64,000 bases of DNA from an uncultured delta proteobacterium (GTDB taxonomy: Bacteria > Desulfobacterota > RBG-13-43-22): contig CAWBOS010000010.1 in NCBI GenBank assembly GCA_963790475.1, forward strand, positions 224,001 through 288,000, given 5' to 3'. This document shows positions 1 to 64,000 of this stretch, piece by piece (the first letter of the stretch is position 1; each line of letters starts with the position of its first letter). Under the pieces are notes generated by a model, which worked only from the letters and a program-made list of their open reading frames with translations, had not been told where the DNA came from and made no database searches. The translations under genes and the position numbers were made by a program.

Positions 1-641
1 CGGTTACCGTCAAGGACATTCGGACCGGCGAAAAAAAAGATATTACTGCAGAGGCACTCTTCGTGTCGGCCGGCAGAAAATCCAATGCCGACCTCTTGAA
101 GGTTCAAAATGCCGGGATAGAGACCGACAAACGTAATTTTATCAAAGTGGATGACACCCTTCAAACCAACAAAAAACATATCTGGGCCCTGGGAGATGCT
201 GTCGGAAAGGCGATGTTTACCCATGCCGGAGACAAGGAAGCAGAATTGGTCTGGTATAATGCCACACACCGGAAAAAGATCAAAATGAATTTCGAGTCCG
301 TCCCTCATGCGATTTTTACCAATCCCCAAATTGCTTCTATCGGTTTGTCAGAGGATCAGGCGCGCCAGGACCACGAAGTACTTGTCGGCCGGGGGTTGTA
401 TTCCGATACCGTGATGGGCGAGGCCATGATGGAACAGGTGGGTTTTGCCAAGGCCGTCGTTGACAAGGGCACTGGAAGGATTCTGGGTTTTCATATCATT
501 GGTCCTCATGCCGCCATACTCATCCAGGAAGTGATTAACACGGTTAGCAACAAGAACGACCTGAAATCCATTACCGGGAGCATGCACATATTCCCTGCTC
601 TTTCCAACCTGATCCCGGAGGTGCTTACTGATCTCAAATAA
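1..641 (+). CDS. Pyridine nucleotide-disulfide oxidoreductase (dihydrolipoamide dehydrogenase/mycothione reductase-like), 5'-truncated by window edge
   Basis: Frame open from window start; motifs GRKSN, IWALGDAVG, VPHAIFTNPQIASIG, GRILGFHIIG match the FAD-binding and dimerisation domains. Confidence 0.85.
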   Translation, partial: VTVKDIRTGEKKDITAEALFVSAGRKSNADLLKVQNAGIETDKRNFIKVDDTLQTNKKHIWALGDAVGKAMFTHAGDKEAELVWYNATHRKKIKMNFESVPHAIFTNPQIASIGLSEDQARQDHEVLVGRGLYSDTVMGEAMMEQVGFAKAVVDKGTGRILGFHIIGPHAAILIQEVINTVSNKNDLKSITGSMHIFPALSNLIPEVLTDLK

Positions 642-713
642 CCATCATAGTGAGGGGATTTTGCCTTTAGAGCCGCAAATAGCCGGCTCGCTCCCTGATT
701 CTATTGAAATCTT

Positions 714-1628
714 TTACAACTTTTTGTGCTTTATAAACGTTCCGTTCCGATACTCTTCGAACGCCAGTTGCAGTTCTTGATCCGTGTTCATCACGATCGG
801 GCCGTACCAAGCCACCGGTTCGCCGATAGGCTTGCCGGATACGAGCAGGAAGCGCACCGGTTCCCCTTGGGACGAGACGGTGACCTGATCGCCGTCGCCG
901 AAGAGAACAGCCGTTCCGTCGTGCAGGTAGCGATCGCGCTCCATGTCGAAATAGTTCACCCCCTCGACATCGTAGGCATAGGGATTCCGCTCATTGCAGA
1001 AGATCCCCTTACCGGCAATAACGTAGGCGAAGACCGTATGGCCTCGCGGAGTCCGGTGTACGAACTCGGAAAGAGCCGGGAGGGTGATATCGAGATACTC
1101 GGGCTCTATAACAATGTCCCCCACCGGGCCCTGTTTACCCTCAACGGTTCCGCAGATGATCTTGACCATTGCCCCGCTCTTGGTCAGGATCTCCGGCACC
1201 TGCGCGCTCTTTATGTCGCGGTACCGGGGAGCCATCATCTTATGGGATTTGGGGAGGTTGGCCCAGAGCTGAAATCCCTCCATTACGCCTTTGCCGTCTC
1301 CCTGGGGCATCTCCTGATGGATGATGCCGCTCCCGGCGGTCATCCATTGCATATCGCCTGAAGTGATGATGCCCTTGTTTCCCAGACTGTCGCCGTGGGC
1401 AACATCCCCTTTCAGAACATAGGTGATCGTCTCGATGCCCCGGTGAGGGTGCCAGGGAAAGCCTTTGAGGTATCGAGAGGGATCGGTGTTGCGGAAATCA
1501 TCGAGCAGCAGAAACGGATCGAAGAGCGGGACCTCGCTGTTTCCGAAAACCCTTCGGAGATGAACCCCCGCTCCTTCGAGAGTGGGCTTGCCCTTGAAAA
1601 CCTTCCTGATCCTTCTGCTTTTTACCAT
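714..1628 (-). CDS. Pirin family protein
   Basis: EGAGV..RR, DPFLLLD, GFPWHPHRGIETITY, QWMTAGSGIIHQEMP, GPIVMNT; ATG at 1628 preceded by GGAGG. Confidence 0.95.
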   Translation of the reverse strand: MVKSRRIRKVFKGKPTLEGAGVHLRRVFGNSEVPLFDPFLLLDDFRNTDPSRYLKGFPWHPHRGIETITYVLKGDVAHGDSLGNKGIITSGDMQWMTAGSGIIHQEMPQGDGKGVMEGFQLWANLPKSHKMMAPRYRDIKSAQVPEILTKSGAMVKIICGTVEGKQGPVGDIVIEPEYLDITLPALSEFVHRTPRGHTVFAYVIAGKGIFCNERNPYAYDVEGVNYFDMERDRYLHDGTAVLFGDGDQVTVSSQGEPVRFLLVSGKPIGEPVAWYGPIVMNTDQELQLAFEEYRNGTFIKHKKL

Positions 1629-1702
1629 TGGCGGTCCTCCTTTTTTCAGACGAATTCTTGCATCCAACACTATCCGGTTCCCTTGGCCCCGGAGGGTGGC
1701 GG

Positions 1703-2545
1703 TCAAGGCCGGGTAGTTTCCGGCCTAGACTTGATGAAAGTTAGCAGGTCCTCGTTGATCTGGTCTTTATGGGTCGTGCACAGGCCGTGCGGCGCGCCCT
1801 CATAGATTTTCAGCGTGGAGCCCTTGACCATCTTGGACGAGAGCAGGGCCGAGTCGGCGATCGGCACAATCTGGTCGTCGTCGCCGTGCATGAAGAGCGT
1901 TGGCACATCGATTTTCTTGAGGTCTTCGGTGAAATCAGTTTCGGAAAAGGCCTTTATGCAAAAATAAGCGGCAGGAAAACCGGCCATCATCCCCTGGAGC
2001 CAGAATGACTCGCGCACGCCTTCCGAGATCTTGGCGCCCTTCCGGTTATAGCCGTAGAAGGGGATGGTGAGATCCTTGAAGAACTGCGAGCGGTCAGCCA
2101 AAACATTGGCGCGGATGCCGTCGAAGACCTCGATCGGCAGGCCGCGGGGATTGGCAGCCGTCTTCAGCATCAGCGGCGGAACCGCCCCGATCAGCACGGC
2201 TTTGGCCACACGTTTTGAACCGTGGCGGCTGATGTAGCGCGCAACTTCGCCGCCTCCGGTGGAGTGTCCGACATGGATCGCCTTCTTCAGGTCGAGCGCT
2301 TCGGCCAAGGCCGCCAGGTCGTCGGCGTAGGTGTCCATGTCGTTGCCGTTCCAGGGCTGGCTCGATCGACCGTGGCCTCGGCGGTCATGGGCGATGCAGC
2401 GGTAACCGCGAAAGGCCAGAAAGAACATCTGGTCTTCAAAGGCGTCCGCGCTGAGCGGCCAGCCATGGCTGAAGACTACCGGCTGTCCGCTGCCCCAGTC
2501 CTTATAGTAAATCTGCGTACCGTCTTTAGTCGTGATTGCGGTCAT
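1703..2545 (-). CDS. cpo: Non-heme chloroperoxidase/perhydrolase (alpha/beta hydrolase)
   Basis: [27 protein letters not shown] nucleophile, [14 protein letters not shown]. Confidence 0.93.
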
Positions 2546-2682
2546 GATAGGCCCTCCTTTGCTCGGGGGTGAAGATGGAGAAACATCTCCTGGGTGGGTC
2601 TTTTCCGGCCGGAGATGAAAGGCTCCCCCTTCCCATTTTTTCTTTAAAGCTACCAGTGTCCTTTGAAAAGTTAAATAAGGTG

Positions 2683-2715
2683 AATACCGTATTTTAGCAG
2701 GACGAATACGGTATT
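2683..2715. promoter_or_regulatory. Perfect 11-bp inverted repeat, probable transcription-factor operator in the cpo/cyclase divergent region
   Basis: AATACCGTATT-N11-AATACGGTATT. Confidence 0.55.
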
Positions 2716-2773
2716 TGGGACTATGAAGGAAATGCCTTGCCTGTCAGCCGGAGTATCGCTTCAATGATTTTAT

Positions 2774-2802
2774 TTGACTTTTTGGCAGGGAAAGGATACA
2801 AA
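2774..2802 (+). promoter_or_regulatory. Putative sigma70 promoter for the cyclase gene
   Basis: TTGACT-N17-TACAAA. Confidence 0.45.
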
Positions 2803-2869
2803 TTCCTATGTAATATTAGGTTGTTTTCTTGTTGGTAACCTTTAGACAAGGAGTGTCGATGGACGAACA

Positions 2870-2909
2870 GGCCCCATTTCTCACCAGAGAATTGGGTTTT
2901 TTTATTTTT
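2870..2909 (+). terminator. Intrinsic terminator-like hairpin in the cyclase leader (possible attenuator)
   Basis: CCCATTTCTC-acca-GAGAATTGGG followed by a T-run. Confidence 0.5.
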
Positions 2910-2977
2910 GGCCTAAGAAGGTGTCAGAAGAAGGGTCTATAAAAAAGCAATAATTTGAAATCAGCAAAGGATTGACC

Positions 2978-5900
2978 ATGAAATGTCCCAAGTGCCAAAC
3001 GGAGAATCCCGAGACCAATAAGTTCTGCCGGGAGTGCGGGGTCAGTCTGTCGAAGGTATGTTCCCACTGCGGTACGGAAGTCCTGCCCCAAGATAAATTC
3101 TGCGGCAAGTGCGGCCAGGCCCTGGGAGAAACACCAGCACCCTCGACCGCAGCCGTCACCTTTGATATAGTCGCGCCCAAGTCCTACACCCCGAAACATT
3201 TAGCCGATAAAATCCTGAACACCCGCAGGTCCCTGGAAGGGGAGCGCAAGCTGGTCACGGTGCTGTTCGCCGATGTGGCCGGGTACACCTCCCTGTCCGA
3301 GAGGCTCGACCCGGAGGAAGTGCACAGGATCATGGAAGGGTGCCTGCAGATCCTGATGGATGAGATTCACAAATATGAGGGGACGATCAACCAGTTCACC
3401 GGCGACGGGGTCATGGCCTTGTTCGGCGCACCCCTGGCCCATGAGGACCATGCCCAGAGGGCCTGTTATGCGGCCCTGGCCATCCAAAAGGAATTGGCCG
3501 GATACGGCCGGAAGGTCAGAAAGGATTTCGGCCGGGAATTTCAGATGCGTATCGGACTCAACTCCGGCCCGGTGGTGGTTGGTGCTATCGGAGACGATCT
3601 GCACATGGATTACACGGCCATCGGGGACACCATCAACCTGGCAGCCCGGGTTGAGCAGGCAGCTACCCCCGGAGAGGTCTGGTTAAGCCAGGCCACCCGG
3701 GGCCTTATCCAGGGGTATTTCAACGAGGAGCCGGTGGGAGAAGTCTCCCTTAAGGGTAAAGCCGAGCCCCAAAAACTATATCGGGTGGTCGCTGATCGAC
3801 CCGACGTGCGCACCCGGTTCGAAGCCGGGCTGGCCCGGGGAGTGACGGAACTGGTGGGCCGTCGCCCGGAGATGGAGTCCCTGCGGGCAACCTTCGAGCG
3901 GGTCAGAGGAGGCCAAGATCAGGTTATCGACGTGGTCGGGGAAGCAGGGGTGGGTAAGAGCCGACTTATCTATGAGTTCCACAAATCTTTAGGCCAGGAG
4001 GCCGTTGTTCCTTTGCGGGGTCTGCCTGCAATACGGGCGAAGCATGAATTTCCTTCCGGTTCGGGAGGTGGTCGAGGAGGTCTTTGGGCTTCGCGAGGGG
4101 ATGGATGAAGAAACTGTAAAAGGCAGGATTAAGGAGCAGGCCACGGAAAACCTGACCCCGTTCATTCCCTTCTACCATCAATCTGTTGTCCCTGGAGGTG
4201 GCCGATTCAAAATTCAAATCACTGAATCCAGAAGGACGAAAGTTCGGGACCTTCGAGGCGGTTAAAAGCCTCCTTCTGACTTTAAGCAAAGAAAAACCCC
4301 TGGTGATTTTTCTGGAAGACGTGCACTGGATGGACAAGATCTCCGAGGAGTTTTTTACCTACCTCTCCCGCTGCATCCACGGTCACCCGATCATGATGCT
4401 CTCGGCCTATCGGCCCGAAGTCACCCCTCCCTGGACACAGGAGGCGCACTACCAGAAGCTGGGGTTGGAGACCCTGGGCCTCAACTCTTCTATCCGGCTG
4501 GTTATGAACCTCCTGGGAGGACTGGAACTGGAGCCGGCCCTGGAGAGCAAGATTGCGAAAAAGGCCGGAGGAAACCCTTTCTTTATGGAGGAGATAGTCA
4601 GAGAACTCCTGGAGCGCGGCGATCTGGTGCGAGAGGGGGACCGCTATATCTGCCGCTGCCCTAATGACCAGATAGAGGTCCCATCCACTATTCAGGGAGT
4701 TATCGCCGCCCGAATGGATCGCTTGAGCGAAGACCTTAAACGCACCACCCAGGTGGCCAGCGTGATCGGGAGAGATTTTAGCTTACAGGATCCTCAAGAG
4801 CGTCATGGAATTGGGAGAGGAGTTGAGGGGGCATCTCACCAACCTGGTGGGTCTTGAGCTCCTCTACGAGAAGACCCTCTATCCCGAACTGGAGTACATC
4901 TTTAAGCACTCCCTGACCCAGGACGTGGCCTACGAGAGCCTCCTCAAGCAGCGGCGGCAGGAGATCCACGGGCGCATCGCCAGGGCCATCGAAGAGCTTT
5001 ATGCCGAAAAACTCGAAGCCCACTATGAGATCCTGGCCCATCATTGGGAACTCAGCGGCAACCATGAGAAAGCAATCGAGTATCTGATCCTGGCCGGCGA
5101 GAAATCCAATCGGGATAACGCCGTTCAGAGCGCGCGGATTTTCTTGAAGGGCGCCTTGGATCTGTCACAGGTCCACCAGGTTTCGCTGGAGCCGTCCAAG
5201 GAGGTCCGGGTGCGCCGGGGGCTGGGCATGGCCAGCCGGGCCAGCGGTGACCTCGATACTGCCGTGAAGGAATTGAAAAAGGCGGTCGAGATCAGCCGGC
5301 GATGGGGAATGGCCGAAGAGGAGATGGAGAGCCTGATCGAAGAGGCAGCCACCGTGGTTTTTTCCGAAGCCGACCTGAAGCAGGCCCTGCGGTTTTATGA
5401 CGACGTCATTGCCAGGGCCAGAGCAATGGGACGGAAAGCGGAGGAGAGCCTTTTCCTTTCACTAAAGGGGAATTATATCTCCATTACCGGCCGTCGATAC
5501 CAGGGGGGGCAAATGGTCAGGGAGGCGGAAAGATTGGCCCTGGAGACGGGAGATCCCCGAGCGATCTCCACTGCACGTCTTAGCCTGGCCATGGCTGAGC
5601 GATGGCAAGGCCGGCCCCAAAAGGCGGTCGAGCTGACCGAGGGCATGATTGAGGCCCTGCAATCCATGTTTTATCTCGAAGTAGCCTCACTCGGAATCCA
5701 AATCCGGGGAATGGCTTTGACGGAAATTGGCAGAATCGAAGAGGCCATGGGAATCCTACGGTATGGCATCCAAACCTGCGAATCACTCGGGGTCAAGGCC
5801 CATTTGGGGAGACTTTACAACACTCAGGGTTACTGCTTTGGGGAGATTCAACAGATCGAAAAGGCGCGGAGACTGAATTCCCAGAGCCGTGGAAATAAGT

Positions 5901-6506
5901 CGGGAACTCATGGAAGGATACCCGGCCGGACGCCAGATCGCCGGGGAAATCGCCGCCCATGCCGAGGTGAATCTGATGGAGAACCTCTTCGACCTGGGGG
6001 ATCCGGACGGGGCCTGGAAAATGATGAAATCTTTTGAGCAGGAATCCAGCGGTGATGATTACACCCGATCACGCGATCGCTGGGGATCCCGCCTGGAGGC
6101 CTTGGCCGCCACCATCCTTCTGGAGAGGGATGACGTTGATCAAGCCGAGCCAATTGTTCTCAGGAACCTCCCCACGGCCCAAAGAGAGCATATGAAAAAA
6201 TACGAGGGGCGTTTTCTCAGATTGCTCGGAGAGGTTCAGACGAGGCGGGGCGAGTTCGACCAGGCCCTGGCCAGCCTGGGCGAGGCCATTCGCATCCTGG
6301 GGGAGGTTGGAAACCCCCGACAGCTCTGGCAGGCCCACGGCTCTTTGGCCTCTTCTTATGAAAGGATGGGCCGTGGCAGCGAGGCGCGGGAGGAGTGGGG
6401 TAAAGCGGCTGAAATAATCAGGAAGGTCGATTCCGGACTTGCCGATCGCCAGCTTGGCCAGGACTTCCTCAACGCCAGGCAGGTCCGAGGGATCCTGGCC
6501 AAATAG
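2978..6506 (+). CDS. Double zinc ribbon + class III adenylate/guanylate cyclase + AAA ATPase + TPR protein, split by four +1 frameshifts (~4005, ~4185, ~4790, ~5885)
   Basis: CPKC/CREC/CSHC/CGKC; ERKLVTVLFADV, FTGDGVMALFGAP, GDTINLAAR; GEAGVGKSRL; LEDVHWMD; GGNPFFMEE; YIFKHSLTQDVAY; consecutive ORFs continue one domain series. Confidence 0.88.
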
Positions 6507-7652
6507 TTAGAAATGTCTCTCTTCGATTTCCGCCGCGGGTTGACGTTTTCTGGATCTTCTTCTGGGACTCCAGGCGCTTTGCTGCCAGTTGTCCATAGGT
6601 ATGTTTTCTGAAATCCAAGGCGGCAGAGTCAGATGAAAACGCCTGGACAGGGCTATGACGTAGGGCTCATACATTCGACGCAACTCCACCAGCCGTAAGT
6701 GGGCATCCCCTTTTTGGGGGAAGGTCAAGCCGTTTTCCGATAGAGCCGTGAGTAAACGCTCCATGGTTGCCGGAGGAAGCCGGTCGGATCTCTGGAAATC
6801 GGGGGGCGTCTCAAAGATAAGGGCAAGATCCACAACGGCGTGACGTGCCATGGCAAAGGTCCGCTGGGCCTGACGCTGGCAATCCCCTTCAATGATAACC
6901 GTGACCAGAGTGGTGGTGTCCAGTAACGCCGTCAAAGAGGCCAGCCAGGATTGATTTTCGTGTTGAGAGCGAAAATAGGCCAGTACCGGGTAGGACAGGT
7001 GGCTTTCAAGCAACTCCGCGGCCCAGTATTCCCAGTCATGGAGGAGGCGTTCAAGCTGTCCTGTGCCTTGAACGGTAATGTTCCGGCGCAGTATTTCGGC
7101 GGCTGAGGGCGGAGATCCCGCCTGGGCATCCAGCAGGGATATGCTCACTTCGCGCCTGGAAAAAGACTGGTTCAGTGCCGGGAGGTAGCCTATGATCATG
7201 GCCAGAAAGACGAATCCGACACCGGCCTCCAATGCGGTCAGCACCCGTGCGGAAGTTGTAGTCGGCATGGTATCCCCCAGCCCCAGGGTGAAGAAGGTCG
7301 TAGCACTAAAGTAAAGAGAGCTGAGGAATCTTGGAGCCATTTCTGCTGCCCTGGCCAAGGGTCCAAAGGCCCAATACAAGAGGGCGAAACCTGAGATCAT
7401 CACCATTGCCCATAACCCCACTAGAATCGGAAGGGATATGGGACCGTAAACGCTTAAGAGGTTTTCCCGGCGCCTGCCGGATAAGGCCCAGGAAATCACC
7501 GACGACCACAGGGACCAGGAGTACTGGTAAAAAGCCCTGGTAAGGCGCAGCCTTCGGGTTACCCGGCGTGGGAAAACCACGGTTTCAAAGGCGTCCAGCA
7601 AGATATAGGAAATGAGGATAACTCCGAGAATAGCGCTCAGGACGGTTGACAC
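6507..7652 (-). CDS. Potassium channel family (Ion_trans_2) membrane protein
   Basis: TM helices and pore loop SLYFSATTFFTLGLGD; stop codon abuts that of the cyclase gene. Confidence 0.8.
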   Translation of the reverse strand: MSTVLSAILGVILISYILLDAFETVVFPRRVTRRLRLTRAFYQYSWSLWSSVISWALSGRRRENLLSVYGPISLPILVGLWAMVMISGFALLYWAFGPLARAAEMAPRFLSSLYFSATTFFTLGLGDTMPTTTSARVLTALEAGVGFVFLAMIIGYLPALNQSFSRREVSISLLDAQAGSPPSAAEILRRNITVQGTGQLERLLHDWEYWAAELLESHLSYPVLAYFRSQHENQSWLASLTALLDTTTLVTVIIEGDCQRQAQRTFAMARHAVVDLALIFETPPDFQRSDRLPPATMERLLTALSENGLTFPQKGDAHLRLVELRRMYEPYVIALSRRFHLTLPPWISENIPMDNWQQSAWSPRRRSRKRQPAAEIEERHF

Positions 7653-7810
7653 TTTAACCTCCTCACGGTGAAGATATCTTGGGTGCAGGCACAGTCACGA
7701 TATGAATGTTCACTGGCCAGGACATTTGATAAAAATTCTCTCCTGCACACTGACCTTAGGGGGGACGAAAAGGTTTCCATATTCATGACCCATTTCCGCC
7801 GGAAAGAGCC

Positions 7811-10800
7811 TTATTCCGGGGAAGCATTTTCACTGCCGGTATCTTGGGCCTCGGTCTCAATATCACATTTTAATAATTTATTGGCCTCCCGCGCCCTGAA
7901 TAAATAGCAAAGCACCGGCACCATGGTCCGGGAAAGAAAGGTGGCGGCCACTTCACCGGACATGAGAGCGATGGCCATGCCCTGGAAGATAGGGTCGAAG
8001 AGGATTACCGAAGAGCCGACCACCACGGCGGCCGCGGTGAGGAGCATGGGCCGAAAGCGGATGAGCCCGGCCTGGATGACCGCTTCCTTGATCGGGGCCC
8101 CTTCGGCGATTTTCAGGTCGACGAAGTCTACCAGGATGATGGAATTACGCACTACGATGCCGGCCCCGGCGATAAACCCGATCATGGAGGTGGCCGTAAA
8201 AAAGGCCCCCATCAGGGCATGACCGGGCAGGATGCCGATGAGCGACAAAGGGATGGGGGCCATGATCACCAGGGGCACGACGAAGGATTTGAACCAGCCC
8301 ACCACCATGACGTAAATCAGGATCAGAACCACCCCGAAGGCCAGTCCTAAATCGCGAAAGACCTCATAGGTGATATGCCACTCCCCATCCCATTTCATGG
8401 AATACTTGTCTTCCATCGAGGGCTGCACCGCCGAATACTGCTGCAGCTCGTATCCTTCCGGGAGTTTCATTTCTTTGATCTGCTTTTTCATTTTCAGGAT
8501 GGGATAGACCGGGCTTTCCGCGGTGCCGGCCACATCCCCGAGGACATAGACCACCCGTTTCAGGTTTTTCCGGTAGATGGTTTTATCTTCGATCCCGGCC
8601 CGTACCCTGACCAGTTCGGACAAAGGAACCGCCCGGCCTGAACTGGAAATAAGGGTCAGTTCCTCGAGTCGTTGGATGCCGGCCCGTTCGGCCAGCGGGG
8701 CCCGGAGTAAAAGCTCCACCGGTTCTTTGTCCCTTTCGATATGGGCCAAACCAACCGGGGTGCCGTTTAAAACCGTTTGCACAGCCCGGGAAACCTCCTG
8801 GGTGGTGATGCCGTGATAAGCCGCTTTTTCCCTGTCCACATCAAAGAAGAATTTTTTCTGGTCGCTCTCCACGTACCAGTCCACGTCAACCACCCCCGGG
8901 GTGCGGGCGAAAAGGTCTTTGATCTCTTTGGCGATTTCGATTTGCCGCTCGAACCTGGGACCGTAAATCTCAGCTACCAGAGTACTCAAAACCGGCGGTC
9001 CCGGCGGGATCTCGACGATCTTGGTCCGGGCCTGATAGGCATCGCCCAGTTTTTTAATCGCCGGTCTGATCCTTTTGGCGATCTCATGGCTCTGGGCCTT
9101 TCTTTCTCCCTTGGCTACAAAATTGACCTGGATATCCGCCTGGCTGCTTCCGGTCCTGAAAAAATAGTGCCGCACCAGGCCGTTAAAGTTGAAAGGGGCG
9201 GAGGTGCCGATATAGGACTGGTAATTGGTCACCTCCGGCACAGTGGCCAGGTACTGGCCGATTTCCCTGGTCAGGGCCGCGGTTTTCTCCAGGCTGGAAC
9301 CCTCGGGCAGGTCGATCACCACCTGAAGCTCGCTTTTGTTGTCAAAGGGGAGCATCTTGACGGTGGTTAATTTAAGCGGAACGAGGGCGAAGGCGGCCAG
9401 GAGCAGGACGAGAACCAGGATAAAAAACCTGATGCGCTTTTTTCTGTTTTCCAAAAGGGAGCGCAGGTTCCGTTCATAGACACGATTGAAAAAGGCCAGG
9501 ACCCGCCCTTCTTCTTTCTCCTTACCCCCTCCGGTTTTCGTCCCTTTTAAAACGATAAGGCTCAGCCAGGGGCTGATGATGAAGGCGATCAACAGGGAGA
9601 TGATCATGGCCGCCGAAGCCCCCACCGGGATGGGTCTCATATAAGGTCCCATGAGACCTGATACGGCGGCCATGGGCAGCAGGGCGGCGATAACGGCAAA
9701 GGTGGCCAGGATAGTGGGATTACCCACTTCATCCACGGCCAGGACGGCAATCTCCGGATCGATCCGGCTCATCTTGAAATGGCGGTGAATGTTTTCCACC
9801 ACGACGATGGCATCATCCACCAGTATGCCGATGGAAAAGATGAGGGCGAAAAGGGTCACCCGGTTGAGGGTATAACCGACCAGATAGGTCACCAGAATGG
9901 TCAGGGCCAGGGTGACCGGGACGGCCACGGCCACGACAATGGCCTCCCGCCAGCCCAAAGCCAGGGCAACGAGGATGGTCACTGACAGGGCGGCTAAAAA
10001 CATATGCTTTAAAAGCTCGTCCGATTTTTCCTTGGCCGTCTGTCCGTAGTTTCGGGTAGTAGTCACCTCCACGCCGGATGGGATAAGATTACCTTTCAGG
10101 GCCTCAATCTTTTCCATGGCCCGTCCGGCGATCTGAGTGGCATTGGTCCCCTTTTTTTTGGCGATCGACAAGGTGACGGCCTCAAAAAGACCGCCCCGGT
10201 CCCTGGTCGATGCCGGGCCGAAACCCATAAACACGTAGTTGGCGGGCTCCTCGGGTCCGTCCGTGATTCGGGCCACATCTTTTAGATAGACCGGCCGGTC
10301 CTCGGCCACCTTGATGACCAGATTTCCTACTTCCTCGCTGTTCTTCAGAAAACCCCCGGTTTCCACCAGGTATTCCAGATCGCCGGATGGAAAACGCCCC
10401 GAAGGGGTCAGGAAGTTGGACCTCCCCAAAACCTCTTCTATTTGTCTCAAGGTCAGATGAAAGGCCTTAAGACGCAAGGGATCCGCGGTAATGCGAAGCT
10501 GTCTTTTTTGCCCGCCCAGGACCTGAAATTCGGCGACATCCTTGTCCTTCTTCAACTCGTCGCCTACCTCCTCGGCCACTCTTCTCAAGTCATAGCCGCC
10601 GTAGGATCCACTCCAGAAGGTATAGGAAAGGATGGGCACATCATCAATGGATTTGGGTTTGACCAGGGGTTGGGAAACGCCGGGGGGGATCTTGTCGTAA
10701 TTGGACATGAGCTTGGTGTAGAGGTCAACCAGGCTTTTTTCCTGGTCCTGGCCCACGTAGAACCGGACAATGGCCAGGCTCGTCCCGGGTTTCGAAAGGG

Positions 10801-11068
10801 TATAGATGTATTCCACCCCTTTGATCTCCCAGAGGAACTTGGACATGGGCTTGGTGACCAGTTCATCCACCTCTTTGGCCGAGGCCCCGGGGTAGCTGAC
10901 CAGGACATCGATCATGGGAACGACGATCTGGGGTTCTTCCTCCCTCGGGGTGACGATAATGGCAAACAGGCCGAGGAAGATGGAGGCGATGACCACCAGG
11001 GGCGTCAGCTTCGATTTGATAAAGGCCTTGGCAATGCTGCCGGCGAACCCGAGAACTTTAAGACTCAC
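7811..11068 (-). CDS. RND efflux permease (AcrB/AcrD/AcrF family)
   Basis: 1085 aa; [35 protein letters not shown]. Confidence 0.95.
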
Positions 11069-12171
11069 AGTTTTACCATCCCTCCGTCAACGGCCCGCTC
11101 GACCCCTTCGACGACGATCCGCTCCCCGCCCTTAAGCCCGGAAAGGACTTCGGTTCTGTCGGCGTATTCTTTCCCGATTCGGATGAGGCGGAGAGTCATC
11201 ACCCCTTTTTCATCGACCACATAGACCCCGGTTAACTGCCCCCGTTCCACGACGGCCTTCTTGGGAATGAGGAGGGTTTCTTTTTTCCCTTCGAAGATCA
11301 ATATCCGGCAGTAGAGACCGCTTCTTAAGGCCGGCCCCTGGAGCGGGATTTTAATCAGATAAGTTCGAGTGGCCGGATCGACAGCCGGAACAACTTCGGC
11401 GATAAAGCCGGGGATCCGCTCCCGGGTCCCTTCAAACAGGACGTCAGCCCTGGTCCCAGCCTTGAATCTTTGGATCAACTGTTCATCGATGTAGGCTTCG
11501 ACCTTGAAGCGGGACGTATCCTCTATGGTCAAAAGGGGCATACCCGGAACGGCCAGGCTGCCGGGGTCGATCTTTTTCTCGGTTACGACGCCGGAAACCG
11601 GGGCCTGGACCCGGGCATAGCCCCGGTAGATCCTGGCCCACTCCAAGGAGGCGGTGGCCCTCTTGACGGTTTCCTTCAGACGGTCAACTTCCGCCTGAGC
11701 CACCTTTTTTTGGGTTTCTATCTGGTCCATCTCCTGCTGGGTGATCACCTTTTCCCGGTGGAGGTTTTTGTATCGATCATAGGTAACTTCGGCCAGGGAT
11801 TTATTCTGGACCGCGGCCTCCAGGGCCTTTGAGGCCTCTTGATTAGCGGCTTCGGCTTCAGCCACCTTCTGGACCAGGTCATGGTCATCGATGGTCAAGA
11901 GGACCTGGCCGGCCTTTACGCGATCGCCTTCCTTGAATTTGACGGCGGTAACCGTTCCCATACTGCGGCTGGAGATAATGCTGGTCGTTCCGGCCTTGAC
12001 GGTGCCCGAAGTTTCATAAAAGGCGTCGATGGAAGAGGGGGAAATTTGAAGAAGGGTTATCCCGGTAATCAGCGGTCTTTGGACGGGGGAAGAAGGGGGT
12101 TTCTCCTTTTCCCCACATCCGAAAAACAACAGGAACAGGACCATAAGACAGAAGGGGAAGGCTTTTTTCAT
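11065..12171 (-). CDS. RND periplasmic adaptor (membrane fusion lipoprotein)
   Basis: Lipobox FFGC, lipoyl-like halves ([18 protein letters not shown]), VDPATRT; 4-nt overlap with the permease. Confidence 0.93.
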
Positions 12172-12183
12172 AGGTCTTTCTCC

Positions 12184-13530
12184 TTACTCCGCTTTTAAAT
12201 CGGTAAGGATCGTACCGCTCTCAAAACACAGGTTGATGACGGCGAAGAGATATTCATTTTCCTTGGCCACCTTATTGACTCGGGCTTGATCCAGGTGGAG
12301 CTGGACATCCAGGAAATCGACCAAAGGAGAGAGGGAGTTTTCATACCGGCTTTTGACCAGCCGTTTCCCTTCTTCAGCCGTTTTCAGAGCCGCCAGGGCC
12401 AGTTGCGCATTTTTCTGGGCTTCTTCCACGTTCAGAAAAGCCTCCTGGATCTTGAAGGAGACCACCTGTTTCAGGCCCTTTAGTTGTTCTTCCACTTCCT
12501 TGACCTGATAAAGGGCCTTGCTCCTGGCAAATTCCCGATTAGTCCCGTCAAACAGGTCCCAGTGGAGGGCCGCCATAGCCAGCCAGGATTCTCCCTCGGA
12601 ACCCAGGGGGCCCCGGTGATCATTGAACTGATAACTTCCGCCTAGACGGAGGGTAGGGAAGTATCGGGATTCGGCCAGCTTGACGTTGGCTTGCGCATTT
12701 TCATGGTGAATCGCCAGGGCCTCGAGGTCTTTTCGGCTTAAGGAGGCACCGGCATAATACTCCATCGCCTTAAAAGAGAGATCGATATTCTGATTATCAA
12801 TATCCACGGACTCGGCGGTGCCCAGCAACAGGCCCAACATTCTCTTGGCCACAGCCAGATTCTTATTAGCGCTGATCACCTGCTGCTCGGCCGCGGTGAC
12901 GGCCGTGGCCGCCCGGAGGGTATCGGAGTAAAGACCCAATCCGTTTTTATATCTTTCTTCGACGATTCGTAAGTGCTCCCTGGCATCCTCCAGGGCCTTA
13001 TGGGCGACTTCAATGACCCCCTTGGCCGTATGCACCTGAAGATAGACCTGGGCGACTTTCAAGGCCGTCTCTTCTTTTTTCCTTTGAAAACTTTTTTCCT
13101 GGGCGGCGTAGGACCGCTTAGCCATGGAAAGGCCTAAAGAGGATTTGAGGTCGAAAACCGGCTGTTCGATGGACAGCAGCGTTTGAAAGTCGCTGATCGG
13201 GTCAGGGTTATTCAGGGAATTTATATCAAAATCGGATTGGGAGAAACGGCCCTGATTCAGTTTCATCATAAAGGCTGCGGGGGCGTTATTGGTTCGGGTG
13301 GCCCTTTCCTCAAAGGCGATCTTGGGCATTAAGGTGCTTCGGGCAATCCCGACTTCGTCTTTTTGGGCGAAGAGCTGATTTTGCGCGGCCCGCATTTCAT
13401 GATTTTCCTTCAGGGCGGTTTTAATGGCCTCGGTCAAGGAAATTTGTTTTTCCAGGCCATAGCTTTCCGTTGGCCCGTTAAAAAGTAAGAAAAAGAAGAT
13501 CATTAACAAACCCACAAAAGGCCTCCGCAT
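12184..13530 (-). CDS. TolC family outer membrane efflux protein
   Basis: Signal peptide and two OEP repeats (ERYKNGLG, SRYENSLS); ATG at 13530 with AAGGAG. Confidence 0.9.
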   Translation of the reverse strand: MRRPFVGLLMIFFFLLFNGPTESYGLEKQISLTEAIKTALKENHEMRAAQNQLFAQKDEVGIARSTLMPKIAFEERATRTNNAPAAFMMKLNQGRFSQSDFDINSLNNPDPISDFQTLLSIEQPVFDLKSSLGLSMAKRSYAAQEKSFQRKKEETALKVAQVYLQVHTAKGVIEVAHKALEDAREHLRIVEERYKNGLGLYSDTLRAATAVTAAEQQVISANKNLAVAKRMLGLLLGTAESVDIDNQNIDLSFKAMEYYAGASLSRKDLEALAIHHENAQANVKLAESRYFPTLRLGGSYQFNDHRGPLGSEGESWLAMAALHWDLFDGTNREFARSKALYQVKEVEEQLKGLKQVVSFKIQEAFLNVEEAQKNAQLALAALKTAEEGKRLVKSRYENSLSPLVDFLDVQLHLDQARVNKVAKENEYLFAVINLCFESGTILTDLKAE

Positions 13531-13830
13531 CCAGACCACTCCTTTCGCTACGCATTTTAGCATTACTCGAAAATTATAGCCGGGATCCTCAATGTGGGAA
13601 ATAATGTATAAACTGTATATTATTATTTATAATCTGGTATTTTATTACAAAAATAGTATCGGATTTTTGATTTTTAAGTTCTGATTTAGCAATTTAATAG
13701 ATTATTTTCATGATTCCGGAGGGAAGGGTTGGGCCCTGGGAAAAAATTGTTGTTGCTGGGAAGATTCGATCCCGCCTATAATGCTCAGGACCCTTTAAAG
13801 GATTTCATCTTTTTCAAACAAGGAGGTTCG

Positions 13831-14259
13831 ATGAAACTGACCAAAAAAGAGATTAAAGAAGCTATGGCCGAAAATAGTTTGGCCTGGGACAGGCGCGATC
13901 TTGAAGGTGTCCTGGAACTCTATCATGACCAGGTCTATTTTGAAAACTGGACCGGAGGAAATGCCAAAGGCAAAGAGGCGCTGCGCCAGGCCTGGACCTC
14001 CTGGTTTACCAGTGGAGGGGAATTTATCTTTCGCCGTGACGATCTCTTTGTGGATGAAGAGGAACAAAAATTAACCGTCACCTGGGAGCTTGAATGGCCT
14101 TCCGCGGAAAAGGGTTATGCGGGAAAGCCGGAAAAAAGACGCGGACTCGATATCATTCATTTCCGGGATGGGAAGATTATTAAGAAAATGACTTACTCCA
14201 AGACCACGATCGAGATAGACGGGAAAAGGGTCAAGTTGATGGCCCAAACGTCCGCCTGA
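13831..14259 (+). CDS. NTF2/SnoaL-like domain protein
   Basis: AWDRRDLEGVLELYHDQVYF...GKEALR...RGLDIIHFRDGKI; AGGAGG before ATG 13831. Confidence 0.85.
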   Translation: MKLTKKEIKEAMAENSLAWDRRDLEGVLELYHDQVYFENWTGGNAKGKEALRQAWTSWFTSGGEFIFRRDDLFVDEEEQKLTVTWELEWPSAEKGYAGKPEKRRGLDIIHFRDGKIIKKMTYSKTTIEIDGKRVKLMAQTSA

Positions 14260-14338
14260 AACAGACCATAGAAAGGGCTGAGAAAAAGCGTTAATCTTCA
14301 ACACGGGGTCCCTCGTCAAGCTTTAAGATAGAGAGGAT

Positions 14339-14664
14339 ATGGAAACTAAATATCTGAGAATGATCCAAGGGATGAAGGGTAGCGGTGGAAAGGATTGGAC
14401 CGTCTACATCCTCCGCTGCGGAGACGGATCGCTCTACACGGGGATTGCCAAAGATGTGCGGGCCCGGTACAAACAACACAGCGAGGGACGGGGGCCGCCT
14501 ACACCCGAACCCGCCTGCCCATCACGCTTTTATATCAGCAGGAAGGCTTAACGCATTCCGAGGCCCTTATTCGAGAGGCCCAGATAAAAGCCATGCCCCG
14601 GTCCAAAAAAGAGGGGATCATTTTTCCGGAAAGCAATAGCCGGGATAGGGTAAATAAAAATTGA
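14339..14664 (+). CDS. GIY-YIG nuclease family protein (UPF0213), frameshifted at the G-run near 14490
   Basis: WTVYILRCGDGSLYTGIAKDVRARYKQH then, in another frame, GAAYTRTRLP...EALIREAQIKAMPRSKKE. Confidence 0.8.
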
Positions 14665-14709
14665 TATTCAAAAAACTGAATCTTTTATGTCATGTTCGGA
14701 GGCAAGAGG

Positions 14710-15534
14710 ATGAACCGCGATTTTGTTTTATATGAAAAAAAGGAAGGGATTGCCAAGATCACCGTTAACCGTCCTGATGTCCTGAATGCGATTACCCGGC
14801 AGGTCTACGCGGAAATCGATGACGCCTTCACCGAGGCGGAAAAGGACAATGAGGTGAGGGTCATTATCGTTGCCGGGGCGGGAAGACATTTCGGCGCGGG
14901 GCATGATATGGGAAGCGAACAAGCCCGGCTGGAGGAGGAAAGGAATCCGCGGGATAAGACGCCTCTGGGGTTCCTGAAGGACATGGAAACGGGCGTTTAT
15001 TCCTATCCGCGCGAACATTGGCGGAACATTCCCAAACCGACTATCGCTATGGTTCAGGGCTGGTGCATCATGGCCAGCTGGATGTTGGCGGCCGCCTGCG
15101 ACCTCATTGTTGCCGCTGATGATGCCCGATTCCAGGAAAAGACCACCCGAAGCTGGGGAGGAGCTACCATTGAATATCCGGCTTACTACATAGAATTGGG
15201 ACCCAGGAAGGCCAAAGAACTTGTCTGGCTGGCTGACTATATCGATGCCCAGGAAGCGCTGCGTCTGGGTATTGTCAACAGGGTTGTTCTCAGGGAGCAC
15301 CTGGAAGAGGAAACCATGAAGATGGCCGGAAAGATAGCCCTTTTGGACCCTTGGGGGCTGATGGCCTCTAAGATGTCGATTAATCAGGCCGCCGACATCA
15401 TGGGACAGTCGGGGGCCATAAAGGCTTCGTGCAATTTTTGGGTCTTAAGCCGGACCAGGCGCGACCCCCAGGCCTGGGCCGCCCAGTATAATGTCGACTG
15501 GGTAAAGGCCCGAGATGAACAATTTAAGGATTAG
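14710..15534 (+). CDS. Enoyl-CoA hydratase/isomerase family protein
   Basis: ITVNRPDVLNA, FGAGHD, KPTIAMVQG, CDLIVAADDARF. Confidence 0.9.
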   Translation: MNRDFVLYEKKEGIAKITVNRPDVLNAITRQVYAEIDDAFTEAEKDNEVRVIIVAGAGRHFGAGHDMGSEQARLEEERNPRDKTPLGFLKDMETGVYSYPREHWRNIPKPTIAMVQGWCIMASWMLAAACDLIVAADDARFQEKTTRSWGGATIEYPAYYIELGPRKAKELVWLADYIDAQEALRLGIVNRVVLREHLEEETMKMAGKIALLDPWGLMASKMSINQAADIMGQSGAIKASCNFWVLSRTRRDPQAWAAQYNVDWVKARDEQFKD

Positions 15535-15613
15535 CCTGTGTTGCTTTCTGAGAATGACGGTCAGAACCGATTTCTATATTAAAAAATGACCCATCAAGCA
15601 AAGGAGGATAAAA

Positions 15614-16384
15614 ATGGCTGCCGTAGAATATGTTAAAGAGGGTAGAATTGCCTATATCACCATCAACCGTCCCGAGGCCATGAACTCTTTGAGCATCGAG
15701 GTGCGGCAGGGATTGCAGAACGCTTATAAGGATTTCAGGGATAACAACGATCTCTGGGTGGCCATCATCACCGGGGCCGGCGACCGGGCCTTCAGCGCCG
15801 GTGCCGACATCAAGGGGTTCACCCCATCCAGCAGCGATGCCGCCGGGACCGGCGGGGTGCCTGAAAAACTCATTCGTCCTGATACCATTTGGAAGCCATT
15901 CATCGCCGCTATTCACGGCTATTGCCTCGGCGGCGGCTGTGAACTGGCGATGACCTGCGATATCCGAATCGCGGCCGACAATGCCCAGTTCGGGCAGCCC
16001 GAGGTGAATATCGGCTTTATGCCCGGCGGCGGAGGCACGATCAGGATGCCCCGTTTCATCCCCAGGGCGGTAGCGGCCGAGATCCTTCTTACCGGCAACA
16101 GGATCGATGCCGCTGAGGCCCTTCGCGTCGGCCTGGTGAGTCGGGTGGTGCCCCGGGACCAGTTGATGGACAGGGCCAAGGCCATCGCCGATACCATTAT
16201 CTCCCGGGGACCGTTGGGGGTCAGGGCCACCAAGGAAGCCATGATCCGCGGCTACAGCATGACTCTGGAAGAGGGCCTGGCGCTGGAAAAACAGCTCGTC
16301 GCCCAGATCCGCGCCACCGAGGACTTTATGGAAGGGGCCCGCGCCTTTGCTCAGAAGCGACCACCCCAATACAAGGCCAAATAG
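15614..16384 (+). CDS. Enoyl-CoA hydratase (crotonase family)
   Basis: AFSAGADI, GYCLGGGCELAMTCDIR, FGQPEV. Confidence 0.93.
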   Translation: MAAVEYVKEGRIAYITINRPEAMNSLSIEVRQGLQNAYKDFRDNNDLWVAIITGAGDRAFSAGADIKGFTPSSSDAAGTGGVPEKLIRPDTIWKPFIAAIHGYCLGGGCELAMTCDIRIAADNAQFGQPEVNIGFMPGGGGTIRMPRFIPRAVAAEILLTGNRIDAAEALRVGLVSRVVPRDQLMDRAKAIADTIISRGPLGVRATKEAMIRGYSMTLEEGLALEKQLVAQIRATEDFMEGARAFAQKRPPQYKAK

Positions 16385-16512
16385 GAAGATCAGTTACCGG
16401 TTATTGATTTTAGAGGGAGGGGCAGGTCACCTCTTTTAAAATCCGACCATATGACTTATATTTAGGTAAAACATAAAGGGAAGACTTGGCAACTTGTTAA
16501 AAGGAGGTCCTT

Positions 16513-16845
16513 ATGGATAGATCGGAAAAAATGAAACACCTGCGCGCGCGATTAATCAAAAGACGTAACGAACTTATGGAATTGCACAGAAATGCCGAAG
16601 AGACGCAACAAGTCCTGGCCGAGCGCGATATCGAGCCGGAAGAAAAAGCCCAGAAGGAGTCTTCAGCCGAACTCCTGGAGCACCTGGATGACCAGGAGAG
16701 AGAAGAGATGAAGGCTATTGATCATGCCCTGTCAATCATGGAAACGGGCCGATACGGCTTCTGCGAGGTTTGCGGAAAACCGATAACTCTCGAGCGGCTG
16801 GAAGCCATCCCCTGGACGGTATTATGCGGTAAACACGCCCAGTGA
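16513..16845 (+). CDS. TraR/DksA family zinc-finger protein
   Basis: Coiled coil followed by YGFCEVCGKPITLERLEAIPWTVLC. Confidence 0.88.
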   Translation: MDRSEKMKHLRARLIKRRNELMELHRNAEETQQVLAERDIEPEEKAQKESSAELLEHLDDQEREEMKAIDHALSIMETGRYGFCEVCGKPITLERLEAIPWTVLCGKHAQ

Positions 16846-16987
16846 CAAAGGGGTTGAATTTGTTAACGCTCCGGCGCTAATCGACATCTCAGCCCACGCC
16901 TTTTTTAGATTGTTTAAAATAGAAAGAAAGAAGCACAGAATTAGAAAGAATCAACGCTGAACTTACCGGCATGAAGGAGGAAAAGGT

Positions 16988-17479
16988 ATGCAAAAAATCA
17001 CCCCGTTCCTGTGGTTTGATAATCAGGCCGAAGAGGCCGTGAACTTTTATACTTCAATTTTTAATAATTCTAAGATTGTGAGTATTTCTCGATATGGAAA
17101 AGAAGGGGCGGAGGCCTCCGGAAGACCGGAAGGGACGGTCATGACCATGGCCTTTCAGCTTGCCGGACAAGAATTTGTGGCCTTAAACGGTGGGCCTCAA
17201 TTCAAATTCACCGAGGCGATATCATTTGTGGTCAGTTGTGAGCCGCAGGAGGAAGTGGACTATTACTGGGAAAAGCTGTCCGAAGGCGGAGATGAAAAGG
17301 CGCAACAATGCGGATGGCTTAAAGATCGTTACGGAATGTCCTGGCAAATCATTCCCTCTATTTTAGCTGAGTTGCTGGGTGACCCTGATCCTCAAAAATC
17401 AAAGCGGGTGATGGAAGCCATGTTGCAAATGAAAAAAATCGAAATAGCCGGTTTAAAGAAAGCCTACGACCACCGCTAG
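16988..17479 (+). CDS. VOC/PhnB-like (3-dmu-9_3-mt) family protein
   Basis: MQKITPFLWFDNQAEEA, ALNGGPQFKFTEAISF, CGWLKDRYGMSWQI. Confidence 0.92.
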   Translation: MQKITPFLWFDNQAEEAVNFYTSIFNNSKIVSISRYGKEGAEASGRPEGTVMTMAFQLAGQEFVALNGGPQFKFTEAISFVVSCEPQEEVDYYWEKLSEGGDEKAQQCGWLKDRYGMSWQIIPSILAELLGDPDPQKSKRVMEAMLQMKKIEIAGLKKAYDHR

Positions 17480-17717
17480 GCCCGTTGAAGTATAGTCTGC
17501 CCTGGGGGCGATTTCCAGGCACAAACTTCCCGCTTTTGTTCAGCACCTCTGTTCCTATGGCTTCCGCCACGGCTTCTGGGCTCAGGGACACCTTTTTCCT
17601 CTCCTGGCTTCCGAAATAACGACCTAGGATAAATATTGCCCTTGACTCCCAAGAGAAAAGTGAATAAAGATCTGACCAAACCTGTTTGAAATTATTCTAA
17701 GACGGAAAGGATAAATC

Positions 17718-18542
17718 GTGGCTCTTTTTACGGTAGACCCCAAAAAATGCAAGCGGGACGGGCTTTGTGTGGCCGAATGCCCGGGCTTGCTGATTGAAAT
17801 CAAAGGGGAAGATGGCTTTCCCACCCCTATTGCCGAGGCCGAAAACCTTTGTATCAACTGCGGCCATTGTGTTTCCATCTGTCCCCAGGGGGCCTTATCT
17901 TTAAAGACCATGGCCCCGAAAGATTGTCTTCCGATGCGCAAAGAACTGAACCTCAGCCCGGAACAGGCCGAACAGTTTTTGCGTTCCCGGAGATCCATAC
18001 GCAGTTACAAAAAAAAACAGGTTCCCCGTGATCTCTTGACCAGGGTCATTGAAATCGCCCGCTTTGCCCCGACGGGCGGCAACACGCAACCGGTGCACTG
18101 GCTGATCATTGAAGATACCAAAGAAGTTAAACGGTTGACCGGACTGGTAGCAGATTGGCAGCGCACTCTGCTTCAGGAAGGGACCGACTATCTCTTAAGA
18201 ATGCGTATGGAACGTATCGTCAAGGCCTGGGACAAAGGAATTGATCGGATCTGCCGCGATGCCCCGCATCTGATCGTGGCTCATGGATTAGCCACCTTGC
18301 CGGCCACCCAGTCTTCCTGCATTATCGCCCTGACTTATTTGGAGTTGGCGGCCATATCCCTTGGCCTAGGCACCTGCTGGGCCGGGTATTTCAATACCGC
18401 GGCCAATTCCTATCCCCCCCTGCTCACCGCCCTGGCATTACCCCAGGATCACCTCCCCTATGGGGCCATGATGATCGGATATCCGAAATACAACTATCAG
18501 CGATTACCTCTTCGAAATGAACCCCGGATCACCTGGCGGTAG
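17718..18542 (+). CDS. Nitroreductase with N-terminal 2x[4Fe-4S] ferredoxin
   Basis: CKRDGLCVAECP, CINCGHCVSICP, RSRRSIR, APTGGNTQ, GLGTCWAG. Confidence 0.93.
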   Translation: MALFTVDPKKCKRDGLCVAECPGLLIEIKGEDGFPTPIAEAENLCINCGHCVSICPQGALSLKTMAPKDCLPMRKELNLSPEQAEQFLRSRRSIRSYKKKQVPRDLLTRVIEIARFAPTGGNTQPVHWLIIEDTKEVKRLTGLVADWQRTLLQEGTDYLLRMRMERIVKAWDKGIDRICRDAPHLIVAHGLATLPATQSSCIIALTYLELAAISLGLGTCWAGYFNTAANSYPPLLTALALPQDHLPYGAMMIGYPKYNYQRLPLRNEPRITWR

Positions 18543-18637
18543 AAAATGGTGATGATGAGGTTAGAAGGGTAGTATCTATTCAGCTTTTTGAAATTCAAAT
18601 ACCATTTTAGACAGGATTTACAGGATTACTTTGATTT

Positions 18638-18664
18638 TTGTGCCTTTCCAGAAGAAAGGCACAA
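18638..18664. terminator. Hairpin between convergent genes, within an ACAGGATTT-type repeat
   Basis: TTGTGCCTTTC-cagaa-GAAAGGCACAA. Confidence 0.5.
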
Positions 18665-18700
18665 GCCGGATCGACCTGACGGCCGGGAGAAAAGACACTG

Positions 18701-18949
18701 TTACCAGATAGTTTTCAGATAAGGAAGTTCTCGAAGGAATTTATCTTTGGTGATAAGTGGGGAATTTAAATAATTAGCCGTTGAGACAATTATTTTATCG
18801 TGAAGCTCGGGAACGTCTTTGAGTTCCACAAGTTTTTGTAATATAGGAATATCAAGAGGAATGACGATATAATTCTCACTATCAATGATTTTTTTAGGGC
18901 TGTTAGTAAACCACCAGAGAAGGGCATGGGTATCCGTGACAAAATCCAT
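18701..18949 (-). pseudogene. VapC/PIN toxin with an internal deletion
   Basis: Has the PIN start DTHALLWW and the PIN end ELHDKIIVSTA...LITKD but is only 82 aa; no antitoxin upstream. Confidence 0.7.
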
Positions 18950-19346
18950 AGGGTCTAAAAGTCAAGCTGCCCGGGTGTCGATCCAAACCCCAGACGATCA
19001 GGGCCTTGAGCCTTTGATTCGCTGACTTGAAATACTTTCTGATCAGGGGGAGGTTGGGCCGTTTCCTGTAACGCTCGGTTACCAGGGTGTCCAATATCCC
19101 CTCCGATAATTCCCCTTCCCCTTCAAGGTAGGCTACCAACTCCCGTTGGGCTTTATTTTTCGGTCTGGCCTTCTTTTCTTCAAATTCTTCCTCATCTTCC
19201 TCTTCAACGTAAGTGAAACCGATTTCCTCCATCGCCGACCGATAATTTTTTGGCTGAGTCCGAAAAATTTCATCGACCTTATCCCGGACCATTTCATTCT
19301 TCAGTTTCAAATATTCTTCCAAAGGATCTTTTTCTTTTTTACCCAT
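18903..19346 (-). CDS. Hypothetical acidic protein, probably 3'-truncated at the junction with the PIN remnant
   Basis: 147-aa ORF, plausible composition until ~18965, then runs out of frame across the vapC start. Confidence 0.55.
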   Translation of the reverse strand: MGKKEKDPLEEYLKLKNEMVRDKVDEIFRTQPKNYRSAMEEIGFTYVEEEDEEEFEEKKARPKNKAQRELVAYLEGEGELSEGILDTLVTERYRKRPNLPLIRKYFKSANQRLKALIVWGLDRHPGSLTFRPYGFCHGYPCPSLVVY

Positions 19347-19586
19347 TATTGCCCCGCAGACTTTCTGGATGTTTAAACTGACATTCTAATTTTTCGGAGT
19401 GTAATATAGCACATCTGTTTTTAAAATCTTTTTTCTCCCCAGATTTCTCATTTCACAAATGGTTATCGGTTCGATGTGCTTAAATTACCGATTGCCGTTT
19501 GAAATATTTGGATTGCAGTACCCCAACAATTCCCCCACTAAACGGGGACAGCTATTATTGGCAAATGCCTTGATCTTCATCTGGAT

Positions 19587-19799
19587 TCAAAGTTTTGATG
19601 CTTCCACAATCGATAAAAGCTTGCGAATCACTTTGGCATTATCAATGTGCCCACCCTCTCCTAGTTCATCCCAAATCTCTAACAACACATTCTCAACGCC
19701 CTTATAGACATCGATGCGCTGATATTCCTCCACCACTATCGTTCCTTTCCCTTGGGCAGTTGCCTCACTTAATTTGGCAGCAGTTGGCAGAAAGAACAA
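19587..19799 (-). CDS. Hypothetical protein, possibly the frameshifted C-terminus of 19769-20380
   Basis: Overlaps the upstream ORF, helical-looking sequence, no clear RBS. Confidence 0.35.
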   Translation of the reverse strand: MFFLPTAAKLSEATAQGKGTIVVEEYQRIDVYKGVENVLLEIWDELGEGGHIDNAKVIRKLLSIVEASKL

Positions 19800-20380
19800 A
19801 ACTTTGCCAAAGTTGTCTGAGCATAATGTTCAATCACTTTGAAAGCCAATTTCCCAAGTTGTTCTACCATATGATCAGGGTCCAGTGTATTGACGTTAAT
19901 TTCCCTTAATAACGTCGCAGTTTGGACTAGTTTGATATCTTGAACTGGGTTGGCCACTCTTCCCACTTTACCTCCTACCACTCCGTACTCTGGTTTGGAG
20001 GAAAACTGCGTGATGTCTGCTGGAAAACCTCGATAACTCCTACCTATGTAATTTAATAATCGTGCCGTCAACTTTTCCAAGTCAATTTTCTTGAATTTGC
20101 CTCGTGACAATTCTTTAGGCCATCCACCTGAAAAACCTTCTGCAAGAACAATAATTGTTAAAACCTTTTCGGATTGGTTGACCTCCTTCGACACAGGTTC
20201 AGTTCTGATTTGCTTTTTGCTTCCGAATAGCTTGGCGAAAAATCCCGGCTTTTTAGTGGGGGGAAAGGTCTGGTTTGGTTTTCTTGGTTCTAAAGAATAA
20301 TCCGAATCACACTTCGGGCAGTTTCCATACCCCGCCCATGTAAATCCACATTCCTTGCACACATTTGTTTCCACTCTCAT
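19769..20380 (-). CDS. Hypothetical protein with N-terminal CxxC..CxxC zinc ribbon
   Basis: CKECGFTWAGYGNCPKC, amphipathic KKPGFFAKLFGSKK; GAGAGG before ATG. Confidence 0.6.
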   Translation of the reverse strand: MRVETNVCKECGFTWAGYGNCPKCDSDYSLEPRKPNQTFPPTKKPGFFAKLFGSKKQIRTEPVSKEVNQSEKVLTIIVLAEGFSGGWPKELSRGKFKKIDLEKLTARLLNYIGRSYRGFPADITQFSSKPEYGVVGGKVGRVANPVQDIKLVQTATLLREINVNTLDPDHMVEQLGKLAFKVIEHYAQTTLAKFCSFCQLLPN

Positions 20381-20833
20381 ACCCTCTCAATGAGAAATCA
20401 TTTGTTTATTTCTATCTCCCTATAAAAAATGCAGAAAAAACCCCACCTCTCTCATGAGAACTGGGGTCTAATATTCTTCCATCGGAACTCCTTTATAAAA
20501 GGGATTGCTCCAACATGAAAACTTCCTAAATTTATTTAGGATTTCTTACCTCTTACTTTCCATAAAGTCAATTAATTTCAATTATCTTTTTCGCTGATTA
20601 CCGTTTGAACTCTTCCATTTTATCCAGAATGGAAATTAGAGGGGGGAGAACTCATGATTTAAAAGACATTTCCCTACCGAATTCCCCCTTTCTTTGCAAG
20701 ACGTTGTTCAAGTATCGAGTAGAAGAGATGATTGAAGAATGCTTGGATCGATTTCATACATTTTTTGAACCAACTGTTCCTTGTGTCTGCCACAGTAATA
20801 AGGGTTTAGAAAAATCTCCCCGTATTTCCTCAT

Positions 20834-20884
20834 CTATTCGACTCCGGAGTCCTCGTAGAGGGGATAAGGGTTGAAACGGTTCAC
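20834..20884 (-). pseudogene. hsdS: N-terminal remnant of type I R-M specificity subunit
   Basis: GTG overlapping the abiEii stop reads MNRFNPYPLYEDSGVE*, matching the HsdS start YPxYKDSGVEWLG with Trp changed to TAG. Confidence 0.65.
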
Positions 20885-21828
20885 GAATTGACCTCCTGCC
20901 CTTCCCCCGCCAGTTTCCATGGCCCGCCCGGAGGCCAAGATAAATCGAATTTAGTTTGATCTTTTATGGCCCTCCAAATGGGGGCAAGAAATGATATGAG
21001 TGTTTCCCCAATGACAGAAAAATCAAGAGGCGCCCCCGGGAGATTATTGCGGAGACAGTATGCTCGCCATTGTCCATTACGGGCATTATCAATATAAAAA
21101 CGATGGGTAAGCGCTGCAGGCATTAAGAGTTTAAAGGGAGTGCGCCTTCTTTTGAAAGTGGTTTCAATCGCACGGACGACTTGATCTCCTTCATAAGAAA
21201 ACTGGACGGCCAAGGCATGCAGGTCGTAGAAATCTTTCAATCGACTATTAATTTCACCGAGGATGACAATGGCATGAAATTTTTCGGCAATTACCGCCTC
21301 GTGTGGATAGGCCCGAATTTGAGGGACTTGGCCATCCAGTAATACCGGATAGGATTCATACTCCCCCGGTGGTTCAATAGCATTGCCAAACCCGATATCA
21401 ATTTGCATTTGCAGCCGTGCCTTACCGAGTCTGGCCAGAAAGCGGAGACGAATTCCCTGATACTCAGTTTCATCGCGTATGGGTTCTGTTTTAAAGGTGG
21501 CGGTATCAAAAATGACCCCGTCATTTTCAACCGAAAGTTCACAGATGCTTTGAAAGGCGGCAAGTACGTCCTCGGTTTGGCTGCTCCCATATCCTGTAAA
21601 ATCGAGGTCACGGGTAGGCCTGTAAATAGAGCCGCCCCATAGGGCGTAGAGCATGGCCCCTTTGAGTACATAACGGTCACGGTATACCGAAACACCCAAC
21701 CGATAAAGAAACCTCTCGGCCACATAACGGTGGAGGAGAAACTGAAAATTTTCGCCCGTCTCTCGACTTCGGTTCAGAAGCCTGGCATGAACCGAGGCGG
21801 CTATATTGCTGGGTCCGTGGGAGGTCAT
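20881..21828 (-). CDS. abiEii: AbiEii/AbiGii nucleotidyltransferase toxin (type IV TA)
   Basis: ASVHARLLN, ERFLYRL, LKGAML, RPTRDLDF, QIDIGFG, AEKFHA, NSRLKDFYD. Confidence 0.92.
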   Translation of the reverse strand: MTSHGPSNIAASVHARLLNRSRETGENFQFLLHRYVAERFLYRLGVSVYRDRYVLKGAMLYALWGGSIYRPTRDLDFTGYGSSQTEDVLAAFQSICELSVENDGVIFDTATFKTEPIRDETEYQGIRLRFLARLGKARLQMQIDIGFGNAIEPPGEYESYPVLLDGQVPQIRAYPHEAVIAEKFHAIVILGEINSRLKDFYDLHALAVQFSYEGDQVVRAIETTFKRRRTPFKLLMPAALTHRFYIDNARNGQWRAYCLRNNLPGAPLDFSVIGETLISFLAPIWRAIKDQTKFDLSWPPGGPWKLAGEGQEVNS

Positions 21829-22433
21829 GGCGCCAAGGTCTCCAGGTATGGTTTCATTATGGTCCTGGCCCGGCAGACTTCAGCCGCCTGTACGATCTCA
21901 TCCACCATCACTTTACGAGAGCGGACGGCATCGCGCAGGGCCTCGATAGCTACATCAATTCCGATTTTGTTGCGATATCGGAAGCAATCCACTACCGTGC
22001 GAGCCGGTGAGGTGATGTGTGCAGGTATTCCCTGTATCATTCGAGTCTGGACACCATAGGTAAGCATGGCGCCGGAGAAACGAAAAAATCGTACCTGAGC
22101 CGGAATGTGGGCTGGTTTCCGAGCTTTAATATCAAGGGCGAGCCATACCTCATGAGGGTTTTGGGTGCCAATACCATAAATGCTTAGGGCAGAAAGAAGA
22201 CAGACGATCCCGGAAGGGACGGCGGAACAGACCATGGCAACGGTTTCCAACTCTGTCAGTTTGACTGATGACATGCGGTACAGACCCTTACTAATCTTTT
22301 CAATTTTGCCCAACTTTACCAAGCGTTGGAGTTCTTGAAACGAAATACCGAACGACGCAATATGGCGAGGCCGAAAAAAGGTTCCGATTTTCGCTTTTTT
22401 TAGTTTTTCTTCTGCTGAGTCCACTGATTTCAT
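21825..22433 (-). CDS. abiEi: AbiEi antitoxin (type IV TA)
   Basis: wHTH EKISKGLYR, CLLSAL, ITSPARTVVDCFRYRNKIGIDVAIEAL, PYLE; 4-nt overlap with the toxin. Confidence 0.92.
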   Translation of the reverse strand: MKSVDSAEEKLKKAKIGTFFRPRHIASFGISFQELQRLVKLGKIEKISKGLYRMSSVKLTELETVAMVCSAVPSGIVCLLSALSIYGIGTQNPHEVWLALDIKARKPAHIPAQVRFFRFSGAMLTYGVQTRMIQGIPAHITSPARTVVDCFRYRNKIGIDVAIEALRDAVRSRKVMVDEIVQAAEVCRARTIMKPYLETLAP

Positions 22434-22439
22434 GGAGGC

Positions 22440-22485
22440 ATTATACTAAATGTCGGTACTTACAGTCAAGTGCCGACATTTAGTA
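22440..22485 (-). promoter_or_regulatory. abiE sigma70 promoter overlapped by an 18-bp inverted repeat operator
   Basis: Minus strand TTGACT-N18-TATAAT; IR arms 22444-22461 and 22468-22485 with one mismatch. Confidence 0.8.
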
Positions 22486-22601
22486 CAGAATGATTTTTCC
22501 TTGATTTGAAGAACTTGTTGGAATTGTAAAAAAAACTCATGTGTGAGAATGTACCTATTTGTCTATTATTGTCGAGGTTTTCACACAGTATTTAAACCCC
22601 T

Positions 22602-22729
22602 TCCAGTCACCTACCCCAACATCCTAAATAATATCCTGTTCAATTTCTTGAAAATAGGCTCTATTGCTTCAAGAGGCCGTGACTGGGTATCTTATAGAAA
22701 TAGCGGTCAAAGTTGATCTCATATCCCAC
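22602..22729 (-). pseudogene. hsdM: C-terminal remnant of type I R-M methyltransferase
   Basis: Minus strand, across frameshifts: VGYEINFDRYFYK..RPLEAIE..EIEQDII.RMLG*VTG, the typical HsdM C-terminus. Confidence 0.7.
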
Positions 22730-22767
22730 GTGATGGATATGGGATAACAGATTACTAAATTTGGATT

Positions 22768-23226
22768 TTATGTTTTTAGGCGAGGATCAGGAGAATAGGG
22801 CTCAACCTCTATAATGCGAACGCCGATCATCTCCGGATGGGCCGGATTGATGAGAACGTTTTTTTCGGGAGGCATAATCACCGAGGGAAGGCGAAGGAGC
22901 AGGCTTTTTTTTGATCTGATCCAGGAGGACCCGATATCCGCAAGTTCGAGCGCTGCCGGATAAGATCGCCAGTTCCGGGGTAACTCCTCCATGGTTATCT
23001 CTTTTGCGGATGCTTTATCCGGGATCTCGATTGATGCCAGGCTAAGACCGGGGGGGATTATCGTTCGGCTCAAGTGGACGAAGAACTCAAGGGCTGCCAA
23101 GGCCCTGCTTTCGGACGCATAGAGTACGCCAATCCCCTTGGGGTTCCATCGACCTCCGTAGAGCCTTGGGCCGCTGCCTGAAAGATCACCAATGTAAGCG
23201 CTTTTTGCGATTCGAAATACGACCAT
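22768..23226 (-). CDS. RES domain toxin (NAD+ phosphorylase family)
   Basis: VFRI, SGSGPRLYGGRWNPKG, YASESRALAALE, LPSVI, NVLINPAHP. Confidence 0.93.
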   Translation of the reverse strand: MVVFRIAKSAYIGDLSGSGPRLYGGRWNPKGIGVLYASESRALAALEFFVHLSRTIIPPGLSLASIEIPDKASAKEITMEELPRNWRSYPAALELADIGSSWIRSKKSLLLRLPSVIMPPEKNVLINPAHPEMIGVRIIEVEPYSPDPRLKT

Positions 23227-23645
23227 CAGGAAATAATCCCGTACTCGATCCTCCCAAGTTCATCGAGGATCATGTCTATGCCGAAGTTGGACACCAGGAG
23301 GTCAATAGGTTTTTTGCTGGCCAGAGCTCTGTTCCGTTCTTTCAGCCAGGCGTTGAATTGTTCGCTATTTCCAAATATCTCTTCACCCCTTGATACCACC
23401 AAAGCAATCCGTAGAATCCGTTCTGAGACGGCCCGACTGAAAACCCTTTCGGCGCCGTATCTCTGGATGGTCCTCAGGTTCACGGATAGGAGTGGGGCCA
23501 TCTCCGATAGGCCGAGAGAGAGATGTTTTGCCAGACGGGATACGGCTCCCTTGGAAACCCCTTTCCCGCCCAGCTTGACCAGATCAAGTGGGCTCCTGAT
23601 CGTTTCCTTCAATCCCAGGACCTGTTTCATATTGGAAAGCTCCAT
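23226..23645 (-). CDS. Xre/MbcA/ParS antitoxin (DUF2384)
   Basis: HTH VNLRTIQRY; C-terminal WLKERNRAL...PIDLL...GIDMILDELGRIEYG; 1-nt overlap with the toxin. Confidence 0.92.
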   Translation of the reverse strand: MELSNMKQVLGLKETIRSPLDLVKLGGKGVSKGAVSRLAKHLSLGLSEMAPLLSVNLRTIQRYGAERVFSRAVSERILRIALVVSRGEEIFGNSEQFNAWLKERNRALASKKPIDLLVSNFGIDMILDELGRIEYGIIS

Positions 23646-23665
23646 CTTTCTTCCTTTCGTTGGGA

Positions 23666-23709
23666 TGACATTTGTCCATTATAATAGCGCCAATTGACGT
23701 TTATGTCAA
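23666..23709 (-). promoter_or_regulatory. xre-res promoter with TGAC/GTCA dyads
   Basis: Minus strand TTGACA-N17-TATTAT; dyads TTGACGTTTATGTCAA and TGACATTTGTCC overlap it. Confidence 0.6.
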
Positions 23710-23860
23710 GAAGGGAAGGGAAAGAAATATTTTATAAATTTTCCTTGACCCCCGGAGGACCCTGTTTTATGCTCACCCCTACCAGACTGATTGGAATATA
23801 ATAGAACGATATCAAATAATTCGAGAAGCGGTATTAATTTAGCTTCAGGGAACAATCGCT

Positions 23861-24050
23861 TTCACCGCAGAGGCGCAGAGGACGCAAAGAAGAAAATTTC
23901 TCCATTGCAGGTGAGATGCCTGCAATGGAGAAGCTCCGCTGCTCATCGGGCAATGATTTGACCGGAGGCCAGATCGGGTTTGAACAATCACGCCACTCAC
24001 GGGATTGTTCAAAAAAAATCTCTCTGCGTTCTTTGCGTCTCGGCGGTGAA
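23861..24050. repeat. 190-bp palindromic MITE/REP-like element
   Basis: Ends TTCACCGCAGAGGCGCAGAGGACGCAAAGA and TCTCTGCGTTCTTTGCGTCTCGGCGGTGAA are imperfect inverted repeats; internal perfect 14-bp hairpin 23898-23932. Confidence 0.7.
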
Positions 24051-24091
24051 TACACTTTTTTCAAACACCTAAAATGGAATGAGGAGTTGAG

Positions 24092-24857
24092 ATGATCAAG
24101 GTTGGAATTATCGGCGGATCGGGACTGGATGATCCAAAAATTTTAAAAAATGCCGCAGAGATCATGGTCAGATACCCCCTACGGGTCTCCGACCTCCGGA
24201 TTGACTTGCGGGACCATCGAAGGGGTGGATACCGTGATCATCGCCCGCCATGGGAAGAACCACAGCATCTTTCCCAGTAAGGTCAATTTTCGGGCCAACA
24301 TTTGGGCCTTGAAAGAACAGGGCTGTACCCATATCCTGGCCTCCACCGCCGTCGGCTCTCTGCGGGAAGAAATCGCTCCGGGCCATCTGGTCTTCCCCGG
24401 CCAGTTTATCGATTTCACCAGAAAAAGGGATACCACCTTTTTTGATGAAGATGTGGTGGTTCATACGCCCCTGGCCGAACCATTCTGCGATAATTTAATC
24501 GCTTTGATTTCCTCTTGCGCCGAGCGGTTGAGAATTCCCTATCATCGGGACAAAACGGTCATTACCATTGAAGGTCCCCGGTTTTCGACCAAGGCGGAAA
24601 GCCGCATGTTCAGAAGCTGGCAGGCGGACGTCATCAACATGAGCACGGTCCCGGAAGTCATTCTGGCCAGAGAGAAGCATATCCATTATGCCGTCATCGC
24701 CATGTCCACGGATTATGACTGTTGGCATGAGGAAGAGGAGCCGGTTACCTGGGAAATGATCGTCAACACCATGAAGAAAAACGCCGCTAATGTCATTAAT
24801 CTCTTTATGGAGGCCATCCCGAAAATCCAGGAATATGATGATATCTGTTTAAAATAG
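24092..24857 (+). CDS. mtnP: S-methyl-5'-thioadenosine phosphorylase, +1 frameshift near 24170
   Basis: KVGIIGGSG then DTPYG, ARHG, VNFRANIWALK, EGPRFSTKAES, INMSTVPE, TDYDCW. Confidence 0.9.
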
Positions 24858-24907
24858 CCAGGACCTTTGAAAATTGAACATTTTTCAATGCTCGGATAAA
24901 GGAGAAA

Positions 24908-25447
24908 ATGGTTATGACCATTAAATCAAGAATCAGAACCATCCCGGATCATCCCAAGAAAGGCGTCATGTTCCGGGATATCACCACCCTTCTTAAGGAT
25001 CCGGTCGGCTTCAGGCTGGTGATTGACAATCTGACCCAGCGCTATATCAAAGGGGATATCCTCTTTGATATCATCGTCGGGATAGAGGCCAGAGGCTTTA
25101 TTATCGGAGGGGCCTTGTCCTATACCCTGGGAAAGGGATTTATTCCCATCCGAAAAGTGGGCAAGCTTCCGGCCGAAGTGGTCAGCCACGAGTATGACCT
25201 CGAATACGGCACCGATACCATTGAGATGCACAAAGATTCCATCAGCAAAGGGACCAGAGTCCTCATCATAGACGACTTGTTGGCCACGGGGGGTACGGCC
25301 CTGGCCGCGGCCACTCTGGTTGAAAAGCTGGGCGGGAAGGTGATTGAAATGGCTTTTATCGTTAATCTCCCGGATGTGGGGGGAGAGGAGCTATTAAAGA
25401 AAAAGGGATATTCGGTTTATTGTCTGACGGAATTTGAAGGAGATTAG
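24908..25447 (+). CDS. apt: Adenine phosphoribosyltransferase
   Basis: PKKGVMFRDITTLL, EARGF, LEYG, IIDDLLATGGT. Confidence 0.96.
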   Translation: MVMTIKSRIRTIPDHPKKGVMFRDITTLLKDPVGFRLVIDNLTQRYIKGDILFDIIVGIEARGFIIGGALSYTLGKGFIPIRKVGKLPAEVVSHEYDLEYGTDTIEMHKDSISKGTRVLIIDDLLATGGTALAAATLVEKLGGKVIEMAFIVNLPDVGGEELLKKKGYSVYCLTEFEGD

Positions 25448-25465
25448 ATTCCTTCACTATTGTCC

Positions 25466-25537
25466 GTTACGGGTCACGGGTTGCAGGTTAAAAAGGCCGA
25501 ACTTTTTTCGATAACTCGCAACTCGATAACTTGCAAT
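25466..25537. repeat. Inverted arrays of degenerate heptamers between convergent apt and mtaD
   Basis: GTTACGG GTCACGG GTTGCAG ... AACTCGC AACTCGAT AACTTGC. Confidence 0.55.
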
Positions 25538-25574
25538 TCACAACAGAAAAATTTCAAATAAGTTTGGTTAGAAT

Positions 25575-26906
25575 TTATTCTCCGGAGATAATCCTGCGGC
25601 TGATTCGACGCACCCGATCCATAGCCTCATCCATATCAAAGGTCAGGATCTTGCGGTCTTCCATCACCATCCGGCCCTCAATCATCACCGAATGGACGTC
25701 GGACCCTTGGGCGGCATAGACCATAAGGGAAAAGGGATCGTAACAGGGTACGAGGTGGGGACGATTCAGGTCAAGGAAGATCATATCGGCCTTTTTGCCG
25801 ATCTCCAATGAACCGGTTTCCTTTTCCAGACCCAAGACCCGGGCCCCTTCGATAGTGGCCATGCGCAACACCGTCCGAGCGTTCATGACCGTAGGTTGGA
25901 GATAGCGGACCTTTCCCAATTTGGCCGCGGTATCCATCTCTTTAAGTAAGTCCAGGTCATTATTACTGGCACAGCCGTCAGTCCCCAATCCGACTAATAC
26001 CCCTTTTTCCAACATCTCGACCACTGGGGCGATTCCGGAAGCCAGTTTCATATTGCTCTCCGGGCAATGGGCCACCCCGGTCCGGGTTTGGGCCAGGAGT
26101 TCAATCTCTTCCGAATCTACATGAATGGCATGGACGACCACAGTTTGGGGATCCAGAACCTCCAGGTTGTCCAAGTAGTGAATGGGGGTCTTCCCGTAAC
26201 GGGATTTTATCAAGGCCCTTTCTTCCCGGGTTTCAGCAGCATGAATAAAGAAAAAAACCTGTTTTCTTCGACATATTTCTTTGGCGGATTTTATCGTTTC
26301 CGGTGAGCAGACATAAGGGGAATGGCAGAAAATTCCCGGTCTGATACGCGAAGTAAAACCAGCCCATTTTTCAACATGCCGTTGGGCGGTGGAGATATTT
26401 TGGGCCGGATCCGGAATCCCGGGTGCGGGGAAATCAACCACTCCCTGACATAAAAGGCCCCGCATCCCTGATTGGTCAACGGCTTTAACCACCCCGTCCA
26501 TACAAAAATATCCGTCGGCAAAGGTGGTTGTTCCGGAAAGGATCATCTCAGCACAGGCCAGCAAGGTTCCCCAATAGACTGAGTCGGGGTTAACAAAACG
26601 GCTCTCAGCCGGGAAAATAATTTCCTCAAGCCAGGTTTTCAAAGGCAGGTCATCGGCCAGACCGCGGAAGAGGGTCATGGCCGCGTGGGTATGGGTATTG
26701 ATCAGTCCGGGCAGGACGGCGCCTCCTCGAACATCTATGATTTTCCGGGCATCGGCTTCCAAGGCGTGCAATTGTTTTTCCGGGCCAACGGCAATAATGG
26801 TATCTCCTTTTATGGCCAGTGCTCCGGGTTGGTGGATTTCCATGGCCGGATTCATGGTCAGGATCATTCCATTCTTAATATATAGATCTGGAGAGTTGTT
26901 GGACAT
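25575..26906 (-). CDS. mtaD: MTA/SAH deaminase family amidohydrolase
   Basis: PGLINTHTHAAMTLFRGLADDLPL, HAAET, HCPESNMKLASG, GTDGCASNNDLD. Confidence 0.85.
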   Translation of the reverse strand: MSNNSPDLYIKNGMILTMNPAMEIHQPGALAIKGDTIIAVGPEKQLHALEADARKIIDVRGGAVLPGLINTHTHAAMTLFRGLADDLPLKTWLEEIIFPAESRFVNPDSVYWGTLLACAEMILSGTTTFADGYFCMDGVVKAVDQSGMRGLLCQGVVDFPAPGIPDPAQNISTAQRHVEKWAGFTSRIRPGIFCHSPYVCSPETIKSAKEICRRKQVFFFIHAAETREERALIKSRYGKTPIHYLDNLEVLDPQTVVVHAIHVDSEEIELLAQTRTGVAHCPESNMKLASGIAPVVEMLEKGVLVGLGTDGCASNNDLDLLKEMDTAAKLGKVRYLQPTVMNARTVLRMATIEGARVLGLEKETGSLEIGKKADMIFLDLNRPHLVPCYDPFSLMVYAAQGSDVHSVMIEGRMVMEDRKILTFDMDEAMDRVRRISRRIISGE

Positions 26907-26923
26907 GATTAGACCAGTTTAAT

Positions 26924-28192
26924 TTATTTTTCTAAAGAGATCTTTGAAATGACCCCTTCGACCAGGGCCATAAGTTTCGGCTCCGTTTTTTGGGCGGTTT
27001 CAATGACGGATTCCATCGTGATCGGTTCCATACAGTCCGGTCGATTAACATTGGTGATTACCGAAAATCCCAATAGGCGCATTCCAACCTGGACCGCTGT
27101 GATTACTTCCATGATGGTGGACATGCCGACGGCCTGTGCCCCCATTGCTATTAGAAATCGGGTTTCAGCCGGGGTCTCCAGGGTCGGTCCTTTGAGGCCC
27201 ACATAGACCCCTTGGCGCAAAGGGATCTTCTGCTCTTCGGCTACCTTTTTGGCCAGGGCACTCAGCTCTCGATCATACACTCGAGACATGTCGGGAAAGC
27301 GGGGGCCCCAGAGTTCCAAGTGGGGACCGACCAGGGGATTTTCGCCGGTAAAATTGATCTGATCGGTGATCAACATGACATCGCCTGGTTCAAAAAGAGG
27401 ATCCAGCCCTCCGGCGGCGTTGGAGACGATCAATGTCCTGATTCCCAGGGCGGATAAGACCCGAATGGGGAAAGCGATTTGCCGGGCCGTATATCCTTCA
27501 TAAAGGTGGAAACGCCCCTGCAAAACCAACACCTTTTTACCACCCAGCAGGCCCCAGGTCAGGTTCCCCGGATGTGATTCCACTGTAGAATGAGGAAAGA
27601 AGGGGAGTTCTTGATAAGAAATAGAAGAAGAATCCTCCAGATGGTCGGCCAACCCTCCCAGACCTGTCCCCAACACTATACCTATACGGGTATCGGCCGG
27701 AATCCGCTCTTGGAGAAGACCAAGGACCCCTTGTATATTTTGTTCCGTTTCTTCCGTTCTTTTTCCCATGGCTTTCCCAATTTCCTGTTCCCTGAAATAG
27801 TCATTAAGGATCAGGTGGTGATCAAAGGCCAGGGAGGAGGGCAGGGTGAAGCGGTCAAATGTTCCGATCCCCTCGGCATCATCGGCGGCGACGGGAAGGC
27901 CTTGGGCCCGGGCGATAAACACCGTGGTGATCGTGTGACGGCGAGGGTCTCGATCCGGATTGGAGTAGGTGTGCAGTTGCCGAATCAGACTGACCTCAAG
28001 CGAGGTTTCTTCCCTGGCCTCCCGGACGGCCGCTTCTTCCAGGGATTCCCCATAATCCACAAATCCTCCGGGCAGGGCCCAGCCGAACGGGGGATTTTTC
28101 CTGCGGATCAAGACGATTTTTCCGTCCTTTAACTCGATGATAATATCCACTGTGGGCACAGGGTTTTTATACACGGGGGCAGGGGGGCTCAA
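26924..28192 (-). CDS. Nudix hydrolase fused in frame to purine nucleoside phosphorylase (PNP-I type)
   Basis: Nudix box [22 protein letters not shown]; then [38 protein letters not shown]. Confidence 0.85.
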
Positions 28193-28575
28193 GATGGCTT
28201 TCTTTCCAGCCGATACTCAGGACAGCGGCCTAAACAGGCCTCTTTTTTTAACAGGCATTGGGTTTGAAATTGATTGATGCAGGTGGGAAAACTAAGGCCC
28301 GATTCAATAAAATTCTTGCAGGATATTCGGGCCATTTCTTTTAAATTTTTGTCCACAATATAACGCTGAGCGATCCAACCGTCCCGGTCATGGATGGTCA
28401 ATCCGAATCGTTCCAGCCGCTTAAGCCGATCCAGAGTTTGATGTCCCATCCGTTGTCTTTCGACAATGAGAATACAAAGATGTTCCTCGGCCGGTGGAAA
28501 GATTTCAGGTTTGACACAACGTCCCCGTTTGAAATATTGACATCTCTTACCTGAAAGTTTTCGGACCGTGGCCAT
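28189..28575 (-). CDS. Cys-rich hypothetical protein
   Basis: 128 aa from MATVRK with eight Cys; overlaps the Nudix-PNP start by 4 nt. Confidence 0.6.
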
Positions 28576-28625
28576 ACTCAATTGCGGATTTTGGATTGAT
28601 GATTGCGGAATCAAAGGCTTCGCTA

Positions 28626-29063
28626 TTAATTCTTTGATAAAACCTTTATAGGATCCCCGGGCTTTACCTGGCCGCCTCGAAGGATACGGACAAAAATTCC
28701 TTCTCTGGGCATGACGCAATCCCCGGCCAGACGATAGATAGCGCAATGGTCGTGACAGACCTTGCCGATCTGGGTAACCTCCACCAGGGCCTCCGGTCCC
28801 AGGCTTAGACGGCTGCCTATGGGAAGTTCGGGCAGCACAATACCCTCGGTAGTTATGTTTTCAGCAAAAGAACCGGGATGGACCTTCAGTCCCAGGTCCT
28901 GCATTTTTTTTATGCTCTCCATCGCTAAAAGGCTGAGCTGGCGATGCCAAGGTCCTCCATGCGCGTCCCCGGCCAGGCCGAATTCCTCAACCAACACCCC
29001 TTCAGGGATATTTTTTTTGGGGACCCCTTTTTGATCACTGATGGAAACGGCGACTATCTTCAT
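28626..29063 (-). CDS. MOSC domain protein
   Basis: GLAGDAHGGPWHRQLSLL, GSFAENIT, VTQIGKVCH, CVMPREGIF. Confidence 0.92.
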   Translation of the reverse strand: MKIVAVSISDQKGVPKKNIPEGVLVEEFGLAGDAHGGPWHRQLSLLAMESIKKMQDLGLKVHPGSFAENITTEGIVLPELPIGSRLSLGPEALVEVTQIGKVCHDHCAIYRLAGDCVMPREGIFVRILRGGQVKPGDPIKVLSKN

Positions 29064-29103
29064 GGTAAATCCTTTAAAAGGGTTCATGGAGTTAAGGGGG
29101 GCA

Positions 29104-29170
29104 AGGGTTCAAGTGCAAAGCGTGGAAATTATAACCCTTGAACCCTTGAATCCTGGAATCCTCGAACCCT
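29104..29170. repeat. Degenerate octamer tandem repeat with an inverted copy
   Basis: AGGGTTCAAG ... CTTGAACC CTTGAATC CTGGAATC CTCGAACC. Confidence 0.6.
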
Positions 29171-29176
29171 GTTTTT

Positions 29177-29443
29177 TTAAATTTTCTCCCGCCAAAGTTC
29201 GAAGACCACGACGTTATCCGGGTCAGGGCATGAGATTTGGAGTCGGTCGGGATCCTTGGACCAGGGAAATCGGCCGCCAAATTTAAGGGTGGTGAAAAAA
29301 GGGAAAATACTATTTAAGGCCCACTGGCAGATGGAAGAACCCATTTCCGAAAATTCAAAGATTTCCCCCACCTGATGCCCGTAGGAACAGATGCCTGTCC
29401 CTCTGATCTCCACAATTTTTCCCATGACCTGGTATTCGTCCAT
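29177..29443 (-). CDS. TIGR04076 family protein
   Basis: GICSYGHQVGEIF, CQWALNSIFP, ISCPDPDNVVVFEL. Confidence 0.85.
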   Translation of the reverse strand: MDEYQVMGKIVEIRGTGICSYGHQVGEIFEFSEMGSSICQWALNSIFPFFTTLKFGGRFPWSKDPDRLQISCPDPDNVVVFELWREKI

Positions 29444-29669
29444 GTCTCACCGTATAGGCGTTTCCTGCCAAAGGCAGGATCCGTCCTTCGAGAAAATTGT
29501 AGGGGAGAAACCGGAATTGGTCAAGTGAATTTATGGGATCGTGAAGGCTTCTTGGACTATGCCTGCGCCGGCTGTAACAGGAAAACTAAACTTTTTCGGC
29601 ATGACCAAACGAGGCGGGATCGGATAATTAAAATGTTTTGCGAGATCAGACGAATTCGTAAAAAAAGTC

Positions 29670-29745
29670 GTCACCCCGGCGAAAGCCGGGGTCCAGGAGG
29701 TTATAACTAATCAATAGACTGGATTCCGGCTTTGGCCGGAATGAC
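29670..29745. repeat. REP-like doublet
   Basis: GTCACCCCGGCGAAAGCCGGGGTCCAG ... CTGGATTCCGGCTTTGGCCGGAATGAC: two hairpins in inverted orientation. Confidence 0.75.
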
Positions 29746-29829
29746 TTACTGCGTATTTTGGGGGCTTAGAACCTGCTTCCTCTTTCTAGCTCCCATTCCC
29801 GGCATCCGCAGTTTTCGCAACATTCAGCA

Positions 29830-32280
29830 TTATTCGAAAACATTTTCCGAGAGGAGTTCGAAAAACTCCTCATCACTCATTTTCAGAAATTCACGGCAGA
29901 CCAATTCCGTATGCTCGCCCAGGCAGGGAGAGGGCATGTCCATGCGAAGCGGCGTAAGAGAAAGACGAAAAGGAGGACTGTCATAATTTACATTTCCCAT
30001 TTCCTGGTGTCTCATCAGGACCAGATGTCCCCGGTGGGCCAACTGGGGGTCCTCATGGACATCCCGGCCGTTTTTCACCATCCCGGCGGGGACACCGCAT
30101 GACTGCAGGAGATTCATCAGATCTTCGACCGAGTATTGGATGGTCCAGGCGGCGATTCGTTGATCGATTTCATCCTCATTCAATTTCCTTGACTTAAGGG
30201 AGGAGAAATTTTCGTTTTCCGCCCAGGCCGGGTTCCCCATTACGCATTTAAGCGCTTTCCATTCCTTTTCATTGAAAACCGAAATGAGACACCAGCGATC
30301 CTCTCCCCGGCAGGGATAGGCCCCATGGGGGCAGGAGTCGGGGTGACGGTTCCCCATAGCCCTCAAGACCCGTTTGTTGGCTGCGTAGTCCAGAAGGGCC
30401 GGGATCAGCATCTGCTGTGATGATTCGAGCTGCGACAAATCGATACAGAGGCCTTTGCCTGTCCTTCTTTTGTAATCCAGCCCGGCCAGGACCCCGATGG
30501 CAATAAAACCCGCGGCGGGAAAATCGGAGTAGGGCGCGGCAGACCCGACCGGAACACGGTCCGGCCACCCCACCAGATTAGAGAATCCGGCATAGGCCTG
30601 GAGCATGGTGCCCAGACCGGTCTGATTGGCATAGGGCCCGGTTTGTCCCATCATGCTAGCCCGGAGCATGACTATTTCAGGGTTGATCTTCTTGAGATCC
30701 TCATAGGCCAGGCCCCACCGTTCCATGGTCCCGGGGGTAAAGTTTTCCACCACCACATCCGCCCATTGCACCAGTTTTTCCAGCACCACCTTCGCCTTCG
30801 GATGTTTGGTATTAATGGCGAAGCCGTACTTCCCGTCGTTTAGATGGGCAAAGGTTCCGGAACGATTGATACCGGCAATGCCCTCCGGGAAAGGCGGGTA
30901 GTTGCGTAAAAAATCGATTCGCTGCTCCGATTCGACCCTGACCACGGTTGCACCCAGATTGGCCAGGTATTTGGTGGCCTTTGGTCCGGCAATGACCCAG
31001 GAAAAATCCAGAATTTTTATGCCCTCCAGCGCCGGCGACCCAATTTTGTCCGGGATAGAAGACCCGGGTTTTCCCTTAGGCGGTTCAGGCCCTTCCTTTG
31101 AATTAAAGTCCTCCCGATCGAGGACCTCCTGATTATGCTCCCCGATTCCGGGAGGTTTCTTCAGGCTGTAATTCATTCCCTGAATAAGGAACGGCGGACC
31201 GGGATGTTGAATCGCCCTGCCGGGCGAGGGATAGGAGACCTCCTTCCAAAAGGCCCTGGCCTTCAACTGCTCATTTTCATAAAGATCCTTCACCGTGCTT
31301 AAGGGAAAGAGAACAAAGCCGCGTTTGAGGGACTCCTGAAAAAGCTCCTCCTTGGTGTGTTCAAGAAAAAAGGCCTGCACGGGGATCTCAAAGCGATTGA
31401 TGTCTGTCTGAGAGAGTGTGGCCATATCCAATGCTTCCCAGGACACCTGAGACAGATCCGCCGCCCGGCCCGTTTCATTCATCCAGTCGAAGAGGGCCCC
31501 GGTCCATTTGCCCAGATTGGCGACGAAGATCCTCCAGCAGATCACCCCGTCTCGGCACGGCCATAGATTGCGGAAGGTAATGACCCCCCTTCCCATGCGG
31601 GAGCCTTCCCTCTGTTCCAGGAATCGCTGGATGTCCCAGTAGATGCGGGTGCTTCGGGCGGACTGGAAAACACTCTCCTGAATGGAGACGTCAATATGCT
31701 GACCAAGCCCGGTCCTTTCCCGGTAAAGATGGGCGGCCAGGGCGGCCATAGCTCCGTACATCCCTCCGAGGGGATAGGACTGTTCCGCCGTGAAACGCAA
31801 AGGCGCGCGATCCCGGTCTCCGCACAAGGTCATCTGCCCGCCCATGCCCATATTGATCAGATCCGAGTCCTTGAAATGGGCATAGGGACCTGTACTGCCG
31901 AAGGGGGTGATGGAAATCATGATTAAAGACGGATTCAAGGGGTGCAGGATATCAAAAGAAAGTCCCAGCCGCTCAAGAAAGCCCGGAGAAAAGGACTCGA
32001 TGAGGAATTTGGCCTTGCCGGCCAAACGCAGGAAACGGCTCCTGTCTTTTTCATGGTGAAGGTCCAGGGTAATGCTTCGCTTGGAAGTATTATAAGCGGA
32101 CCAATACAGGCTCTTTTCCGGGTCCGGGTCATCATCGATGAAAGGCCCTGTCCTCCGGGCCGGGTCTCCTTCCGGAGGCTCAATCTTAATTACGTCCGCC
32201 CCCAGATCAGCCAGTATCTTCCCGCAAAATTGACCGCGATGGTCGGCCAGATCGAGCACACGATAGGAATCCAAAAACAT
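29830..32280 (-). CDS. Two-domain family III CoA-transferase (CaiB/BaiF; BbsE-BbsF-like fusion)
   Basis: Two repeats: LADLGADVIKIEPP...NTSKRS and LANLGATVVRVES...NDGKYG; 816 aa. Confidence 0.92.
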   Translation of the reverse strand: MFLDSYRVLDLADHRGQFCGKILADLGADVIKIEPPEGDPARRTGPFIDDDPDPEKSLYWSAYNTSKRSITLDLHHEKDRSRFLRLAGKAKFLIESFSPGFLERLGLSFDILHPLNPSLIMISITPFGSTGPYAHFKDSDLINMGMGGQMTLCGDRDRAPLRFTAEQSYPLGGMYGAMAALAAHLYRERTGLGQHIDVSIQESVFQSARSTRIYWDIQRFLEQREGSRMGRGVITFRNLWPCRDGVICWRIFVANLGKWTGALFDWMNETGRAADLSQVSWEALDMATLSQTDINRFEIPVQAFFLEHTKEELFQESLKRGFVLFPLSTVKDLYENEQLKARAFWKEVSYPSPGRAIQHPGPPFLIQGMNYSLKKPPGIGEHNQEVLDREDFNSKEGPEPPKGKPGSSIPDKIGSPALEGIKILDFSWVIAGPKATKYLANLGATVVRVESEQRIDFLRNYPPFPEGIAGINRSGTFAHLNDGKYGFAINTKHPKAKVVLEKLVQWADVVVENFTPGTMERWGLAYEDLKKINPEIVMLRASMMGQTGPYANQTGLGTMLQAYAGFSNLVGWPDRVPVGSAAPYSDFPAAGFIAIGVLAGLDYKRRTGKGLCIDLSQLESSQQMLIPALLDYAANKRVLRAMGNRHPDSCPHGAYPCRGEDRWCLISVFNEKEWKALKCVMGNPAWAENENFSSLKSRKLNEDEIDQRIAAWTIQYSVEDLMNLLQSCGVPAGMVKNGRDVHEDPQLAHRGHLVLMRHQEMGNVNYDSPPFRLSLTPLRMDMPSPCLGEHTELVCREFLKMSDEEFFELLSENVFE

Positions 32281-32304
32281 ACCTGAGGCTCCTAATGAAT
32301 ACCG

Positions 32305-32375
32305 GTTTGAGGTTCAAGGCATGAGGTTTGAGGTTCGAGGTTTGTGTAGAATTATATACCCTATACCATACCCCT
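32305..32375. repeat. Degenerate heptamer tandem repeats
   Basis: TTTGAGG TTCAAGG CATGAGG TTTGAGG TTCGAGG; ATACCCT ATACC ATACCCC. Confidence 0.6.
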
Positions 32376-32379
32376 TGCT

Positions 32380-33939
32380 TTATGGTCTCATGGTAAAGGA
32401 GGCTTTTCCCGCCTTTCGAAGCGGAGCGGCGAGATTGACGAAATCCACCAACAGGTGGCGCGTCCAGCGGGGGTCGATGATCTCCTCGATCCAAAAGGTC
32501 TCTGCGGTACGAAAGGAAGAACGCAGCTTGTTGAGACGGGTCTCGATCTCTCGCAGTTTAATCTCAGGATCCGGAGCGCTTTCAATTTCCGCCCGGTAAG
32601 CGGCTTCGATGCCGCCTTCCAGGGGGAGGGAACCCCAGCGGGCGGAAGGCCAGGCATAACGCGTACAGAATCGGCCAGCGGGTTGATGGGCGCCACCGGC
32701 AACACCGAAGGCGTTGCGTAAAATAATGGAGCACCAGGGCACACTGGTCTGGTTGATGGCGCTCATGGCCCTGACCCCGTGGCGGATGGTGGCGGAACGT
32801 TCGGCATCAGGTCCCACAAAAAAACCGGGGCAATCAACCAGGTAAATGACCGGCAGGTGAAAGGTCTCAGCCAGATCGACAAACCGGGTGATTTTCATGC
32901 AGCAGTCGGCGGTCCAGGCGCCGGCAAAGTGATAGGGATCGCTGGCCATGAGGGCGATAGGCCAACCGTCTATCCGAGCAAACCCGGTAATCATCGAGCG
33001 TCCGAAGTTCCGGCCCATCTCGAAGAAGGACCCGCGGTCGATCATCGTTTCGATAATAGGCCGCATTTTGTAGACCCGGCGGATGTTTCTGGGGATCGCT
33101 TCTCCGAGCCAGTCGTCCAGGCGATTCGGATCATCCTCGACGGTTCCTCGTTCAGGCAGGCCGTAAACAGAATCAGGCAAATAGGATAAGAACCGCTTGG
33201 CGGACTCGATGGCCTGCAGTTCTGTATCTGAGGCCTCATCGACTGCACCGCAGCGGGTTTGAATCTGCCAACCCCCAAGTTCGTCCCGGGTCAGGTGATA
33301 ACCGAGGGCATTGACAACCGGGGGACCGGCCACAAATAACTGTGAAGTATTTTTGACCATCACTGAATAATGACTGGCGGCCATCCGGGCGGCCCCCAGG
33401 CCGGCCACCGGACCCAACCCGAGGCTGACGCAGGGAACGGTACCCAAGTTGTCAGTGACGAGGTCATATCTGGTTGACTGGCCGACCCCCCCCGGTAAAT
33501 TCGCCCGTCCTTTGGTCTCGATCGTTTTAACCGAGCCGCCGCCCCCCGAGCCTTCAATAAGGCGGACGATAGGGATATGGAGTTCCTGAGCCATGTGCTC
33601 GGCCATGAGGTTTTTCTCTTTGATCGTGGCATCGGCTGAACCCCCCCTGACCGTAAAGTCATCGCCGACCACGACAACCGGCCTTCCGTTGATAAGGCCC
33701 CTGCCCAGGAAAGAGTTGGAAGGCATTAAATCAATAAGATCGTTATTCCCATCGTAAACCGCCTGGCCGGCAATGGTCCCGATTTCATGCAAAGATCCCT
33801 GGTCGAGCAGCAGGCCCACTCTTTCCCGGATGGTCAACCGTCCGGCTTCGTGTTGGCGTTTAACCTTGTCCTCCCCTCCCATACGTTTAGCGAGCTTCTC
33901 CCGCTTGGCCAGTTCATCAAGCTCCGGTTGCCAGGTCAT
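32380..33939 (-). CDS. Acyl-CoA carboxylase/decarboxylase carboxyltransferase subunit
   Basis: GRLTIRER, DDFTVRGGS, FVAGPPVV, DCPGF, IIDPRWTR; AAGGAG before ATG 33939. Confidence 0.92.
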   Translation of the reverse strand: MTWQPELDELAKREKLAKRMGGEDKVKRQHEAGRLTIRERVGLLLDQGSLHEIGTIAGQAVYDGNNDLIDLMPSNSFLGRGLINGRPVVVVGDDFTVRGGSADATIKEKNLMAEHMAQELHIPIVRLIEGSGGGGSVKTIETKGRANLPGGVGQSTRYDLVTDNLGTVPCVSLGLGPVAGLGAARMAASHYSVMVKNTSQLFVAGPPVVNALGYHLTRDELGGWQIQTRCGAVDEASDTELQAIESAKRFLSYLPDSVYGLPERGTVEDDPNRLDDWLGEAIPRNIRRVYKMRPIIETMIDRGSFFEMGRNFGRSMITGFARIDGWPIALMASDPYHFAGAWTADCCMKITRFVDLAETFHLPVIYLVDCPGFFVGPDAERSATIRHGVRAMSAINQTSVPWCSIILRNAFGVAGGAHQPAGRFCTRYAWPSARWGSLPLEGGIEAAYRAEIESAPDPEIKLREIETRLNKLRSSFRTAETFWIEEIIDPRWTRHLLVDFVNLAAPLRKAGKASFTMRP

Positions 33940-34352
33940 AATCATTCTCCTTAAATAGTTTCACCTCCGTTATTTCCGGATGGAAGCTATAGGGTTATTA
34001 AAATTTCAAATCCGAAGTCCCGGTTTTATTCCCATCCGGGATTGGGGTCTTAGAAAACCGCCAGACCTGAGAGATTTGAAAAATGTCCCTTTGGCCCAGT
34101 CTCTGCCTGACCTTGAACAAAATTCATTATTTTTATAAGCTCCCGCCTATATTTTCAAAAAGAATATGTTTTGTTCGGGAGTAGTTTAAGATGTGTCTTA
34201 GAAAAGAGTCAAGGGGAAAAAAGAGTTCCCATTCATCTCCGGAGCCGGGAGGGAGGGATGGATCTACGAAAAAATAGGGAAGAATGATGAGGGGTGTAAT
34301 CCCCCCGGGTTTGGATCCCGATAACTATTCTTTTTTATTTTTCATTTTTTTA

Positions 34353-34381
34353 TTGACAATTTATGGTGATGAATCTATCTA
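34353..34381 (+). promoter_or_regulatory. Putative sigma70 promoter of the transporter leader
   Basis: TTGACA-N17-TATCTA after a T-rich tract. Confidence 0.45.
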
Positions 34382-34549
34382 TTCAAAAACAAGAATAAGG
34401 TTGATTCTTAAAGATAAATTTACCTAACGTTTCAATCTAATTATCAAAAGGCAAACCCGAGCAGGGAACCGCAACGTAACTATTCACACAGATTAAATTA
34501 ATCGGTTTTTTTTGACATCTCAAAAAAGGAGAAGTCAATGGAATACCTG

Positions 34550-34590
34550 AAGGCCCCATTACTGAAAAGAAGTGATGGGGCCTTTTTTTT
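34550..34590 (+). terminator. Strong intrinsic terminator inside the 5' leader (attenuator-like)
   Basis: AAGGCCCCATTACT-gaaaaga-AGTGATGGGGCCTT plus T-run, ~150 nt upstream of the gene on the same strand. Confidence 0.7.
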
Positions 34591-34736
34591 AAGGAGGTGA
34601 TCCTTTACCAGAAGAAACTTTTCAAATGAAGTTCAATGGATAGTGGCGAACGCCGGGTAATTGCTATCAAAAGGGGACCAATTATTTAATTTTGGTGAGT
34701 CCCACGGGAACATTTTTGAAAAGAAGGAGACAGCGC

Positions 34737-36182
34737 ATGGAAGAAACAAAACATGGCGTAAGCGAAGACTGGATGTCATTATGGATCGGACTGTTTATAT
34801 TCATTCTGTCCCTGGGGATATTTGTCGGGGCTGACATCCTTGGATTTGGAATAAACATTGCAGTATGGACGAATTTATCAAAGGCATTAAGTCCTATATC
34901 TAAAGCTTATACTGGTCTTGGTGGTGTAGGATCTCTTGTTTCGACCTATCTATTTCTCCTCATTATCATGACTATTAGTGCAATAGCCTTGAAAGCCGAT
35001 ATTAAGCGGTTTATCGGAGGTTTTACCGCCGTATTCTTGATTAGCTATATCTGTTGGATCATCGGAAGCTGGGCTCACGTGGCTGCAACAATACCCCCGG
35101 ATATGAAGAAATTCGGAATTACCTGGTCGTTAAAACTGACTCCTGAAGGGGGGTTTATTGTTGCACTGGTCGCTGGATTGATTGTTGGCAATTTTTTCCC
35201 TGGTTTTGCAGAAGCTATAAAGGAGGGTGTAAGGCCTGAATTATACATCAAGACCGCCATCGTCATCCTGGGTGGATTTTTGGGTATAACCGCGGCTGAA
35301 AAGTTGGGATTGGCCACAGCAGTAATGTTCAGAGGTCTGTGTGCTATTGTCGAGGCTTACCTGATTTACTGGGCTTTGGTCTATTTCATTGCCAGGAAAT
35401 ACTTTAAGTTCAGTCGGGAATGGGCAGCCCCCCTTGCTTCAGGTATATCGATATGCGGTGTGTCCGCGGCTATAGCCACGGGTGCCGCAATAAAGGCCAG
35501 GCCAAAGATCCCCATCATGGTATCTTCACTGGTGGTCGTTTTCGCCGTTGTCGAGCTATTGGTACTTCCGTTTATTGCGGAAAAGTTTCTCTGGAAAGAA
35601 CCGATGGTCGCAGGGGCCTGGATGGGACTGGCGGTTAAGACCGATGGGGCGGCGGTTGCCAGCGGCGCTGTCACTGAGTCCCTTATAAGGGCCAAGACCC
35701 TCGCTATGACGGGGGAAAACTATAAGGAAGGCTGGATGATAGGAACAGCGGCAACCGTAAAGGTATTTATCGATGTTTTTATAGGTATCTGGGCCTTTAT
35801 CCTGGCTATAATATGGTGTTCCGTTATAGAATGTAAACCGGGGGAAAAGGTCCGACCAGGTCAGATATGGGAGAGGTTTCCAAAGTTTGTTATCGGCTAT
35901 GTGATTACCTTCTTTATTATTTTATTTATCGGGATAAAATCGCCTGGGTTGATAAATAATGCAAAAGCAGCTATGGGGGAAGGTAATATCTTCAGGGTAA
36001 TATTCTTCGTGATGACCTTTTTCACCATCGGTGTCATGTCTAATTTTAAAAAGCTTTGGGAAGAAGGCATTGGCAAATTAGCCGCCGTTTATCTTTTATG
36101 TCTCTTCGGGTTTATAATCTGGATAGGGCTGTTCATCTCATGGATATTCTTCCATGGGGTGCACCCACCATTGGCAGGATAA
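34737..36182 (+). CDS. YeiH/putative sulfate exporter family membrane protein
   Basis: Multi-TM; YIKTAIVILG, SGISICGVSAAIA, FPKFVIGY; AGGAG before ATG 34737. Confidence 0.9.
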   Translation: MEETKHGVSEDWMSLWIGLFIFILSLGIFVGADILGFGINIAVWTNLSKALSPISKAYTGLGGVGSLVSTYLFLLIIMTISAIALKADIKRFIGGFTAVFLISYICWIIGSWAHVAATIPPDMKKFGITWSLKLTPEGGFIVALVAGLIVGNFFPGFAEAIKEGVRPELYIKTAIVILGGFLGITAAEKLGLATAVMFRGLCAIVEAYLIYWALVYFIARKYFKFSREWAAPLASGISICGVSAAIATGAAIKARPKIPIMVSSLVVVFAVVELLVLPFIAEKFLWKEPMVAGAWMGLAVKTDGAAVASGAVTESLIRAKTLAMTGENYKEGWMIGTAATVKVFIDVFIGIWAFILAIIWCSVIECKPGEKVRPGQIWERFPKFVIGYVITFFIILFIGIKSPGLINNAKAAMGEGNIFRVIFFVMTFFTIGVMSNFKKLWEEGIGKLAAVYLLCLFGFIIWIGLFISWIFFHGVHPPLAG

Positions 36183-36245
36183 AATGAATTTGAAAGAATT
36201 TCCGGGAAAATCATTTGACCTATCTGTGCCAGAAAGGAGCTATTT

Positions 36246-36410
36246 ATGTCTGAAGAACCTAAAATAGCAGAAGAGTTAAAAACGATGGAGATGGAGTACG
36301 AGCCCCTGCTCCCCGTGGAGAAAAAACTCATAGGTTACAGTTTGATAATTGGTGTTGTTCTTCTTGGACTACTTGTCTGGGTCAGTTATACCTTCTTCCC
36401 CGGACAGTAA
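36246..36410 (+). CDS. 54-aa single-TM protein (absent from the ORF track)
   Basis: AAAGGAG RBS; MSEEPKIAEELKTMEMEYEPLLPVEKKLIGYSLIIGVVLLGLLVWVSYTFFPGQ; followed by a hairpin. Confidence 0.8.
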   Translation: MSEEPKIAEELKTMEMEYEPLLPVEKKLIGYSLIIGVVLLGLLVWVSYTFFPGQ

Positions 36411-36420
36411 AGGAATGTTC

Positions 36421-36452
36421 ATCATTGCAGCCCTTAGCAGGGCTGCAATGAT
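36421..36452. terminator. Hairpin between convergent operons
   Basis: ATCATTGCAGCCCT-tagc-AGGGCTGCAATGAT. Confidence 0.65.
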
Positions 36453-36538
36453 GAAGAAAAGGGAACAGATTTATTATTTCGACTTAACGAGAACCGTCCC
36501 TTTAAGAGCTTTGAAGAATGTCCAAGGCTCTCAGGTTA

Positions 36539-38932
36539 TCAAGGGTTGAGCTCCAGCGTGTGGCGGGCATGTTTCTTGATGGCCTCATCGCTGAACCACC
36601 AGTACACTTTATCTCCATTCATGAAAGGCTTAACCTGATCTTTGAAATGGGAGTCGAAGCGGCGGGCCGAGACCCCGCCCGGTAAGACGGCCATGATCCG
36701 GTCTTTGTCGGCCAGGTCGACGACCATACGCAAAGAGGCCGAAATGGTGACAGCGAAAGGCCGGCTGAAGTCATACATAGCGCGATAAAGGGTCTCTTGC
36801 GAACCTCCCATGGGATGGGAGCCGCCGCCGAGAAGCCCTTTCCCGAACCCTTGGCGGCGGAGGGGGTGGACCAGTTCAAGCTGGTGCGCCTTCCCCCATA
36901 ACCACTTTTCCGGATCCCGGCCGAGGATCGGACTTATCTCTTGGATGGCTGCAAGTCCGGCCTGATGGAATAGATCATCTCTGGTTTCCCGCACCTCTTT
37001 TGTTTTCCAATTATCAAACCAGGGGGAGGTCCCTTTGATGACCATGGCCTGAAGCCGTTCCTGCCAAAAGTACCAGTCGTCCAGCAAAGTGCCGGCCAGT
37101 TCCCGACCCAATTTATCTGTAAAAACGAGTAGAGCGAACTGCCGGTAAACGGCCTGAAAAATGGTCGGGGCCGCCACTTCAGGATCATCCTGAAAATTCC
37201 AGCGGCTGAGAATATCGGCCAGGACCTTGGTGTCTTCATGGGCTTTGAGGGCCTGGGTCATGATCGGGGTGATCTCCCGGGCCATCAGGTTCAGGGTGTC
37301 CCTTTGAAAACCCCAGTGACTTTCGGCAGGCTTCATTCCCGGCGCATCCAGAAGTTGACTTAAGCGCCGATAGCGGTAGGAGGGAGAAAAATGGGATGAA
37401 TAATAATAGGGGTAGTCCTCGGTGACGGTTTTATGGTTGCAGGTCCCCAGCCAACCCCTTTCCGGGTTATAGGATTGGGGCATCTTTTCAAAAGGGATCC
37501 ATCCCGTCCAGTTGTCCCGGCCGTCGCGGACGATATAGGGCAGGGTGCCTTCTCCCTGAGACCGGATAGGCAGTTTTCCGGAGGTCTGCCAGCCTATATT
37601 CCCCTTCGTATCGGCAAAAACAAAATTGAGAGTTATCCAATTCACCTCTTTGAGGGCCTCCCGAATCTCATCGACGGACCTGGCCCGTTGGACCTTGTCC
37701 AGCCCCAGAGAAGGTCCCATGGTTTCAAAGGGCGCCCAGCGGAGAGTGAGAACCCGATCGGTTTTCAATCCGGGGATGATTTCAGATATGACCGGGCCTC
37801 TCTTGGTCATCCTGATCCGGACCGTCTCTTTTCGATAGCCTTCAGTCGCCTTTTTATCCTTGATCTTGAGGGTTTCTTCAATCCATTGAAAGGGCAGGGA
37901 TACCCCGCCTTCCAGGTATCGATCGGGATTTTTGGGATCGATGGTTTCGACATACAGGTCCTGAGTATCCCCATAGCTATTGGTCATTCCAACGGCGATA
38001 TAATCGCTTCTCCCGATGGTTAAGGACGGGGTGCCCGGTATACAGACCCCGACAAATCTCATTTCCGGAGTAATGATGCCGACAGGATACCAGGGACCGG
38101 GGAGCATCCTGGCGTCCAAATGCGGATCGTTGGCCAGAATGGGTTTTCCCCCCGGAGAGAACTTCGGACCCACGGCCCAATTATTGCTGCCTATGTGCAG
38201 AGGACCCCGTTCCAGATAAGCCAGGAGACCCCGATCAAGCCCGAGATTCAAACCCAAGGCCTCTCTATTCCATTGTAAGGCAACCTGCTGGGAGTTTTTA
38301 TGATCATCCGGATTGATATTGAGCGGAAAAATCTCTTTGGCTTTTTCCAAACCGATTTTGTCGACCAGCATCTGGGCGATGATCTCGGTTTGCAAATTAG
38401 CCGATAATCCCCAGCTCACAAAATACATGATGGCTAATGAATCTTCGATACGCCAGGGTTGGGGTACAATGCCGGCGAGTTTAAACTCCAGAGGAAAGGT
38501 CTTGGACCCTTCTTTGATATAGAGATTAATACCATCCAAGTATCTTTGAAAATTACGTCTGGTTGGGGCATCCAATAACCGGGCATGCTTTTGGGCCTGG
38601 CGAAAAAAACCGATGGTTCGCATGCGGACGTCGATGGGCTCGGCCTCTTTACCGGCCATCTCACAAAGACGTCCCTCAGAAAAAAGCCGGGTCACCTCCA
38701 TTTGAAACAATCGATCCTGCGCGGTGACATACCCCTGGGCCAACAGGGCATCATCGATGTTCCGGGCATAGATGTAGGCCATCCCTTTCTCGTCGCGTAA
38801 AACGGTCCCCTTTTCTTTCAGTCCGGAAAGGGTAAGTTTTCCATCTCTCTGGTATCGGCCGGTGAAAAACCATCCGCCGAGAGCACCGGCCACAAGCAGA
38901 ACCCCGATTATGATCCATAGTTTGATCTTCAT
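36539..38932 (-). CDS. Penicillin acylase family (Ntn-hydrolase) protein
   Basis: N-terminal anchor, AQGYVTAQDRLFQME, GSNNWAV autoproteolytic Ser, LANDPHL, SASLRMVVD. Confidence 0.93.
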   Translation of the reverse strand: MKIKLWIIIGVLLVAGALGGWFFTGRYQRDGKLTLSGLKEKGTVLRDEKGMAYIYARNIDDALLAQGYVTAQDRLFQMEVTRLFSEGRLCEMAGKEAEPIDVRMRTIGFFRQAQKHARLLDAPTRRNFQRYLDGINLYIKEGSKTFPLEFKLAGIVPQPWRIEDSLAIMYFVSWGLSANLQTEIIAQMLVDKIGLEKAKEIFPLNINPDDHKNSQQVALQWNREALGLNLGLDRGLLAYLERGPLHIGSNNWAVGPKFSPGGKPILANDPHLDARMLPGPWYPVGIITPEMRFVGVCIPGTPSLTIGRSDYIAVGMTNSYGDTQDLYVETIDPKNPDRYLEGGVSLPFQWIEETLKIKDKKATEGYRKETVRIRMTKRGPVISEIIPGLKTDRVLTLRWAPFETMGPSLGLDKVQRARSVDEIREALKEVNWITLNFVFADTKGNIGWQTSGKLPIRSQGEGTLPYIVRDGRDNWTGWIPFEKMPQSYNPERGWLGTCNHKTVTEDYPYYYSSHFSPSYRYRRLSQLLDAPGMKPAESHWGFQRDTLNLMAREITPIMTQALKAHEDTKVLADILSRWNFQDDPEVAAPTIFQAVYRQFALLVFTDKLGRELAGTLLDDWYFWQERLQAMVIKGTSPWFDNWKTKEVRETRDDLFHQAGLAAIQEISPILGRDPEKWLWGKAHQLELVHPLRRQGFGKGLLGGGSHPMGGSQETLYRAMYDFSRPFAVTISASLRMVVDLADKDRIMAVLPGGVSARRFDSHFKDQVKPFMNGDKVYWWFSDEAIKKHARHTLELNP

Positions 38933-39208
38933 CTTTCCATTCTCCTGATCCGGTTTAATGGTTGGCCTGCCGATAGAATAACCTCTATGACCTCTTCGCA
39001 AATATTAAAAAGATTTGGATAGATTTTATGGGATTTAGATTATCCTGAAATGCGGTATAAGACAACTGGAAAAGCGGGATCAAGGAGAGAAGTATTACTG
39101 TAATCCGAAATTAAAAGGTGGATAGAATAACAGGTCTCTTTCGCGTGACTTGACACACTTAAAAATTTGTGATTACCATGAGTTAAATTTTTACAGAGGA
39201 GCCCAATA

Positions 39209-39313
39209 ATGACCTGGAAACCAAAGGTCGAGGAGCTCGAATTTAGAAAGAGACCGGCCGAAAAAATGGTCGGGCCGGAGCGAGGTAAATTGAAAATATG
39301 TCGGGACCGTTAA
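39209..39313 (+). pseudogene. 5' remnant of a carboxyltransferase paralogue
   Basis: GAGGAG RBS; MTWKPKVEELEFRKRPAEKMVGPE resembles MTWQPELDELAKREKLAKRMGGED of 32380-33939. Confidence 0.6.
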
Positions 39314-40521
39314 AAAACTTGAAAATACTGGATCTCACCTGGGCACTGGCCGGACCTTTCGGAACCATGCTGCTCTCCGACCTGGGTGCCGAAGTGATCA
39401 AGGTCGAGAGACCAGGCATCGGGGACGTAGCCAGGACCCTTGAACCCATTGTGGATTCGGTCAGCACCTATTTTTTCAGCGTCAATCGCGGTAAAAAAAG
39501 CATGGTCATCGACCTCAAAACAGAAAGAGGCAAAATGCTTTTCCTTAAGCTGGCGGCTGAATGTGATGTGTTGGTAGAAAATTTTACACCGGGGACCATG
39601 GATTCTCTCGGGTTGGGATACGAAACCCTGAAGGCCCATAACCCCAGGCTGATTTACGCCGCCTGCTCTGGATATGGACGGACCGGTCCGGAGTCTCAAA
39701 AGCCTTCGCTGGATGTTATCGCCCAGGGAAGATCCGGGGTGATGAGCATAACCGGCGAGGAAGGCCGGGATCCGGTGCGGGTGGGGGTGTCCATAGCCGA
39801 CCTTAGCGCCGGTATGTTTACGGCGCTTTCTATCTTAGCGGCGGTCTATGAAAGGATGGAAAGCGGATTGGGGCAGATGATTGATGTCAGCATGGTGGAC
39901 TCGGTAGTGGCCCTGGAAGAAAATGCCTTCGTCCGTTATTTCGCCACCGGCGAAGAGCCTCGAAGGTTGGGGAGCAAGCACCCGCTTCTGACGCCCTTCC
40001 AGGCCTTTCCCACTAAAGACGGGCATATAGTCCTGGTGGCTACCGGACCTATCGAACAATGGGCGCTTTTCCTGGAGAAAATTGATTGTCCGGATCTACT
40101 CAGCGATGAAAGATTTCATAATCCAAGGACCCGGTATAAATACAACAAAGAATTGGAGCCCATTTTTACCGAGGCCCTGAAGAAGAAAACAACCCGGGAA
40201 TGGATTGAAGAGTTTGAGCCGATTGGCATGCCCTGCGGACCGCTGAACAGCATTGCCGACAGCGCCCATGACCCACTTTTGATTTCAAGAAAAATGTTTA
40301 TCGATTTGCCGAACGCTGGCACGGAGAAGGGCACGATGAAAGTGGTCAATACCCCCATGAATTTTTCCAGGACTCCTGCCGGGCCGGAAAGCGGGGCCCC
40401 TGTTTTGGGGGAACACACCAGGGAAGTGCTCTCGTCTATGTTCGGCTTGGGGTTGAAGGAAATCGAAGAATTGGAATCTCAGGGGATTATAAACACTATT
40501 AAAAGCAGGAAGGAAAAATGA
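39298..40521 (+). CDS. Family III CoA-transferase (CaiB/BaiF)
   Basis: LAGPFGTMLLSDLGAEVIKVE, NRGKKS, DVLVENF, GVSIADLSAG (catalytic Asp). Confidence 0.94.
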   Translation: MSGPLKNLKILDLTWALAGPFGTMLLSDLGAEVIKVERPGIGDVARTLEPIVDSVSTYFFSVNRGKKSMVIDLKTERGKMLFLKLAAECDVLVENFTPGTMDSLGLGYETLKAHNPRLIYAACSGYGRTGPESQKPSLDVIAQGRSGVMSITGEEGRDPVRVGVSIADLSAGMFTALSILAAVYERMESGLGQMIDVSMVDSVVALEENAFVRYFATGEEPRRLGSKHPLLTPFQAFPTKDGHIVLVATGPIEQWALFLEKIDCPDLLSDERFHNPRTRYKYNKELEPIFTEALKKKTTREWIEEFEPIGMPCGPLNSIADSAHDPLLISRKMFIDLPNAGTEKGTMKVVNTPMNFSRTPAGPESGAPVLGEHTREVLSSMFGLGLKEIEELESQGIINTIKSRKEK

Positions 40522-42098
40522 AAATGAAAAACAAAACCCCGATTTTTATTATGGCCTTATTTTTAGCTTCATTCATTAACTCGCCGTCAACCTATGCCGC
40601 CGCCGCTCCGCAGTACGGCGGTGTTTACCGGACGGTTATGTCCGAGCCCCGATCATTAGACCCGCATATGGAAACCTATGCCCAGACTTCCGCCGTCACC
40701 AACAACACCAATAATCGTTTGATACGATGGAACAAAGATATGTCCGGGGTTGAACTCGACCTGGCGGAAAGCTTTCGGCAGATCGATCCTCTCACCTTTG
40801 AGTTTAAGCTGCACAAGGGGGTGAAATTTCATAATCTCCCGCCGGTGAACGGCCGCGAGTTGACCTCGGCGGACGTTAAATACTCCATAGAACGGGTCTC
40901 CGGAATGTACGGCCTAAAAAACAATTTCAAACATAAATACTATTTTGAGGACAAGCTGGCCGCCATCCAGACTCCGGATAAGTATACGGTTATCTTTAAA
41001 CTCAAAGAGCCCTTCGCGCCATTTATTAATTATCTGGCATCCGATTGGTCGGTTATCGTGGCCAAGGAAGTAGTGGATAAATACGGGGACCTGAAGAGAA
41101 ACGCTATCGGGACCGGCCCTTTTATCCTCGAGGAATATGTTCAGGGATCTCATATTACCATGGTTAAAAACAAGGATTACTTTAAAAAAGGGCTGCCCTA
41201 TCTGGATAAAATTCAAATCAAGATTATGAGTGATCCGGCCAGTATCATGGCCGCTTTTTTGGCCGGGAACCTGGATTCATTCGGTCCCTATTACTTCCAG
41301 ATCCCGGTGCTTCAAAAGGAGGCGCCTAAGGCCAAAATTGATAGGGAAAAATCTTTTCATATGTGGGTGTTGAGGACGCAACCCTGCACCACCACCTATG
41401 AAGACCTTGACCCCCCCCTTAAGGACCGGCGGGTCAGACAGGCAATCGGTTTGGCGATCGACAAGAAAAGGTTGCTCAATTTAGCCTGGGGAGGGGCGGG
41501 AACGGTTCAAATCGGGGCCATTCCAAATTTCCCGCCCTATTCACTGCCTGAATCCGATCAATTGGAATATAATCCGGAAAAGGCCAAAAAACTGTTGGCA
41601 GAAGCCGGGTATCCTAATGGTTTTAAAACCCAGTTGTTGACCTGGAACGCCGATTACATGACCAAACCGGCCCAGGTCATTAAGGAAATGCTTGGCAAGG
41701 TCGGGATTGAAATCGAATTAAAGCTTTTGGAACAGGCCCAGTATTTCAATACCGTTTTCCGGTACAAGTACCCCCTGTCTTTACACGTCATGACCGCCGG
41801 GTATGACCCGGATGATTGGATCGATCATTATTTCGGCCCCCATGAACATACCACGACCTATAAATGGTGTAATCCCAAGGTGTGGGACCTGGACGAAAAA
41901 CAAAGAAAAATTTTGGACGTAAAACAGCGGGCCAGGGTTATTCATGAGATTCAGCGGGAACTGATGCGGGATGCTACCCATACCTTTCTATATACCCAGG
42001 ACAGTTATTCCGCTTACTGGCCTTATGTCCATCCCAACGATTATTTCCATCCCAACAGCAGCCTGATGGGGGAAAAGATCTGGCTTGAAAAACACTGA
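40518..42098 (+). CDS. ABC transporter substrate-binding protein, family 5
   Basis: Signal peptide, SLDPH, GVKFH...TSADVKYS, IGTGPF, PYLDKI, KAKKLLAEAGYPNG. Confidence 0.93.
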   Translation: MKMKNKTPIFIMALFLASFINSPSTYAAAAPQYGGVYRTVMSEPRSLDPHMETYAQTSAVTNNTNNRLIRWNKDMSGVELDLAESFRQIDPLTFEFKLHKGVKFHNLPPVNGRELTSADVKYSIERVSGMYGLKNNFKHKYYFEDKLAAIQTPDKYTVIFKLKEPFAPFINYLASDWSVIVAKEVVDKYGDLKRNAIGTGPFILEEYVQGSHITMVKNKDYFKKGLPYLDKIQIKIMSDPASIMAAFLAGNLDSFGPYYFQIPVLQKEAPKAKIDREKSFHMWVLRTQPCTTTYEDLDPPLKDRRVRQAIGLAIDKKRLLNLAWGGAGTVQIGAIPNFPPYSLPESDQLEYNPEKAKKLLAEAGYPNGFKTQLLTWNADYMTKPAQVIKEMLGKVGIEIELKLLEQAQYFNTVFRYKYPLSLHVMTAGYDPDDWIDHYFGPHEHTTTYKWCNPKVWDLDEKQRKILDVKQRARVIHEIQRELMRDATHTFLYTQDSYSAYWPYVHPNDYFHPNSSLMGEKIWLEKH

Positions 42099-42274
42099 TC
42101 GGAAAGGGGAAGGCAACGAATTTTTACTGCTCTATCATATACTGATTCTTGTTGAAAATCCTTTAATGGCCATTCAAAAATATATCGAACCTGCAATTGC
42201 CCGCAGCCTGAAGGAATTGCAGGTTCAATTTCCTGGGTGGTAAGAGTGTTCCCGAAAAATTTCAAGGATAGTTA

Positions 42275-43699
42275 ATGAACAAGACGGAAAAAAAGAAAAC
42301 CCCCGGTCTTCCGCCTAAAATGGAAAAGGTTATCAGGGAGTCCGAATTGTTCGGGCCCGGGGCCAGGATTATCATTGGCGTCTCCGGGGGACCGGATTCC
42401 ATGGCCCTGCTTTCCCTGTTGGTCGAACTGCGACCCCATTGGGATGTGGACTTGTTGGTCCTCCACTGCCACCACGGTCTCCGGGCCGCGGCCGATGAAG
42501 AAGAGGCCCTGGTAAAGGTTTGGGCAAAAAAATGGGGCTGCCCTTTTTTAAGCCGAAAACTCACGGTCAAAGATTTTCAAAGGGAAAGCGGGATGTCCCT
42601 CCAGGAGGCGGCCCGGGAACTCCGGTACCGGACCTTCCTGGAATTGGCCGAGGTCAAGAAGGCGGACCGGGTGGCCCTGGCCCATACGGCCAATGACCAG
42701 GCCGAGGAAGTTCTTATCGGATTGATCCGGGGCGCAGGTTTGGGGGGTCTGGCCGGGATCCCCGTTAAAAGGGGACCTTTCATCCGGCCCCTGATCCGGA
42801 TTTATCGAACCGAAATCTTGAATTATTTGACCCTAAAAACTATTCCCTTCAAAGAGGACCTTTCCAATCGAGATTTTCGTTATCTGCGGGCCCGGGTCAG
42901 ACACCATCTGCTGCCGGAACTAAAAAAATATTCACCCAATATTTTGGCCCAATTAAACCAAACGGCCGGGCTGCTACAGAAAGACGAGGAATACCTCCAG
43001 GAAAAAGTCGATCAACTTTCAGAGACTGTTTTTTCCTATTCCGGCCAGGGGCCCTCTCTCCGTCGTTCCAGCCTGGCCGATCTTCCCCAGGCCTTGAGTT
43101 CCAGGTTGATTCAGAAGGCTGTTTTAAACAGTATCGGGAAGTTAAGACATATCCGGGCCGTCCATATCCTGTCGATCATAGCGGCTGCTCAAAGCAGCCG
43201 AAGTCGGGGCCGGATCATCCTGCCGGAGGGCTGGTCAGCCCAGTGGGACCGGGATATTTTTCGTATTGCCCCGACCCTCTCCGAACCTGATCCTACAAAA
43301 TCTTTTGCCTACGAAATTGACAAGGTTCAGGAGGTTTTGATCCGGGAAACAGGGGAAAGGATATTATTCAAGAAGATCAGGGTGCCTTGGGAATCCCTTC
43401 TGGTATTGAAAGATAAGAACCCGGTCCGGGTGGATTTTGATAAGCTCTCCTGGCCCTTGACGATTAGAAACCTGCGCCCGGGCGATCGTTTCCAACCTTT
43501 GGGCATGAAAGGATCGAAAAAGGTCAGCCGGTTCTTTATTGACCGGAAAATCCCCAAAACATTGCGCTCCCGTATCCCGCTGGTTTTGTCCGGAGGGGAA
43601 ATCGTCTGGATAGCCGGGATGGAAATTGGACAGGATTTTTGTCTGGACCATAAATCCTCCCGGGCATTGGAAATGAAATACCTTTCCAAACCTTTTTGA
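42275..43699 (+). CDS. tilS: tRNA(Ile)-lysidine synthetase
   Basis: SGGPDS, HHGLR, ARELRY, AHTANDQAE, IRPL, C-terminal GDRFQP. Confidence 0.96.
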   Translation: MNKTEKKKTPGLPPKMEKVIRESELFGPGARIIIGVSGGPDSMALLSLLVELRPHWDVDLLVLHCHHGLRAAADEEEALVKVWAKKWGCPFLSRKLTVKDFQRESGMSLQEAARELRYRTFLELAEVKKADRVALAHTANDQAEEVLIGLIRGAGLGGLAGIPVKRGPFIRPLIRIYRTEILNYLTLKTIPFKEDLSNRDFRYLRARVRHHLLPELKKYSPNILAQLNQTAGLLQKDEEYLQEKVDQLSETVFSYSGQGPSLRRSSLADLPQALSSRLIQKAVLNSIGKLRHIRAVHILSIIAAAQSSRSRGRIILPEGWSAQWDRDIFRIAPTLSEPDPTKSFAYEIDKVQEVLIRETGERILFKKIRVPWESLLVLKDKNPVRVDFDKLSWPLTIRNLRPGDRFQPLGMKGSKKVSRFFIDRKIPKTLRSRIPLVLSGGEIVWIAGMEIGQDFCLDHKSSRALEMKYLSKPF

Positions 43700-43703
43700 A
43701 AAT

Positions 43704-43796
43704 TAAGAATCCAGGAGCCAGAATTCAGAATGGGGTTGAATCGATAGAAAGATTTAGGTTTTTTCTGGATTCTGGATTCTGATTTCTGGATTCTTA
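43704..43796. repeat. Inverted arrays of heptamer repeats
   Basis: TAAGAATCCAGGAGCCAGAATTCAGAAT ... TTCTGGA TTCTGGA TTCTGAT TTCTGGA TTCTTA. Confidence 0.7.
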
Positions 43797-43966
43797 GCGT
43801 CGCAGAAAATTACGGCCTGCTCATAAAATTGTGAGAGATAAATCTCTGCTTAAGAGTGTAATAATCCTAATAAAGAATTCCGGTAAAAAAGCTTTGAATT
43901 TCAAAGCATTTTGTGATATTTTGAATAAATCTGTTATATCTGGAATAAGATTTTAGGAGTGGAGCA

Positions 43967-45808
43967 TTGAATCCTTTTTACAAGAATTTAGCCATGTGGG
44001 TGGTCATCAGCTTAGTCATGATCGCCCTGTTCAATTTGTTTAATAAACCGCAAACCGCCAAAGAATCTTTGAGCTATACCGATTTTCTGAGCATGGTTGA
44101 AAAGGGGGAGATCCTGAGTGTGACCATTCAGGGGGACGACATCCAGGGGTTTTTGACCGGCGGGAAAAAATTCAAGACCTTTGCCCCCAGGGATTCGGAC
44201 CTTATCAAGACTTTACGGACCTATAATGTCCGCATCACAGCCAAACCCATAGATGATTCCCCCTGGTATATGACCATTTTGATTTCCTGGTTCCCTATGC
44301 TCCTTCTGGTGGGGGTCTGGATTTTTTTTATGCGCCAGATGCAAAGCGGCGGGGGCAAGGCCATGGCCTTCGGCAAAAGCCGGGCCAGGCTTCAGTCCGA
44401 CCAGGGACCCAAGGTTACCTTCAGCGACGTAGCCGGGATTGAAGAGGCCAAGGAGGAGCTCCGAGAAATCATCGATTTCTTAAAAGACCCCAAAAAATTT
44501 ACCCGCCTGGGAGGGCGTATCCCCAAGGGGGTGCTGTTAATGGGGTCCCCCGGAACAGGCAAGACTTTACTGGCCAAGGCCATTGCCGGGGAGGCCGGAG
44601 TGCCTTTTTTCAGTATCAGCGGATCTGATTTTGTGGAGATGTTTGTCGGGGTTGGGGCCTCCCGGGTCCGGGACCTTTTTATTCAAGGCAAGCGCAACGC
44701 CCCTTGTATCATTTTTATCGATGAAATCGATGCCGTGGGGCGTCACCGGGGCGCAGGTTTAGGCGGCGGTCATGATGAGCGGGAGCAGACCTTAAACCAG
44801 TTGTTGGTGGAGATGGACGGTTTTGAATCCAACGAAGGGGTGATCCTGATTTCGGCCACCAACCGCCCGGACGTCCTGGACCCGGCCCTGTTGCGATCAG
44901 GACGATTTGACCGCCAGGTGGTTGTTCCGATCCCGGATATAAAAGGACGGGAAGAAATCCTGAAGGTCCATACCCGGAAAACCCCTCTAACTCCAGGCGT
45001 TAATTTAAGTGTCCTGGCACGTGGGACCCCGGGATTTTCCGGGGCTGACCTGGAAAACCTGGTCAATGAAGCGGCTTTACTCGCTGCCCGGCTGGGAAGA
45101 GATTTAATTGATATGGACGACTTTGAAACCGCCAAAGATAAGGTCATGATGGGTACCGAACGGCGCAGCATGATTATCAGTGAAGAGGAACGTAAAAATA
45201 CGGCCTATCACGAGGCCGGACATACCCTGGTGGCCAGACTGTTGCCGGGAACCGATCCCATTCACAAGGTGACCATTATTCCCCGGGGACGGGCCCTGGG
45301 ACTGACTCAACAGTTACCTATCGATGAGAAACATACCTATCCTCGGGATTTCCTGATGAATAATCTGGTCATTTTTTTAGGGGGCCGGGTGGCGGAGGAA
45401 CTGATCCTGAAACAAATTACCACCGGGGCCGGCAATGACCTGGAAAGGGCCACGGAACTGGCCCGGAAGATGATTTGCGAGTGGGGAATGAGCTCCGAGC
45501 TGGGTCCCCTGACTTTCGGTAAGAAGGAAGAGCAGATTTTCCTGGGCCGGGAGATAGCCCAGCATCGGGATTACAGCGAAGAAACAGCCCGCAAAATAGA
45601 CCTGGAAGTGAAACACCTGATTCTCGATGCCTATCAGAAGGCCCAGGATTTATTGAGGGAAAATCTGGAGATACTGCATCGTCTGGCCCAATTACTTCTG
45701 GAAAAAGAGACTCTGGATGGAGATACCATTGATGCCATCATCCAAGGAAAGGAAGTAACGAGAGGTTCCGACCAGAGCGGGAAGGAAGCGACCTTAAAAG
45801 AAAGCTGA
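43967..45808 (+). CDS. ftsH: ATP-dependent zinc metalloprotease FtsH
   Basis: Two TMs, [29 protein letters not shown]; TTG start with AGGAG. Confidence 0.98.
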
Positions 45809-45853
45809 TAGCTGATAGCTGATAGCTGATAGCTGATAGCTGATAGCTGATAG
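45803..45853. repeat. Perfect heptamer microsatellite (AGCTGAT)x7
   Basis: Seven exact copies; the first contains the ftsH stop codon. Confidence 0.95.
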
Positions 45854-45948
45854 AAATTTTGTTTCTTTTGAATTTTGTCAATTGAAAATTTGGGGGAATC
45901 TGATTTTCCTTCAGCTTCGAACTTTGAACTGAAGAAAAAGAATTATTG

Positions 45949-46809
45949 ATGGTTCTTCGAAATACCTATGAATTGAAATGTGACCGATTTCGCCTTTCAT
46001 TAGGGAAAAAAACCTTGACCATGGGGGTCTTGAATATAACCCCCGATTCCTTTTCCGACGGCGGATTGTTTTTTCAAAGGGATAAAGCCATTGCCCAGGG
46101 GGAGGCCCTGGCCGCCCAGGGGGCCGATCTGCTGGATATCGGGGGGGAATCGACCAGGCCTTTTTCCGATCCGATTTCAACCCAAGAAGAGATTCAAAGA
46201 ATCGTTCCAGTTATCCGGGAATTGGGCAAAAGAATTTCCATTCCCCTTTCGGTGGATACCTATAAGGCCGAAGTGGCCAAAGCCGCCCTGGATGCCGGGG
46301 CCGGCCTGGTTAATGATATTTCGGCCCTGAACTTTGATTCCGATTTGGCAAAGGTCATTGCCGAATACCGGGTCCCGGTGATTCTCATGCACATGCAGGG
46401 CACCCCGCGAGATATGCAAGTCAATCCTCAATATAAACGTCTCCTGGAGGACATTTACCAATTTTTTGTGGAAAGGATCGCATTGGCCCAAAGTCAGGGA
46501 ATATCCAGGGACCATATTCTACTCGATCCGGGAATCGGATTCGGGAAGACCTTTTCCCAAAACTTGACCCTGATAAAACGATTGGATTATTTCCAAAACC
46601 TGGATCAGCCGTTGGTCCTGGGGACCTCCCGAAAGGCCTTTATCGGCAAAATAACCGGCCAGGAACCTATGAACCGGGATTGGGGCACAGCGGCAACCTT
46701 GGCCATCGGCGTCTGGCAGGGGGCCCATATGGTCCGGGTACATAATGTGGCTGCCGCCAAACAGGTTATGGCCGTGGTGGATGCCCTGGCTGAGGGTGCT
46801 GACGAATGA
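45949..46809 (+). CDS. folP: Dihydropteroate synthase
   Basis: MGVLNITPDSFSDGG, DIGGESTRP, DPGIGFGK, GTSRK, VRVHNV. Confidence 0.97.
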   Translation: MVLRNTYELKCDRFRLSLGKKTLTMGVLNITPDSFSDGGLFFQRDKAIAQGEALAAQGADLLDIGGESTRPFSDPISTQEEIQRIVPVIRELGKRISIPLSVDTYKAEVAKAALDAGAGLVNDISALNFDSDLAKVIAEYRVPVILMHMQGTPRDMQVNPQYKRLLEDIYQFFVERIALAQSQGISRDHILLDPGIGFGKTFSQNLTLIKRLDYFQNLDQPLVLGTSRKAFIGKITGQEPMNRDWGTAATLAIGVWQGAHMVRVHNVAAAKQVMAVVDALAEGADE

Positions 46810-47627
46810 ACGGGTTCGGGTTCTTATTTCAACATATACGCTGGCAGGATGTGGTGGACGTCCTGGTAGTCGCTTTTATCATTTATCAGATTTTTTTGCT
46901 GATCAAAGGGACCCGGGCCGTACAAATTTTACTGGGCATGGTGGTTATTTTCGTAGCTTTTTTGATTGCCAGGAAGGTAGAACTGCTCACCCTGCACTGG
47001 ATCTTGAGTAATTTCCTCGGTTCCATCATCCTGGTCATTATTATCCTTTTTAAGTCCGAAATCCGAAGGGTGCTGGCCCAGGTGGGCCGCAGTCCTTTTG
47101 TCAGAACCCCGGCCGAAACCCTTCAAACCATCGAAGAAGTCATCAAGGCGGCCGTTTATCTTTCCAGTCATCTCACTGGGGCCTTGATTGTCTTGGAAAG
47201 ACAGACCGGACTGAACGACCATTTAAGATCCGGAACGGTGATGGATGCCAAGGTCAGTTGGGAATTACTGGTGAGTATCTTCCATCCCCAGTCACCGATG
47301 CATGATGGGGCGGTTATTATCCAGAACAGTAAGATAACGGCGGCCGGCTGTTACCTTCCTCTGACCCGGAATACCCGGGTCAGCAAAAGTTTCGGGTCCC
47401 GACATCGGGCGGCCCTGGGGTTATCGGAAGAAGCGGATTCGGCGGTTGTAGTGGTATCCGAAGAGACCGGGCGTATTTCCGTGGCCATCAACGGCCGGTT
47501 TACACGAGGTCTGGATTCGACCACCCTGAAAAGGGTCTTGCAAACCTTGTTTGCCAAAGAAAACGGGCGCAGGGTCTATTGGTTGTTCGGGCCCCGGAAG
47601 CCTTCACGGCCAAAAGGTGACCGATAA
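46806..47627 (+). CDS. cdaA: Diadenylate cyclase
   Basis: Three TMs; DAC motifs HDGA and RHRAA; VSEETG. Confidence 0.95.
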   Translation: MNGFGFLFQHIRWQDVVDVLVVAFIIYQIFLLIKGTRAVQILLGMVVIFVAFLIARKVELLTLHWILSNFLGSIILVIIILFKSEIRRVLAQVGRSPFVRTPAETLQTIEEVIKAAVYLSSHLTGALIVLERQTGLNDHLRSGTVMDAKVSWELLVSIFHPQSPMHDGAVIIQNSKITAAGCYLPLTRNTRVSKSFGSRHRAALGLSEEADSAVVVVSEETGRISVAINGRFTRGLDSTTLKRVLQTLFAKENGRRVYWLFGPRKPSRPKGDR

Positions 47628-48256
47628 TGAAAAATTGGCATTTCAAACTCCTGGCAGTCCTTCTGGCCGTCATCATGTGGTATTTTGTGGTCGGAGAAGA
47701 ACGGGCTGAAGTGGGGTTGACGGTCCCACTGGTACTGATCAATATGCCTCGGGATTTGATCGTGGTCAACAACGTCCCCCATGGAATAGAGATACGGGTC
47801 AACGGGCCGAGAAGCCTGGTTCAATCCCTTTCCACGGAAAATTTGAGCAAAAGCCTGGATCTCTCCAACACCCGGGAAGGAGCGGTTTCCTTTTCGATTT
47901 CTTCCGAAGGGATCCCTTTGCCCCGGGGAGTTAAAATCACCCGGATCAATCCCACTCAGGTGACGGTGGTCCTGCAAAAATTAATGATAAGGAATATTGC
48001 CGTTAATCCCCGGGTGACCGGAAGACCGGACCCGGGCTTTGAGGTGGAATCGGTTCGAGCCCACCCCGAACACGTGGATATCGCCGGACCGGAAGACGTA
48101 GTCAAAAAGATAGAGGGCCTGTATACCAAACCGATCGACATTCAGGGATTGAAGGCTGATTTGAAACAGCGGACTTTTCTGGATTTCCGGAATTATCAGA
48201 TTTATTTGGTCAAAGAGGCACCATTGGAGGTTGAAGTAAAAATAAAGAAGAGGTAA
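47627..48256 (+). CDS. cdaR: YbbR/CdaR family regulator
   Basis: N-terminal anchor plus two YbbR-like domains; lies between cdaA and glmM. Confidence 0.88.
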   Translation: MKNWHFKLLAVLLAVIMWYFVVGEERAEVGLTVPLVLINMPRDLIVVNNVPHGIEIRVNGPRSLVQSLSTENLSKSLDLSNTREGAVSFSISSEGIPLPRGVKITRINPTQVTVVLQKLMIRNIAVNPRVTGRPDPGFEVESVRAHPEHVDIAGPEDVVKKIEGLYTKPIDIQGLKADLKQRTFLDFRNYQIYLVKEAPLEVEVKIKKR

Positions 48257-48294
48257 CAGTTTAACTTTTTATTAACCGGAAATAAGGAGAAGCG

Positions 48295-49647
48295 ATGCGG
48301 AAACTATTCGGTACCGACGGGATCCGGGGGGTGGCCAATGTTTACCCCATGACGGTAGAAGTGGCCCTGCAGCTCGGAAAAGGTTGCGCCTATATTTTTA
48401 AAGACAAGAACCGGCGCCATAAAATTGTGGTGGGAAAAGATACCCGGTTATCCGGATATATGATAGAAACGGCCATCACGGCCGGGATCTGTTCCATGGG
48501 AGGGGATGTAATCCTGGTCGGGCCCCTGCCGACCCCGGGGATCGCTTTCATAACCACCAGCATGAGGGCTGATGCCGGTATCGTAATTTCCGCTTCTCAT
48601 AATGCTTATCAGGACAACGGGATTAAAATATTTTCCAGTAACGGATTTAAGCTGCCGGACCAGATGGAGGAACGGATCGAGGCCCTCATGTTTTCCGAGG
48701 AGCTTTCTTCCTCCACGGTTACGGCCAATAAGGTCGGAAAGGCCTTCCGCATCGAAGATGCCATCGGCCGTTATATTGTTTTTTTAAAAAATACCTTTCC
48801 CCAGGAATTGACCCTGGATGGGATGCGTATCGTCCTGGACTGTGCCAATGGGGCCACCTACAAGGTCGCCCCCACGGTTTTCGAAGAATTAGGGGCCGAA
48901 GTGACCTTGCTGGGGGCCAAACCCAATGGTGAAAATATCAATAAAAATTGCGGGGCCCTGTATCCCGGGTTGATCAGTGCCATGGTTCGGAAAAAAAAGG
49001 CCGACCTGGGAATCAGTTTTGATGGGGATGGCGACCGGGTGGTTTTTGTGGACGAAAACGGGGAAATCGTCAATGGGGACCAGATAATGGCCATCTGTGC
49101 CAGCCGGATGTTCAAGGAAAGAAGGTTGAAAAAAAGCACTCTGGTTACCACCGTTATGAGCAATATGGGGCTGGAAGTGTCCATGCGGGAGAAGGGTATC
49201 CGCCTTATCCGGACTCAGGTGGGAGACCGCTACGTGGTGGAGGAAATGGTCAAACGGGGCTGCAACTTCGGCGGGGAACAATCGGGTCATTTGATATTCC
49301 TGGATCACAACCCGACCGGAGACGGGATACTGAGTGCCCTGCAACTGCTGGCCATCATGCAGAAGGAAGAAAAGAGCCTTTCCGACTTATCGGATATTAT
49401 GGATCACTATCCGCAGAAGCTGGTCAATGTCCGGATAAAGGAGCGCCGGCGGCTGGAAGAATTTCCGGCCGTAATCCAGCAGATTAGAAAGGTTGAAAGA
49501 AAACTGGGCGAAAAAGGGCGGCTCCTGGTTCGTTTTTCGGGAACGGAACCCCTGGTCCGGGTCATGGTGGAAGGAGAAGATGAAAAAGAAATTCAGGCCC
49601 TGGCTGCAGAAACAGCCCGGGTGATCGAGAGGGAATTCAATGCCTAA
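48295..49647 (+). CDS. glmM: Phosphoglucosamine mutase
   Basis: [34 protein letters not shown]. Confidence 0.97.
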
Positions 49648-50431
49648 GAAAACGAAAGACCTTCTGTTGGTCATTGATGTGGGTAATACCAACATCGTAT
49701 TGGGGGTCTATGATGGGCTGACCCGCCTTTGTGATTGGCGTATCCGTACCGAACGGGATGCCACTATGGATGAATTGGGGATCTCCTTTAAAAATCTTTT
49801 CACCACCAGAGATTTGGCCCTGGAACAGATCGGCCATATGATCATCTCCTGTGTGGTTCCGCCTATGCTCTATACCCTGGAAGAATTCGGTAAACGCTAT
49901 TTTAATCTGCGTCCCTTCTTTGTTGGGCCGGGAATCAAGACCGGTATGCCTATTTTTATTGATAACCCTAAAGAAGTGGGGGCCGACCGCATCGTCAATG
50001 CCGTGGCCGCCTATGAAAAATACCGGACCAATTTGGTCGTAGTGGATTTCGGAACGGCGACCACTTTTGATTATGTTTCCGAAAAGGGAGAATTCATGGG
50101 CGGGGCCATCGCCCCGGGAATCCTGATCTCCTGTGAGGCCCTGTTTCAAAAGGCCTCCAAACTGCCCCGGGTGGAAATCTTTACCCGACCTAAAACCGTC
50201 TTGGCCAAAGATACCATCAGCGCTATGAACGTGGGCATTATTTACGGCTATACCGGGCTGGTGGACGGGTTGGTCCAGCGGTTCATAGACGCCGTAACCC
50301 CCAAACCCAAAGCTATCGCTACCGGCGGACTGGCCCCCCTGATCGCCTCCGAATCCAAAACCATCGAAGCCGTCGAACCTTACCTGACCCTGGAGGGGCT
50401 GCGGATTATTTATGAGCGAAACCGACCGTAA
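49640..50431 (+). CDS. coaX: Type III pantothenate kinase
   Basis: [31 protein letters not shown]. Confidence 0.96.
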
Positions 50432-50628
50432 TGAGCCAACTACCGGGGAGATAATCTTTTAGGGCAAATAGCCATCAGCTCCCAGCATCGAACTAACCCT
50501 TTTTGCACGATTTTTTTTCTGAAAGCTTAACGCTAATCTCTGACAGCTTGAGCTCTGATGAAAAAGCTAAGGTGGTCGCAAATGGCGACCACCTTGCCAA
50601 GCTTAAATTCTCCGCTTCTCTTCCTTAT

Positions 50629-52170
50629 CCTCATAGTTGCATAATAAAAGTGCATAAAACACCATGAAAATGCTTGAAGGTGGCTCCAGTATTGGCTAAA
50701 GTGAAATTAGCACATCTCAAAAGAACCGATACAGGAGGCCACCTAAGGTGAAGTATAGCAAAAGGAATATTTTTAGTCGAATGTTTAAAATTCCAGCCAT
50801 CAAGTTTGAAAATCAACAATTGACCTCATTTGCCGGGCTAGTTATTTATCAGCCACTGCTCCAGAACCTGAATCTCAAAGCACAACTCAAGAAATGTTTT
50901 GACCATTTAAAAGTTTCCGAGATATTTGGTCATCACCTCATTATGCTTCTTTTGATCTTTCACCTTTTACTGGGTTTCCGTAAGCTGAGGGATCTGGATT
51001 ATTACCAAGATGATCCCTTGATCAAGCGTTTATTAGGGTTAAAAAGGCTGCCAGAGGTCTCAACGGTTTCTCGCGCTTTGCGAACGATTGATATTTCGGC
51101 CATCGAAAAAGTTCGGGAACTATGCCGGAACCAGGTTATTGCCAGACTGCAAAAGTTGGCTCCTTTTCGTCTGACACTGGATTTTGACGGATCCGTTCTT
51201 TGGACCTGTCAGCGTCGAGCGGAGGGAACCGCTGTGGGGTATAACAAAAAGAAAAAAGGAGCCCGCAGTTATTATCCTTTGTTCTGCACCATTGCCCAAA
51301 CCGGGCAGGTTTTCGATACCCTGTTTCGTTCCGGAAATGTCCACGACTCTAATGGAGCACGGGAATTTATCGAACAATGCCTACGCCTCTTGAAGGAAGC
51401 CCTTCCCGGCGTAATCATAGAAGCCCGACTGGACAGCGCCTTTTTTAACGATAACCTCGTACCGTTTTTAGAAGAACAAGGGGTTGAGTTTACTCTGTCA
51501 GTGCCTTTTGAACGTTTTGCCGAATGGAAACAAATGATCCAGGAGCGAAAACGTTGGAAGCGGCTGGATGACCGATGGTCTTGGTTTGAAACGTTTTGGA
51601 AACCCAAGAAATGGGATAACCGATTTCGTTTCCTGTGCATCCGTCAACGAGTCTCCCTGGCTTTCCGAGGTCCGATTCAACTGGACTTATTCGTTCCTCG
51701 GGAGGAAGGCTACGAATTTAAAGTCATCGTAACCAACAAGCGGGTCAAGGCTAAGAAGGTATTGATGTTCCATAATGGGCGCGCCGACCAGGAAGGACTC
51801 TTTGGAGAATTGAAATCTCAAGCTCAAATGGATTATATCCCTGTTCGTCGCTGGGGCGGAAACCAGCTTTATACGATGGCTGCAATCATGGCCCACAATT
51901 TAACCCGCGAATTACAAATGGCGGCTCGTCCAAGGGAAAGAGGGACGACCGAGAAAAGAGCCCCTCTATGGTGTTTTGAAGAATTAAAAACTTTACGCCA
52001 TCTGATTATTCAAAGAGCAGGGAGATTAACGTTACCCCAAAAGCAACTAACCCTGACGCTTAATGGAAATGAATCAGTCCAAAGAGACTTTTTTGTGTAT
52101 CTGGATGCTTTTAAAAAGGCCGCCTGATCGGTCTTTACAAAATTTGCACTTTTTTTATGCAACATCCGGG
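50629..52170 (+). mobile_element. IS1380-family insertion sequence (1542 bp) with 4-bp TTAT target duplication
   Basis: IRL CCTCATAGTTGCATAATAAAAGTGCA vs reverse-complemented IRR CCCGGATGTTGCATAAAAAAAGTGCA; TTAT at 50625-50628 and 52171-52174. Confidence 0.92.
50748..52127 (+). CDS. IS1380 family DDE transposase
   Basis: LTSFAGL, TLDFDGS, YYPL, FRSGNVHDS, RLDSAF, HNGRADQEGLFGELK. Confidence 0.92.
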   Translation: MKYSKRNIFSRMFKIPAIKFENQQLTSFAGLVIYQPLLQNLNLKAQLKKCFDHLKVSEIFGHHLIMLLLIFHLLLGFRKLRDLDYYQDDPLIKRLLGLKRLPEVSTVSRALRTIDISAIEKVRELCRNQVIARLQKLAPFRLTLDFDGSVLWTCQRRAEGTAVGYNKKKKGARSYYPLFCTIAQTGQVFDTLFRSGNVHDSNGAREFIEQCLRLLKEALPGVIIEARLDSAFFNDNLVPFLEEQGVEFTLSVPFERFAEWKQMIQERKRWKRLDDRWSWFETFWKPKKWDNRFRFLCIRQRVSLAFRGPIQLDLFVPREEGYEFKVIVTNKRVKAKKVLMFHNGRADQEGLFGELKSQAQMDYIPVRRWGGNQLYTMAAIMAHNLTRELQMAARPRERGTTEKRAPLWCFEELKTLRHLIIQRAGRLTLPQKQLTLTLNGNESVQRDFFVYLDAFKKAA

Positions 52171-52256
52171 TTATGTCTTCACTGAACACGGAGCGCCCAT
52201 GGTTGCCAGCGTGCTTAATACCTCAAAAGCTATAGAAAAAAGAATAGTTTTTATCC

Positions 52257-52285
52257 TTGATATGTATAACGGTATCCATTATAAT
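52257..52285 (+). promoter_or_regulatory. sigma70 promoter of higBA
   Basis: TTGATA-N17-TATAAT, then GGAGG and GTG start. Confidence 0.65.
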
Positions 52286-52323
52286 TTGAAATATCTATCG
52301 GTGATCCATGGAGGATACAAGGG

Positions 52324-52617
52324 GTGATCAAATCGTTCTTGGACAAGGGAACTGAGGATATTTTTGATCGCAGAGTTTCAATGGAAGCCCGACCTACCTG
52401 TCCAAAGAACATTTGGCGTGTTGCGCAGCGGAAACTTGATCAACTGAATGCGGTGGTTTCCTTGAGTTCCCTTCGCCTTCCTCCTGGAAACCGGTTGGAG
52501 TCACTGAAACAGGATCGGCTGGGGCAGCACAGTATAAGAATCAATGATCAGTTCCGGGTATGCTTTGTTTGGACCGAGAAGGGACCGGAACAAGTTGAAA
52601 TTACAGATTACCACTAA
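52324..52617 (+). CDS. higB: HigB toxin (RelE/ParE superfamily)
   Basis: MIKSF.DKGTEDIF, AQRKLDQL, PPGNRLESL, HSIRINDQFRVCF, EITDYH. Confidence 0.94.
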   Translation: MIKSFLDKGTEDIFDRRVSMEARPTCPKNIWRVAQRKLDQLNAVVSLSSLRLPPGNRLESLKQDRLGQHSIRINDQFRVCFVWTEKGPEQVEITDYH

Positions 52618-52635
52618 GGAATAGGGAGGGGTAAG

Positions 52636-52962
52636 ATGTTTCGCATTCCGACCAACAGGCCGCCGACGCATCCCGGCGAGATGCTTATGGAGGAATTTCT
52701 TAAACCGCTGAAAATGACCCAGGTGGAATTGGCGCAAAAACTCGGAGTCTCATATCCGCGCGTTAATGAATTGATCCATAAAAAAAGGGGCGTAACACCG
52801 GACACTGCTCTGCGGCTGGAGCACTTGTTTGGCATGGAGGCCCAGTTTTGGCTTAATCTGCAATTAGCCTGGGACTTATACCAGGTTGCCCATTCTCCCA
52901 TAGAAAAAGAAATTCGAAAAATAAAACTACTGCCTGCACTTGCTCGAGCAGTAAATGAATAA
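52636..52962 (+). CDS. higA: HigA antitoxin
   Basis: PTHPGEML.EEFLKPL, HTH, RGVTPDTALRL, FWLNLQ. Confidence 0.94.
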   Translation: MFRIPTNRPPTHPGEMLMEEFLKPLKMTQVELAQKLGVSYPRVNELIHKKRGVTPDTALRLEHLFGMEAQFWLNLQLAWDLYQVAHSPIEKEIRKIKLLPALARAVNE

Positions 52963-53131
52963 AGACTAAATGGACCTGATAGACTAGACAGACCATATGA
53001 CTAGACAGACTAAATAGACCAGAAAGAGTTGACTTTAACTGTTTGTTATGGTTTAAATATTTAATTAATTTTTAGCTTCTTTGATTTCGGAAACCCTAAA
53101 CCCGGAAGGCGGGCCCATGAAGCAGTCCGAT

Positions 53132-53172
53132 AAGACCTCATCTTTTGAAAAAGAAGATGGGGTTTTTGTTTT
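53132..53172 (+). terminator. Intrinsic terminator upstream of the four-gene operon
   Basis: AAGACCTCATCTTTT / AGAAGATGGGGTTTT stem with G-U pairs, then T-run. Confidence 0.6.
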
Positions 53173-53312
53173 GGGGTAGATGACAAGACCTTTTAATTGA
53201 AAGTTTCTTTGAAGGGCAATTTAATCAGTAGCTTCCGAGGCAGCAAAGAGTTTGGAATTTTTGGTATATTTAAGAGTTAACCCTTGGAGTTACTATATCC
53301 ATTATTGTATCT

Positions 53313-56300
53313 ATGAAAATGACGCATTCAAAAATAACAAATATATTTCAGTATCTTAAAGATTATAACAATAAACGGAACCCCATCAAGCGGTCCATTA
53401 AGGATTATGAGTGGTATTTAAAAATTGAGGAACTTCCGGACCACCCACGAGTGAAAATTGGATCATTTATAGAAAATGAAGGCGAACTTATCAGTGATGA
53501 TTTTATTTTGAAGGTACAGAGACCAAACCTTACAAAACCACCAGTACCACCAAAAATTTTGGGCGACTGGCTGAAAAAAGGATGGGAGCGTGCAGATGGA
53601 AATGTTGAGGTAAACCAATCGAGAAATGCCCAGGATAAAAATGGTAAAACTATTATTATACAATTCAAAGATGATCAGGGCACGGTTGAAGCCTTCAAAA
53701 GATGGAAAAACGAGTGGAATGAATGGGCTCGAAGTGAGCGCCCCGCCCTTGCAGCTGCAAAGCTCTTCGAAAAGCTTTTTGCACTCTATGGGACGATTGA
53801 GCGTGAGGCAGAGAAGGTTGAAATCGTGCTTGGTGAGGGAATTATCTCCTTCGATAATCCAAACGGCTGTGTGCACCACCCCATACTTTTTCAGAAGCTT
53901 CAATTGGAGTTTGACCCAGAAACGCCGCTCTTCACTGTTAGGGAAACAGATCATCCTGTGGAACTTTATTCGTCGCTATTTCTTGAAATACCCGATGCAG
54001 ACGGAAACTTAATAGCACAATATAGGAAAAATCTTGAAGAGCTTCCGATACATCCGTTTGGTGGAACTACAACAACCGGTTTCCTCAAGCGTCTTGTTCA
54101 AAGTCTATCATCACAAGGTGAGTTCGTTGAAGTAGGAGAACCTGTAGGAACCGCTGACCATATCAGAATAGGCCGCGCCCCATACATTTTCATGCGCAAT
54201 AGGGCACTAGGCTTCGCGTCGGCAATTGATGCAATCCTTGCCGATCTTCAGGGGAGACAAGACTTTCCTTCGGCCCTGCTTAATATTGTAGGGGTTGAAG
54301 GGAACCCGACTAATAATACAGAGCAAACTGTAACACTTGAAGATCTTTCAGGGGGCGGAAATGAAGATACCGATATCCTGCTCAGCAAAGATGCCAATCC
54401 AGAGCAATTAGAGATTGCGCGAAGGCTTGATAAGCATGGCTGCGTGCTCGTCCAGGGTCCTCCTGGAACTGGTAAAACACATACAATCGCCAATCTTATT
54501 GGACATCTCCTGGCACAAGGAAAGCGTATCCTTGTAACGAGCCATACTACGAAGGCACTTCGCGTGTTGCGAGAGCATGTTGTTGAGGATCTGCGTCCAC
54601 TCTGTGTAAGCGTACTCGATCGTGACACCGACAGCAGGAACCAACTCAATAGCGCTATCAGGACGATAGATGAAAAATTTACTTCTCTCAACTTGCATAC
54701 AATCGAGCAGAAGACCCAGACTCTAAAGCAACAAAGAACCAAGATCGTTGAGGCTCTGAAAAAAGCCAGACATGAACTCAATCTGGCAATGGGAGATGAA
54801 TACCGCGACGTGGTTGTTGCGGGTTGTGCATATTCGCCTTCGCAGGCCGCACGTATCGTTGCTGATGGAATCGATAAAGATGATTGGATCCCTGGTCCTC
54901 TGCCGCCCGGCGAGCCCCTTCCTATCACGGTTGATGAGATCTCACGACTGTACAATTTAAACGAGATTATAGTGAAGGATGATGAAGAAGAGCTGCGAGA
55001 CAACAACCTTCCGGATGCATCGGAATTTTTATCGCCTGACGATTTCGAAAAACTGGTTTTTGAAAAGAAGGCACTTTCCTCTAAAGATTTACATCTGGGT
55101 GAGTCACTTTGGGTAGACAGTAATGCAATAACAGTTATCTGCCCATGCGGTGTCAGCAATAGGCTGAGAGAAAAATGGCTGGGCGTTGCTTCCCGATGCA
55201 AAGACTGCAAACAAGAACTGACCGTCGAAACAGGACGAGGTTACGCCTATAAGTCTCTCGGGATTGATTCGCTAAACGATCTTTTACGGCAAGTCCAGTC
55301 CTGTGTTGAACCTTTATGCACACAAAATATTTCTGAGTGGTCATTGATGATTGTGCAGGGTGGAATGCGCGGTTTAGAAATTATACAAACTTGGAACACT
55401 CTCCTAAAACTTATTGACGAGACGAAAAAAACAGCAGCATCGACATCTGCATGGCTCATAAAGTATGTCCCTGAGATTATCTTTGAAGGTGATCCTGATG
55501 AAATACTGATAGTTCTTGATAAAATTGAACGACATATTGCACATTGCAAGTCACTTTCTCGTATTACCTTATTTCGACACAAAGACTGGAAGAACCTAAT
55601 AGATAGATGCAGGATAAACGGCCACCTACCGAAAACTGCCGAACATTTTCAGGCATTGATCGCGTATGCAAAACTTGTCAGTCTGCGTAGGTCACTGATT
55701 GATCGCTGGACACGCATGATTACCGCTCATGGAGGCCCTGCTATAGATCAAGGCATCCTAACGCCCGAAATGATTTGCGCTCAGTATGTCGATTCAATTT
55801 CAGTTTGGCTCAATTGGCATCAAAAGCAATGGACTCCATTGGAAACAGAATTATCAACTGCGGGACTGAAGATGCAGGATCTTTTTAACCAGCAACCGCC
55901 TGTCCTATCGGAGAATGGTGAAATTATTCGTCTGACCAATGCGATCAATAATCTACCTGCAATAGTTGAAATGAGGGCAAAGAGGTTGCGGTTGGCATCA
56001 ATTAAACGGCAGCTCAGACGGCTATATGAAGCCATTCTTGCAAAATCCGAGAAAATATCCTCTTCTGTTTTGAATGCCCTGAAAAAGGCTATTGATCAGG
56101 AAAATTGTTCTGCCTATCGACAGGCAATTGCTCGTTTATATGAACTCCTCTCAAAACGTGAGCAATATATAGAAAGATACGAATTATTAGAGCGTTTGAA
56201 TCAGAGCGCCCCCCAATGGGCATCGTTGATTCGTGATCGCGTTTCTCCCCACGACAGGCGGGATATGCCCGGCGATGCCCAGAAAGCGTGGCTCTGGCGC

Positions 56301-58283
56301 CAATTCGAAGAAGAACTTGACCGCCGCGCATCAAAGTCCATTCCGGACTTGCAGAAGAAAATTGAAGACCTTAAAAGTGAGCTTAGCCGAATTACCACAG
56401 TATTAATATTTCACTTAGCCTGGGGGCGACAACTCAGTCGATTAAGTGGCCAGATAGAATTTAGGCAAGCACTGAGAGCGTGGATGTTTGTAATAAACAA
56501 GATCGGTGCTGCAACGGGAAAGAAGGTCCCCATTTTATCCCGCGAAGCCAAGAAACTCATGGTTAAATCCCAGGATGCCGTTCCTGTATGGATTATGCCG
56601 CTATCGCGAGTGGTTGAAAACTTTGATCCGACAAAAGCGCATTTTGATGTGGTTATCATTGATGAGGCAAGTCAAACTGACCCCTTGGGCCTGACGGCAT
56701 TCTATATGGCCGATAAGGTTGTGGTGGTTGGTGACCATGAACAGGTCAGCCCGGATGCGGTTGGTGTCAGCGATGAAATTGCCTTGGGACTCATCGACCT
56801 GCACTTATCAAGGTTCGACAATAAAATGCTCTTTTTGCCGACAAGTTCCGTGTATGAACTGGCACGGGCCAGCTTTGGGGCAACTGTACAACTCAATGAA
56901 CATTTCCGCTGTGTTCCTAATATTATCCAGTTCAGCAACCATCTTTCCTATGATGGCAGTATTAAGCCCCTGCGAGATGCATCAGCCTCTGCCCTATTGC
57001 CGCATACTGTCGCATACTGTGTTGATGGTGCGACGTCTGATAATAAAGTAAACGATTTGGAGGCCGTGACCACGGCATCCCTGATGGTGGCGGCGATGGA
57101 ACAACCGGAATATAATGGCAAGGAATTCGGTCTCATCTCACTCGTCGGTGAAGATCAGGCTCTTCGTATTGAAAAAATTCTCAGGGAACATCTTCCACCT
57201 TCAGAAATCGAGTCCCGTCGGCTTGTATGTGGAAATCCACCGCAATTCCAAGGTGATGAACGGCATGTCATGTTTCTCTCTATGGTTGACGCACCAGGCG
57301 ATGGCGGACCCTTAGCAAGAAGGGATGCCGGTCCGAACGCCATGTGGAAGAAACGTTACAATGTCGCTGCCAGCCGGGCAAAAGACCAGATGTGGTTAGT
57401 CTATTCTCTCAACCCGTCGATTGACCTCAAGACGGGAGATATCAGAAGACGCCTTATCGAGCATGCACTCAACCCGATGGCCCTCACAAATATGCTTCAA
57501 CAAGGTGCAGCAAAGACCGAATCCGAATTTGAACGACGGGTACTTGAACGGCTGCTGAAAGAGGGATTCAAAGTTACCCCTCAATGGTGGGTAGGATCAT
57601 ACAGGATTGATCTTGTAATATCAGGAAATGGAAAGGATTTGGCGGTAGAGTGTGATGGCGATAGATTCCATACGCCAGAAAATCTGGTCGAGGATATGAC
57701 CCGCCAGGCAATCCTCGAAAGGCTCAAATGGACATTTGTGCGGATAAGGGGCAGCGAATTTTTCAGAAAGCCTGACAAGGCCATGTTGCCAGTCTTTGCA
57801 AAGCTCAAAGACATGGGAATTGAACCCATAGGTACAGCAAAAACGATTGATGACATTCCTCAATATGAGCTCAAAGATCGAGTTATTTCAAGAGCCAGCC
57901 AAATCAGAAATGAATGGGCAGATGGCACATATGATTTCCGCAAAGCAGAACCCAAATCTATCCATATTACACAAGAAGAGCTTCCACGCGATGCTCACGT
58001 AAAAGAAGCCGCGTCAGCCAGGTATGCCGAGACGGGTACGCTCATGGATCATCCGGTCGATGTCAGCATGCATCTGAATACCGGAAAATGGTTCCTGTGC
58101 ATTGGCGGCTCTGCTGATGGCGCAAGGCTGACGGTCATTACGCCCGAAGGGCGATTATTAAACATGAATGTTGACTTATTTGACGAACCAATTGAGAAGG
58201 GAATCAACTATCTAATGGTGAATGACATCATCACAAAAGCCCAGCTTTCGGCATATTTTGAATACATGAGCCGACAATCGTGA
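53313..58283 (+). CDS. UPF1/DNA2-like SF1 helicase with long helical insert and C-terminal Vsr/DUF559-like endonuclease
   Basis: QGPPGTGKT, VTSHT, DVVIIDEASQ, VGDHEQ, LNEHFRC, FQGDER, NVAASRAK; ESEFE...YRIDLV...AVECDGDRFH...RQAILERLKWTFVRI. Confidence 0.9.
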   Translation: MKMTHSKITNIFQYLKDYNNKRNPIKRSIKDYEWYLKIEELPDHPRVKIGSFIENEGELISDDFILKVQRPNLTKPPVPPKILGDWLKKGWERADGNVEVNQSRNAQDKNGKTIIIQFKDDQGTVEAFKRWKNEWNEWARSERPALAAAKLFEKLFALYGTIEREAEKVEIVLGEGIISFDNPNGCVHHPILFQKLQLEFDPETPLFTVRETDHPVELYSSLFLEIPDADGNLIAQYRKNLEELPIHPFGGTTTTGFLKRLVQSLSSQGEFVEVGEPVGTADHIRIGRAPYIFMRNRALGFASAIDAILADLQGRQDFPSALLNIVGVEGNPTNNTEQTVTLEDLSGGGNEDTDILLSKDANPEQLEIARRLDKHGCVLVQGPPGTGKTHTIANLIGHLLAQGKRILVTSHTTKALRVLREHVVEDLRPLCVSVLDRDTDSRNQLNSAIRTIDEKFTSLNLHTIEQKTQTLKQQRTKIVEALKKARHELNLAMGDEYRDVVVAGCAYSPSQAARIVADGIDKDDWIPGPLPPGEPLPITVDEISRLYNLNEIIVKDDEEELRDNNLPDASEFLSPDDFEKLVFEKKALSSKDLHLGESLWVDSNAITVICPCGVSNRLREKWLGVASRCKDCKQELTVETGRGYAYKSLGIDSLNDLLRQVQSCVEPLCTQNISEWSLMIVQGGMRGLEIIQTWNTLLKLIDETKKTAASTSAWLIKYVPEIIFEGDPDEILIVLDKIERHIAHCKSLSRITLFRHKDWKNLIDRCRINGHLPKTAEHFQALIAYAKLVSLRRSLIDRWTRMITAHGGPAIDQGILTPEMICAQYVDSISVWLNWHQKQWTPLETELSTAGLKMQDLFNQQPPVLSENGEIIRLTNAINNLPAIVEMRAKRLRLASIKRQLRRLYEAILAKSEKISSSVLNALKKAIDQENCSAYRQAIARLYELLSKREQYIERYELLERLNQSAPQWASLIRDRVSPHDRRDMPGDAQKAWLWRQFEEELDRRASKSIPDLQKKIEDLKSELSRITTVLIFHLAWGRQLSRLSGQIEFRQALRAWMFVINKIGAATGKKVPILSREAKKLMVKSQDAVPVWIMPLSRVVENFDPTKAHFDVVIIDEASQTDPLGLTAFYMADKVVVVGDHEQVSPDAVGVSDEIALGLIDLHLSRFDNKMLFLPTSSVYELARASFGATVQLNEHFRCVPNIIQFSNHLSYDGSIKPLRDASASALLPHTVAYCVDGATSDNKVNDLEAVTTASLMVAAMEQPEYNGKEFGLISLVGEDQALRIEKILREHLPPSEIESRRLVCGNPPQFQGDERHVMFLSMVDAPGDGGPLARRDAGPNAMWKKRYNVAASRAKDQMWLVYSLNPSIDLKTGDIRRRLIEHALNPMALTNMLQQGAAKTESEFERRVLERLLKEGFKVTPQWWVGSYRIDLVISGNGKDLAVECDGDRFHTPENLVEDMTRQAILERLKWTFVRIRGSEFFRKPDKAMLPVFAKLKDMGIEPIGTAKTIDDIPQYELKDRVISRASQIRNEWADGTYDFRKAEPKSIHITQEELPRDAHVKEAASARYAETGTLMDHPVDVSMHLNTGKWFLCIGGSADGARLTVITPEGRLLNMNVDLFDEPIEKGINYLMVNDIITKAQLSAYFEYMSRQS

Positions 58284-58302
58284 TGAACAAGGGGGGGAAC
58301 AT

Positions 58303-60735
58303 ATGTCTACAGAGCTGACGATACAAAGCCTTTTGCCGGCGATCAAAAAGAAAGAGGTCATACCAAGTACAGCAAGGACCTTTATCGGTATAGATTTTGG
58401 TACATCAACATCTGTTGTCAGTATGGCCATGCTCGATCCCGTAAAGACCATAGACATAAAAACAATTTGGATTGATCAGCTGGATTCAGATGGTATCGGC
58501 AAAATATCATCAGAAAAGGTTCCGACTGTAGTCGCCTGGCATAGGGATCGGCTGTTGATAGGCAAAGGGGCTGCCGACCTGAAATATAAAAATAAAAAGG
58601 GGGTGGATGTTTGGTATTCGTTCAAGATGGAACTGGGTGAAGATCTTGGACCGAAATACTATAATAGTAAAGTACCGACAATACGTCGTCCGGCTGATGC
58701 CGCTAAGGTCTTTTTCCAATATCTTAAGGATGAAATTGAGCGATTTGTCAAATCCAATAAAATGCCGCAGGCAATAGAATATGCTGTCAGCATTCCTGCT
58801 TCTTTTGAGGCCAACCAGCGGAGGGATCTAATTGGGGCGCTTGAGGCCGTTGGCATTAATATAGGCAGCCAATCTCTTATTGATGAACCAAACGCGGCAT
58901 TCCTTGGATATGTAGTCGAAACAAACACCGATAGAACCGTGGAAAAACTTTTTGTGCCGCCCGATTATCCTTTGCATATTCTAGTATTCGATTTTGGCGC
59001 CGGGACTTGCGATATATCCATCCTTGAAGTGGGACACGATATTAATGGACTCTATTCTAAGAATCTCTCCATATCGCGATTTGAAAAGCTTGGGGGTGAT
59101 GATATCGATCGCCTTATTGCCCGCCAGATTCTTTTCAAGCAGTTGCTCATTGATAATAATGTCAAAGAGAGTGATTTCAAAACACCCGATATTAACAAAG
59201 GCATTATCCCCAAACTGATGAAACCGGCAGAGGAGCTGAAAATACAAATCTGCAAAGCCGTTGCTCTTCAATACTCATTGGGTGAAAAACTCCCAGACCT
59301 TGCGCAGACTGATGCGAGAATATCTATTGGTGTTAACGACAAGATAACTCTTCCAAGGCAGCAATTATTCATGAATCAACTGTCCCTGACTTATGCCCAA
59401 TTCAAGGGGATCATGGAAATCTTTCTTGCAACGAAGAAAAAAAAGACCCCATCATATGAGGGACAGGATGAATTTGTTTCCATCTTCAATCCGATTGAGT
59501 CTGCCCTTAAGAAAGCAAATCCAAATAAAGATATAAAAGATATAAAAGATAAAATAAACTACGTCTTGTTGATTGGTGGCAGTTCAAAAAATCCCTATGT
59601 TCAGAATGCACTGAGCAATTATTTCCCCGATTCTGAAATATTATTGCCGCACGACCCCCAAACTCATGTTTCTGCCGGCTCGGCGATCCATTCAGTTATT
59701 TATAAAGGCTTTGGCAAGAACATCATCCAACCCATTACCAGTGAACCAATTATGGTAGTGACCAAGGGCGACTTGCTCCAAACGCTTGTCCGCGCCGGTA
59801 CAGAAATTCCGTCGGATGTCTTCGAGATTGACGACCTTTTGACACAAAGTGATGGCCAAAAAAAGATCGAAATCCCCATTTGTGTCTCCTCCAAAGAAAA
59901 AATATTACATGTCGCAACTATTGAGAGTCATGATCGAAAGGGATTCAAGGCAGGTATTCCAATCAAAATAAAATGTCAGATTACGGCTGATAAACTTCTC
60001 CTGATCGAGGCAATTATTGAAGATCAATCCTATCTGGTCGAGCCGCTCAATCCCCTTGCCAACAAACCGCTCGATTACTTCGAGCGGCGAATATATGAAG
60101 CTGAAAAACAATCTTATATCGATGCGGAAAGAAATGTTGGCACGCCAGGGAAAAAATCACTGATGCAACTCGCCCAGGCCTATGCTAAGGCTAGAAAGCA
60201 TCTACAGGCCGCCGAGACATTAGAAACCTGTAATGATCTCCATCCTGGTTCCGTGGAAACAGATTCAATCGCATTTAACTATTCTCGGTCAGGAAATCGG
60301 GAAAAGGCTCTTGACTATTACGAGAAAGCTTATAAAGAAAATCGATCCGCCCATACCGCATTCAACCTCGCTGTTACGATTGGCTGGAACGATCAAGAGC
60401 GCTATAAGGAACTCATGGAAAATGCCCTGAGACTAGATCCTCGCTATCCTTACTCTCTGTACTGTTACGGTGAGTTTTTGATGCATCAGCTTAAAGAGGA
60501 AAAAAGAGGACGTGACTTGGTCAAGAAGGCCATTGATATTTTTAAGGGATGGTTTGAAAATGGTAACCTGGATGACGATGATTATCCACGGCTAATCAAA
60601 TGCGCCAATCTCCTCGATGATAAGGTAACTGCACAAAAAGTGAAAGATAAGATGCCGAAAGATGACAACAAGCCTTATGTAGACGAAAACCTCCTGCAGG
60701 ACAAAGATGCAACAGCATTGACAAGGAGGAGATAG
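58303..60735 (+). CDS. Divergent Hsp70-family ATPase with C-terminal TPR-like repeats
   Basis: GIDFGTS, IPASF, DEPNAA, VFDFGAGTCDISIL, LGGDDID, LIGGSSK; tail EKALDYYEKAY, ENALRLDPRYPYSLY. Confidence 0.9.
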   Translation: MSTELTIQSLLPAIKKKEVIPSTARTFIGIDFGTSTSVVSMAMLDPVKTIDIKTIWIDQLDSDGIGKISSEKVPTVVAWHRDRLLIGKGAADLKYKNKKGVDVWYSFKMELGEDLGPKYYNSKVPTIRRPADAAKVFFQYLKDEIERFVKSNKMPQAIEYAVSIPASFEANQRRDLIGALEAVGINIGSQSLIDEPNAAFLGYVVETNTDRTVEKLFVPPDYPLHILVFDFGAGTCDISILEVGHDINGLYSKNLSISRFEKLGGDDIDRLIARQILFKQLLIDNNVKESDFKTPDINKGIIPKLMKPAEELKIQICKAVALQYSLGEKLPDLAQTDARISIGVNDKITLPRQQLFMNQLSLTYAQFKGIMEIFLATKKKKTPSYEGQDEFVSIFNPIESALKKANPNKDIKDIKDKINYVLLIGGSSKNPYVQNALSNYFPDSEILLPHDPQTHVSAGSAIHSVIYKGFGKNIIQPITSEPIMVVTKGDLLQTLVRAGTEIPSDVFEIDDLLTQSDGQKKIEIPICVSSKEKILHVATIESHDRKGFKAGIPIKIKCQITADKLLLIEAIIEDQSYLVEPLNPLANKPLDYFERRIYEAEKQSYIDAERNVGTPGKKSLMQLAQAYAKARKHLQAAETLETCNDLHPGSVETDSIAFNYSRSGNREKALDYYEKAYKENRSAHTAFNLAVTIGWNDQERYKELMENALRLDPRYPYSLYCYGEFLMHQLKEEKRGRDLVKKAIDIFKGWFENGNLDDDDYPRLIKCANLLDDKVTAQKVKDKMPKDDNKPYVDENLLQDKDATALTRRR

Positions 60736-60739
60736 TCAT

Positions 60740-61924
60740 ATGCCGTGGACATGGATGGTGCCTGAAAGAGATCTTTCTTCTGAACAAACTGATTTTCTGA
60801 ATGTCAACTTGCAGCGTTCTGGTAATATCTGGCTTCAAGGACACGCTGGCAGTGGTAAATCTATTCTTTTAGTCCATAGTGTTAAAAACTCTCTTGTTTC
60901 TAACAAAAACCTGAAGGTAGCTGTTGTAGTCTTTACCCACGCGTTGATCGACCTTTTAAGGACCGGCCTCAGGGAATTAGGTGTTGACAGTATCAATATT
61001 CCCATCATGACTTATTTTGAGTTCAAGGATAATAAGGAACGTTATGATGTAATTTTTGTTGATGAGGTTCAGGATCTGCCAAAAGACATTCTTGCGAGAA
61101 TGAAAAACCGTGCAGGGCGTATCATTGCAGCCGGTGATCAGATGCAATCAATATATCCCAATCGTGTATCTCCAGAGGAGATAAAAAGAATACTTTCTTG
61201 TCCTGGTTATCCTCTTAACGATATTTATCGACTGACAAAATCTATTGTAACGATCGTAGTCGCAATTCTAGGTAATATTGGTAATATCCTCAATGCAAAA
61301 ATCAATATGCAGAAAAAAGACCATGACATCTTAGTCGGAAATGCGTCTAACAAAATATCTGAGACTAACTATGTTTGGAAAAGGTCGAAAGCTTTTGCTG
61401 CAAATGGTTATCCAACCGTTGTTCTCCTGCCAAAACATAATGATATATTGGATTTTTTCGATCTTGTGTGCCAATTTGAGAATGCAAACGAATGGAAGCG
61501 GAGATACATAAGAAAAGGGAGAGGTAGCTTGCCGGATTACGAATCTCTCAACGAACATCTCAATGACCAGGATATTTTATTTGAGTATGTAGGGAACAGC
61601 TTTGGCTCACTGGAAAATGCAGGTAACAATAACAAAGTAATACTTATGACCGATCACAGTGCAAAAGGTCTTGACTTCGAGAATGTATTTATTCCGTGGC
61701 TCACGCATCAGTTCCAACTTGTCGGACAAACGGATATATTGAAAGAGGCCGTTTTCTATGTGGCGTTGACGAGGAGTAAAAACAACCTGGTCCTTACATA
61801 CCATGGCGATAAATACCATCCTTATTTAAATAAATTCATTAATAAAGGTTGCGTTACCTGTTTCGATATAGATAAAGAACTGCTGGCTGAAGATGAGGAT
61901 AATCCAACTAATCCAGAGTGGTAG
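60740..61924 (+). CDS. Compact UvrD/Rep-like SF1 helicase/ATPase
   Basis: LSSEQ, GHAGSGKS, FVDEVQD, AGDQMQSIY, YRLT, HSAKGLDF, YVALTRSK. Confidence 0.9.
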   Translation: MPWTWMVPERDLSSEQTDFLNVNLQRSGNIWLQGHAGSGKSILLVHSVKNSLVSNKNLKVAVVVFTHALIDLLRTGLRELGVDSINIPIMTYFEFKDNKERYDVIFVDEVQDLPKDILARMKNRAGRIIAAGDQMQSIYPNRVSPEEIKRILSCPGYPLNDIYRLTKSIVTIVVAILGNIGNILNAKINMQKKDHDILVGNASNKISETNYVWKRSKAFAANGYPTVVLLPKHNDILDFFDLVCQFENANEWKRRYIRKGRGSLPDYESLNEHLNDQDILFEYVGNSFGSLENAGNNNKVILMTDHSAKGLDFENVFIPWLTHQFQLVGQTDILKEAVFYVALTRSKNNLVLTYHGDKYHPYLNKFINKGCVTCFDIDKELLAEDEDNPTNPEW

Positions 61925-61933
61925 GAGGGCGTA

Positions 61934-63418
61934 ATGAAGATTAAAGCATTAATTCCTATGCCTTTAAGAAACTTTTATGAACTATATAAATACGGTTCGG
62001 TCCGCTTAGAAAGGGAATCTTGCGTCGCTTTTGAAAAATATGATGCAAATGGATATCCGGAGGTGGATCACACACAATTTGTGGAAAAAATTCCTTTCTT
62101 TGACTCAGATGATCAGGGGATCATCCTTGAGGGTGCGATTGACAAGAATACCTTTGAAAGTGTCAATTTTGATATCAGCGGTATTATCCAAGGTAGTTCT
62201 ATAAAGCTAAAGGGTCTTACTGTTGTTCCAGTTCCTCTGTTACTGCATATCGGAGATGTTATAAAAATTTATCCTCTGTCCGAAAATGCTTTACGCTCTC
62301 TCCCTGGGAAAATTGGCGATAATATTGCCCTGGAAAAGCCCGTTTTCCAGAATCTTTTTGAACAAGCAGTAGTAGGATGGGAAGAAATCATTCGGTCGCA
62401 AGGTGCCCAGGCGCTTTTTGAAATGAGTGGTTTAGATATGCCGCAAGACCGGAAACTTCTCGATAGTTTCCTTGATCAGGCCGAGAAGTACAAATTGACT
62501 AATCAAAAGCCTGACAAGGAAGGGCGTTTCCTCCTTCATGCTCTGGTTTATGAACGACGAGAACCATTTCCAAAATCCGACATCGGTATCCTGTTTGATC
62601 TGTGTAAGATTCTTGCCGATAAATCAGAGATGCCCAATTACAGGAAAACAAATTTTTTCGATAAGTTGGATAAAATAAAATCAAAATTTGACCATACCGG
62701 CATACTAGGGGTTCTACAGTATTTTGAAAGCGAACCTCATTATGAAAAAGTGCGAAAAATGACAACCCATGCTGAATGTCAGCATAAGGATTATATTACA
62801 GCAGCACTATTCACAAAATATAAGGAATTGCTGCGTGACGACAAGTACAAATCCGTTGAAATGATAAATGAGATACAAAAATTGTTTAATATTTTTCCAG
62901 AAGAAACCAAGACAGCCTTATATCTCATCGGTGCCTTCTTTTCTTATAAACGATTTTACAACGACTTGTATATATCAAAGCGGCTCAAGATTCTTAAAGA
63001 GTCAAGGGTCACGACTGAATCCAGCACTACTCCGGAAGAAGTTCCTTTAGGTCCTCAGGGCGTGTCAACAATCGAAGTTGTTGTCCCTGCAGAATCAAAG
63101 ATTTCTACATTAAAAAATGGGGAGAAACCTCTTGATGAAGCAAAGTCAGGTAAAGAAACAGAACCTCTTCCATTTCAAGGAGTTTCTAATGAAAAACCCT
63201 CTGTTATCCCTATCCAGGACGACGACAACAGAGAATCAATTCAACCATTGCAGCCTATAATCGAAAAAACAGACCAAAAACAGCCATTAGATAATTTAAG
63301 TGACAGCCTACTGTTCGAAGGAAAACCCACAATAGCTCAGGATAAGGGAATGTCGAAGAAGGAAAAAGGACGGAAACCGAAGATAAGTAAAAAGCTCGGT
63401 GATGAGGCCAAAAAATAG
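61934..63418 (+). CDS. Hypothetical protein with a low-complexity charged C-terminal tail
   Basis: 494-aa ORF, AGGAGG RBS, 9 nt after the helicase stop; no motif recognised. Confidence 0.85.
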   Translation: MKIKALIPMPLRNFYELYKYGSVRLERESCVAFEKYDANGYPEVDHTQFVEKIPFFDSDDQGIILEGAIDKNTFESVNFDISGIIQGSSIKLKGLTVVPVPLLLHIGDVIKIYPLSENALRSLPGKIGDNIALEKPVFQNLFEQAVVGWEEIIRSQGAQALFEMSGLDMPQDRKLLDSFLDQAEKYKLTNQKPDKEGRFLLHALVYERREPFPKSDIGILFDLCKILADKSEMPNYRKTNFFDKLDKIKSKFDHTGILGVLQYFESEPHYEKVRKMTTHAECQHKDYITAALFTKYKELLRDDKYKSVEMINEIQKLFNIFPEETKTALYLIGAFFSYKRFYNDLYISKRLKILKESRVTTESSTTPEEVPLGPQGVSTIEVVVPAESKISTLKNGEKPLDEAKSGKETEPLPFQGVSNEKPSVIPIQDDDNRESIQPLQPIIEKTDQKQPLDNLSDSLLFEGKPTIAQDKGMSKKEKGRKPKISKKLGDEAKK

Positions 63419-63531
63419 GATGCAGATGGAGGTCAAAACAGGCCTACATATTGACTTGAGAAAAATAGGGACGGCTGTTAATGCTCAGTAATTAGGTAAC
63501 TCTTTTGGGGAAGAAAGGATAGAGAGGGCCT

Positions 63532-64000
63532 ATGAAAATTACGATTATTTTCCCTGCTCGTGAGTTTGAAGTCGGACGGGCGATGATTCCGGTCATGCCC
63601 CTGGCGCCGACCCTCCTGGCAGCCCTGACCCCTCAGGGGCACGAAGTCACCCTGGTGGATATGGTCTATGAGGACCAGGTGAATTTTGAAGCGCCCTGTG
63701 ACCTGGCGGCCATTACCGTCAGGACTCCTTTGGCCGTGAAGGCCTACGAAATGGCCGACCGTTTCCGAGCCCAGGGCACAGCGGTGGTTCTGGGCGGGCC
63801 TCATGTTTTTGCTTTCCCCTCAGAGGCCAAAGGTCATGCCTCTGCCGTGGCTATCGGCGAGGCCGAGGAGCTCTGGCCCCGGATCCTGGAGGATCAGCAA
63901 AAGGGAACGCTACAGGATTTCTATGTCTCCGGCCCCTACAAACTTGAATCCCTTAACGGCAGTGTGCATCATGTTCCACTGCGCCCCGACCTTTCCAGGG
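63532..64000 (+). CDS. B12-binding domain radical SAM protein, 3'-truncated by window edge
   Basis: MPLAPTLLAALTP, AYEMADRFR..G..VVLGGPH, VAIGEAEELWP. Confidence 0.85.
   Translation, partial: MKITIIFPAREFEVGRAMIPVMPLAPTLLAALTPQGHEVTLVDMVYEDQVNFEAPCDLAAITVRTPLAVKAYEMADRFRAQGTAVVLGGPHVFAFPSEAKGHASAVAIGEAEELWPRILEDQQKGTLQDFYVSGPYKLESLNGSVHHVPLRPDLSR

Follow-up and report, generated by a model that had tools for sequence, protein, structure and literature searches.

Organization of the locus

The window analyzed here is the whole 64,000-nucleotide stretch of DNA from an uncultured delta proteobacterium. Four co-oriented open reading frames occupy positions 53313–63418 of the window and are separated by gaps of 19, 4, and 9 nt (Table 1), in agreement with the original prediction for this region. 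Also borne out were the putative ribosome-binding sites ahead of genes 2–4, seen as purine runs (GGGGGGG, AGGAGG, and AGGAGGG) 5–9 nt 5' of each ATG, and the GC content of genes 1–4, which is lower (0.38–0.50 across 53000–63500) than that of the flanks (0.48–0.55 at 44000–50000 and 0.50 at 63000–63999; all in 1-kb windows). The catalytic motifs of the three ATPases encoded here are, as claimed, intact and invariant among relatives, and the nuclease motif of gene 1 is intact as well. No terminator-like site was found between genes 1 and 2. This and the 19-nt gap suggest that the two genes are probably co-transcribed in this genome, which leaves room for cooperation.

Table 1. Positions of genes, domains, and flanking elements in the window.
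Feature	Position	Strand	Residues	Description
DDE transposase gene (IS element), left edge of accessory region	50748–52127	+		Pfam DDE_Tnp_1_4, 2.7e-37
higB-like toxin	52324–52617	+		Pfam HigB-like_toxin, 4.5e-12
HTH antitoxin-like gene	52636–52962	+		Pfam HTH_3, 7.4e-09
Conserved non-coding element, left border of variable slot	53029–53183	+		79% match in relative G005
Terminator-like hairpin ending the non-coding element	53132–53166			
Gene 1	53313–58283	+	1656 aa	SF1 helicase and Vsr-like (MTES_1575/DUF559) nuclease
Gene 1 nuclease domain	57489–57806	+	aa 1393–1498	MTES_1575, 1.7e-26
Gene 1 C-terminal tail	57948–58280	+	aa 1546–1656	Specific to cassette-linked clade
Gene 2	58303–60735	+	810 aa	Hsp70-type ATPase, then TPR repeats; Pfam HSP70, 1.1e-26
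Gene 3	60740–61924	+	394 aa	Core-only UvrD-like SF1 helicase (Pfam)
Gene 4	61934–63418	+	494 aa	No Pfam family
Gene 4 N-terminal β-rich domain	61934–62368	+	aa 1–145	Model pLDDT 92.9
Gene 4 all-helical domain	62369–62998	+	aa 146–355	Model pLDDT about 95
Gene 4 disordered, charged, variable tail and stop codon	62999–63418	+	aa 356–494	pLDDT <50

The upstream flank encodes CdaA, YbbR, a PGM/PMM-type mutase, type III pantothenate kinase, the DDE_Tnp_1_4 transposase, and the HigB-like toxin with its HTH protein; the N-terminus of a B12-binding protein follows gene 4. The genes had been proposed to be inserted, along with the transposase and toxin-antitoxin genes, between coaX and a radical SAM gene. 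This was confirmed in part, in that similarity to all three same-genus relatives stops at ~50460, just past coaX. In the relative G005, the B12/radical-SAM gene is located on another contig, and a 155-bp stretch ahead of it matches the non-coding element, which has no Rfam match. There, 2.9 kb of unrelated genes fill the slot occupied here by genes 1–4. A full-length gene 2 relative was absent from all 40 related genomes searched. The four genes are genuine open reading frames of an accessory nature, as anticipated.

Gene 1 is a helicase-nuclease with its own distribution

Pfam places an AAA_11/AAA_12 SF1 helicase ahead of the MTES_1575/DUF559 nuclease in gene 1, and matches neither the N-terminal 360 amino acids, a 570-amino acid insert, nor the tail. 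The ATPase motifs GPPGTGKT and DEASQ are invariant among aligned relatives, as are, in 18 of 18 sequences, nuclease residues D1433, E1446, C1447, G1449, D1450, and H1453, which include the ECDG motif (1446–1449). The C-terminal tail is 52–67% identical in four relatives (P0125–P0128) and 0–19% identical or absent in 13 others; a profile of the tail matches only the window and the related locus L009.

The family of gene 1 comprises 3545 scored relatives. None of 80 loci encoding gene 1 homologs (39–48% identity) carries gene 2, 3, or 4, and the family has no constant neighbor, the largest neighbor cluster being found at 11 of the 80 loci. Partial PADLOC matches were obtained to PDC-S37, MkoC, and Hhe. 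Like gene 1, Hhe, ProA, and PDC-S37 have an AAA_11/AAA_12 core followed by a DUF559/MTES_1575 nuclease in a large single polypeptide, and these are single-gene defense proteins, just as members of the gene 1 family stand alone. Hhe has a DUF3320 tail. The matches to these proteins are limited to the C-terminal half of gene 1, and the scores of gene 1 lie well below the curated cut-offs for Hhe (NCBIfam NF042953; 130.5 bits vs. 2000, covering only aa 1089–1508) and for ProA (NF058533; 168.8 bits vs. 1500), a name for which we found no published source. With PDC-S37 (E 2e-47), the best stretch spans only positions 719–1342 of the 1550-position model. The NCBIfam description of Hhe (NF042953) specifies a DUF4011 N-terminal region; neither DUF4011 nor DUF3320 was detected in gene 1 (Pfam E ≤0.01 overall, E ≤1 in the N-terminus and tail). 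Gene 1 is best explained as a first module (module A), belonging to an unnamed family of the Hhe/ProA/PDC-S37 kind, a familiar type of anti-phage protein. In this reading it is a self-sufficient SF1 helicase fused to a Vsr-like PD-(D/E)xK nuclease, and it most likely acts alone in degrading foreign DNA.

Genes 2–4 form a three-gene cassette

Gene 3 follows gene 2 in all 67 related loci where 1300 nt or more of sequence was available, and the gene 4 family follows gene 3 in all 59 loci (58, plus L074 by profile). The 62 downstream open reading frames all belong to this one family (weakest E 3.6e-31). Spacing is tight: gene 3 begins –23 to +29 nt from the end of gene 2 in 71 of 73 loci, and gene 4 begins –17 to +24 nt from the end of gene 3 in 58 of 58. 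Among 313 cassette neighbors there was no fourth conserved gene, the largest homology cluster having four members. In 16 of 61 loci the neighboring upstream gene is divergently oriented, and in only six is it closer than 50 nt. Genes 2–4 constitute a sharply bounded, autonomous, and mobile operon (module B), and the original interpretation is supported in that the Hsp70-TPR protein is central to a conserved, mobile, and undescribed operon.

Gene 1 accompanies the cassette in one of 80 cassette loci. The co-occurrence expected of all four genes thus held for genes 2–4 (67/67 and 59/59) and failed for gene 1 (1/80, and 0/80 from the side of gene 1), so that a single four-gene unit is not supported. 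Nor is the proposal that the helicase-nuclease is an effector gated by the Hsp70, since gene 1 is independent of a cassette that has its own sharp boundaries. Within a small clade the four genes do travel together. The window and L009 share 73% DNA identity over exactly 53318–62979, a span that opens with gene 1 and closes within gene 4, between unrelated flanks. The nearest relatives have gene 1 at 80% and 61% identity and gene 2 at 79% and 58%, and these appear to be co-located, judging from equal contig sizes (16463 and 15119), so two more contigs probably belong to this clade. The best explanation is that genes 1–4 are two accessory modules joined by one lineage into one transcription unit.

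The cassette is patchily distributed and rare. Record titles name its hosts as Bacteroidota, cyanobacteria, Lachnospiraceae, Campylobacterota, a Bifidobacteriaceae bin, Gracilibacteria, and Syntrophaceae, and a sample of 401 genomes from one phylum contained the gene 4 family in three. The cassette was absent from 50,697 phage records and matched just one of 72,556 plasmid records. On plasmid pSMS3-3, the cassette sits between IS6 and IS256 transposases, and one Hymenobacter strain has chromosomal and plasmid copies (L010 and L011) that tblastn aligned at the same coordinates and with the same identities. Mean column identity drops from 71% in gene 2 to 45% in gene 3 and 19% in gene 4, making gene 4 the fastest-evolving component, as expected for one that faces an invader.

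Proteins of the cassette

The gene 2 protein has a nucleotide-binding domain (aa ~25–470) and a substrate-binding β domain (to aa ~620), and PDB alignments to DnaK/Hsc70 extend to residue 621. TPR repeats (aa ~615–750, weak Pfam matches) take the place of the helical lid. D31, K108, E195, D230, T235, D237, and the GGS motif at 425–427 are invariant among relatives; from the alignment and DnaK numbering, we take these to be the DnaK catalytic residues. Both tails are conserved, as an N-terminal peptide and a C-terminal Y-x-x-E-N-L motif. The protein is not a canonical DnaK (89.1 bits vs. a cut-off of 648) or HscA (87.7 vs. 708.55), and the position of the TPR matches, where a lid is expected, also sets it apart from DnaK. 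The genome has a separate DnaK-like gene elsewhere (C15). Neither a DnaJ nor a GrpE family member was found in the four genes or as a conserved cassette neighbor, and the cassette itself contains no J-domain or nucleotide-exchange partner.

Gene 3 matches Pfam UvrD_C, AAA_19, and Viral_helicase1. Q16, GSGKS (37–41), DEVQD (108–112), GD..QS (132–137), R164, T344, and R345 are invariant in 43 sequences. The C-terminus consists of a low-complexity flexible linker and then an aromatic end (NPEW here); most of the 67 homologs listed end in a [DN][FW][DG][FILW]-type sequence.

The best-conserved residues of the gene 4 family (52 sequences) are Y206, R208, G218, D222, G333, and Y346, all in the helical domain. 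The tails vary between homologs, and that of homolog L016 shares a domain with the tail of a protein from the gene 1 family. The modeled N-terminal domain weakly resembles ADP-ribosyltransferases (ARTs) in fold. In isolation, its top VIA-align matches are DarT, Tpt1, CC0527, and TreTu (Z 4.9–3.8), with DarT at Z 4.9 (rmsd 4.2, 110 residues aligned). The twelve best matches, which further include TreX and PARP-like domains, are presumably all of ART fold. The nearest named clusters in the protein atlas are DarT/PARP (0.80) and Arr (0.79). Foldseek gave E-values of 0.1 or weaker, and hhalign against a profile of 16 DarT sequences gave a probability of 2.8%. No His/Arg or Glu triad is invariant in the domain; its most conserved acidic residue is Glu in 36 of 52 sequences and Gln in the protein of the window.

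Genomic context

Ten upstream neighbors, chosen for close adjacency rather than at random, were scanned. Co-oriented with the cassette were a Type ISP restriction enzyme, two HsdM proteins, an SF1 helicase with a Dna2-like region, a Schlafen/AlbA_2 protein, and an HD protein. Among 112 upstream neighbors, strong PADLOC matches were to ZacC (3e-276), a type I MTase (4e-203), PDC-S01 (8e-114), Cas1, DrmD, PglX, and DpdE. The 131 downstream neighbors are mixed (DnaB, sulfatases, and short-chain dehydrogenases), and N6_Mtase and Methylase_S were matched just twice each. It is from this context that we infer a role in defense for the cassette.

Comparison with known systems

As had been suspected, no named system matches: PADLOC, NCBIfam, and Pfam models name no such cassette, and we found no publication describing genes 2–4. 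Gene 3 partially matches several GajB models of Gabija (best 3.5e-23, in three stretches, the best being aa 275–369), but it is ~200 amino acids shorter (394 vs. 502–679 profile positions), and PADLOC matched none of the four proteins to a GajA (ATPase plus TOPRIM/OLD nuclease) model.

As described by Bell et al. (eLife 2024; PMC11090510), type III CoCoNuT systems pair CnuD (Hsp70-like NBD/SBD and HEAT-like repeats) with the SF1 helicase CnuH. CoCoNuTs are defined by an McrB-like GTPase (CnuB; NxD motif) and an McrC-like protein (CnuC; DUF2357) that has coiled coils and HEPN or other nucleases. By that description of CnuD, the cassette shares the order of Hsp70 NBD/SBD then helical repeats, along with an SF1 helicase, and a defense role is predicted only, as here. 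However, the repeats here are TPRs, the helicase is a core-only UvrD type, and the Hsp70 catalytic residues are invariant, whereas the same source gives the Walker A-like motifs of CnuD as degenerate. None of these defining components, the CnuB and CnuC Pfam families among them, was detected in genes 1–4 or the eight flanking open reading frames scanned.

With Avs and other STAND proteins, the likeness is one of idea only: both combine an NTPase with TPR repeats that could read a phage protein. The gene 2 NTPase is of actin/Hsp70 fold rather than STAND, with no fused effector domain. Matches to STAND cores in gene 1 (nSTAND3, 33.4 bits, cut-off 27.2, overlapping a far stronger AAA_11 match) and gene 3 (nSTAND_NTPase5, 20.5 vs. 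34) are P-loop cross-matches. The predicted GTPase-centered conflict systems described by Kaur et al. (eLife 2020; PMC7159879) recruit an HSP70 paralog, sometimes with TPR or DnaJ-fused partners. They center on GAP1-N2/DO GTPases accompanied by GrpE, tubulin, or FNIII proteins, none of which are present here, and the passages describing them mention no helicase component, unlike the cassette.

Discussion

We favor, at a probability of roughly 0.55, a reading in which the locus holds two modules: gene 1 as a stand-alone helicase-nuclease, and genes 2–4 as a system most likely directed against phages or plasmids. The Hsp70-TPR protein would be the ATP-driven sensor and switch of module B. At rest it would hold the core-only helicase through the flexible aromatic C-terminal tail of the latter, seated either in the substrate-binding cleft or in the groove of the TPR repeats, much as TPR co-chaperones grip the C-terminus of Hsp70. 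Capture of a phage-made protein or nucleoprotein intermediate as a client would drive the Hsp70 ATP cycle and thereby release or load the helicase. The fast-evolving gene 4 protein may supply specificity or an effector activity through its ART-like N-terminal domain and conserved helical pocket. The outcome would be a block to phage DNA replication or abortive infection. For module B, we thus infer its part in defense, every contact, the trigger, and the effector step.

The tight junction between genes 1 and 2 in this clade could instead reflect a lineage-specific, integrated four-gene system, with the cassette regulating or targeting the helicase-nuclease, which would dock through its clade-specific C-terminal domain. 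The short gap lacking a terminator-like site is consistent with this, as are the conservation shared with L009 between unrelated flanks, the apparently shared contigs of the nearest gene 1 and gene 2 relatives (equal in size), the restriction of the gene 1 tail to this clade, and the tail domain common to the L016 gene 4 homolog and a gene 1-family protein. We nevertheless consider it unlikely: gene 1 is missing from 79 of 80 cassette loci, the cassette is found at 0 of 80 gene 1-family loci, each module is conserved and apparently complete alone, and neighboring defense genes often move together without joint function.

Genes 2–4 contain no recognized effector domain, a plasmid copy is flanked by IS elements, and their downstream neighbors are mostly ordinary genes. 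These observations would also suit a module that serves mobile elements in maintenance or DNA transactions, for instance with a chaperone that assists helicase loading or release while the element replicates or is transferred; an addiction module would suit them as well. An Hsp70-helicase partnership has a precedent in replication, where DnaK/DnaJ/GrpE release the DnaB helicase from the lambda P protein and also activate plasmid initiators. Such a role is rather doubtful, however, given that no integrase, replication initiator, or transfer gene is conserved (largest neighbor cluster, 4/313), that the phage records searched lack the cassette and a single plasmid record has it, that it often lies co-oriented behind restriction-modification and other defense genes, and that gene 4 evolves very fast. 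That the proteins are simply a cellular stress or repair chaperone set spread by chance, with no part in conflict, is highly improbable. Hsp70s and UvrD-like helicases are indeed classic housekeeping families, and the catalytic residues of the Hsp70 are intact here, but gene 2 falls far under the DnaK and HscA cut-offs (89 bits vs. 648), the genome has its own DnaK-like gene, the cassette was not found in the 40 relatives searched and is in few genomes of the phylum sample (3/401), and its GC content is low, with an IS element and a toxin-antitoxin pair alongside.

A bolder reading may be put forward tentatively. Genes 2–4 might be the first autonomous antiviral system built on the Hsp70 cycle, in which the Hsp70-TPR protein would recognize a phage protein as its client and license the tail-tethered minimal helicase, and the gene 4 protein, as a highly divergent ART-fold member, would mark either a protein or the DNA exposed by the helicase and stop replication. 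In this lineage the cassette would also have captured the helicase-nuclease, through the private C-terminal domain of the latter, to give a two-armed system. Although unproven, the cassette makes a good candidate for a novel form of bacterial immunity.

Four genes in a variable slot

The four co-oriented open reading frames of the original prediction lie exactly where it had placed them, with gaps of 19, 4, and 9 nucleotides. Its other observations on this block were borne out as well. Purine-rich sites resembling ribosome-binding sites are found 5' of each of genes 2–4, and the GC content is lowered (0.38–0.50 in 1-kb windows, as compared to about 0.48–0.55 for the core genes farther left). 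Catalytic motifs are intact in all three ATPases as well as in the nuclease, and alignments show them to be invariant among relatives. A scan for promoters and terminators fared no better than with shuffled sequences (27 versus 22.4 and 14 versus 10.0).

Features of the window and of the four encoded proteins
Feature	Position	Strand	Description
Core operon	46806-50431		cdaA, ybbR, glmM-type mutase, coaX
155-bp element	53029-53183		non-coding
Hairpin	53132-53166		strong, terminator-like; end of the 155-bp element
Gene 1	53313-58283	+	AAA_11/AAA_12 SF1 helicase; MTES_1575/DUF559 nuclease, amino acids 1393-1498 (Pfam)
Segment shared with L009	53318-62979		73% DNA identity
Gene 2	58303-60735	+	HSP70; weak TPR matches, amino acids 619-680 (Pfam)
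Gene 2 N-terminal peptide	58303-58341		invariant T3 and P12; near-invariant I7 and L10
Gene 2 C-terminal motif	60640-60735		conserved Y-x-x-E-N-L
Gene 3	60740-61924	+	short UvrD-type helicase (Pfam)
Gene 4	61934-63418	+	no Pfam match

The left flank encodes, in order, CdaA, YbbR, a phosphoglucosamine-mutase-type enzyme, type III pantothenate kinase, a DDE transposase, and a HigB-like toxin with an HTH protein, and the right flank begins with a B12-binding domain (Pfam). Similarity to three same-genus relatives ends at ~50460, directly past coaX. The B12/radical-SAM gene on the right is present in 4 of 13 genus relatives. In one same-genus relative (G005), this gene is preceded by a match (79%) to the 155-bp element, followed by 2.9 kb of unrelated small open reading frames and a GDSL-type lipase, an insert different from that of the window. 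The break in synteny after coaX and the different insert in G005 therefore place genes 1–4 in a variable slot. Possible identities for the 155-bp element, which has no match in Rfam, are a small RNA and one edge of an integration hotspot.

The conserved core operon to the left reaches the synteny break and has 84–88% DNA identity in three genus relatives. The assembly holding the window is reported to be 100% complete with 9.68% contamination, so its contigs need not all come from one organism; the left part of the window matches genus relatives.

Genes 2–4 form a cassette

A search with gene 2 yielded about 1900 scored relatives, mostly 802–816 amino acids in length and 47–58% identical. Within 40 related genomes, matches to gene 2 were only partial and at the level of DnaK/HscA. 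A scan of species, each represented by one genome, confirmed 173 stretches with a gene 2 relative, 80 of which were returned as loci. As labelled in the records, these loci belong mostly to Bacteroidota, and also to cyanobacteria, Lachnospiraceae, Campylobacterota, a Bifidobacteriaceae bin, and a Gracilibacteria bin. The closest of these loci is in a Syntrophaceae bin (L009, 75%).

Conservation of the neighborhood was found for genes 2–4 and not for gene 1. Gene 3 lies directly 3' of gene 2 in all 67 loci having at least 1300 nucleotides of room, and a member of the gene 4 family lies 3' of gene 3 in 59 of 59. All 62 open reading frames at the gene 4 position fall into one family after a single profile iteration (weakest E-value, 3.6e-31). 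The junctions are tight, with spacings of -23 to +29 nucleotides between genes 2 and 3 in 71 of 73 loci (the exceptions being L076, with 87 nucleotides, and L057, with a 1.18-kb insertion) and of -17 to +24 nucleotides between genes 3 and 4 in 58 of 58. No other neighbor is conserved: clustering 313 proteins (at most three from each side) by homology gave no group of more than four. Of 61 loci, 16 have the gene upstream of the cassette on the opposite strand, and only 6 have it less than 50 nucleotides away.

The distribution of the cassette is rare and patchy. The gene 4 family occurs in 3 of 401 genomes of a one-phylum sample and comprises 625 clusters at 50% identity among 1.84 billion representatives. 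Phage records yielded no match to the cassette, and plasmid records a single one. The Antarctobacter plasmid pSMS3-3 has the same gene order, flanked by IS6 and IS256 transposases, under generic RefSeq annotations ('Hsp70 family protein', 'AAA family ATPase', and 'hypothetical protein'). Its helicase is homologous to gene 3 (30% identity, E-value 5e-47), while homology of its third protein to gene 4 is not demonstrable (hhalign probability, 9.6%).

Several genomes carry two cassettes. Those of Dulcicalothrix desertica PCC 7102 (L079 and L085) are ~18 kb apart on contig NZ_RSCL01000012.1, and those of a Rhodothermales bin (L037 and L038) are on separate contigs. Hymenobacter sp. 102 has one on the chromosome and one on plasmid unnamedB (L010 and L011), with identical tblastn coordinates and identities, which is a sign of recent movement. 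Other loci appear altered. The Hsp70 gene of L009 (10001-12404) is broken into two overlapping open reading frames (10001-10330 and 10233-12404), owing to a frameshift or to misassembly. The insertion in L057 (12400-13589) separates genes 2 and 3, and the gene 3 helicase is shortened to about 270 amino acids in L015 and L027, so these may be decaying copies.

Gene 1 is a separate module

The original prediction took the four genes to be one system, an interpretation that was only partly right: the observation stands, and the unit is smaller. Gene 1 accompanies the cassette at just one of the 80 cassette loci (L009). Conversely, 80 metagenome loci with gene 1 homologues (39–48% identity), about half of which extend more than 2.5 kb downstream, contain no relative of gene 2, 3, or 4 at an E-value of 1e-3 or below. 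The gene 1 family is large, with 3545 scored relatives, and is conserved over its full length (mean column identity of 53% in 18 sequences); no neighbor is common to more than 11 of the 80 loci. The rare co-occurrence with the cassette and the lack of a constant neighbor indicate that gene 1 is a stand-alone protein of the Hhe, ProA, or PDC-S37 kind, that is, an SF1 helicase joined to a Vsr-like nuclease. Its scores are far under the curated cut-offs of these families, and it is thus classed as an unnamed relative and not as a member. A literature search on the 'ProA' helicase-nuclease found nothing usable.

In the lineage of the window, the two modules are closely joined. The similarity between the window and L009 covers exactly the shared segment, with unrelated flanks on either side. 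The closest relatives of gene 1 (80% and 61%) and those of gene 2 (79% and 58%) have longest contigs of equal length (16463 and 15119), which suggests two further four-gene instances. The gene 1 proteins linked to a cassette have in common a C-terminal domain of ~75 amino acids (52–67% identity), which is absent or substituted in 13 other aligned gene 1 relatives. Of all loci examined, a profile of this domain picks out the window and L009 alone, and the domain has no match in Pfam. We read the four genes here as two modules, gene 1 and genes 2–4, that meet at a stable junction; a real functional coupling between them in this clade we consider unlikely.

The gene 1 and gene 4 families appear, from sequence comparison, to have exchangeable C-terminal tail domains in common. 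One of 52 gene 4 homologues has a DUF3320 domain (Pfam, E-value ≤1), and one matches PDC-S37 through its tail domain (PADLOC). The matches themselves are unlabelled by member, and we take both to be the same protein, from locus L016. Amino acids 364–462 of the L016 homologue (13615-15276) resemble the tail of the gene 1-family protein P0182 (amino acids 1478–1582; 31% over 106 amino acids, E-value 2.7e-4), and thus the variable tails in both families seemingly come from a common pool.

Other large SF1 helicases are found directly upstream of the cassette, at 28–32 nucleotides, in L034 (6552-9968) and L061 (6283-9972). One of the two carries DUF4145 and a Dna2-like region, and the other is RecD-like, making, with gene 1, three unrelated big helicases at this position.

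Proteins of the cassette

Gene 2 aligns with solved Hsp70 structures across the β substrate-binding domain to about residue 621, beyond which TPR-type repeats take the place of the lid. It retains residues that presumably correspond to the catalytic set of DnaK, as equated by this alignment and DnaK numbering. The conserved peptides at its two ends, one of them ahead of the ATPase domain and the other near the C-terminus, are possible intramolecular or partner-docking peptides. Gene 3 contains every SF1 motif within only 394 amino acids. Among the 67 listed homologues, most have a low-complexity linker that leads to an aromatic or hydrophobic C-terminus (for example, NFDF, PWGF, IFGI, or DFFF); that of the window ends in NPEW.

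The model of gene 4 has a pLDDT of about 95 over amino acids 1–350, where a β-rich N-domain precedes a helical one; the tail beyond them is disordered. The helical domain holds invariant Y206 and G333 and near-invariant R208, G218, D222, and Y346. The 52 homologues share no Pfam family at an E-value of 1 or below. The whole model matched nothing at an E-value ≤0.001 in Foldseek searches of the PDB and viral predicted structures, and reached a Z-score of 4.7 or less in VIA-align. Weak VIA-align rows (Z-score 4.2 or less) likening the helical domain to ADP-ribosylglycohydrolases were not relied on.

The N-domain folded alone (pLDDT 92.9) gave a VIA-align list headed by DarT, Tpt1, CC0527, TreTu, TreX, and PARP-like domains, and the protein atlas leans weakly the same way. 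Z-scores were 4.9 or less, Foldseek E-values were 0.1 or weaker, and a DarT profile of 16 natural sequences was negative (hhalign probability, 2.8%). The best-conserved acidic residue is Glu in 36 of 52 homologues and Gln in the window. For these reasons, we treat the predicted ART-like fold of gene 4 as a lead and not as a finding.

Relation to defense systems

As the original prediction supposed, the cassette corresponds to no named system: neither gene 2 nor gene 4 is named by any model in Pfam, PADLOC (2023), or NCBIfam (2026), and only generic helicase and Hsp70-like families were matched in PHROGs. Searches of the literature on Hsp70-containing defense systems, including the DefensePredictor paper, turned up no account of the cassette; supplementary tables, outside the view of this search, might list it. 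To date, Hsp70 in defense operons is a matter of computational prediction only, in other architectures (CoCoNuT and GTPase systems). The closest in print are CnuD and CnuH, which are accessory to type III CoCoNuT systems (PMC11090510); HSP70 components have also been predicted in GTPase-centered conflict systems (PMC7159879). Both of these are built round other cores, which the cassette lacks. Membership in CoCoNuT was considered and rejected. The MkoA and MkoC matches that would point to Mokosh are generic helicase-core matches, and for Gabija, Avs, and canonical DnaK, as for Mokosh, a defining feature is missing here.

The case for the cassette in defense is contextual and mixed. Ten upstream proteins, co-oriented with and closely adjacent to the cassette, were scanned. 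They include a Type ISP restriction-modification enzyme, two HsdM, an SF1 helicase with a Dna2-like region and DUF4145, a RecD-like helicase, a Schlafen/AlbA_2 protein, an HD protein, and an iREC protein. Strong PADLOC matches among 112 upstream neighbors are ZacC, type I methyltransferases, PDC-S01, Cas1, DrmD, PglX, and DpdE. The rarity and patchiness of the cassette also speak for a role in defense. Against such a role, or neutral to it, the 131 downstream neighbors are mixed, with ordinary genes as common as restriction genes, and matches in phage and plasmid records amount to none and one, respectively.

Proposed mechanism and significance

From the anatomy observed we infer, with modest confidence in the chain as a whole, every contact and trigger of the following mechanism. 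The Hsp70-TPR protein would act as an ATP-driven sensor and switch, tethering the minimal helicase by the helicase's C-terminal tail. Capture of a phage-derived client by the Hsp70-TPR protein would then release or load the helicase, and gene 4 would serve as a specificity or effector subunit. Gene 1 would work in parallel as an independent nuclease.

The novelty here is a three-gene Hsp70 cassette and its lineage-specific junction to an Hhe-like helicase-nuclease. For annotation, what is temptingly a 'four-gene system' consists of two modules joined together. The analysis also delineates a large family, without a name as yet, of Hhe-like helicase-nucleases whose C-terminal tails are apparently exchangeable. 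Hsp70 chaperones are helpers that phages exploit, and they are not known to be central to any immune system in bacteria. With an apparently active Hsp70, a minimal helicase, and an uncharacterized, fast-evolving protein, this self-contained and mobile cassette offers a small and testable model of how a folding machine might become a sensor or switch.
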